Part shown: positions 1 to 32,000 of the stretch, piece after piece
How positions within the stretch are numbered: the stretch's first letter is position 1
Layout of the letters: each line of letters starts with the position of its first letter
NCBI RefSeq assembly: GCF_001644705.1
Contig: NZ_CP015137.1
Span: 4,620,001-4,652,000, forward strand
Length of the DNA stretch: 32,000 bases
From: Dickeya solani IPO 2222
GTDB taxonomy: Bacteria > Pseudomonadota > Gammaproteobacteria > Enterobacterales > Enterobacteriaceae
Reading direction: 5' to 3'
Notes under the pieces: generated by a model
What the model saw: only the letters and a program-made list of their open reading frames with translations
The model's database searches: none
Told to the model about the DNA's origin: nothing
Program-made: the position numbers and the translations under genes

Positions 1-272
1 TGTCAAAGAAAAATGCCGAAGAGCGGCTGGCGGCGTTCATCTACAACCTGTCCCGCCGTTTCGCCCAGCGTGGCTTCTCGCCCCGCGAATTCCGCCTGAC
101 CATGACCCGTGGCGACATCGGCAACTATCTTGGCCTGACGGTGGAAACCATCAGTCGCCTGCTTGGCCGTTTCCAGAAAAGCGGCATGCTGGCGGTGAAA
201 GGCAAATACATCACGATCGAAAATATCGAAACGCTGGCCGAACTGGCTGGCACCTCGCGTAGCAAAGCGTAG
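1..272 (+). CDS. fnr: FNR global anaerobic regulator, C-terminal 89 codons (5' end outside window)
   Basis: Not in the ORF track because it has no start codon in the window. Frame 3 reads [74 protein letters not shown]..., matching my memory of the E. coli FNR HTH/C-terminus almost residue for residue. Stop TAG at 270-272. Confidence 0.9.
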
Positions 273-286
273 CACCGCCTTCCCCT

Positions 287-324
287 GACCGGATCAATGA
301 TTGCTCTGAATTGTCGATCCGGTC
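287..324 (+). terminator. Hairpin downstream of fnr (tentative terminator)
   Basis: Perfect 9-bp inverted repeat gaccggatc (287-295) / gatccggtc (316-324) starting 15 nt after the fnr stop. The loop is long (20 nt) and the following T tract is poor, so this is tentative. Confidence 0.3.
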
Positions 325-405
325 TTCATCACCAGTTGTTCAAAGCGATTTCCTTGCGTTACTCTTAACGGGCAGGCTGCAGAGTGACAGCCAACAGGAG
401 GAGCT

Positions 406-1371
406 ATGGCGAAGTATCAGAACTTACTGGTAGCTATTGACCCCAATCAGGATGACCAGCCCGCGTTGCGACGGGCCGTTTATCTGGTCCAGCGACTTGG
501 TGGCCGTATCAAGGCGTTTTTGCCTATCTACGACTTTTCCTACGAAATGACCACCCTGCTATCTCCGGATGAAAGAACCGAGATGAGACAAGGGGTTATC
601 GCCCAACGAACCGAATGGATTGCGGAACAGTGTAAATACTATCTTGATGCGGGAATCGCTATTGATATCAAGGTGGTCTGGCATAACAAACCTTATGAAG
701 CCATTATTCAGGAGGTCATTGCCGGTAAACACGACTTATTGCTCAAAATGGCTCATCAGCACGACAGGCTGGAGGCGGTGATTTTCACCCCGACCGACTG
801 GCAGTTGTTGCGTAAATGCCCCTGCCCGGTCTGGATGGTGAAAGATCAGCCGTGGCCGGAAGACAGCCGTGCGCTGGTGGCGGTCAATCTGGCCAGCGAA
901 GACCCGTATCACGACCCGCTCAATATCAAACTGGTATCGGAAGCGCTGGATCTGGCTCGTCAGGTTAATCAGACCGAGGTCCATCTGGTGGGCGCCTATC
1001 CGGTCACGCCCATCAATATCGCCATCGAATTGCCGGATTTCGACCCCGGTGTTTACAACGGCGCCATTCGTGGTCAGCACCTGCTGGCGATGAAATCACT
1101 GCGACAGAAATTCAACCTGGACGAACGCGTTACTCATGTGGAGAAAGGATTGCCGGAAGAAGTCATTCCCGATCTGGCAGAACATTTGCAGGCTGGCGTG
1201 GTAGTGCTGGGATCGCTGGGGCGGACCGGTTTGTCCGCTGCGTTTATCGGCAACACAGTGGAACATGTCATTGACCACCTTAAGTGCGATCTGCTGGCTA
1301 TCAAGCCGGACGATTTCGCCTCTCCTGTGACCCAGCAGGAAGAAGCCGACAATCCGGATGAAAACGCCTGA
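406..1371 (+). CDS. uspE: Universal stress protein E (tandem Usp domains)
   Basis: 321-aa ORF with an AGGAGG RBS just upstream (aacaggaggagctATG). The sequence [30 protein letters not shown]..., the length and the position next to fnr all match enterobacterial UspE (YdaA). Confidence 0.9.
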
Positions 1372-1403
1372 CGGCTGCCGCTCGTCGCGCATACCACCAC
1401 ATA

Positions 1404-1431
1404 ACAACGGGGGCCAGACGGCCCCCGTTGT
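1404..1431. terminator. GC-rich hairpin between convergent uspE and pntB
   Basis: 12-bp perfect stem acaacgggggcc / ggcccccgttgt with a 4-nt loop (agac), lying between two convergent stop codons. The flanking U tracts are weak. Confidence 0.55.
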
Positions 1432-1467
1432 GTTCCTGCAGTCGACCGCCTTCTGGCGGGATCAGGC

Positions 1468-2856
1468 TTACAGCGCTTTCAGAATCGCCTCGACGCTTTC
1501 TTTGGCATCGCCAAACAGCATCTGGGTGTTTTCTTTGAAAAACAGCGGGTTCTGCACACCAGCATAGCCGGTATTCATCGAACGCTTGAACACAATAACG
1601 TTTTGCGCCTTCCACACTTCCAGCACCGGCATACCGGCAATCGGGCTATGCGGATCGTCCTGTGCCGCCGGGTTGACGGTATCGTTGGCGCCAATCACCA
1701 GTACGGTGTCGGTATCAACGAAATCATCATTGATTTCATCCATCTCCAGCACGATATCGTAAGGCACTTTGGCTTCCGCCAGCAGAACGTTCATATGTCC
1801 AGGCAAACGCCCGGCGACCGGGTGAATACCGAAACGCACATTAATGCCGCGAGCCCGCAGTTTGGCGGTAATGTCATGCACCGGATACTGTGCCTGCGCC
1901 ACCGCCATGCCGTACCCCGGCGTAATGATCACCGACGTAGAGTTTTTCAGCAGTTCCGCCACCTCTTCCGCCGTGGTTTCACGATGTTCGCCAACCGCTT
2001 CATCACTGCCAGTGGAGGAGCCGTCGGTACCGAAACCACCAGCAATGACGCTAATGAACGACCGATTCATCGCCTTGCACATGATGTACGACAGGATGGC
2101 GCCGGAAGAACCCACTAGCGCGCCGGTGACGATCAGCAGATCGTTGCTCAGCATGAAGCCAGCTGCCGCCGCAGCCCAACCGGAATAGGAGTTCAGCATG
2201 GAAACCACCACCGGCATGTCCGCGCCGCCGATAGACGCCACCAGATGCCAGCCAAACGCCAGCGCAATCAGCGTCATCAGCAACAGCGCAAACACCTGCA
2301 TTGCTACGCTGCCGGTTTTAACAAACACCAGCAACAGCAGGAATGACAATACCAGCGCCAGCAGATTCAGCTTATGACGGTTAGGCAGCATCAACGGTTT
2401 GGATGAGATCAGACCGCGTAGTTTGCCAAACGCGACGATCGAGCCGGTAAAGGTCACCGAACCGATGAAAATCCCCAGAAACACTTCGGTCAGATGGATA
2501 TTTTCCATGATCGGGTCAGCAATATCGCCTTCGCCGATAAAGCTGTTAAAGCCGACCAGCACCGCCGCCAGACCGACAAAGCTGTGCAGAATCGCCACCA
2601 GCTCCGGCATCTCGGTCATTTCCACCTTGCGAGCCAGATACACGCCGATAGTGCCGCCAATCACCATCGCCGCGATAATCCATCCCACGTTGCCGGCGTT
2701 CGGCCCCAGAATGGTCGCCAGCAGCGCAATGGTCATCCCGCTGATGCCGAAAATGTTCCCCTGACGGGACGTCTCGTGTTTGGATAAGCCAGCCAGGCTG
2801 AAAATAAACAAAATTGCAGCAACGATATACGCTGCCGTCACTAGTCCTCCAGACAT
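1468..2856 (-). CDS. pntB: NAD(P) transhydrogenase subunit beta
   Basis: 462-aa ORF, the same length as E. coli PntB. It has an N-terminal polytopic membrane region and a C-terminal NADP(H) domain (...[10 protein letters not shown]...[17 protein letters not shown]...). Confidence 0.97.
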
Positions 2857-2866
2857 CCGTTACCCC

Positions 2867-4399
2867 TTAATTCTTGCGGAACATTTTCAGCATGCGCTGA
2901 GTGACGGTAAACCCGCCGAAAATATTGATGCTGGCGATCAGCACGGCGATGAAGGAGAAAAAGGACACCCATCCACCATGTCCGATCTGCAACAACGCGC
3001 CCACCACAATGATGCCGGAAATGGCATTGGTGACCGACATCAACGGCGTATGCAGCGCGTGGCTGACATTCCAGACCACGTAGTACCCCACCACGCAGGA
3101 CAGCGCGAATACGGTGAAGTGCGACAGGAACTCTTTCGGCGCCACATTCGCCAACCAGCCAAACAGCACAATAGCGATAGCGATGAAAATGAATTTTTTC
3201 CAGGGCGACGCGGGCGTAGCGTCCTTCTGCGCGACGGCCGCAGCGGCCGGTTTGGCCTGTTGTGGTTGAGCGGAGACCTGAATCGGCGGCGCTGGCCAAG
3301 TGATTTCGCCGGCCTTGATAACCGTTACGCCACGAATGACGGTATCCTCAAAATCGATATCGATCTCGCCGTTTTTCTCTTTGCACAGCAGCTTCAGCAG
3401 GTTCACCAGGTTGGTGCCATACAGTTGCGAAGACTGGGTCGGCAAACGGCTCGGCAGATCGGTATAACCGATGATTTTCACGCCATTTTCCGTTACCGTT
3501 ACCCGATCCGCGACGGTCAGTTCGCAGTTGCCGCCGGTCTGCGCCGCCAGGTCGACAATCACGCTGCCGGGTTTCATGCCCTGCACCATCTCTTTGGTGA
3601 TCAGACGTGGAGCCGGTTTGCCGGGAATCAGCGCCGTGGTGACAAGAATATCCACCTCTTGCGCCTGCGCCGCAAACAACGCCATTTCAGCCTTGATAAA
3701 GGCTTCGGACATCACCTTGGCGTAGCCGTCGCCGCTGCCGGCTTCTTCTTCGAATTCCAGTTCCAGGAACTCGGCGCCCATGCTTTTAACCTGTTCTTTC
3801 ACTTCCGGGCGGGTATCAAACGCACGCACAATGGCGCCCAGGCTGCCTGCCGCGCCAATCGCAGCCAGGCCGGCCACTCCAGCGCCGATAATCAGTACCT
3901 TGGCCGGCGGCACTTTACCTGCCGCCGTGATCTGACCGGTGAAGAAACGACCGAATTCATGCGCGGCTTCAACAATGGCGCGATAACCGGCAATATTCGC
4001 CATCGAACTCAGCGCATCCATGGACTGGGCACGCGAAATACGGGGAACGGAATCCATCGCCAGCACGGTTACCTGGCGCGCCGCCAGCGTTTCCAGCAAT
4101 GCCGGGTTCTGTGCCGGCCAGATGAAGCTGATAATCGTGCTGCCGGCACGGGTCCACTCCACTTCCTCATCCAGCGGGGCGTTAACCTTGAGCAGGATAT
4201 CGCTCTGCCAGACCGCCGCCGTATCCAGAATCGTCGCGCCGGCTTGCTCGTAAGCCTCATCCTCAAAACTGGCGAGCTTTCCAGCCCCACGCTCAATGGC
4301 GACCTCAAAGCCCAGTTTCAGCAGTTGCTCCACCGTTTTTGGCGTGGCTGCGACACGGGCTTCATTGGCCAACCTCTCTTTTGGTACACCAATACGCAT
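2867..4399 (-). CDS. pntA: NAD(P) transhydrogenase subunit alpha
   Basis: 510-aa ORF starting [31 protein letters not shown]..., with the Rossmann motif [20 protein letters not shown]. It lies 10 nt upstream of pntB in the same orientation. Confidence 0.97.
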
Positions 4400-4908
4400 T
4401 GTGAATCCCTTTTCGTTGTCACGAAGGTTTTATATGGGTATGTCAATCACCTAAAAACTAACTTGTCGCCGTTGCCAGCACCCTCAGCGATAGCGATAAC
4501 TCCCTTTATAACCTACTTAAAATGGAATTAATGATCCACCGCTAAAACCATTAGGTTCTAAAAGCAGAATTTTGGCAGGTGACGATGCTTATTTGTGGTT
4601 AAAAATCACAGCTAAAACAGATTTTTCTACCATTATTACCATATCAGTGTTTCGAGCCATCTCACAAAAAGGCCCTGTTAACGCTTTGTTAAGCACACTA
4701 AGCCTGATAAATATCGTTTATAAAAGGAATTCGGTTATTAATTGTGATTATTTCCATTTTTCTCTTCTTCCTGTATTAACGCAGCGGTTTTGCGGGATTT
4801 GGCTTAAAATGCAGAGGCATAACGTCAGGTTCCATGCCATAATCAGCGGCTACCACAGAAGATGGCTTGGTACGTATTCACCGTATGCGTCAGGCGAAAG
4901 GATTTTTT

Positions 4909-5859
4909 ATGAAGCTGAAAACTAGCGTTGTTGCATCAACTCTTTTATCAATAGTAGCGTTTTCGGCGCAGGCTGCGCAGGAACTTACGCCAGAGAAAGC
5001 AGAATCACTAAAACCCTTTGAGCGTATTACCTTTTTAGGTCGTTACGATGCCATTTACGAAGCAGCGACCGATGCCTCTAAAAAGGCGGATGAACGTGGC
5101 GCCGCGGCTTTTTATATTCAAAGCACCTCGGAAGTGAATGGTGGGCGCTGGGCCGTCACCGTGGATCTGTACCACAAGGACGCGCCGGAAGCGACCAAAG
5201 ACACCAACTACCGTGAATTCAGCGGCGTGAAAGAACTACCGAAAGATGACGCGGTACGCCTGGAACCCTATGATACGGTCACCGTCACCGGTTATTTTGG
5301 CAACCAGCCGGAAGTGAATGAAGCTATCGGCAAAGCCGCCAAACAGAAAAACGCGTATTCCTTCTATATCGCGCGTCAGGTCGATATCAACTCCAGCGGC
5401 GCAACCCAGTCCATCACCGCTTTCGTCTACAAGAAAGATGCGGCGAAACGTCAGGTGCAAAGCCCGGACGCCATTCCGGCAGACTCGGAAGCTGGCAAAG
5501 CAGCGATTGCCGCTGGCGGCGCAGCAGCCTCCAAAGTGGAAATCCCCGGCGTGGCGACGTCTTCCAGTCTGAGCGACAAGGTCGGCAACTTCTTCCAGAC
5601 TCAGTCTTCGTCGGTTGGATCACGTTACAGCGTCACGATGTCTAATGGCACGAAAATTCAGGAGCTGAATAACGCGACAGCGGCACAGATGGCGCCGTTT
5701 GATTCCATCACTTTCCGCGGCAGCTTCAACAGCCCGACTGATATCTCTGAAGAGGTAGCGAAGCGGGCGGCGAAAAAAGGCGCTAAGTTCTACCACATCA
5801 CCAAAGAGTGGCAGGAAAACGGCGATCATTACACCATCGGCGCCGATTTGTACAAATAA
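4909..5859 (+). CDS. ydgH: YdgH-like periplasmic protein with three DUF1471 (YdgH/BhsA/McbA-type) repeats
   Basis: The ORF-track frame opens at 4867, but I place the start at ATG 4909. That start is preceded by gaaagga and followed by a signal peptide, MKLKTSVVASTLLSIVAFSAQA. This gives 316 aa against about 314 aa in E. coli, with repeated FYI/FYH...DLYK-type DUF1471 modules. The gene is adjacent to pntA as in E. coli. Confidence 0.85.
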   Translation: MKLKTSVVASTLLSIVAFSAQAAQELTPEKAESLKPFERITFLGRYDAIYEAATDASKKADERGAAAFYIQSTSEVNGGRWAVTVDLYHKDAPEATKDTNYREFSGVKELPKDDAVRLEPYDTVTVTGYFGNQPEVNEAIGKAAKQKNAYSFYIARQVDINSSGATQSITAFVYKKDAAKRQVQSPDAIPADSEAGKAAIAAGGAAASKVEIPGVATSSSLSDKVGNFFQTQSSSVGSRYSVTMSNGTKIQELNNATAAQMAPFDSITFRGSFNSPTDISEEVAKRAAKKGAKFYHITKEWQENGDHYTIGADLYK

Positions 5860-5892
5860 CCGTTTTGTACAAATAATCGTTGCACGATGCAT

Positions 5893-5920
5893 AAAAAAAC
5901 CGCCTGTTGGCGGTTTTTTT
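5893..5920. terminator. Bidirectional rho-independent terminator (ydgH / kdsA)
   Basis: The sequence aaaaaaaccgcc-tgtt-ggcggttttttt is a stem-loop flanked by an A run and a T run, so it can terminate transcription on both strands. It lies between the convergent ydgH and kdsA stops. Confidence 0.8.
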
Positions 5921-5935
5921 ATATCTGCGAATAAA

Positions 5936-6799
<864 letters not shown>

Positions 6800-6846
6800 T
6801 TATTGTCGGATAAATCAGATAGTCGGGGGTCAGGCTCTTTACCGAA

Positions 6847-7656
6847 CTAGTGCAGCACAATCTGCTTCTGCTCGATGGAGTGAATCTGCACCTTGATCAT
6901 TTCGCTGACCGGATCTTCCGGGCATTGTTCCACGAAATAGCTCAGATCTGACAAGGCGATATGGTCGCAATCCAGTTGTGCGTAAATCAGGCCACGGTCA
7001 CGGATTTCATACGGATCTTCCGGATCGAACTGCAACACGGCTTCACTGGTGCGCAGCGCCAGCTCCATCTGTTTCTCTTCCATCAGCGCGACCTTGAGCG
7101 TATCCAGCAGCTTGCGGACAATCATCACGTTTTCCGCTTCATCCAGATCGCTGTCCATCAGCCTGGCGGAGAGACCAATGTTGCCTTTTAGCCACACTTC
7201 CAGCACGTGTTCGCTCAGCGTGTCGCCGTTCAGCGGATTAATCAGCCATATTTCATCGTCGAGCCAGTCGGCGCGTAAAATTAACTGGGTCGGGAAAATC
7301 ACCGGCATCAGCGGAAGCCCCAGCTGATTGGCAATATGCAGAAAGATAATTCCCAACGACACCGGCATCCCCTGACGGGTCGCCAGCACATTGTCCAGCC
7401 ACAGTACGTCGGACAAATGATAAACGCCGCTGGCGCCGCCAAAGCCCCAGGTATGGAAAAAGAGCTCAATGAGCTGTTCCAGCTGTTGATCCTGATCCAG
7501 ATCGGCGGAGATGGTCGTCCGCGCTTCTTCAACGAGTTGTTGCAGATTTTGTCTCACTTCCTGCGCGGAAAAATCGCGGCGTATTGACTGGGAAACCAGA
7601 ATCACGCCTTCACTTAAGGGTGACTGGTTAAATTCAAAATCAGCAATAGAACTCAT
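6847..7656 (-). CDS. sirB1: SirB1 (YchA) family protein, transglutaminase-like/TPR
   Basis: The ORF-track frame opens at 7728. Alignment from memory to E. coli YchA (269 aa, MGTLADFEFN...) places the start at ATG 7656 (MSSIADFEFNQSPL...), which gives 269 aa. The C-terminus ...YFVEQCPEDPVSEMIKVQI... is conserved. Confidence 0.8.
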   Translation of the reverse strand: MSSIADFEFNQSPLSEGVILVSQSIRRDFSAQEVRQNLQQLVEEARTTISADLDQDQQLEQLIELFFHTWGFGGASGVYHLSDVLWLDNVLATRQGMPVSLGIIFLHIANQLGLPLMPVIFPTQLILRADWLDDEIWLINPLNGDTLSEHVLEVWLKGNIGLSARLMDSDLDEAENVMIVRKLLDTLKVALMEEKQMELALRTSEAVLQFDPEDPYEIRDRGLIYAQLDCDHIALSDLSYFVEQCPEDPVSEMIKVQIHSIEQKQIVLH

Positions 7657-7846
7657 AGTTATTCCATCAAGCAAAGATAACGTCAGCTGCACGCCTGAAA
7701 AAGCAAACTTCTCTATCAGCCCATGCATGCCTTGCGGGCGCTGAAGCCAGCGGATCAGATAATAATGCCAAACCTGGCGCTCGTCAGCAGGTCTGTCCAG
7801 AACGACAAGCGATAATCATGGCTAATCATTACCAATGTGATCCTGC

Positions 7847-8686
7847 TCAAGCCCCGACGGGCCATTGCCCCAGCGTCACCCGCTCATTATCGCCATAATC
7901 GCGGCAGGTTTTCACCTGCACAAAACCGTACTGCGTCAGTAATGACCGTACCGCATCGCCTTGCTGCCAGCCGTGTTCCAGCAGCAACCAGCCGTTATCC
8001 AGCAAAAATGCCCCCGCCTGCCGGATAATCTGCCGCAAATCGGCCAGCCCCGCCTCTCCCGCCACCAGCGCGCTGGCAGGCTCGAAACGCACATCGCCAC
8101 ACGACAGGTGCGGGTCATGCTCGTCAATGTACGGCGGATTGCTGACAATCAGAGAGAAACGTTGCTCATCCAGCGGCGAAAACCAGTCTCCCGGCAAAAA
8201 CCGGGCGTTGGCGATCCCCAACTGGCTGGCATTATGACTGGCCAGCGCCACCGCATCACGCTGACGATCAATGCCCACGACCTGACAATCCGGCCGCTCA
8301 TGCGCAATCGCCAATGCAATCGCTCCGGTGCCGGTGCCCAAATCCAGCACCGATGCCGCGCAAGCAGGCAAATGCGCCAGCGCGTGTTCAACCAAACATT
8401 CGGTATCCGGACGCGGGATCAACGTCGCAGGCGATACGGCCAGCGGCAGCGACCAGAACTCCCGGTGCCCGACCAGGTAGGCAATCGGTTCGCCGACGAC
8501 GCGCCGCGCCAGCAAGGCTTCAAGTGCCGAGCCCTCGCCATCGGTCAACTCGGTTTCACCAAAAGCCAGCAGAAACGTGCGACGTTTGCCGGTCACATGT
8601 TCCAGCAGGATCTCGGCGTCTCGCTTCGGGCTGTCGCTTGCCTGCAGCTGGGCTGCCGCCTGTTTCAGCCAGTCATGATAATTCAT
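7847..8686 (-). CDS. prmC: Release factor glutamine N5-methyltransferase
   Basis: 279 aa with the SAM-binding motif [14 protein letters not shown] and the catalytic NPPY motif ([12 protein letters not shown]). The start overlaps the prfA stop by 4 nt (ATGA), the classic prfA-prmC coupling. Confidence 0.95.
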
Positions 8687-9768
8687 TGATCCTGCTCGGC
8701 CAGCGCCGCCAGTTGATCCGCCTGATATTCCTGCACGATAGGCTGAATCAACATATCCAGTTTGCCTTCCATCGCTTCGTCCAGCCGATACAGCGTCAGG
8801 TTGATGCGGTGATCGGTCACCCTTCCCTGTGGAAAGTTGTAGGTGCGGATACGGTCGGAACGATCGCCGCTGCCCAACAAATTACGCCGGGTCGAGGCTT
8901 CTTCCTGCTGACGCTTTTGCATTTCCGCGGCGCGAATGCGAGCACCCAGCACCGACAACGCTTTGGCTTTGTTCTTGTGCTGTGAACGCTCATCCTGACA
9001 CTCCACCACAATGCCGGTCGGCAGATGGGTGATACGGATAGCGGAATCGGTGGTATTGACGTGCTGCCCACCCGCGCCGGAGGAGCGGAAGGTATCGATT
9101 CTCAGATCGGCAGGGTTGATATCCGGCAGTTCCGCTTCCGGTACTGCCGGCATCACCGCTACGGTGCAAGCGGAGGTATGGATACGCCCCTGCGACTCGG
9201 TGGCCGGCACTCTCTGCACCCGGTGACCACCGGACTCGAATTTCAACTGGCCGTAAGCGCCATCGCCCGCCACCTTGGCGATCATCTCTTTATAACCGCC
9301 GTGTTCGCCGTCGTTTGTACTCATGATTTCAATCTTCCAACGGCGGGATTCGGCATAACGGCTGTACATACGGAACAGATCGCCGGCAAACAGCGCGGCT
9401 TCATCACCGCCGGTGCCGGCGCGAATTTCGAGGAAACAGCCGCGTTCGTCATCCGGATCCTTCGGCAGCAACAGCACCTGCAGTTGCTGTTCCAGTTCTT
9501 CGCTGGCCGCTTTGGCCATTTTCAGTTCGTCCTGCGCCAAATCGCGCATTTCGGGGTCATCCAGCATCAGTTCGGCCGTAGCGAGATCATCCTGCGTCTG
9601 CTGCCAGCGCTGAAAGCAACGGGTAATGTCGGTAAGTTGCGCGTACTCGCGGGACAACGCCCGGAAACGGTCCATATCGGCAATCACGCTGGGCTCTCCC
9701 AACAGCGCCTGCACTTCTTCATGGCGCTCTTGTAACGCTTCCAGTTTGGCAACAATAGAAGGCTTCAT
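8683..9768 (-). CDS. prfA: Peptide chain release factor 1
   Basis: 361 aa with the GGQ motif ([14 protein letters not shown]) and the PxT-type anticodon loop region ([14 protein letters not shown]). Confidence 0.97.
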
Positions 9769-9815
9769 GCGGGCAGTTCAATCCTGTGTTGAATCATTAT
9801 GGGGGAAGAAGAATG

Positions 9816-11072
9816 CTAGTTCAGGCCGAGGCTGTCACGCAAAATCTGCAAACGATCCAGATCGCCGTCGCGGGCGGCCTGTTGCAATGAACGGGTGGGA
9901 GCATGAATCAGGCGATTGGTCAGCCGGTGCGCCAGTTCCTGCACGACGGCATCCACATCGCCGCCATTCTGTATCGCCGCCAACGCTTTGGCGGTCATGT
10001 CCTCACGCAGGCGGTCGGCCTGAGAACGATAGTCGCGGATGGTGTCCACCGCCGCCTGCGCGCGCAGCCAGGCCATAAATTCCGAGCACTCCTGCTGCAC
10101 GATGGACTCAGCCTGAATGGCCGCGGCCTTTCGCTGCGCCAGATTATGCTGAATGATGGCCTGCAGATCATCGACGCTATACAGATAAATGTTCGGTAAT
10201 CGCCCTACTTCAGGTTCGATATCGCGCGGTACGGCGATGTCCACCATCAGCATCGGCTGATTGCGGCGGGTTTTCATCGTACGCTCCATCATCCCTTTGC
10301 CGATGATGGGCAACGTACTGGCGGTAGAACTGATGACGATGTCCGCCTGCGGCAAATAAGCATCCAGCTCCGCCAACGTAATCACGTCGGCGCCCACTTC
10401 TTCGGCCAGCACCTGAGCGCGCTCGCGCGTCCGGTTGGCAATCACCATCCGTTTCACGCGGTGCTCGCGCAAATGGCGGGATACCAGTTCGATGGTTTCA
10501 CCTGCGCCCACCAGCAGGACATTGACGTCAGCCAGCGATTCGAAAATCTGACGCGCCAGCGTACAGGCGGCAAACGCCACCGACACCGCGCTGGCGCCGA
10601 TATCAGTTTCGGTGCGCACCCGTTTAGCGACGGTAAACGACTTCTGGAACATGCGCTCCAGATCGCCCGACAGCGAACGTTCGCGCTGAGAGTCGGCGAA
10701 GGCTTTTTTAACCTGCCCCAGAATCTGGGGTTCGCCCAGCACCAACGAATCCAGTCCGCTGGCAACTCGCATCAGATGGCTAACCGCGGCGTTGCCTTCG
10801 TGCCAGTAGAGGTTTTTGCGGATGTCATCAGGACTGAGCCGGTGATAATCACACAACCAGGCGATCAGCTGTTCGCGCCGATTTTCCTGCTCTTCCACGC
10901 TGAGATAAAGTTCGGTGCGGTTACAGGTGGAAAGCAACACCCCCCCCTGTACCAACGGTTGCTGTAACAGACTGTGCAGCGCCTGCCCCTGTCTGTCCGC
11001 AGAGAACGCCACGCGCTCCCGCAGAGAGACGGGTGCTGTTTTATGATTGATGCCAAGCGCAAGCAGGGTCAT
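9816..11072 (-). CDS. hemA: Glutamyl-tRNA reductase
   Basis: 418 aa, the same length as E. coli HemA. It starts [23 protein letters not shown] and carries the catalytic-Cys context [10 protein letters not shown] and the NADPH motif [12 protein letters not shown]. Confidence 0.97.
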
Positions 11073-11282
11073 GGTTTACAGAGTAATCCCGGTGTTAGTA
11101 TGGGTTTCATCTGAGGGGCATTCTACTTGAAGCCTGCGGGCAAGAAAAGTGACCCTGGGCGACCGCGTTCACGTTGTCGCCACCGAGCCGGGCAGCATCA
11201 CAGACATTGACGCTGCCAGCCAACCCCGCTAGCGTGACGCCTTGTTGTGAACCCATGATGCTTGTAACAGGACCTTTTCGAC

Positions 11283-11903
11283 ATGCCCAATAATCCCATT
11301 CGCGCCTTACGGTTACTGCCTTTGGCGAGTGTGTTACTGACAGCCTGTACCCTGACGCAACCCACCTTGCCGGGTAAAAAACCGACCTCTCCTGAGTGGC
11401 GCGAGCATGAGCAAAAAGTACAAAATCTGAGCCACTATCAGACCCGCGGCTCATTCGCCTATATTTCCGATAGGAAAAAACTGTACGCCCGTTTCTTCTG
11501 GCAGCAATTCTCGCCGCAGCGTTACCGTTTGCTGCTGACCAGCCCGCTGGGCAGCACCGAACTGGAACTGCAAGCCAGCACGGACAGCGTTCAGATCACC
11601 GACGGCCAGGGCAAACGCTACGTGGGTAAAGACGCGCAATACATGGTTCAGCAGTTAACCGGCATGGCTATCCCGCTCGATAATTTGCGCCAGTGGATGC
11701 TCGGTCTGCCGGGTGACGCACAGGATTTTGCACTGGATGAGCACGCGCTGCTGCGCAGCGTAAACTATCAGCAGGGCGACCAGCACTGGAGCGTGTCTTA
11801 TCAGTCCTATACCGATGGCCCGCTGCCGTTGCCGCAAAGCCTGGAACTGACGCAGGGCGAGCAGCGCATCAAACTGAAAATGGATAACTGGACGACGCAA
11901 TAA
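11283..11903 (+). CDS. lolB: Outer-membrane lipoprotein LolB
   Basis: 206 aa with a lipobox (LLTAC) in the N-terminal signal sequence. It is divergent from hemA and immediately upstream of ispE, as in enterobacteria. Confidence 0.9.
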   Translation: MPNNPIRALRLLPLASVLLTACTLTQPTLPGKKPTSPEWREHEQKVQNLSHYQTRGSFAYISDRKKLYARFFWQQFSPQRYRLLLTSPLGSTELELQASTDSVQITDGQGKRYVGKDAQYMVQQLTGMAIPLDNLRQWMLGLPGDAQDFALDEHALLRSVNYQQGDQHWSVSYQSYTDGPLPLPQSLELTQGEQRIKLKMDNWTTQ

Positions 11904-11906
11904 ATC

Positions 11907-12779
11907 ATGGCGACCGCATGCAATCACTGGCCCTCCCCGGCCAAGCTGAATCTGTTTTTGTACATCACCGGCCGTCGCCCGGACGGCTACCACAATCTGC
12001 AGACGCTGTTTCAGTTTTTGGATTACGGCGACACTCTGACCATCACCCCACGGCAAGATCAGCAAATTGTGTTATTGACGCCGTTACCCGGTGTCCCCGA
12101 TGAACAAAATCTGGCGGTTCGCGCCGCCCGCCAGTTGCAGACCTATTGTCAGCAGGCCGGGTTACCGTTTGCCGGCGCCGATATCGCCGTCGACAAACGT
12201 CTGCCGATGGGCGGCGGCCTGGGCGGTGGTTCGTCAAACGCCGCCACCGTACTGGTGGCGCTGAACCAGCTGTGGGGCAGCCAGATACCGGTCGACACGC
12301 TGGCCGCACTGGGCCTGAAACTGGGAGCGGATGTCCCGGTATTCGTGCATGGGCACGCCGCGTTCGCCGAAGGCGTGGGAGAACAGCTGACGCCCGCATC
12401 ACCGCCGGAAAAATGGTATCTGGTGATTCATCCCGGCGTCAGCATTCCGACCCCGCTTATCTTTGCCGATCCGGATTTGACGCGAGATACGCCGGTACGC
12501 CCGCTGTCACAATTACTGACACAAACTTTCAGCAACGATTGTGAGGCTGTCGCAAGAAAACGTTTTCGTGAGGTTGAAGAGCGACTTTTATGGCTGTTAG
12601 AATACGCACCGTCGCGCCTGACCGGCACCGGCGCTTGCGTGTTTGCCGAATTCGACACCGAGTCCGCCGCTCGTCAGGTGCTAAACCGGGCCCCGGAAGG
12701 ATTACATGGCTTTGTTGCGCGTGGTGTTAACGTTTCCCCGTTGCAACGGCGGCTTTCCGGGCAATCTAAGGATTGCTAA
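11907..12779 (+). CDS. ispE: 4-diphosphocytidyl-2-C-methyl-D-erythritol kinase
   Basis: 290 aa with [22 protein letters not shown] and the GHMP-kinase motif [14 protein letters not shown]. It starts 4 nt after the lolB stop. Confidence 0.95.
12554..12569. promoter_or_regulatory. PurR-box-like palindrome inside the 3' part of ispE, upstream of prs
   Basis: AAGAAAACGTTTTCGT matches 13 of 16 positions of the PUR box consensus ACGCAAACGTTTGCGT and includes a perfect 12-bp palindrome, GAAAACGTTTTC. It lies about 350 bp upstream of the prs start. E. coli prs is known to be PurR-regulated and to have a long leader. Confidence 0.45.
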
Positions 12780-13856
<1,077 letters not shown>

Positions 13857-13880
13857 TCGATATTTCGGCTGCAATGACTA

Positions 13881-13914
13881 CGCCACCGGATAATGATTAT
13901 CCGGTGGCGTTTTT
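13881..13914 (+). terminator. prs rho-independent terminator
   Basis: Stem cgccaccgga...tccggtggcg followed by TTTTT, starting 25 nt after the prs stop. Confidence 0.8.
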
Positions 13915-13979
13915 ATTAGAGACGAAGAACATTTCCGTATTTTTACTGAAATACTCAATCGTTCAACAGGATCCTTAAA

Positions 13980-14106
13980 TATACCCGTCATACTTCAAGT
14001 TGCAGGTGCGTTGGCTACGTTCGTTCACCCGAATCACTTGCCTGAGTAAGCTCATCGGGATTCATTCACTTGCCGCCTTCCTGCAACTCGAATTATTTGG
14101 GGTATA
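13980..14106 (+). repeat. ERIC (enterobacterial repetitive intergenic consensus / IRU) element, full length (~127 bp)
   Basis: tatacccgtcatacttcaagttgcaggtgcgttggc...gtaagctcatcgggattcat...cttgccgccttcctgcaactcgaattatttggggtata matches the ERIC consensus along its whole length, including both terminal TATACCC/GGGTATA ends. Confidence 0.85.
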
Positions 14107-14121
14107 GACCGGAATGATCGG

Positions 14122-14907
14122 TTATAGAGCAACTTTGCGCTGAGTCCTGGCTTGTAACGCTTTAACTACAGCTTCCCCAAGCGCCGTTGCAGAAGCTGGG
14201 TTTTGTCCGGTCATTAAACGCCCATCAACAACAACGTTGTTCTCAAATATTGGTGCTTCTTCAAACTTTGCCCCGCCTTTCTTCAAAGCACCTTCCAGTT
14301 CAAATGGCACGATCTTGTCATACTGCCGGGAAACCTCTTCCGCTGCTGTAAATCCGGTGAGGCGACGATCTTTGATTAAGCTTTCACCGTTGCTGAGTTT
14401 CACATTTATGAGCCCTGCCGGGCCATGACAAACAGCACTAATAACATCATTGTTTTCGTACATAGTTCGCACAATATTATTGAGTTCAGTATTATTTACA
14501 AAATCCCACATCGGACCATGACCACCGACGAGCAGAATCGCAGAATATTTTGATGGGTCAACATCCGATAATTTAATCGTTTGACCAAGCTTGTTTCGGT
14601 GTTGAGGGTTGGTCCAAAAATCCAGGCTAGCCTGATCTTTCAAGTCGAAACCATCGAAAGGAGCCAAGCCACCTTTGGGACTTGCAATGTCAAAGTCAAA
14701 ACCCGCTTTATCAAAGACCTTTACTGGATGAGTCAATTCTGGAAACCAAAACCCCCCAACGAGATTTTCTGTTTTCTTATCCAGACTGGAGACGACAATT
14801 AATATCTTTTCCTGTTTTTGAGTTTCCTGGGCAGCCCCCGCAATAGCAGATGCCGAGAATACGGTAATGGCGATGATGAGACGCACAAAATACGTTGCAA
14901 GTGACAT
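14122..14907 (-). CDS. DJ-1/PfpI (class I glutamine amidotransferase-like, Hsp31-type) protein with N-terminal signal peptide
   Basis: I place the start at ATG 14907, which has an AGGA RBS 7 nt upstream; the ORF-track start at 14955 lacks one. The signal-like N-terminus is MSLATYFVRLIIAITVFSASAIA|GA. The nucleophile-elbow motif is AVCHGP, with LLVGGHGPMWD upstream. Confidence 0.8.
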   Translation of the reverse strand: MSLATYFVRLIIAITVFSASAIAGAAQETQKQEKILIVVSSLDKKTENLVGGFWFPELTHPVKVFDKAGFDFDIASPKGGLAPFDGFDLKDQASLDFWTNPQHRNKLGQTIKLSDVDPSKYSAILLVGGHGPMWDFVNNTELNNIVRTMYENNDVISAVCHGPAGLINVKLSNGESLIKDRRLTGFTAAEEVSRQYDKIVPFELEGALKKGGAKFEEAPIFENNVVVDGRLMTGQNPASATALGEAVVKALQARTQRKVAL

Positions 14908-15086
14908 ATGATTTCCTTCGGATTGTTGGTGTGCCCTCACTGTATCTGAGTTCAAAACCCAGAGGTAGACAGCTAAAACGGAACAGATTGTTTAAAAAAA
15001 CATGCCAATAGCCTTGTATTAAGGTGAATTATTACCACAGAATATAAATACGCGAACGAGATGAAAATAATACGAGAGGATTCGAG

Positions 15087-15989
15087 ATGAGCCAGAACAA
15101 TGATTTTGATGGGTTGCCGGAATTTCTGGCTATCTCGAAAAGGCTTAGTATTCGGAAAGCGGCTATCGATCTTGGCAAAACACCAGGTTCAATCAGTCAA
15201 GCGTTGCAGAAATTGGAGAATCGCCTTGGCATGCTACTTTTTCATAGGACAACGCGTAAAATGGCATTGACAGAGGCCGGAAAGAACCTGCTCTTGAAGA
15301 TAGAGCCCGCTGCGCGTGCAATTTCAGTAAGTCTCGAAGACGCGGTTCAGTCGTCAAAGGCTCCGGCTGGGACATTGAGGTTAATCGTAGAGCGTCTGGC
15401 CTTACCGCATGTTATTGAACCTTTATTACCCGCATTTCGCCAGGAATGGCCAAATGTAAACCTGGATATTACTGTCAGTAATCGCCACAACAATTTTATT
15501 TCTGAGGGTTATGATGCGGGTATCTTGATCGGTTCATACATTGAGCAGGATATGATTGCGATACGACTTTCCAGGCCTTTTCAATGGGCGGTTTTTGGGG
15601 CTCCAGCCTATTTCAAACTACATGGGAAACCTAAAGTCACCAATGATCTTGTTCATCATGAATGTATTCGGTTTCGTCGCCCGGAAAAAGGCGATATTTA
15701 TCGTTGGGAATTTATTGAGAACAATGAAACAGTACGTATTGACCCGACAGGAGCCATTACGGTCAATGATGGTGAACTTATGCGTAACCTTGCTGTTAAA
15801 GGGGTCGGCCTCATCTACTCGTCTACATTTCATACTTCACGCGAACTGGCAACGGGAAGCCTCGAGCCCGCACTGCTTGACTGCTCTCCAGGAAACGACG
15901 GCCTTTTTCTTTACTTTTCTAAAGCGGGTAGAAATCAACCCAAGTTACGCGCGTTTATTGAGACATGTTCCCGTATAATGAATGTTTAA
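15087..15989 (+). CDS. LysR-family transcriptional regulator
   Basis: 300 aa with an N-terminal wHTH (FLAISKRLSIRKAAIDLGKTPGSISQALQKLENRLGMLLFHRTTRKMALTEAG) and a C-terminal substrate-binding fold. It is divergent from the DJ-1-like gene across a 179-bp AT-rich spacer. RBS: gAGAGGAttcgagATG. Confidence 0.85.
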   Translation: MSQNNDFDGLPEFLAISKRLSIRKAAIDLGKTPGSISQALQKLENRLGMLLFHRTTRKMALTEAGKNLLLKIEPAARAISVSLEDAVQSSKAPAGTLRLIVERLALPHVIEPLLPAFRQEWPNVNLDITVSNRHNNFISEGYDAGILIGSYIEQDMIAIRLSRPFQWAVFGAPAYFKLHGKPKVTNDLVHHECIRFRRPEKGDIYRWEFIENNETVRIDPTGAITVNDGELMRNLAVKGVGLIYSSTFHTSRELATGSLEPALLDCSPGNDGLFLYFSKAGRNQPKLRAFIETCSRIMNV

Positions 15990-16009
15990 AATTTATAATA
16001 TATTTTATG

Positions 16010-16135
16010 TTTAAAATAATTCAAATTGCAGGACAAGGCTCATTTTAGCCTTGTAATACGGTCCCAAAGTAGCGAAACACAGGGGGACCGAGTAGCAAAG
16101 CCAGAGCACCTGCAACTTGAAGTATTATGGGTATA
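16010..16135 (-). repeat. ERIC-like element with a divergent centre, inverted relative to the copy at 13980
   Basis: The right end, gcacctgcaacttgaagtattatgggtata, is the reverse complement of the left end of the first ERIC. The left end, aataattcaaattgcagga, is the reverse complement of its right end. The interior carries its own hairpin (caaggct-catttt-agccttg). The left boundary is approximate. Confidence 0.6.
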
Positions 16136-16217
16136 AACATGTCGACGGATAAAGCGACATTGCCACTATCCGGTTTTCACCGAATAGCGCTTATTGGATA
16201 TAGCCGTTACTCGTTAC

Positions 16218-16487
16218 TCAGGGATGCCGCTCGCGGCGGCAACGCTTATCAAAGTGCTTCAGCCACCAATAACGATCCGTCACGTTTTCCCGTCCACTAA
16301 TACGCGCGCCCGCCAGCCACAGTATTGCACCGGAAAAAATAGCCAGCAGTTCTACGTAATAGAGTGAACCCGGCAAATTCAATTCAGGCAATTGATTAGC
16401 AATCGAATAGGCTATTCCAGCGATCATAAGCAACATACCTAATCCCATAAATACATTGCCCATCATTACAGCATTTCTACGTTTCAT
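16218..16487 (-). CDS. ychH: YchH family small inner-membrane protein
   Basis: 89 aa. MKRRNAVMMGNVFMGLGMLLMIAG...ILWLAGARISGRENVTDRYWWLKHFDKRCRR aligns with my memory of E. coli YchH. It sits upstream of and divergent from pth, as in E. coli. Confidence 0.85.
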   Translation of the reverse strand: MKRRNAVMMGNVFMGLGMLLMIAGIAYSIANQLPELNLPGSLYYVELLAIFSGAILWLAGARISGRENVTDRYWWLKHFDKRCRRERHP

Positions 16488-16732
16488 ATTTCACCTCCAG
16501 AAATATCCAGTGGAAATAATCAGACCAACGGAACGAATTAGAATAGTGCTGCGCGTCTTTCTGATTTATTCTCAGTATAAACAGCCCTCCGCAATGGGGT
16601 TGCGTGAAGGATCACATGTTGGTGATCAACTGCCCCTGCGCTACACTAACGGCTTTGTCAATTCTCCCGACGGGTCGCGTTGTTTTTGGCGACCCCCACC
16701 CCGGAAAAGTATTGCGTGAGTCGTATCAAATT

Positions 16733-17320
16733 ATGAGTGGTATCAAACTGATCGTAGGTCTGGCAAACCCCGGCGCTGAATACGCCGCCACCCGCCATAA
16801 CGCCGGTGCCTGGTACGTTGACCGTCTGGCGGATGCCTACCGGCAGTCGCTAAAAGAAGAGAGCAAGTTTTTCGGCTACACCGCGCGCCTGACGCTGGCA
16901 GGCAACGATGTGCGTCTGCTGGTGCCCACGACGTTCATGAACCTGAGCGGCAAAGCGGTGGCGGCGATGGCGACCTTCTACCGCATCGCGCCGGATGAAA
17001 TCCTGGTGGCGCATGATGAACTGGACTTGCCGCCCGGCGTCGCCAAACTGAAGCTCGGCGGCGGTCACGGCGGCCACAATGGGTTGAAAGATATCGTCAG
17101 TAAACTCGGCAATAACCCCAATTTTCACCGTTTACGCATCGGCATCGGCCATCCAGGCGATAAAAACAAGGTGGTGGGATTTGTGCTGGGCAAACCGCCT
17201 ACCAGCGAACAGACGCTGATCGATCAGGCGATTGACGAATCATTGCGCTGCACCGATATCCTGATGAAGGAAGACATGATCAAAGCCATGAACCGCCTGC
17301 ACGCGTTCAAAGCGTCATGA
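16733..17320 (+). CDS. pth: Peptidyl-tRNA hydrolase
   Basis: I place the start at ATG 16733 ([27 protein letters not shown]..., 195 aa against 194 aa in E. coli). The ORF-track start at 16604 adds 43 non-homologous residues. Confidence 0.93.
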
Positions 17321-17449
17321 TGGGCGATCGGGCGGATCGAGTTCATGCCGCATTATGTGTATAATTGGCGTCAAGACTGACTTTTTTCATTCTGACAGGC
17401 TTTTTCCAATCAAAGCCTGATGATTAGTGATTTTTAAGGTGACATAAAC

Positions 17450-18541
17450 ATGGGATTCAAATGCGGTATCGTTGGGCTGCCTAACGTGGGTAAATCCACT
17501 CTGTTCAACGCGCTGACCAAAGCCGGCATCGAAGCGGCCAACTTTCCGTTTTGTACTATCGAGCCTAACACCGGCGTAGTGCCGATGCCGGACCTGCGCC
17601 TCGACCAGTTGGCCGAAATCGTCAAACCACAGCGTACCGTCCCCACCACCATGGAGTTCGTGGATATCGCCGGTCTGGTGAAAGGCGCATCCAAAGGCGA
17701 AGGTTTGGGCAACCAATTCCTGACCAACATCCGCGAAACCGAAGCCATCGGCCACGTAGTGCGTTGCTTTGAAAACGACAACATCATTCACGTTTCGGGC
17801 AAGGTCAACCCTGCCGATGATATTGATACCATCAACACTGAGCTGGCGTTGTCGGATCTGGACACCTGTGAACGCGCGCTGCATCGCGTACAGAAGAAAG
17901 CCAAAGGTGGGGATAAAGACGCGAAAGTTGAACAAGCCGCGCTGGAAAAATGTCTGCCGCAGTTGGAAAACGCCGGTATGCTGCGCGCGCTGGATCTCAG
18001 CGCGGAAGAGAAAGCGGCGATCCGCTATCTGAGCTTCCTGACCCTTAAGCCAACGATGTACATTGCCAACGTGAATGAAGACGGCTTCGAGAACAACCCC
18101 TATCTGGATCAGGTTCGCGAAATCGCAGCTAAAGAAGGCTCCGTGGTAGTGCCGGTCTGTGCCGCCGTTGAATCTGACATTGCTGAACTTGATGATGAAG
18201 AGCGCGATGAATTCATGGCCGAGCTGGGTCTGGAAGAGCCAGGCTTAAACCGCGTAATCCGCGCGGGTTATGAATTGCTGAACCTGCAAACCTACTTCAC
18301 CGCTGGCGTAAAAGAAGTCCGCGCCTGGACCATCCCGGTCGGCGCCACTGCCCCGCAGGCAGCCGGTAAAATCCACACCGACTTCGAAAAAGGTTTTATC
18401 CGCGCCCAGACCATCGCCTTTGACGATTTCATCACTTACAAAGGTGAACAAGGCGCTAAAGAAGCCGGGAAAATGCGTTCAGAAGGGAAAGAATATATCG
18501 TTAAAGATGGCGATATTATGAACTTCCTGTTTAACGTCTAA
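17450..18541 (+). CDS. ychF: Redox-regulated ribosome-binding ATPase YchF (Obg-like)
   Basis: 363 aa with the G1 motif GLPNVGKST, and conserved NVNE and C-terminal TGS/MoaD-like regions. It is highly similar to E. coli YchF. Confidence 0.97.
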
Positions 18542-18600
18542 TTTGCTTCTGTTGTCTTCATGAGGTTTCACTGAATCTCATGAATGTCGACAAACCCATA

Positions 18601-18632
18601 AAATCCACGCAGTTGCGTGGATTTTTCTTTTT
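18601..18632 (+). terminator. ychF rho-independent terminator
   Basis: Stem aaatccacgc / gcgtggattt with a 4-nt loop, followed by ttcttttt. It starts 60 nt after the ychF stop and marks the end of the conserved backbone. Confidence 0.7.
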
Positions 18633-18670
18633 ATGGCGTCTCATTTCATCTCATGGCAGCGCAGTCAAAA

Positions 18671-18723
18671 ATGAGTACAGGCATGAGTACAATCAGTTTC
18701 CATCTTCATTTTTGGTGAGTACA
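18671..18723 (+). repeat. Three direct copies of TGAGTACA just upstream of the integrase gene (possible integrase arm-type or att-proximal sites)
   Basis: aTGAGTACA at 18671-18679, aTGAGTACA at 18683-18691 and gTGAGTACA at 18715-18723. Additional ATGAG/CTCAT motifs occur at 18559-18584 and 18639-18656. Confidence 0.4.
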
Positions 18724-18754
18724 TAGCGGTATAAGAAATAGACAAGGACTCGCT

Positions 18755-19924
18755 ATGCTCACTGATACGCAATGCCGCACTGCTAAGCCGAAAAAAACTC
18801 TATCGACTCAATGACTTCAACGATCTCTATCTCGAAGTGAAACCCAACGGCAAAAAGGCATGGCGCTATCGGTTTAAGCTCAACGGTAAATCCAGCATGT
18901 TCGCATTGGGTGAGTATCCAGCGGTAAAACTTGCCGAAGCGCGGGAGAAATGTGAGCAAGCGCGTAAGCAAGTCACTGAGGGAGTCAACCCGGCACAGGC
19001 TAGAGAAGATCCGCAAGGTTAACGATGCATCCAACACCTTTGAGCTCATCGCCAAAGAGTGGTTGCAGATGAAAGACTGGGCCGAAATCACCAAAACGCG
19101 CCGTCTTGATATGCTGGAGCGTGTGGTTTTCCCCGCTATCGGCAAACTTCCTATCAGAGAAATCACCCCGCATCACACTCTCAAAATACTTCAGGAAACC
19201 GCTAAACGCGGCGCACCGACCGTGGCCGCTGAAGCCCGCCGCACTATTTCATCGGTTTTTGAGCTGGCGGTGGCAACGCTCAGAGCAGACAGCGATCCTG
19301 TCTGGCCTGTACGTAAGGCACTTCCGGCAAACAAGACGCAGCACAAACAGGCATTGAATCCGCAGCAAGTCGGGAAACTATTAAGCTGTTTTGACAATAG
19401 TCGTGGCTCATACCAGGTTAACTATTGCATGTGGCTAATGTGATGAACACTGGCGCGGCCAGCCGAAGTCACCGAAGCGGAATGGGTAGAATTCGATCTC
19501 GATAATGCACTGTGGACCATTCCGGCAACACGAATGAAAGCCCGCAGAGAACACGTTATTCCCCTTCCCTCCCAAGCCGTCAGCATGCTCAGAACACTAC
19601 AGGGGTTAACCGGGCATCGACTGCACCTCTTTCCGGGCCGAGATAACCCACGCGGCCCGATGACATCGCACTCGCTGCGCCAGCTACTTAAAAGCCTCGG
19701 CTGGAATGGAACTTACAGCCCACATGCCACCCGAACTACAGGCAGCACACGTTTAAACGAGATGGGCTATCGGCCTGATGCTATCGAAGCTCAGCTTGCC
19801 CATGCTGATACCAATAATGTGAGGCGCACGTATAACCACGCGACTTATCTTGATGAACGCAAAGTTATTGCAGGATTGGGCAGATAAGCTTGATGGGTGG
19901 GTACAGGCCACTGTCGAGGTATAA
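18755..19924 (+). pseudogene. int: P4/CP4-57-type tyrosine integrase, inactivated by 3 frameshifts and a tandem in-frame stop
   Basis: The pieces read MLTDTQCRTAKPKK|LYRLNDFNDLYLEVKPNGKKAWRYRFKLNGKSSMFALGEYPAVKLAEAREKCEQARKQVTEGVNPAQA|LEKIRKVNDASNTFELIAKEW...YCMWLM**TLARPAEVTEAEWVEFDL...SPHATRTTGSTRLNEMGY...VRRTYNHATYLDERKV|DWADKLDGWVQATVEV*. The lesions are: an A7 tract at 18791-18797, a frameshift near 18995-19003, an in-frame TGA TGA at 19441-19446, and a roughly 2-bp deletion near 19865-19872. The HxxR and Y catalytic contexts are still recognisable. Confidence 0.85.
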
Positions 19925-19953
19925 TTTCAGCAGCGCGGGTACTGACTCGGCGT

Positions 19954-19959
19954 TATAAT
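19954..19959 (+). promoter_or_regulatory. Consensus -10 hexamer (TATAAT) upstream of the Fic gene
   Basis: A perfect TATAAT lies 40 nt upstream of ATG 19999, in the 75-bp gap after the reconstructed integrase stop. There is no good -35 element. Confidence 0.3.
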
Positions 19960-19998
19960 TTTGCTATTACCCATGTCTCACCAATTCAGGGTTTTTAC

Positions 19999-20616
19999 AT
20001 GAGCCGATACCATGTTTCCAGTAGTGAAGGTCAATATGAGAAAGACTCTGGTGAACAGGTTTTATCCAATAAATTGAGCATATCCGATTCTGATGAGATT
20101 GACGGTGCTGAGCTGGTACTTCTGGAACAACTTTATCATTCTGTTTTTGAAGAGCAGTTCCCGCTGGGGCAGATTACCGTAAATACGCTGAAAAGCTGGC
20201 ATCGTCGTTGGTTAGGTAACATCTACGAATGGGCGGGACATGAAAGGACGGTAAATATCAGCAAAGGTGGCTTTATGTTCGCCCCGTCTGCACAATTGCC
20301 AAAATTACTGCACGAATTTGACACTAAATACCTGGCCCGTTATACGCCCTGTGCCAGCATGAGCAAAGAGCAACTCATTGAAGCTATTGCCATAATCCAC
20401 GTAGAGCTGATCCTCATTCATCCCTTCAGAGAGGGAAACGGTCGCTTATCACGACTTTTAGCCGATGTGATGGCGGTTCAGGGAGGATACAAACCCTTGG
20501 ATTACCAAAGCTGGGAGCAGAATAAGACAGAATATATTGCGGCTATCCATGCTGGTATGGCAATGGATTATATGCCGATGAAGCACTGGGTGGGATTGGC
20601 GTTAAGTAATGATTAA
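19999..20616 (+). CDS. Fic/DOC-family protein (putative AMPylase / NMP- or phospho-transferase), 205 aa
   Basis: The canonical Fic active-site motif HPFREGNGRLSR is encoded at 20419-20454 (HxFx[D/E]GNGRxxR). I place the start at ATG 19999 (MSRYHVSSSEGQYEK...). The ORF-track GTG at 19897 would overlap the integrase 3' end. The G+C content is visibly lower than in the backbone. Confidence 0.85.
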   Translation: MSRYHVSSSEGQYEKDSGEQVLSNKLSISDSDEIDGAELVLLEQLYHSVFEEQFPLGQITVNTLKSWHRRWLGNIYEWAGHERTVNISKGGFMFAPSAQLPKLLHEFDTKYLARYTPCASMSKEQLIEAIAIIHVELILIHPFREGNGRLSRLLADVMAVQGGYKPLDYQSWEQNKTEYIAAIHAGMAMDYMPMKHWVGLALSND

Positions 20617-20834
20617 CGGCTCAATCCCCGTACTTAGCAGGAATTTTGTGAATAGTGTTCAGTTAAGTTTAGCTGGTGTGACCTGCTCCCCAATGAGATA
20701 CACACTGAGGTGTAAGAGCAACGTCCGGCCGAGCACAAAACAGATTGTCAGATTAACTACATACTGTAGCCAAAATCCGAACCCATTCAGAAATAGAACT
20801 TAAGCATAATAACAATTTCCCTGAAAGAACGCCG

Positions 20835-20868
20835 TGCCGGTAAACATAATCCTCTACATCTACCGGCA
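20835..20868 (-). terminator. Hairpin just downstream of the giant gene stop (tentative terminator)
   Basis: 8-bp stem tgccggta / taccggca with an 18-nt loop, 8 nt past the TAA stop (20876-20878 on the minus strand), followed on the minus strand by gttctttc. Confidence 0.35.
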
Positions 20869-20875
20869 GCCTGAA

Positions 20876-23800
20876 TTATGCATCCAGAGGATAAGCTCGC
20901 ATCACCGCTTCGATTCGCTCTCGGGCACTACTCGTAACACGTTTAAATCCGAACCCTTTCGCAATTTCGGCAGCTTTATCCTCGCCATGGACTTTATCCA
21001 CCATGGGCACAATCTCCTCATAAGCGATTTCATTCATAGAACGCATATCATCATCTGTCTCAGGGGAACGTGCTATATGCCAACCGTCACTTTGTTGCTG
21101 GGAAATCCAGACAAAATCTCCGTCAATTTTGTCTGCTTTGATAAAGTGATGTTTGTCGATTATCTCCAGCACTCGTGTCCTAATTAACCGCCCTGCTCGG
21201 CCGAAGCCATGGAGGCGAGCAATACGTTGTACCAGCAAGGAATCCAATATTGGAGCCTCCTGCTCAAGCGTATGCGTAACTAATTGGCGCAATGTGTCCT
21301 CATACTCATCGGCGTAGAAGTGTTCAGCATCAATCATTGATGTAAACGCAGAGAAATCAGTCTGTCTGTAGACAAAACGATCGCTAGCCTGAGCAACATC
21401 AGACGTGATGTCGTATTTGTGCGCTATTTTGCGCTCGTAGATGACTGACTCGTCATTGGCAGCAGCAACGGTGACCACCTCATCTGGAGGATCAGAAAGA
21501 ACATCGTTAATTTCCCCGTTGACTGACAATGAAGTCATCTCTTCTGCGTCACTCTTCGGCTCATCATCGCACTCAGTAGTATCAACTTCCCTGACGGCAT
21601 TTTTCTCGACAAGCTGACTTTCAAGTGCTCGTGATGCTTCCAACAACGCTTCTATCTCGGCATGAAGGCGTTCAAGTGAGCCTTGTTTATCAATCCACCA
21701 ATCAGTGGACCACACCCGCACAAGTTTCCAGCCAAGACCGAGCAGAACCGCACTACGAACCTTATCCCTATCTCTGGCTGTTGCAGCACTGTGATAGCTT
21801 GCGCCATCGCACTCCACCCCGACGAGATAATCTCCAGGATGATCAGGATGTACGATTCCTAGATCGATACGGAAACGTGACACACCGATTTGTGGTACGA
21901 CATTCCATCCTTTCTGGCGCAATCCATTAGCGACCGCTTCCTCAAAGGGAGATTCATATCCCCCCAGGGAGCCTCTAATCGCTTGTGCCAACGCGACCGG
22001 TCCTCGCTGAGCAAATTCAATGAAGTGTTTGAGGTCTTGCACCGCACGAGCGCTTGTGCGGTTGAGATCAATCAAAGATGGGTCGAACGACGTGAAGAGC
22101 AGCATCTCACACCTTGCACGCGTGATAGCTACATTCAAGCGGCGCCATCCCCCTTCTTTATTCAACGGACCAAAGTTCATCGACATGGTATTGGCATCTG
22201 CGGCGGTTGGCCCGTAGCAGATCCCCAGCATGATAAGATCACGCTCATCACCTTGGACAGTCTCTAAGTTTTTAACTATCACGGGTTCCGCTAAATCGTC
22301 CTGAAAATAAGCTTCAATAGAGGGATTCTGCTGTCGCGCTCTGTCTAGCAGGTCAGAAATAAGTCTCTGCTGATCGCTATTTAACGTAATAATGCCGATT
22401 GAGCGCCTCGACTTAATGAATTCAGGATCAGTCAAACGTTTAACGGTTTCAGCTACAATGGCTTCAGCTTCTGCCTGATTGTGTCGCCCCTTGCCTTTAG
22501 CATAAAGACCATCAATTTTACGCCACTCCACCATGCTCGATTTCGTTTGAGCAGCGGGAAATGTGATGAGGTTGCTGCCGTAATAGCGGTGGTTGGAGAA
22601 AGCAATCAAGCTTTCATGACGACTGCGGTAATGCCAGCTCAAGCTGTGGTTATAAATTCCCGCCGCCAGACATTCATCCAGAATGCTTTCCATATCTTCT
22701 TCTGTATCATCTTCCGCATCTGTCTCCCCTCGGCCAAAGAAGTTGGTAGGTGGCATCTGACGTGGATCGCCTGCAATCACCACCTGTTTCCCTCGGGCAA
22801 TGGACCCAACCGCATCCCATGGCGTAATCTGAGATGCTTCATCGAATATCACGAGATCAAACTGGGATTGATTGGCAGGAAGATATTGTGCTATCGATAA
22901 CGGACTCATTAGCATACAGGGAGCCAATGTTGACATGGCACTTCCCATTTCCGTCGCCAACTGGCGGATGGGTTTATGCCGCCGAGATTTTTGCAACTCG
23001 TGTTTTAATACACCATACCCCCCAATCTTACCCACATCGTTCTTGGCGGGAATATGTCCACACAGCTTCGCTCGGATGTAACGCACCGCCAATTGAGACA
23101 ATCGCTCATCCTGCTTACGGTATGCCTCAATATCACTCATATGCTCTGCGGGTACGAAATTACGCAAAAGCGGTTCGGCATCGATTACCCATGCAGCGAA
23201 CCAACGCGCGTAGGCGGTCTCAAAAGTATCAACAACCTGGCCTTCTGGAATTTCTTTTCTTGCCATGACTTCCGCCAGCGGTTGTAGGCCAATCACATTG
23301 GCTTCATCCCGCACACGGCACCAGTCGCACCACGATTTAAGCGCTGCTGGTTTGTTAACAATACCCACTGCGGTTTCACGCAACAGAGTGATCTCATTTT
23401 CATTAGATGGCTGATGGCCTAGCAGCGTGCTAAAACGCGTCGCCGTGTTGTCGAAATCAGTGATAGCAGATTTGAGGCGTGCCAAGCGAATGGCAAGATT
23501 TCCATCCTTGTCCAATAAGTCATTAGAATCGACAATCAGCGTGGAAACAGAAGCGCGAAGTTCTGCGAGATGCGACGAGGAAGTTGCCATTGCACTCATC
23601 TTCGTACGAATGAGCTCGGAGAGCGACATTGCCTGTGCAAGTCGCGTCAAATCACTATTTCGACTATCCCAACCTGGCATATCCTGTATATCGGCAGAGC
23701 ATCCCTCTAGTGCAGAGATAAGCTCTTTTATCTTTCTAAGCGTTATGAGATCGCGAACAACATCAGGGCTGCCTGATGCTCCGCCTTGCGTTGCTAAATC

Positions 23801-26794
23801 AGCAGTGACTTTCTTTTTCGCCATCGAGGCAAAGAACCAAAGCTTTTTCTCCGCCTGCTTCCAGTCATTTTCAATTTGTTCGAGATTAATACGGTTATAA
23901 AGTTCAGCGGTGTAAGTTACAGAAAGGTTTTTCTCCTCCGTTCGGAACGCGTCAACCAGTCCCATGGCACGCTGTGCTGTACTTATCTTCGTCGCCACGT
24001 TGGGAGAAAACATGAATCGGAGATCAACATTATGCGCCGTTAGCAATAACCCCACGAATTCAATTAATTTATTGACTTCACGTAGCCCAGAGCTAACCGC
24101 TGTCAAATGAGTGATATCCTGGACGTCGCGCAGCCCAGACTCTACATTATCAATGCTCTTGGGTATTTCATGCGCTACGGCGACCAGCCTTTCCTGCCAT
24201 CCGTTTGACCACTCCGTACGAGAGATGTAACCGAACACACCATCCAATTCTCTTGCTGTCCGGCTATTGAGGTCGAGTCGACGCGCAACATCACGAAATC
24301 GAGTCATCTCATCCCGATCATGGTGAGTGCCCGCTGGCCACTGCATTTTGGGCGTAGCCTCATCTGCATCACGAATGACTCGCCCTATCGCCTGATGAAC
24401 GGTAAGCCCATTTGGCCAGATCTTATGCAGGACGCTAACAACACCATTCAGCTTATCGCGCAAACGCTGCGCTTCCCGCCCTTCTGCCAACCACTCATCT
24501 GCTGAAAGGACATCCCTTGTGTCCCATGCCCGCTCAAGTTGCTTTAAGAAATCTACTTTTGAGGTTTTACTTGAATGAAGTTCAACGCAAAATTCACCCA
24601 ATCCCTTTTCCTCAAGACGACGGTACACCACGTCCAGCGCGGCTCTTTTTTCGGCAACAAACAAGACCCGCCGACCTAGCGCAAGATTATGTGCGATCAT
24701 ATTAGCGATAGTCTGGGATTTACCGGTTCCTGGTGGGCCATCAAGGACGAAGTTTTTTCCATTAGCGGAAGCAGCAATTGCAGCAATCTGCGAAGAGTCA
24801 GCAGGCAGAGGCAAAAATAGTTCCGTCGCTTTTACCTTACTGTCCAAATCCTTCGCGGACACAAACTCACCATCCGATGCCAGCATCTCACCGCCACTAC
24901 CGCGTTCAAGGAGACATTTTACTACTGCGTTTTGCATTAGCTGAGCAGACCGCTCGACCAGATCTTTCCACATCAGATATTTAGCAAATGAGAACGTACC
25001 AATGATCAGTTCGGGGACAACTTCGAAGCCGGGAATATCTCTTACGGCACGTCTTACCGTATTCCATATACCTGGAACGTCAATCCCGGACTCATCAGTG
25101 GGTAACTCACCGTCGAGTCCAGGAATTGATAATGAAAAATCATGGCGAAGCAATTCAAGTAGCGTGAGGTTAAAACGCGGTTCGTCCTCCAACATACGCA
25201 TCGTGACCCCGGATAAGGCACTTTTGCGCTCAAGCTGGATGGGCAGCAGAATCAATGGTGCTGAATAGGCTTGAGGTTCATCGGCACTTTTTTTCCATTT
25301 CAGAAAACCAATCGCCAGAAAGAGTGTATTTGATCCACCTTCGTCTATGTCGTTGCGCGCCTTTCGGTAGAGTTCAACGAGTAACGCCTCGAGTTTTTCC
25401 TTTACATCTGTCGCGAGTACTTCGCCTCGCGACAACACATCCCGAGCATACTCATCATACAGACTTTCACTATTCTGCTGCTGATAAAGATCTGCATCCC
25501 GCCCCGCTGATTCAAGGTTTGGCATTGGAACGATACGTATGCGTTTACCTTCCGCTAATTTATCCTCTAACGCAGCAGGGTCCAGGCAAAGTAATCTCAC
25601 ACTTTTCGATTTTGCTGGCAGATGGAGAAGCCTATTACGGGTCGTGAGATCAAGCAGTTTTCGTTGCCATACAGCGAGTTTCCCCGCGGGGGCGCTTGAC
25701 GTTTCGTTCGGTATGTCTACATCAAATGAAGGAAGATTCGGTGCTTCTTCTAACGCTTCGTTAATAGTTTCAGAGGCATCGTCTCGTCGCGTTACCGCCT
25801 CTTGTGGCTTCGTTTCTGCCAGCGCAAGTGGACGAATACGTTGCATCCTTGCTCTGCGAATATCCACAGCCACAATAAAATCATGATCTGTCAGTTGGCT
25901 TCTTGCGGTTTCAATGGCCTGAGTGAATGTAGGAACAATCGGTTTTGTTACCAGTGTCGTTTCAAAGACAACCATTTCCTGCAAATCAATCCGTTTGCGA
26001 ATTGCAGAAACATCTTCGGTAAGCAGATTAGAGAACTCCTGCGGTTGCAGCCATACCCCGACAAAAGCATGCCCTTCGGTAAAGACAACAACCGGGTTCA
26101 TTCCCAATTGCTCGATAGCAGCAGCAAAAAGTAATGCGCTGTCCAGGCAGGTGGCAACCATACCATCTAATATCGCTGAGGGGGTACGAATCTTCTGCCC
26201 TTGAGTTTCAAAACTGGCAGGGGGAAGCGCGTAGCTCAGTTTCAAGCTGCCTATTGCCGACCATAATGCAGAAGTAAGCTCCCAACTACGCCTCCTTGAT
26301 TCAGCCGTATATCCATCAAGTGAATCTTTTTTACCTGCTCGGCGTAATACATCTGAGGTTGTCTTTAGCACCTTATCGACGGCGATATCATTCGGCATAA
26401 CGAAAGCGGCGATTAATTCGGACATCCCGACGCCGCCCCACTCGTTTTTCGCCAAAACTTCGATGGGATAGCTCGCGGTAGCCAGCGTTGTATCATCACC
26501 AGCAAGTGTCAGAATCAATTCACCTCTGACACTTTCAGATAAAGAGAAAAGGTAATCCGCATTTAGACGCGCATCGCGATCTGAAATTTCCAATTCATCA
26601 CCGCGCGTTAGTCGGTCTAAATGCCACGTTTTAGGTTCAAGGAAAGAAGGTGACGACGTTAATGTGAGAGTCAGATCTTCAAAATCAGTTTCACTACCAT
26701 TATTTATTTTTAACTCACGTACAATGGGTACTGCATTCTGATGTGACGCGAAGCCAACCTTGCTGGTGAAGATCGCGGCCAATGTGATACTCAT
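20876..26794 (-). CDS. Giant (1,972-aa) multidomain SF1 Upf1-like helicase / PD-(D/E)xK-type endonuclease fusion with an N-terminal transglutaminase-like module (DUF4011...DUF3320-type architecture)
   Basis: This is one uninterrupted ORF. An AGGAG RBS lies 6 nt before ATG 26794; the ORF-track start is GTG 26797. Residue numbers below follow the 1,973-aa track translation. (1) aa 205-285: a Cys/His core, ATC217LDSALLFAAAIEQLGMNPVVVFTEGH243AFVGVWL...VVFE279TT. (2) aa 375-610: WQRKLLDLTTRNRLLHL and GGSNTLFLAIGFLKW, which are DUF4011-like hallmarks. (3) Walker A GPPGTGK693S (nt 24716-24739), motif Ia VLFVAEKRAALD, then a ~550-aa helical insert, motif II DLVIFDEASQ (aa 1314-1323), GDPRQMPP, YRSRHESLIAFSN, VQGDERD and RRLNVAITRAR. 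(4) aa 1612-1705: RID1645LGIV...YLVGVE1662CD1664GASYH...RDRDKVR...LGW.LVRVW, which is Vsr/DUF559-like. (5) An acidic linker followed by a C-terminal ~170-aa DUF3320-like tail. Confidence 0.92.
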   Translation of the reverse strand: MSITLAAIFTSKVGFASHQNAVPIVRELKINNGSETDFEDLTLTLTSSPSFLEPKTWHLDRLTRGDELEISDRDARLNADYLFSLSESVRGELILTLAGDDTTLATASYPIEVLAKNEWGGVGMSELIAAFVMPNDIAVDKVLKTTSDVLRRAGKKDSLDGYTAESRRRSWELTSALWSAIGSLKLSYALPPASFETQGQKIRTPSAILDGMVATCLDSALLFAAAIEQLGMNPVVVFTEGHAFVGVWLQPQEFSNLLTEDVSAIRKRIDLQEMVVFETTLVTKPIVPTFTQAIETARSQLTDHDFIVAVDIRRARMQRIRPLALAETKPQEAVTRRDDASETINEALEEAPNLPSFDVDIPNETSSAPAGKLAVWQRKLLDLTTRNRLLHLPAKSKSVRLLCLDPAALEDKLAEGKRIRIVPMPNLESAGRDADLYQQQNSESLYDEYARDVLSRGEVLATDVKEKLEALLVELYRKARNDIDEGGSNTLFLAIGFLKWKKSADEPQAYSAPLILLPIQLERKSALSGVTMRMLEDEPRFNLTLLELLRHDFSLSIPGLDGELPTDESGIDVPGIWNTVRRAVRDIPGFEVVPELIIGTFSFAKYLMWKDLVERSAQLMQNAVVKCLLERGSGGEMLASDGEFVSAKDLDSKVKATELFLPLPADSSQIAAIAASANGKNFVLDGPPGTGKSQTIANMIAHNLALGRRVLFVAEKRAALDVVYRRLEEKGLGEFCVELHSSKTSKVDFLKQLERAWDTRDVLSADEWLAEGREAQRLRDKLNGVVSVLHKIWPNGLTVHQAIGRVIRDADEATPKMQWPAGTHHDRDEMTRFRDVARRLDLNSRTARELDGVFGYISRTEWSNGWQERLVAVAHEIPKSIDNVESGLRDVQDITHLTAVSSGLREVNKLIEFVGLLLTAHNVDLRFMFSPNVATKISTAQRAMGLVDAFRTEEKNLSVTYTAELYNRINLEQIENDWKQAEKKLWFFASMAKKKVTADLATQGGASGSPDVVRDLITLRKIKELISALEGCSADIQDMPGWDSRNSDLTRLAQAMSLSELIRTKMSAMATSSSHLAELRASVSTLIVDSNDLLDKDGNLAIRLARLKSAITDFDNTATRFSTLLGHQPSNENEITLLRETAVGIVNKPAALKSWCDWCRVRDEANVIGLQPLAEVMARKEIPEGQVVDTFETAYARWFAAWVIDAEPLLRNFVPAEHMSDIEAYRKQDERLSQLAVRYIRAKLCGHIPAKNDVGKIGGYGVLKHELQKSRRHKPIRQLATEMGSAMSTLAPCMLMSPLSIAQYLPANQSQFDLVIFDEASQITPWDAVGSIARGKQVVIAGDPRQMPPTNFFGRGETDAEDDTEEDMESILDECLAAGIYNHSLSWHYRSRHESLIAFSNHRYYGSNLITFPAAQTKSSMVEWRKIDGLYAKGKGRHNQAEAEAIVAETVKRLTDPEFIKSRRSIGIITLNSDQQRLISDLLDRARQQNPSIEAYFQDDLAEPVIVKNLETVQGDERDLIMLGICYGPTAADANTMSMNFGPLNKEGGWRRLNVAITRARCEMLLFTSFDPSLIDLNRTSARAVQDLKHFIEFAQRGPVALAQAIRGSLGGYESPFEEAVANGLRQKGWNVVPQIGVSRFRIDLGIVHPDHPGDYLVGVECDGASYHSAATARDRDKVRSAVLLGLGWKLVRVWSTDWWIDKQGSLERLHAEIEALLEASRALESQLVEKNAVREVDTTECDDEPKSDAEEMTSLSVNGEINDVLSDPPDEVVTVAAANDESVIYERKIAHKYDITSDVAQASDRFVYRQTDFSAFTSMIDAEHFYADEYEDTLRQLVTHTLEQEAPILDSLLVQRIARLHGFGRAGRLIRTRVLEIIDKHHFIKADKIDGDFVWISQQQSDGWHIARSPETDDDMRSMNEIAYEEIVPMVDKVHGEDKAAEIAKGFGFKRVTSSARERIEAVMRAYPLDA

Positions 26795-26981
26795 CACAAT
26801 CTCCTATACATCTGTGTAGTCATAAGAACAGCGAAGGCCATTAACCCCCACTTAATAACATGAAGAAATAAAAAATGTTTTTATATGCGCTATACTTAGC
26901 ATAAGTTGCTAATGGTATATCAGAGTAGTTTCACTTAGAATGTCACAGTATTGCTATGATTTCACTCACTTTACTCGAAGT

Positions 26982-27020
26982 AAAATATCATAATATCACT
27001 CATGAATATTATGATGTTTT
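26982..27020. repeat. AT-rich 15-bp-arm palindrome in the non-coding region upstream of the giant gene
   Basis: aaaatatcataatat (26982-26996) - cactcatga - atattatgatgtttt (27006-27020), with 14 of 15 positions complementary. It lies about 190-225 bp upstream of the giant gene start. A second small palindrome, ataaaaa-tg-tttttat, lies at about 26868-26883. Confidence 0.5.
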
Positions 27021-27487
27021 ATCCTCATACAAATGTCTTAAATGGATAATTACCCTAGATTAGCAATAAAATAATCGCCTTCAGCAATTAAATACCAGCA
27101 CGATCAGGAAATAGATTTGTAACCCCCCTGAATTCTAGATTTTGTTTCTAAATAAACCCACTTTGACGTTTTTTGGTTTCTGGTAGAAAATCTACGATGG
27201 ATGACTTGGTTACTCAATGTTCCAGTCTTCTGACCTTCACAATGATGACCGGGGTTTGGAGGTTATTGTAAAGCAAGGCACATAGAAGACACAGCACTAA
27301 GCTTGCTTGGATTTGATCTCAAGCTAGAGATTCGTTCAATCCTTTGGATGCAGGAAATAATTCCATCTTACAGTATTACTTGCTCGAGAGCTCTCTCATG
27401 GCCGCTTCTCACGCAGAGTTTACAGCCAACGCGGCTAGGGCCCATCAGTAACTATGATGCCAACTTCAATACAAGTCGTTGCATTTG

Positions 27488-27658
27488 TCAAACAGCAAGA
27501 CGGAGATGAGCGAACTTCTTGCGAGTTGCCTCAAGTGAAGCTTCAATCTTGGTCGAGGACTGACCTGTCTCTACCGCCGTTGAGGTAGCGACTGAACGGG
27601 CAATATCAGCACGGGATGGCTTAGCATAAGGAACTCGCATTTTTTTTTCGTTGCTCAT
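27488..27658 (-). CDS. Unlisted 56-aa ORF (hypothetical small helical protein, possible antitoxin-like)
   Basis: The ORF is below the ORF-track size cutoff. On the minus strand, ttttcAGGAGccATGATGAGC... encodes MSNEKKMRVPYAKPSRADIARSVATSTAVETGQSSTKIEASLEATRKKFAHLRLAV*. The AGGAG RBS lies 5 nt before ATG 27658 (an alternative ATG is at 27661). An extended -10 promoter lies 50 nt upstream. The stop is TGA at 27490-27488. Confidence 0.5.
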   Translation of the reverse strand: MSNEKKMRVPYAKPSRADIARSVATSTAVETGQSSTKIEASLEATRKKFAHLRLAV

Positions 27659-27707
27659 CATGGCTCCTGAAAATCAGAATTTTTAGGCTCAAAACCACCC
27701 TGTAAAC

Positions 27708-27736
27708 ATTATACCAAGTTTTCCGCATAGCTTCAC
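27708..27736 (-). promoter_or_regulatory. Extended -10 promoter (TGgTATAAT) for the 56-aa ORF
   Basis: The minus strand reads GTGAAG-N17-(TGG)TATAAT. The TATAAT is the complement of 27708-27713 and the TGn extension is at 27714-27716. The -35 is weak, which an extended -10 tolerates. The predicted leader to the start codon is about 40 nt. Confidence 0.4.
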
Positions 27737-27853
27737 ATAATCAAACGAGTTTATGTCCTACTGATAGCCCATTTGACCCTGACCCGAAATCCTGTGTCAT
27801 TCAGAAACAGAATTCCGGCATGATCCATACTTCCCTGTACGGAGGTGGTGCCG

Positions 27854-28120
27854 ATGAAAAAATCACGATTCACCGAAGAGCAGATTGTCTTCGCCCTGAA
27901 GCAGGCCGAACTGGGTACGCCGGTGCCCGAGGTCTGCCGTAAGCTGGGCATTTCTGATGCCACGTTCTATACGTGGCGCAAGAAATACGGCGGCATTTCG
28001 CCCTCAGAACTGAAGCACATGCGCCAGCTGGAAGAGGAAAACCTGCGGCTGAAGAAACTGGTGGTCGATCTGAGCCTCGACAAGGCGATGCTGCAGGACG
28101 TGCTGGCAAAAAAGACCTGA
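27854..28120 (+). CDS. IS3-family transposase OrfA (HTH)
   Basis: MKKSRFTEEQIVFALKQAELGTPVPEVCRKLGISDATFYTWRKKYGGISPSELKHMRQLEEENLRLKKLVVDLSLDKAMLQDVLAKK is a typical IS3/IS407 OrfA with an HTH and a leucine zipper. A GGAGG RBS lies 8 nt before ATG 27854. Confidence 0.8.
   Translation: MKKSRFTEEQIVFALKQAELGTPVPEVCRKLGISDATFYTWRKKYGGISPSELKHMRQLEEENLRLKKLVVDLSLDKAMLQDVLAKKT
28108..28114 (+). promoter_or_regulatory. IS3-type -1 programmed ribosomal frameshift heptamer A AAA AAG
   Basis: gcA_AAA_AAG_acc lies at the end of orfA. The -1 frame continues KKDLTLARLREWVRELQARYGASERQVCFVL..., which is OrfB. Confidence 0.7.
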
Positions 28121-28590
28121 CGCTGGCACGGCTGCGTGAATGGGTCCGGGAGCTGCAGGCACGTTACGGGGCCAGCGAACGGCAGGTCTGTTTTGTGCTG
28201 CGGATCAGCCGCAGTTCGTTCCGTTATCGCTCTGTGGCGGCCGATGACAGCGCTTTGCGCCTGCGTATCCGTGAGATCACGGAAATCCGCGTGCATTACG
28301 GATACCGGCGGGTTCACATCCTGCTCAGGCGGGAGGGCTGGCGGGATAACCATAAACGCATTTACCGTCTCTACCGTGAGCAGGGACTGTCCCTGCGCTC
28401 AAAAGACCGCATCGCAACAAATCAGCACAACGCCGCCAGCCACAGCCTCAGGGGCTGTATCCAAACCATGTCTGGGGCATGGATTTTGTCTCTGATGCCC
28501 TGTTTGACGGCCGCCGGTTGCGTCTGCTGACGGTGATTGACCTGTATACCCGCGAATGTCTGGGGATCTGTGTCGGGCAGAACCTCGCAG
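28108..28590 (+). pseudogene. IS3-family transposase OrfB, frameshifted and 3'-truncated
   Basis: The -1 frame reads ...HYGYRRVHILLRREGWRDNHKRIYRLYREQGLSLRSK. A 1-nt loss in the A run at 28401-28404 then shifts the frame. Homology resumes in another frame (RPHRNKSAQRRQPQPQGLYPNHVWGMDFVSDALFDGRRLRLLTVIDLYTRECLG) and ends near 28590. Confidence 0.75.
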
Positions 28591-28621
28591 ATACTCAATG
28601 CTGATGTTATGAGCATAATTT

Positions 28622-28682
28622 TTTTTCATAAAAAATGAGAGTTACCTTTGTTGGCATCAGGGCGACACCATCGGTAACTCTC
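28622..28682 (-). terminator. xynA rho-independent terminator
   Basis: The 10-bp stem gagagttacc (28637-28646) / ggtaactctc (28673-28682) is followed on the minus strand by ATTTTTTAT. It lies 48 nt downstream of the xynA stop. Confidence 0.55.
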
Positions 28683-28729
28683 ACGCTTTCAGGCTGATAT
28701 GTCAGATCTGGTCGGGATAATGCAAATGA

Positions 28730-29971
28730 TTATTTACCGACAAAGGTGGTCACACTTAACGGATTCAGCCATACCGTTGCTTTGCCGCTGTTATCAACCT
28801 GAGATGTGCCGCCATATTCAACATTCAGCACTGCTGATGTGCTGTATTTTTCAAATTTACCGACGTTGGCGTTACTGATATTCAGCGACAACATTTGGTC
28901 TGAGTCATTCGTGTTTACAGCAACAATAACCATTTTCCCATCCGAGTTCTTGTAGGCTGTAAGGTGAACATTTGACTGGGGGTTTTCCGTGGCTTGAATA
29001 CGTTGAAATCCAGGGCGAACGAACCTGGCATATTGAGACATAACATAACCACGCTTACTGACCTTGCCATCTTCAGTAAGTAATCCATAGGATCGGCGAA
29101 TATACCACCATACATAAGCATTATAATTTGCAACCATACTGGCATTCAGTTCAGTTGCAACGTCGAGTGCTGATGACCAATTATTAGCAGACTGCTTTGA
29201 GTCAACATAGTGCTCGGTCATCCAAATTTGCTTACCCGCGTTTTGAGCTAAGGGGTACGGTTTCGGCGTTGTGCCATATAAATGGCCCCCTACGATTGCA
29301 ACGTATTTTGATGCATCACTATCATTTAACACTGGGTCAGTTAATTTAGGATTAAATCCTAATGACTCTCCGACAATTATGTTGAGAGAGCCAAATTTAG
29401 ATCCTTGCGATTTGAGATAGTTTTTGAATTCATCACCACTCCATTCGCAAGATTCATAGTCGGGTTTCCAGTCAGGCTCATTTTGTATAGAAATAGCATA
29501 AAGGGAGGCACTGTTAGTCTGCATGTATTTTGAAAAATCCAGCAGGTGCGAGGTATAGGCAGAATAATATGCCGGAAGCAAACGCCCACCGTTTATCAGG
29601 CTGTTGTTGCTTTTCATATGCGCGGGTGGCGTCCAGGGGGTAGCCATTAATTTAGCCCCCAGCGAGACGGCCTGACGCGCACTCGGAACTTGTATATTCC
29701 ATTTATTGGAGTCGGGATCAATTCTTATTCGCATAATTGATAGCCCTATCTGTCCAGCATCATTACCGAATGCAGTATTAATTTGCTCTGTTGTCAGATC
29801 ATTGATCCACCCAGCACCATCCATCCCGCCAAAACCTTGAATTGTCTGGTAATTTATTCTTGCGTCAATCTTCACGGTATCAGCATAGGCAGAAAGCGAT
29901 CCTGCCGTGACTGAAACCACAATAGCCGCTCTCAAACAATGACGAACCCAGCAAGTTACATTCCTATTCAT
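28730..29971 (-). CDS. xynA: Secreted GH30 (subfamily 8) glucuronoxylanase XynA
   Basis: The 413 aa from ATG 29971 (AAGGA RBS 8 nt upstream) are near-identical to my memory of Erwinia chrysanthemi XynA (MN.NV..WVRHCL...YADTVKIDA.NYQ.IQGFGGM...). The catalytic contexts are IQNEPDW (acid/base) and WMTEHY (nucleophile). The ORF-track start at 30052 is an extension. The gene is low in G+C. Confidence 0.93.
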   Translation of the reverse strand: MNRNVTCWVRHCLRAAIVVSVTAGSLSAYADTVKIDARINYQTIQGFGGMDGAGWINDLTTEQINTAFGNDAGQIGLSIMRIRIDPDSNKWNIQVPSARQAVSLGAKLMATPWTPPAHMKSNNSLINGGRLLPAYYSAYTSHLLDFSKYMQTNSASLYAISIQNEPDWKPDYESCEWSGDEFKNYLKSQGSKFGSLNIIVGESLGFNPKLTDPVLNDSDASKYVAIVGGHLYGTTPKPYPLAQNAGKQIWMTEHYVDSKQSANNWSSALDVATELNASMVANYNAYVWWYIRRSYGLLTEDGKVSKRGYVMSQYARFVRPGFQRIQATENPQSNVHLTAYKNSDGKMVIVAVNTNDSDQMLSLNISNANVGKFEKYSTSAVLNVEYGGTSQVDNSGKATVWLNPLSVTTFVGK

Positions 29972-30262
29972 AGCATCCATCCTTAATAACATGAATATTG
30001 AGAAATAATTATAAAAACCAACTTCATCACTCATAATAAATCTATAAGACAACGAATAAACGCCACCTGTATTTACATTGTGATGGCGAGTTATTTATAT
30101 TCTATTTTTATACTAAGTTCTAGCGCTAAAACCTGCAGGCCCGTCGTCTGTCTTGAGCGGATAGTATCAGTAGATTAATTAAATCCGATCTAATAATTAC
30201 TTTAGCTTATATTTCCACCTTTTATCTGAAATCTAGAACAGGAAAACCAGAATTAGTTCAGC

Positions 30263-30294
30263 AAGATTTCCCCACAACAGGTTGGGGAAATCTT
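30263..30294 (-). terminator. Hairpin downstream of urtE (tentative terminator)
   Basis: 10-bp stem gatttcccca / tggggaaatc with an 8-nt loop, 13 nt past the urtE stop. There is no clear U tract. Confidence 0.35.
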
Positions 30295-30306
30295 CGGTTA
30301 TTAAAA

Positions 30307-31005
30307 CTAAATAGCCACCAAGTGCCGGACGCCCTGCGCTTCCATCTCCTCGCCTCTTCCATGCTGGATTATCGTGCCACGCGACATCACCAGATACTGA
30401 TCCGCCAGTTCGGCGGCAAAATCATAGAACTGCTCGACCAGTAAAATCGCCATATCGCCACGGTTTGCCAGGCCGCGGATCACCGCGCCGATCTCTTTGA
30501 TAACCGAAGGCTGGATCCCTTCGGTCGGTTCGTCGAGGATCAGTAACTGCGGTTTACAGGCCAGCGCCCTGCCGATAGCAAGCTGCTGCTGCTGCCCGCC
30601 GGAGAGATCCCCGCCCCGTCGTTGTTTCATTTCTCGCAGGACAGGGAAGAGTTCGTAAATCTCCTCCGGCACCGTTTTCGCCTGGCTGCCGGGAAAGCGC
30701 GACAACCCCATCAACAGGTTTTCCTCAACGGTGAGACGCGGAAAAATCTCCCGGCCTTGCGGCACATAGGCAATACCTTGTTGTACCCGCTGGTGCGGCT
30801 TACTGTGATTGATAAGCTTACCCTGCCAGTGAATGGTGCCGGACTTCGCCGGAATAATGCCCATCAGACATTTCAGCAGCGTGGTTTTACCCACGCCGTT
30901 ACGCCCGAGCAGGCAGGTAATCTCGCCGGGCGTGGTTTCAAACGATAAGCCACGCAGAATATGGCTGCCGCCGTAATACTGGTTTAAATCCTTAACCTGC
31001 AACAT
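30307..31005 (-). CDS. urtE: Urea ABC transporter ATP-binding protein UrtE
   Basis: 232 aa. MLQVKDLNQYYGGSHILRGLSF... with Walker A GRNGVGKTT, the signature LSGGQQQ and Walker B LLILDEP. It follows urtD by 2 nt. Confidence 0.9.
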   Translation of the reverse strand: MLQVKDLNQYYGGSHILRGLSFETTPGEITCLLGRNGVGKTTLLKCLMGIIPAKSGTIHWQGKLINHSKPHQRVQQGIAYVPQGREIFPRLTVEENLLMGLSRFPGSQAKTVPEEIYELFPVLREMKQRRGGDLSGGQQQQLAIGRALACKPQLLILDEPTEGIQPSVIKEIGAVIRGLANRGDMAILLVEQFYDFAAELADQYLVMSRGTIIQHGRGEEMEAQGVRHLVAI

Positions 31006-31007
31006 GT

Positions 31008-31799
31008 TCAGCGCCCCAGATAAACGTCGATAACCTGTTCATTCGCCTGCACCTCACGAAGCGAGCCTTCCGCTAATACCTGCCCCTGATGCAGCACGGT
31101 CACGTGATCGGCAATGGTTTCGACAAAGCCCATATCGTGTTCGACCACCATCAGCGAATGCTTACCCGCCAGCGAACGAAACAGCTCGGCGATATAGTCG
31201 GTTTCCGCATCCGTCAGCCCGGCGGCGGGTTCATCCAACAACAGCAAGTGCGGTTCCTGCACCAGCAACATGCCGATTTCCAGAAACTGTTTTTGCCCAT
31301 GCGACAGCAGCCCGGACTGACGATGTCGGTATTCGGTCAGTCTGAGCAACTGCAACACCTCGTCGATGCGATCCCGTTGCTCGCCGCTCAGTGTCGCCCG
31401 CAGGCTGGCCCAGACCGACTTATCCATTTTTTGCGCGATTTCAAGGTTTTCCATCACGCTCAGGGCTTCAAATACGGTCGGTTTCTGAAACTTCCGCCCG
31501 ATCCCCACCCGGGCGATGTCGACGGATGACATCCCTACCAGATCGATATTCTGGTCGTAAAACACCTTGCCGCTGTCCGGGCGCGTTTTGCCGGTGATCA
31601 CGTCCATCAGGGTGGTTTTCCCCGCCCCGTTCGGCCCGATCACGCAGCGTAGTTCGCCGACGCCAATCGACAGCGACAGGTCGGTCAGCGCGCGAAAAGC
31701 GTCAAAGGTGACGTTGATATTTTCTAACTGCAATACCGGATCGGTGGTCTCGCGATAGCGGTCCTGACGTTGCGGCTGGGTAAACAGCGAGTCAGTCAT
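31008..31799 (-). CDS. urtD: Urea ABC transporter ATP-binding protein UrtD
   Basis: Walker A GPNGAGKTT, the UrtD-typical MDVITGKTRPDSG, and LLLLDEP. I place the start at ATG 31799 (a GGAGGA RBS, overlapping the urtC stop by 8 nt). ATG 31823 is an alternative start. Confidence 0.85.
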   Translation of the reverse strand: MTDSLFTQPQRQDRYRETTDPVLQLENINVTFDAFRALTDLSLSIGVGELRCVIGPNGAGKTTLMDVITGKTRPDSGKVFYDQNIDLVGMSSVDIARVGIGRKFQKPTVFEALSVMENLEIAQKMDKSVWASLRATLSGEQRDRIDEVLQLLRLTEYRHRQSGLLSHGQKQFLEIGMLLVQEPHLLLLDEPAAGLTDAETDYIAELFRSLAGKHSLMVVEHDMGFVETIADHVTVLHQGQVLAEGSLREVQANEQVIDVYLGR

Positions 31800-32000
31800 G
31801 CTTCCTCCGTTTGAGAAGGCCAATTACGCCACGCGGCAGGAAAAGCGTGACCAGAATAAACATCAGCCCAAGGAAGAAGAGCCAAAAATCCGGGAACGCC
31901 ACGGTGAACCAGCTTTTGGCGCCGTTGACGATACCCGCGCCAAGGATCGGACCAATCAGCGAGCCACGCCCGCCGAGCGCCACCCAGATGGCGGCTTCGA
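31792..32000 (-). CDS. urtC: Urea ABC transporter permease UrtC, C-terminal fragment (5' end outside window)
   Basis: The open frame runs to the window edge. It reads ...GGRGSLIGPILGAGIVNGAKSWFTVAFPDFWLFFLGLMFILVTLFLPRGVIGLLKRRKHD*, the typical branched-chain/urea permease C-terminus, immediately upstream of urtD. Confidence 0.8.
   Translation of the reverse strand, partial: EAAIWVALGGRGSLIGPILGAGIVNGAKSWFTVAFPDFWLFFLGLMFILVTLFLPRGVIGLLKRRKHD

Follow-up and report, generated by a model that had tools for sequence, protein, structure and literature searches.

A tail-to-tail Fic gene pair and an inserted ProA anti-phage gene in a Dickeya solani island

Layout of the island

The window, that is the whole stretch of 32,000 nucleotides that was analysed, carries a Dickeya solani island located downstream of ychF. 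The island backbone adjoining ychF holds a P4-type tyrosine integrase pseudogene (18755..19921, plus strand; Pfam Phage_int_M and Phage_integrase), which in tblastn alignment is 91% identical to the intact 393-aa orthologue of a second island copy (L101), runs through frames +2/+3/+1/+2 with three frame changes, and contains two in-frame stops near 19440. The integrase of the D. solani island is dead. At the far end a truncated IS3-family element (27781..28530, plus strand, from gene calls) abuts the promoter of a small open reading frame (mini-ORF); only HTH_Tnp_1 and HTH_21 parts are left of it and no DDE domain was found by domain search. Homology between the window and the second copy, which is free of the IS, stops at 27768. 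An earlier note on this DNA had described the mobilising genes as decayed, and the frameshifts and stops of the integrase and the truncation of the IS3 element bear this out.

Three frames named in the same note are indeed open, namely those of a Fic-domain protein (205 aa), a giant helicase-nuclease (1972 aa) and the mini-ORF (56 aa). A gap of 259 bp separates the Fic stop from the stop of the giant gene, and 690 bp lie between the giant-gene start and the mini-ORF stop. The selection on this cargo that had been suggested is supported by comparison of D. solani with the second island copy, where dN/dS is 0.08 in the giant gene, 0.13 in Fic and 0.16 in the mini-ORF. Further mechanical ORFs of at least 60 aa occur in the window, for example at 20609-20803 and 27303-27509; these and similar frames matched no family in Pfam.

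The Fic gene and its convergent partner

The Fic AMP-transferase, a FicT-like toxin, is encoded at 19999..20616 on the plus strand (Pfam Fic, E=2.5e-19) and its catalytic motif HPFREGNGRLSR at aa 141-152 is intact. It matches PADLOC PDC-S04 with E=7e-98, among PDB sequences it is closest to Fic-1 of the Fic-1/AntF pair (8WT0, E=7e-20), then to VbhT, and the Fic fold was recovered for it by Foldseek. No internal (S/T)xxxE(G/N) motif is conserved in the family. The AF2 model is of moderate quality (pLDDT 69) and leaves the N-terminal 27 residues without resolved structure; they include a conserved E/Q-(G/A)-Q, exactly 131 aa on the N-terminal side of the catalytic His. Being conserved and unresolved in the model, this segment might, with low probability, act as an inhibitor of Fic in cis. 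GyrB and ParE are the AMPylation substrates of related FicT toxins; the present enzyme may have such a target, and the pair may serve island stabilisation or abortive infection.

The mini-ORF, a candidate FicA-like antitoxin of the alpha-inh type, occupies 27488..27658 on the minus strand, with the core RSVATSTAVETG and the residues Ser26 and Glu30. Its frame spans 27488-27661, and the second ATG, at 27658, which gives 56 aa, was taken as the start because of better Shine-Dalgarno spacing and agreement with homologue starts. The expression signals read from the sequence (27664..27716, minus strand) comprise a Shine-Dalgarno AGGAG at 27664-27668 and an extended -10, TGgTATAAT, at 27708-27716. 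When the upstream regions of nine loci from several genera were aligned, TATAAT was present in five, with the variants TATACT in Klebsiella, TATGAT in Yersinia and TATGCT in Serratia Ag1, the Pantoea locus (L023) being poorly aligned at this position; most of the nine have a GGAG-type Shine-Dalgarno. The description of the mini-ORF as promoter-equipped therefore holds, with the same or a near-identical -10 in most aligned loci. Homologues (n=123, 70-100% identity) are spread across Enterobacterales; of 42 codons, 41 vary in the third position, and dN/dS for the family comes to about 0.1. The protein found no match among the Pfam VbhA and YhfG models, NCBIfam or PDB sequences. No terminator was predicted between the mini-ORF and the giant gene, and the two may be co-transcribed.

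Fic and the mini-ORF form a real, widely conserved tail-to-tail gene pair. In Serratia, Klebsiella and E. coli the mini-ORF is convergent to the 205-aa Fic with a 4-bp overlap. A homologue is detectable by HMM in 54 of 80 loci of Fic relatives, spanning Proteobacteria, Cyanobacteria, Nitrospirae, Omnitrophica and CPR, and there it is always on the strand opposite to Fic, abutting or overlapping the Fic 3' end. Another convergent downstream small ORF, bearing a canonical S/TxxxE(G/N) such as ASFRIEG, was noted in 20 loci; in four an upstream co-directional ORF carries the inhibitory motif, and two of these ORFs (L098 and L100), when submitted to Pfam, were identified as YhfG (E=1e-16 and 5e-13). 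The remaining two have an internal C-terminal SYYYEG in class III arrangement. Across the 80 loci the mini-ORF partner, upstream YhfG and the internal class III motif are mutually exclusive in distribution. As the genes converge and share stop codons, each should have its own promoter and the transcripts must overlap antisense at their 3' ends.

Ser26 and Glu30 are invariant in 38 of 38 mini-ORF partners. The motif of the window protein is S-T-A-V-E-T-G, not the canonical E followed by G/N, and the 38 partners are divided into SxxxE[GN] (6), SxxxET[G/Q/D] (30) and SxxxES (2); distant family members carry the canonical SxxxEG. In hhalign comparison the window family matches the canonical convergent family with E=1.4e-4 and with S and E in register, and the latter matches VbhA with E=3.3e-4, whereas the window family against VbhA directly was not significant. 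Homology of the mini-ORF to VbhA is thus linked through two pairwise steps, with E-values near 1e-4 and probabilities in the range 38-53%. The proposal that a Fic enzyme lacking its inhibitory helix is coupled with a tiny protein as toxin and antitoxin receives strong comparative support from the 54 paired loci and the invariant motif, and the mini-ORF would most likely act through physical inhibition of Fic.

ProA and its insertion into the pair

The giant frame is open at 20876-26797 on the minus strand; the likely start, ATG at 26794, gives a 1972-aa protein (20876..26794) and agrees with gene calls. It belongs to the single-protein anti-phage family ProA, as the NCBIfam equivalog model NF058533 ('anti-phage protein ProA') is matched with 2171 bits (cutoff 1500) over model positions 2-1903 of 1903, and PADLOC PDC-S37 with 1191 bits. 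Pfam domains are DUF4011, an Upf1-like SF1 helicase (AAA_11/AAA_12), a Vsr-like nuclease MTES_1575 and DUF3320, and the N-domain is transglutaminase-like according to a structure model and Foldseek. Assignment to Hhe was rejected, the NCBIfam Hhe model giving 823 bits where 2000 are required. Among the papers available to the search, none describing ProA was found. The upstream region, presumed to hold its own promoter (26795..27121, minus strand), travels with the gene, is 87% identical to the second island copy and includes a palindrome with 16-nt arms (26981-27021); the following 366 bp at 27122-27487 have no counterpart in that copy.

The ProA segment lies where the stop codons of Fic and the mini-ORF would otherwise overlap. 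In relatives these stop codons share TTAA or CTAA, and homology of the window to relatives with the adjacent pair ends at 20615/20616 and restarts at 27495. The inserted segment, with ProA and its flanks, measures about 6.87 kb (20617..27490); neither terminal repeats nor a target duplication was detected at it. The trio of Fic, ProA and mini-ORF is limited to D. solani and one near-identical island, the second copy, which keeps this gene order and whose integrase is intact; this points to a single insertion of 6.9 kb, to which the adjacency of the three genes is owed. Divergence between the island copies (dS 0.15-0.25) is lower than that of ychF (dS 0.92), which supports horizontal transfer. 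With the pair 6.9 kb apart in the window, any antisense coupling that the ancestral arrangement had is gone.

Elsewhere, ProA and the pair do not accompany each other. Among 83 ProA-family loci a mini-ORF homologue was found near ProA in none and any Fic-domain ORF in three; outside the D. solani lineage no ProA homologue lies within 10 kb of Fic or the mini-ORF in 92 loci. No recurrent ORF family stands beside ProA, the largest neighbour cluster covering 5 of 84 loci, and the closest relatives of ProA (69-70% identity, in Brenneria and Xenorhabdus) are without both Fic and mini-ORF. Conversely, 74 of the 80 loci sampled have a complete Fic pair, with a convergent small-ORF partner and no ProA. 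Of the three-part module envisaged in the earlier note, the pairing of Fic with the mini-ORF stands; the giant gene as a third member fails the neighbourhood test.

Two proposed systems at one locus

It can be proposed, with a probability of about 0.75, that two systems are present: a toxin-antitoxin pair of Fic and mini-ORF, and ProA as an unrelated stand-alone system inserted between them. The former would be a class-I-like Fic pair with genes tail to tail, in which the 205-aa AMP-transferase is most likely kept inactive by the 56-aa protein supplying an inhibitory helix in trans. Invariant Glu30 is predicted to pair with the second arginine of the Fic motif and invariant Ser26 to help position it, with inhibition proceeding as with VbhA, YhfG and AntF; the alpha-inh Glu of FicA makes a salt bridge to R2 (PMC8401265), and S24 and E28 of AntF are a precedent for the Ser/Glu pair (PMC13327609). 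ProA, a helicase-nuclease with its own upstream region, would have entered the 3'-3' junction precisely, in one ancestor, this junction being the one place where an insertion spares both promoters and both frames of the pair. The composite int-Fic-ProA-mini island would then have moved horizontally, the three genes staying under purifying selection.

A single abortive-infection system, with the giant protein as a phage sensor that frees or activates Fic and the mini-protein as antitoxin, would agree with the adjacency of the three genes, with their intact frames and purifying selection in both island copies, and with the membership of Fic (PDC-S04) and of the giant gene (PDC-S37/ProA) in defence-associated families. 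The co-occurrence test however fails in both directions, ProA has no conserved neighbour and is curated as a single-protein system, the pair is complete without it in most sampled loci, and the gene order traces to one insertion, so this reading is very improbable. The link could instead be evolutionary and not biochemical. Toxin-antitoxin pairs stabilise islands, and the Fic pair might form an addiction bracket round ProA: deletion of ProA with the antitoxin would leave Fic unopposed and kill the cell, stabilising the island after integrase decay. This is consistent with a composite order kept with intact ORFs in two lineages exchanging the island horizontally, and with the pair or its remnants bordering other variable defence islands (at ychF in E. 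coli, and in the mutS-ygbA region beside type I R-M islands). Against it, deletions taking Fic too would escape counter-selection, IS elements have wrecked the Fic gene next to an integrase of the same type in some 30 E. coli genomes, and with only one insertion event known there is no recurrence from which to argue selection; we regard it as unlikely.

Slightly less credence still is given to the mini-ORF not being the Fic antitoxin at all, i.e. being an unrelated conserved small protein or mainly an antisense or terminator element of the Fic 3' end, with Fic possibly controlled in cis by its own E-G-Q segment. The failure to match any Pfam, PDB or NCBIfam entry, the off-canon E-T-G, the Glu/Gln of Fic fixed at 131 aa from the catalytic His and the antisense transcription implied by convergent overlap speak for it. 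The variation at third codon positions and the low dN/dS, however, indicate purifying selection on a protein, and the invariant Ser/Glu match the spacing and position of those in VbhA (S20, E24) and AntF (S24, E28; PMC13327609). In addition, distant members have SxxxEG, the distribution is exclusive with that of upstream YhfG and class III motifs, and the N-terminal Glu of Fic is swapped for Gln in at least 5 of 38 sequences, so it is not invariant.

Under the preferred two-system reading, the convergent FicA-like antitoxin is the feature of main interest, and the closest known relatives of the pair are class I FicT/FicA systems (VbhT/VbhA, EcFicT/YhfG and Pseudomonas bijieensis Fic-1/AntF; PDB 3SHG, 5JFF, 8WT0). 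Common to them are a Fic of about 200 aa with HPFx(D/E)GNGRxxR and no conserved internal inhibitory motif, and a 50-60-aa partner with invariant Ser-x-x-x-Glu some 25-30 residues from the N-terminus. In contrast to class I, the window-type partner is convergent with overlapping stops, not immediately upstream in one operon, its proteobacterial clade has E-T-G in place of E-G/N, it is missed by the Pfam VbhA and YhfG models, and in the window the genes stand 6.9 kb apart. A further parallel is SoFic-AS1, a Fic defence candidate once deemed single-gene that has a small downstream ORF, AS1, which neutralises SoFic toxicity; SoFic is nevertheless a class II protein of two domains, some 370 aa long, that carries an N-terminal inhibitory helix itself (PMC12249575), and the PADLOC SoFic model recognises the window Fic only weakly (E=6.5e-15, compared with 7e-98 for PDC-S04). 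The giant gene shares the architecture of ProA (NF058533)/PDC-S37 with a full-length, equivalog-level match and differs in location alone; Hhe is related to the ProA family, and the window gene is not Hhe. The island as a whole resembles the integrase-borne defence islands of chromosomal hotspots, among them the one by ychF in E. coli and the mutS-ygbA variable region. In E. coli, 669 of 5426 genomes have the same P4-type integrase beside ychF, with defence-type cargo such as a DarT/DarG-like pair and a KAP NTPase, and Fic lies next to the integrase. Unlike those islands, the one in the window has a dead integrase and a far end cut by an IS3 remnant, and its cargo gene sits inside the toxin-antitoxin pair, not beside it.

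Cargo of the ychF-adjacent island

Downstream of pth-ychF the chromosome of D. solani carries a small island, which opens with a P4-type integrase pseudogene (18755-19921) showing three frame changes and two in-frame stops against an intact 393-aa orthologue. It is followed by a 205-aa Fic protein on the plus strand (19999-20616; Pfam Fic, E=2.5e-19), by the giant helicase-nuclease ProA of 1972 aa on the minus strand (20876-26794), convergent with Fic across a 259-bp gap, and by a mini-ORF of 56 or 57 aa, also on the minus strand (27488-27658 or 27661), 690 bp beyond the giant gene. Past the mini-ORF stands a truncated IS3-family element reduced to its HTH parts. Re-reading of the ORFs and domains confirmed the coordinates, gaps and division into intact and decayed elements described in the earlier note. 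A search for att direct repeats bounding the island found none, and an Rfam scan of 18400-28800 gave sub-threshold hits only, at the ychF terminator.

The ychF-adjacent P4-type integrase site (18542-19921 in the window, 15257-19372 in locus L001) is a common integration hotspot. When 5426 complete E. coli genomes were searched, 669 had the same integrase (85% DNA identity) adjoining ychF, with a different cargo made up of IS elements, a DarT/DarG-like pair and a KAP NTPase. In about 30 E. coli genomes all that is left of this Fic is a 300-bp 5' remnant just past the integrase, cut by IS100 in L001, and because of these remnants the integrase-Fic unit looks like the island backbone. The E. coli ychF islands were also checked for a cargo flanked as a whole by Fic and the mini-ORF; this was ruled out, as only 5' Fic remnants occur there and the mini-ORF is absent.

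The earlier note had suggested that Fic, the mini-ORF and the giant gene may form one three-part module and had proposed co-occurrence in other genomes as its test, which came out negative from both sides. Searched by tblastn, no ProA homologue lies within 10 kb at 92 Fic or mini-ORF loci outside D. solani. The ProA side was covered by 80 metagenomic loci of the family (62-42% identity) together with homologues from Brenneria, Xenorhabdus and a Klebsiella plasmid, with 873 kb of flanking sequence; a mini-ORF homologue was found at 0/83 of these loci and a Fic-domain ORF at 3/83, one with E=3e-20 about 5 kb away and two being weak matches to longer ORFs that resemble other Fic types. When all flanking ORFs were clustered across 84 loci, no family occurred in more than 5 of them. 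The trio was met elsewhere in one instance only, a 93-95% identical copy of the same island (L101). A single module of the three genes is not supported by these genomic neighbourhoods.

The mini-ORF as a partner of Fic

A protein search with the mini-ORF returned 123 homologues across Enterobacterales (52-91 aa, mostly 55-57; 71-100% identity), almost all annotated as "hypothetical". Out of 42 codons, 41 vary in the third position, compared with 23 in the first and 19 in the second, and the median dN/dS is about 0.1. Upstream of the frame there are a TGnTATAAT extended -10 element and an AGGAG Shine-Dalgarno sequence, the spacing of which favours the second ATG and thus a product of 56 aa; in an alignment of nine loci from several genera most have an identical or near-identical -10 and a Shine-Dalgarno sequence, so that the ORF may rightly be called promoter-equipped, as had been suggested. 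On sequence evidence the mini-ORF is a real, conserved protein and a partner of Fic. Its family identity was sought in Pfam, NCBIfam and PADLOC and, by phmmer and profile search, in PDB, with nothing meaningful obtained; in Pfam it had no match at E up to 10, while VbhA and two upstream YhfG-type ORFs, run as controls, were recognised.

In Serratia marcescens and Klebsiella pneumoniae the homologue of the mini-ORF adjoins mutS and is convergent with a 205-aa Fic, with a 4-bp overlap. In E. coli RefSeq genomes, where the pair occupies the ygbA-mutS variable region with type I R-M islands alongside, it is annotated as "Fic/DOC family protein" and "hypothetical protein". The intact pairs of these three hosts stand at the edge of the mutS-ygbA variable region, and the cargo next to them varies between type I R-M and other defence genes. 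Xenorhabdus bovienii has a 69% identical ProA homologue in the mutS-adjacent position, with neither Fic nor mini-ORF.

A wider scan with the Fic alignment, restricted to one genome per species, gave 80 loci of 82-32% identity. With an iterated HMM of the mini-ORF, 54 of these loci proved to have a homologue, which in every case runs antiparallel to Fic and abuts or overlaps its 3' end, in hosts ranging from Yersinia and Shewanella to Synechococcus, Nitrospirae, Omnitrophica and Roizmanbacteria. Among the remaining 26 loci, 20 have a convergent downstream small ORF bearing the canonical inhibitory motif (for example ASFRIEG; VbhA has ASQRLEG), four have an upstream co-directional motif ORF, and two are class III with an internal C-terminal SYYYEG. 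The two upstream ORFs that were run against Pfam match YhfG (E=1e-16 and 5e-13; L098 9768-9956 and L100 9766-10002, Halomonas and Photobacterium). It can be said that every sampled Fic has exactly one source of the inhibitory motif, since the partner types are distributed complementarily across the 80 loci (the most telling observation for an antitoxin role), and that in 74/80 this source is the convergent downstream gene; the samples comprise about 80 loci per family, a subset of all loci. Among closely related Fic cores the antitoxin gene thus appears to lie upstream in some and to be convergent in others, which makes them a handy natural comparison set.

The Fic protein itself carries the catalytic motif HPFREGNGRLSR at aa 141-152, invariant across 30 homologues, and its AF2 model (pLDDT 69, moderate) matches FICD, EfFic and VbhT in Foldseek with probability 1.0; it has both the HxFx(D/E)GNGRxxR motif and the Fic fold that define Fic/Fido AMP-transferases. 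The structural search confirmed the fold but did not tell class I apart from classes II and III. Among solved structures, the Fic sequence comes closest to Fic-1 from the Fic-1/AntF pair (8WT0, E=7e-20) and next to VbhT. An internal (S/T)xxxE(G/N) motif is absent in 27 of 30 family members, the three matches falling at non-conserved positions, and from 51 of 54 Fic proteins having a convergent partner, in agreement with the suggestion that this enzyme lacks an inhibitory helix of its own. In three of the 30 members a C-terminal S-x-A-L-E-N fits the inhibitory-motif pattern.

In class I Fic toxins, inhibition is exerted by a helix of a small protein with the motif (S/T)xxxE(G/N), the glutamate of which blocks the second arginine of the Fic motif (PMC8401265), and in AntF these roles are filled by S24 and E28 (PMC13327609). 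The core of the mini-ORF reads R-S-V-A-T-S26-T-A-V-E30-T-G, with T and not G/N following E30. The Ser and Glu are invariant in 38/38 partners from Fic/partner pairs, where the motif takes the form SxxxE[GN] in 6, SxxxET[G/Q/D] in 30 and SxxxES in 2; the canonical form is thus carried by 6/38 HMM-detected relatives and, in addition, by the 20 further convergent ORFs. Comparison with hhalign linked the window family to the canonical convergent family (E=1.4e-4) and the latter to VbhA (E=3.3e-4), with Ser and Glu in register in both cases and both values modest; compared with VbhA directly, the window family gave no significant match. Because the profile links are modest, the direct comparison is non-significant and no curated model matches, the mini-ORF is likened to FicA in its presumed mode of action and is not assigned to the VbhA or YhfG families. 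It is probably the antitoxin of Fic, and we infer that it binds and inhibits the enzyme. The toxin-antitoxin part of the earlier idea, confined to Fic and the mini-ORF, finds much stronger support in the conserved convergent pairing, the invariant Ser and Glu and the complementary motif distribution than was available to that note.

Inhibition could instead be sought within Fic, whose conserved N-terminal segment (residues 1-27, window 19999-20080) follows the pattern R-Y-x(5-6)-E/Q-(G/A)-Q-(Y/F)-x-x-G-S and lies a constant 131 residues ahead of the catalytic His, in a part of the model with low AF2 confidence. The fixed spacing had made its SSSEGQ a candidate class II inhibitory motif. This reading was down-weighted, as the glutamate is replaced or missing in many members, and its being Gln in at least 5/38 argues against a conserved inhibitory glutamate; the segment may serve in regulation. 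Another candidate for a downstream antitoxin was an ORF of 64 aa that overlaps the Fic stop (20609-20803); it was rejected, its composition being not protein-like and a family match lacking. As to the function of the pair, the PADLOC model PDC-S04 (PDLC04839) matches Fic with E=7.2e-98 over 203/205 model positions, and one native-host deletion of PDC-S04 in E. coli NILS69 gave no defence phenotype (bioRxiv 10.1101/2024.12.20.629700). The PDC-S04 label is to be taken as a candidate defence assignment, and the pair may alternatively serve island stabilisation.

ProA and the 3'-3' junction

Judged by its family assignment, the giant gene is the known stand-alone anti-phage system ProA: it scores 2171.3 bits against a cutoff of 1500 for the NCBIfam equivalog NF058533 ("anti-phage protein ProA"), with residues 15-1952 aligned to model positions 2-1903 of 1903, and 1191 bits for the single-gene PADLOC candidate PDC-S37. 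Pfam domains comprise DUF4011, AAA_11/AAA_12 of an Upf1-like SF1 helicase, the Vsr-like nuclease MTES_1575 and DUF3320; a Walker A motif (GPPGTGKS) can be read in the translation, and the closest solved relatives are the helicases Sen1, Upf1 and IGHMBP2. With Hhe (NCBIfam NF042953) ProA aligns over its C-terminal third alone, at 822.9 bits against a cutoff of 2000, and is a relative rather than a member. A limited literature search turned up no account of ProA, of PDC-S37 or of a Fic antitoxin in convergent position, which does not by itself prove novelty.

The N-terminal third (residues 1-320, window 25835-26794, minus strand) has no Pfam domain, apart from a weak transglutaminase-like match (DUF553, E=0.077). 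Its AF2 model (pLDDT 75) consists of a beta-sandwich followed by an alpha/beta core, for which the top PDB matches in Foldseek are all transglutaminases (TG2, TG3, factor XIII; E about 2e-4, about 120 aligned columns), and Cys216, Asp218 and His242 are invariant in 18 homologues. This model suggests a papain/transglutaminase-like sensor or effector domain. In another D. solani genome, CP051459 (L006, 10878-16790), the gene calls split ProA into five fragments and break several of its neighbours too, the ProA DNA being otherwise the same; this pattern resembles indel errors of the assembly more than genuine decay.

How ProA came to lie between Fic and the mini-ORF can be read from the relatives, in which the stop codons of the two genes share TTAA or CTAA. 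Because homology of the window to these relatives ends at the Fic stop (20615/20616) and picks up again at 27495, about 6.87 kb (20617-27490) must have been inserted exactly at the 3'-3' junction of the pair. At no other point could two convergent genes take up an insertion and each keep its promoter and reading frame. Neither terminal repeats nor a target duplication were detected around the insert.

The second copy of the island, L101, is located on a 551-kb metagenomic scaffold, where ychF, the integrase, Fic, ProA (96% aa identity) and the mini-ORF follow one another as in the window; the integrase is intact there, and an IS is absent. DNA identity between the two copies amounts to 91-95% for the island genes against 79-86% for pth and ychF. 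Whereas dS is 0.92 in ychF, it is 0.15-0.25 in Fic, ProA and the mini-ORF; the composite island has therefore moved horizontally after a single insertion. The dN/dS of the island genes (0.08-0.16) points to maintenance of all three by selection, so the proposed selection on the cargo stands, though it lends no support to the functional coupling that had been attached to it. Since only about 320 bp upstream of ProA are common to both copies and the next 366 bp differ, ProA seems to bring its own promoter region. The spacer towards the mini-ORF, 366 bp in the window (27122-27487) and 744 bp in L101 (8930-9674), is non-homologous, and that of L101 holds an 88-aa ORF with no assigned family on the opposite strand. 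Inside the segment travelling with ProA, about 190-220 bp upstream of its start, there is a near-perfect palindrome (26981-27021; TAAAATATCATAATAT(9 nt)ATATTATGATGTTTTA) that may be an operator for a regulator. On these comparisons the insertion of ProA is a one-off genomic accident, since preserved by selection.

A proposed tail-to-tail Fic architecture

The most far-reaching reading is that the mini-ORF defines an undescribed and very widespread Fic toxin-antitoxin architecture, in which the genes of the toxin and of a FicA-type antitoxin meet tail to tail at a shared stop codon; it is put forward tentatively, with a probability somewhat below one half (about 0.45). The arrangement is present in 74/80 sampled relatives, from Enterobacterales to Bacteroidota, Nitrospirae, Cyanobacteria and CPR. 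If the reading is true, the "single-gene" PDC-S04 of PADLOC would really comprise two genes, of which the antitoxin gene often goes unannotated; at present a large Fic family associated with defence islands is counted under it as a one-gene candidate. The two genes would be expressed from separate promoters, with mutual 3' antisense transcription as a built-in regulatory layer, and the shared-stop junction would be a site where a defence gene such as ProA can lodge with neither gene broken. Should the convergent antitoxin be obligate, cloning or deleting Fic alone would mislead, as would the annotation of the small ORF as hypothetical or its omission and the classing of these Fic proteins as devoid of an inhibitory helix. 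For the annotation of islands it follows that tight adjacency of intact defence-type genes can stem from a single insertion, and that neighbourhood statistics can distinguish genes that truly belong together, here Fic and the mini-ORF, from a passenger, here ProA.

The Fic toxin-antitoxin kind itself is already known, and what appears noteworthy is the tail-to-tail position of a FicA-like antitoxin. A convergent, stop-codon-sharing type II pair that spans phyla would depart from the paradigm of an operon with autoregulation and predicts regulation by transcriptional interference. The window Fic resembles the toxins of class I FicT/FicA modules in having no conserved internal inhibitory motif. 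In those modules, however, the antitoxin lies immediately upstream, co-directional and in one operon, whereas the relatives described here are convergent with overlapping stops, and in the window Fic and the mini-ORF are convergent and 6.87 kb apart; the mini-ORF differs, moreover, in standing outside the VbhA (PF18495) and YhfG (PF10832) families.

Follow-up and report, generated by a model that had tools for sequence, protein, structure and literature searches.

A full-length member of the anti-phage protein ProA family on an integrase islet of Dickeya solani

The analysed window, a 32,000-nucleotide stretch of contig NZ_CP015137.1 of Dickeya solani IPO 2222, carries a gene whose product belongs, over its full length, to a family called 'anti-phage protein ProA' by NCBI. 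We consider it likely that the product is an anti-phage protein working as a stand-alone, single-polypeptide immune effector, encoded on a small and now immobile integrase islet beside ychF. Because the family has already been named, proA is a catalogued bacterial immune gene and not a new kind of system. As a discovery it is of little weight, since NCBI models label the gene and its architecture has been known since 2013. The mechanistic interest lies in a strictly conserved Cys-His module, which sets ProA apart from the related protein Hhe.

Gene and family assignment

20876..26794, minus strand: proA coding sequence, 1,972 aa plus stop (from the ORF listing and start inspection)

The ORF listing gives the frame as 20876..26797 on the minus strand, with 1973 aa counted from a GTG. 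The ATG at 26794 is the codon right after this GTG and is preceded by an AGGAG ribosome-binding site, which yields the 1,972-aa protein; the GTG at 26797, one codon upstream, is an alternative start. The initial annotation had reported an ORF of this length at 20876-26794, as borne out by the ATG and AGGAG, and had left its minus strand unstated. Its residue numbers K693, D1645, E1662 and C217 are each one too high when counted from the ATG, and are corrected here to K692, D1644, E1661 and C216. The 5.9-kb frame is uninterrupted and all catalytic residues are intact. A simple scan upstream of proA found no convincing sigma-70 promoter; the promoter and terminator scan is uninformative either way, because it produced fewer hits than in shuffled sequence. 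The identical protein is encoded on 42 D. solani contigs; in one D. solani assembly the gene is broken into fragments of 601 aa and 281 aa.

The protein scores 2171.3 bits against NF058533, 'anti-phage protein ProA', an equivalog model of NCBIfam release 20.0 of June 2026 with a curated cut-off of 1500. The alignment runs end to end, from residues 15-1952 of the protein to positions 2-1903 of the 1903-position profile. Five separate segments, the N-terminal 370 aa and the tail among them, each match the model and do so colinearly. The aligned modules extend without exception from the N-terminal transglutaminase-like domain to the DUF3320 tail, with no structural difference from the family. Homologues of ~1,950 aa and 58-70% identity are found in Pseudomonas, Xenorhabdus, Brenneria, Serratia and Salmonella and on Klebsiella plasmids. 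The literature searched yielded no paper naming the family, and the anti-phage label therefore rests on the curated model name. The initial annotation had called the protein uncharacterised and unlike any defence system. Neither description holds, as the protein passes the curated ProA equivalog and also matches the PADLOC candidate PDC-S37 over residues 372-1966.

Domain architecture of ProA

26456..26794, minus strand: predicted N-terminal β-sandwich, aa 1-113
25835..26437, minus strand: putative transglutaminase-like (papain-like) Cys-His domain, aa ~120-320, with C216, H242, E278 and D311
25148..25660, minus strand: DUF4011 region, aa 379-549 (Pfam 1.6e-43)
24455..24817, minus strand: N-terminal part of helicase RecA1, with Walker A GPPGTGKS at aa 686-693 and K692 (Pfam AAA_19/AAA_30/AAA_11)
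23150..24454, minus strand: insertion in the helicase core, aa ~780-1215 (~760-1215 when drawn more widely), ~435-455 aa, predicted helical/coiled-coil
22085..22897, minus strand: helicase motifs II-VI, aa 1300-1570 (Pfam AAA_11 and AAA_12)
21653..21946, minus strand: Vsr-type (MTES_1575/DUF559) endonuclease domain, aa 1617-1714, with D1644, E1661 and D1663 (Pfam 1.2e-34)
21365..21652, minus strand: acidic linker, aa ~1715-1810, poorly conserved (0.10-0.28)
20879..21319, minus strand: C-terminal DUF3320 tail, aa 1826-1972 (Pfam DUF3320 2.5e-12 at 1826-1872)

The five modules read by eye in the initial annotation are all present, four of them with strong Pfam hits. DUF4011, AAA_11, AAA_12, MTES_1575 and DUF3320 were matched as expected. 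The transglutaminase-like domain misses the Pfam thresholds, and the Transglut_core match considered possible was not found at E<=0.1; this domain has other support, described below. The N-terminal β-sandwich (aa 1-113) and the helical insertion within the helicase had been overlooked. The reading of the protein as a single chain joining an Upf1-like helicase, a Vsr-type nuclease and an N-terminal transglutaminase-like module is supported.

The predicted helicase is, by its motifs and nearest solved structures, of the Upf1-like SF1B class. Its AAA_11 match in Pfam is split between the Walker A side (~667-730) and motif II (1307-1350), and AAA_12 is matched at aa 1370-1567 (5e-16). The motif DEASQ occupies aa 1318-1322 and is followed by GDPRQMPP, YRSRHESL, VQGDERD and RRLNVAITRAR; these motifs and GPPGTGKS, all quoted before, are each present where expected. 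Residues 664-751 match Upf1, IGHMBP2 and Nam7 in the PDB, and the motif II-VI part matches Sen1, Upf1 and DNA2 with invariant motif residues. The sole PDB relatives of the ProA helicase are Sen1, Upf1, IGHMBP2 and DNA2.

The insertion that separates the two helicase parts is nearly constant in length (most 440-466 aa in 51 homologues). It is the least conserved folded part of the protein, with a mean identity to the query of 0.20-0.33, compared with 0.6-0.77 in the enzymatic cores. Pfam searches of 36 homologous insertions at E<=5 found no recurrent family and no HEPN signal, and a PDB profile search with the insertion returned coiled-coil matches only. The presence of a HEPN domain in this insertion, by analogy with MTES_1575-type proteins, is therefore rejected.

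The nuclease domain contains an ECDG motif and three acidic residues, D1644, E1661 and D1663, that show no variation among 52 sequences. The linker that follows is rich in acidic residues (26 D/E within aa 1701-1800). According to the literature, the DUF3320 tail consists of two winged-helix (wHTH) domains (PMC3710099). Across the 52 sequences, which come from several phyla and range from 37 to 100% identity, C216, H242, E278, D311, K692, D1318 and E1319 are invariant together with the nuclease triad. The alignment thus indicates that invariant catalytic residues are kept in all three predicted enzymatic modules: the Cys-His module, the SF1B ATPase/helicase and the Vsr-type nuclease.

Predicted N-terminal β-sandwich and transglutaminase-like module

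The first 113 residues are predicted to form a β-sandwich, with strands across residues 3-113 of the AF2 model (pLDDT 94.2). Foldseek matched aa 1-370 to TG2/FXIII, pilus chaperones and arrestin, with only ~115-125 columns aligned. These short alignments and the Ig-like co-hits suggest that the matches belong to the β-sandwich and not to the core. As the sandwich dominated this search, aa 115-330 were modelled alone for the transglutaminase-like core (pLDDT 93.7).

The top Foldseek hits of the sub-model are nearly all of transglutaminase fold but weak (E 3e-3 to 0.1, TM 0.3-0.4). They include PNGase, PeiP/PeiW, the CPR-C4 protease, the Rad4 TGD, LapG and putative Cys proteases. In the AF2 model, C216 opens a helix (216-229) and H242 opens a strand (242-248). 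Sub-threshold Pfam matches to DUF553, 'Transglutaminase-like domain', occur at the Cys region in 30 of 62 family members, and sub-threshold matches to Transglut_core in six of the 62. Model and sequence together lend support to a putative transglutaminase-like Cys-His domain in the N-terminal module.

Comparison with related systems

Sequence comparison places ProA as a paralogue of Hhe. Hhe is a DUF4011 protein that, according to a preprint, protects E. coli against lambda, T3, T7 and PhiV-1 (bioRxiv 10.1101/2022.06.16.496414, citing Gao et al. 2020). The preprint also states that the protection is abolished by the Vsr-domain substitution E1731A (bioRxiv 10.1101/2022.06.16.496414). This leaves unsupported the earlier view that an experimentally assigned function is lacking for the DUF4011/DUF3320 family. 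The substituted glutamate probably corresponds to E1661 of ProA, judging by the ECDG motif, which aligns between the two proteins.

Both proteins are single chains (Hhe ~1,900 aa) with a DUF4011 domain, a split Upf1-like SF1B helicase containing a large insertion, and an MTES_1575 Vsr-type nuclease. Their cores are 32-36% identical, and both are single-gene systems on plasmids and islands. The DUF4011 region of ProA aligns with the extreme N-terminus of Hhe, which begins right at this domain and lacks the ~370-aa β-sandwich and transglutaminase-like module. The annotated example of Hhe is also without a DUF3320 hit, whereas ProA has a DUF3320 tail, which matches the ProA model and not the Hhe model. 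The middle insertion of Hhe is longer and unrelated, with ~485 aa unaligned versus ~180 aa in ProA. On the Hhe model NF042953, whose cut-off is 2000, the window protein reaches 822.9 bits in two stretches, so it is not Hhe. Identity with Hhe is rejected on this score and on the two extra ProA modules without a match to the Hhe model.

The PADLOC comparison suggested by the initial annotation returned PDC-S37 at 1191 bits and the Hhe profile at 577 bits. PDC-S37 aligns over profile positions 9-1531 of 1550 to residues 372-1966, with no curated cut-off shown, and does not cover the N-terminal 370 aa of ProA. PDC systems of PADLOC are candidates proposed computationally rather than validated systems. 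No paper mentioning PDC-S37 was found in the literature searched.

The combination of transglutaminase, SF1 helicase, Vsr REase and two wHTH domains overlapping DUF3320 was described by Anantharaman et al. in 2013 (PMC3710099); the initial annotation had matched this domain order to no defence system. The giant MTES_1575-type proteins agree with ProA in the order of these parts, from the transglutaminase-like peptidase by way of the SF1 helicase and the Vsr REase to the two wHTH domains (DUF3320). The actinobacterial ones carry an extra N-terminal HEPN RNase, whereas the window protein has no HEPN signal. The 2013 study read the architecture as modification-independent restriction in which the wHTH domains recognise invading DNA (PMC3710099).

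Type II Mokosh (MkoC), Nhi and Dna2 resemble ProA in that an Upf1-like SF1B motor either shares its chain with a nuclease or cooperates with one. They differ from it in nuclease fold and domain order. PADLOC gave 91 bits for MkoA and 79 bits for MkoC, the latter at residues 1385-1570 only, and Pfam found no PLD domain in ProA. Identity with type II Mokosh is rejected, as the match is confined to the helicase and the PLD nuclease is missing. The Nhi model is absent from the PADLOC hits at E<=0.01, and Nhi is likewise rejected. The earlier statement that the protein is neither Nhi nor Mokosh stands: Nhi is unmatched, and MkoA and MkoC match the helicase region only.

The islet beside ychF

18755..19921, plus strand: P4-type tyrosine integrase pseudogene next to ychF (Pfam Phage_int_M and Phage_integrase on fragments)
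19897..20616, plus strand: Fic-domain gene, convergent with proA (Pfam Fic 2.5e-19)
27845..28530, plus strand: truncated element of the IS3 family, which cuts off the far islet end (HTH_21; HTH_Tnp_1 on an 88-aa ORF)

The proA islet is ~9-kb long and has a G+C content of 44-50%, compared with 54-60% in the core sequence that flanks it on the side of pth and ychF. The integrase carries at least three frameshifts, with tblastn pieces in frames 2, 3, 1 and 2. In L083 the same site holds an intact 393-aa integrase, with which the pieces share 91% identity. DNA homology to this L083 sister islet ends at ~27768. A search for att sites and a tRNA target of the islet found no tRNA, no Rfam hit and short repeats at chance level only. 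The low G+C content, the frameshifted integrase and the IS3 remnant agree with the context given by the initial annotation, and its view of defence cargo on a decayed integrative islet is supported.

The Fic gene is a second candidate defence gene by sequence, matching the PADLOC profile PDC-S04 over its full length at 324 bits and SoFic at 53 bits. Fic is beside ProA in 0 of the 80 loci of the genome scan. As a partner of ProA it is rejected, having been found beside ProA in the Dickeya islet and its sister islet only.

Distribution and alternative functions

ProA copies of at least 90% identity are present in Pectobacterium cacticida and Brenneria populi. Full-length homologues were found on 73 plasmid records, many of them conjugative. 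Large conjugative plasmids of Klebsiella and Raoultella commonly carry them, as do rhizobial megaplasmids. One plasmid homologue lies between IS110, IS1 and an AbiJ-NTD4 gene. The neighbours of close chromosomal homologues are mutually unrelated (mutS, peptidases, a sigma factor, an MFS transporter, IS110). Neighbour clustering found no conserved partner gene among close relatives above 55% identity. The proA gene moves between chromosomal sites and conjugative plasmids. More distant homologues (~40% identity, mostly alphaproteobacterial) are followed in ~16 of the 80 genome-scan loci by a calcineurin-like phosphoesterase and an SbcC/SMC-like ATPase. This SMC-like partner resembles the defence proteins LmuB and mad3.

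It is unlikely that ProA mainly restricts plasmids or other mobile elements in the manner of DdmDE or Wadjet, or serves inter-element competition or addiction, with a secondary phage phenotype. The abundance of homologues on the Klebsiella, Raoultella and rhizobial replicons would fit such a role, as would the absence of homologues from phage genomes, bar one fragmentary record. Having no modification partner, the protein may also target replicon features rather than sequence or methylation. Plasmid carriage is, however, normal for phage-defence genes, and the curated family name is explicitly anti-phage. The sister family Hhe, in the preprint's account, protects against the phages lambda, T3, T7 and PhiV-1 (bioRxiv 10.1101/2022.06.16.496414).

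A housekeeping helicase-nuclease of DNA repair or recombination, similar to Dna2 or AddAB and present in the islet by chance, appears quite improbable. DNA2 is among the nearest solved relatives, the synteny with SbcC/SbcD-like genes could fit a repair role, and a DUF4011 gene is reported to be a core gene in every P. aeruginosa isolate, where it flanks cDHS1 (PMC10250203). Against this, close relatives lack conserved synteny, the gene resides on plasmids and an integrase islet with near-identical copies across genera, and the SMC-like partner is itself related in appearance to defence proteins. No proA match was found in 5,426 complete E. coli genomes, in a DNA-level search that is insensitive at ~59% protein identity. 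The frameshifted integrase, the IS-truncated islet end, the upstream scan without a convincing promoter (uninformative in either direction) and the assembly with a split gene would be expected of a relic that is no longer expressed or active. Such a loss of function is very improbable for a frame that is uninterrupted over 5.9 kb, retains every catalytic residue, has an AGGAG site before its ATG and encodes the identical protein on 42 contigs.

Proposed mechanism

For ProA as an anti-phage effector, we infer a mechanism in which ATP-driven translocation is linked with cleavage of DNA. Nucleic acid would be engaged by the DUF4011 region and by the winged-helix tail at the C-terminus. Powered by ATP, the SF1B motor would move along invading DNA or along intermediates of its replication; Upf1, Sen1 and Dna2 have 5'->3' polarity. 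The fused Vsr-type nuclease would nick or cut the invading DNA without needing a modification partner. We speculate that the helical insertion and the β-sandwich/transglutaminase-like module probably set the timing of nuclease licensing, possibly by sensing, or by proteolysis of a protein that belongs to the phage or to self. Both the helicase polarity and the target of the nuclease (DNA or RNA, phage or self) are drawn from family knowledge, because a PDB profile search found that no relative of ProA or Hhe has a solved structure. No mechanism of ProA or Hhe was found in the open-access literature.

It is possible, though doubtful, that the Cys-His module acts as a third enzyme, be it a peptidase, a deamidase or a cross-linker, which senses or attacks a phage protein and licenses the helicase-nuclease. 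Neither the open literature nor the PDB yielded a role for this module in ProA. If the proposal is true, ProA would combine three enzymes in a single-chain immune protein and link sensing at the protein level to the destruction of DNA, a logic that Hhe, being without the module, would not share.

D. solani is a potato pathogen against which phages are pursued as biocontrol agents. As a probable defence gene of this species, proA may limit the host range of such phages.

Family assignment of the window protein

The window protein matches the NCBIfam equivalog NF058533, 'anti-phage protein ProA', scoring 2171 bits where the cut-off is 1500, and its residues 15–1952 align to positions 2–1903 of the 1903 positions of the profile. 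Five pieces of the protein, including the N-terminal 370 residues and the tail, all match NF058533 in colinear order. The PADLOC computational candidate PDC-S37 aligns to residues 372–1966 with 1191 bits. Judged by these profile matches, the window gene belongs to an anti-phage family that already has a name, its label coming from a curated NCBIfam model. None of the papers found in the literature searched calls this family ProA or mentions PDC-S37.

The initial annotation read the gene as defense cargo combining a helicase with a nuclease, and in this it was right. Its claim of novelty does not hold, as the protein belongs to the named ProA family, is a PADLOC candidate and a paralog of the tested anti-phage protein Hhe, and shows an architecture already described in 2013. 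The remaining interest lies in its strictly conserved transglutaminase-like module, and in the mechanism and structure, neither of which was found in the sources searched.

Domain organization

The proA reading frame is uninterrupted (20876..26797, minus strand) and encodes 1973 residues counted from a GTG. The second codon, at 26794, is an ATG preceded at normal spacing by AGGAG, and the product starting there has the 1,972 residues reported initially. Every sequence motif quoted in that first description was located in the protein; its residue numbers were one too high relative to the ATG start, and the correct ones are C216, K692, D1644, and E1661. Four of the five modules proposed were recovered by Pfam with high significance (DUF4011, Upf1-type helicase, MTES_1575, and DUF3320).

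Pfam domains of the window protein
aa 379–549: DUF4011 (1.6e-43)
aa ~667–730 and 1307–1350: AAA_11 of the Upf1-type SF1B helicase, split into a Walker A side and motif II
aa 1370–1567: AAA_12
aa 1617–1714: MTES_1575 Vsr-type nuclease (1.2e-34)
aa 1826–1872: DUF3320 (2.5e-12)

The solved relatives of the protein identified by sequence are limited to Sen1, Upf1, IGHMBP2, Nam7, and DNA2, which fixes the helicase class; the same type of search found no structure of a ProA or Hhe relative in the PDB. The ATPase, nuclease, and Cys-His residues are intact, and invariant among 52 homologs. The helicase core is interrupted by an insertion of roughly 455 residues (aa 760–1215), overlooked in the initial annotation. 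The insertion has a near-constant length across the family, is the folded region with the lowest conservation, gave no Pfam signal, and resembles coiled coils only.

Anantharaman et al. 2013 (PMC3710099) described giant proteins in which a transglutaminase-like peptidase is joined to an SF1 helicase, a REase of the Vsr family, and a pair of wHTH domains 'overlapping DUF3320'. The actinobacterial examples carry an additional N-terminal HEPN domain, whereas no HEPN signal was found in the helicase insertion of the window protein. The giant proteins were proposed to work without DNA modification, with the wHTH domains recognizing invading DNA and the transglutaminase domain possibly cleaving proteins as a further line of defense (PMC3710099).

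N-terminal β-sandwich and transglutaminase-like module

The AlphaFold2 model of residues 1–370, calculated from 62 homologs (pLDDT 94.2, pTM 0.91), is composed of a β-sandwich (aa 1–113), which had been overlooked, followed by an α/β domain (aa 120–320). Foldseek alignments of this model were short (about 115–125 columns) and accompanied by Ig-like hits, and we take these matches to reflect the sandwich. Residues 115–330 were therefore modeled separately (pLDDT 93.7). Nearly all matches of the sub-model have the transglutaminase fold, at weak scores (E 3e-3 to 0.1, TM 0.3–0.4). They include PNGase, the pseudomurein endoisopeptidases PeiP and PeiW, CPR-C4 protease, the Rad4/XPC TGD, LapG, TglA, two putative cysteine proteases, menin, and arylamine N-acetyltransferases.

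In the model, a helix begins at C216 and the next strand at H242, an arrangement found in the transglutaminase fold. C216, H242, E278, and D311 are invariant in the 52 homologs, which share 37–100% identity and come from several phyla. Pfam DUF553 ('Transglutaminase-like domain') matches the Cys region below threshold in 30 of 62 family members, and six members have a sub-threshold match to Transglut_core. The transglutaminase-like fold of the initial annotation is assigned to residues 120–320 with moderate confidence from the model, the weak Foldseek matches, these Pfam matches, and the four invariant residues; Pfam does not report Transglut_core for the window protein. Catalysis by the module is predicted.

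Comparison with Hhe and proposed mechanism

The window protein scores 577 bits with the PADLOC Hhe model and 823 bits with the NCBIfam Hhe model, under the 2000-bit cut-off of the latter. We compared it directly with the PGAP-annotated hhe product of a Klebsiella pneumoniae IncF plasmid. The two proteins share 32–36% identity over DUF4011, Walker A, motifs II–VI, and the nuclease. Hhe starts at DUF4011 and has no DUF3320 match, whereas the window protein has both a preceding N-terminal module and DUF3320; the middle insertion of Hhe is longer and unrelated. The comparison thus describes ProA as an Hhe-like core extended by an N-terminal β-sandwich/transglutaminase-like module and a winged-helix tail.

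According to bioRxiv 10.1101/2022.06.16.496414 (citing Gao et al. 2020), Hhe gives E. coli protection from lambda, T3, T7, and PhiV-1, and its anti-T7 activity is weak and abolished by the Vsr-domain substitution E1731A. A phage gene counteracting hhe has been reported (bioRxiv 10.1101/2024.04.14.589459). From the aligned ECDG motif, the Vsr-domain glutamate of Hhe probably corresponds to E1661 of the window protein.

Upf1-like SF1B motors move along single-stranded nucleic acid in the 5'→3' direction, domains of the Vsr/DUF559 type act as DNA endonucleases, and wHTH domains bind DNA. By analogy, the ProA motor would most likely use ATP to translocate on the DNA of an invader or on intermediates of its replication, and the fused Vsr-type nuclease would most likely nick or cleave in a step coupled to translocation. 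The requirement of Hhe for its Vsr-domain glutamate supports this mode of action. Natural candidates for sensing or licensing, on a speculative reading, would be the helical insertion, which is poorly conserved, and the N-terminal module.

Genomic islet

The G+C content is 44–50% at about 20–28 kb of the window, compared with 54–60% in the core DNA that flanks it toward pth/ychF. From left to right, the order is pth, ychF, integrase, Fic gene, proA, about 1 kb of AT-rich DNA, and IS3 remnant.

Features accompanying proA
18755–19921, plus strand: P4-type integrase beside ychF, in four frame-shifted pieces (at least three frameshifts), 91% identical to the copy in the related metagenome contig L083
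19897–20616, plus strand: Fic-domain gene, convergent with proA; full-length match to PADLOC candidate PDC-S04 (324 bits), weaker match to SoFic
27845–28530, plus strand: truncated IS3-family element with HTH_Tnp_1 and HTH_21 parts only, lacking the catalytic core

The low G+C, broken integrase, and IS3 remnant agree with the context initially described. L083 carries an intact 393-residue integrase at the same site. DNA homology to this sister islet stops at about 27768, and the IS3 remnant stands in place of the distal part, which in L083 contains three small genes without assigned function (284, 56, and 88 aa). Neither the integrase junction by ychF nor the islet ends yielded a tRNA or an Rfam match, and no att repeat found at the ends was convincing. 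Because the Fic gene matches PDC-S04, the islet would carry two candidate defense genes, Fic and proA; a Fic gene beside ProA is absent from all 80 genome-scan loci.

The AT-rich leader contains a near-perfect 16-nt inverted repeat with a 9-nt spacer (26981–27021; TAAAATATCATAATAT / ATATTATGATGTTTTA), about 190–230 bp upstream of the proA start, which could be an operator.

Distribution and alternative roles

More than 3,700 homologs were found in the first search, and at least 591 species representatives have a relative, among them Alpha-, Beta-, and Gammaproteobacteria, Verrucomicrobia, Planctomycetes, Acidobacteria, Actinobacteria, and Gemmatimonadota. Pectobacterium cacticida and Brenneria populi have copies of at least 90% identity. 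The N-terminal-module profile matches 6,594 clusters at 50% identity; among the top full-length matches listed (about 1,700–2,400 aa), the module is almost always at or near the N-terminus. Close chromosomal homologs have mutually unrelated neighbors (mutS, peptidases, a sigma factor, an MFS transporter, IS110), and neither a modification enzyme nor any other partner was found to be conserved among close relatives, which therefore represent single-gene systems at variable sites.

Homologs are essentially absent from phage genomes. Full-length homologs are present on 73 plasmid records, many of them conjugative; one, on a Klebsiella variicola plasmid, is flanked by IS110, IS1, and a gene for AbiJ-NTD4. 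This plasmid-borne occurrence would fit an anti-plasmid or inter-element role, which differs from the family's anti-phage name. That the gene is a dead relic is unlikely, since its 5.9-kb frame is intact and the identical protein occurs on 42 Dickeya solani contigs, even though in one D. solani assembly the gene is broken into pieces of 281 aa and 601 aa (HAT91_02349, HAT91_02352), which points to strain-specific inactivation or an assembly error.

In about 16 of the 80 genome-scan loci, the gene is directly followed by a calcineurin-like, SbcD-like phosphoesterase and an SbcC/SMC-like ATPase of roughly 940 aa with weak likeness to LmuB and mad3. These homologs are about 40% identical and mostly alphaproteobacterial (L031:15880–19682, likewise L032, L038, L040, L045, L064, L070, and others), and the three genes may form a system variant. 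A housekeeping role in DNA repair is suggested only by this SbcCD-like synteny in a distant clade and by PA14_RS11765, a large DUF4011 gene that is reported from all P. aeruginosa isolates, where it forms the constant right border of the core defense hotspot cDHS1 (PMC10250203), and that may be ProA, Hhe, or another paralog. A repair role is made less likely by the contexts of close relatives, which are mobile, patchy, and unlinked.

In a gammaproteobacterial MAG, the ProA homolog is accompanied, about 2 kb upstream, by a gene for another helicase-nuclease, shorter at 1,091 aa (L023:4946–8218, minus strand; AAA_11, AAA_12, MTES_1575/DUF559).
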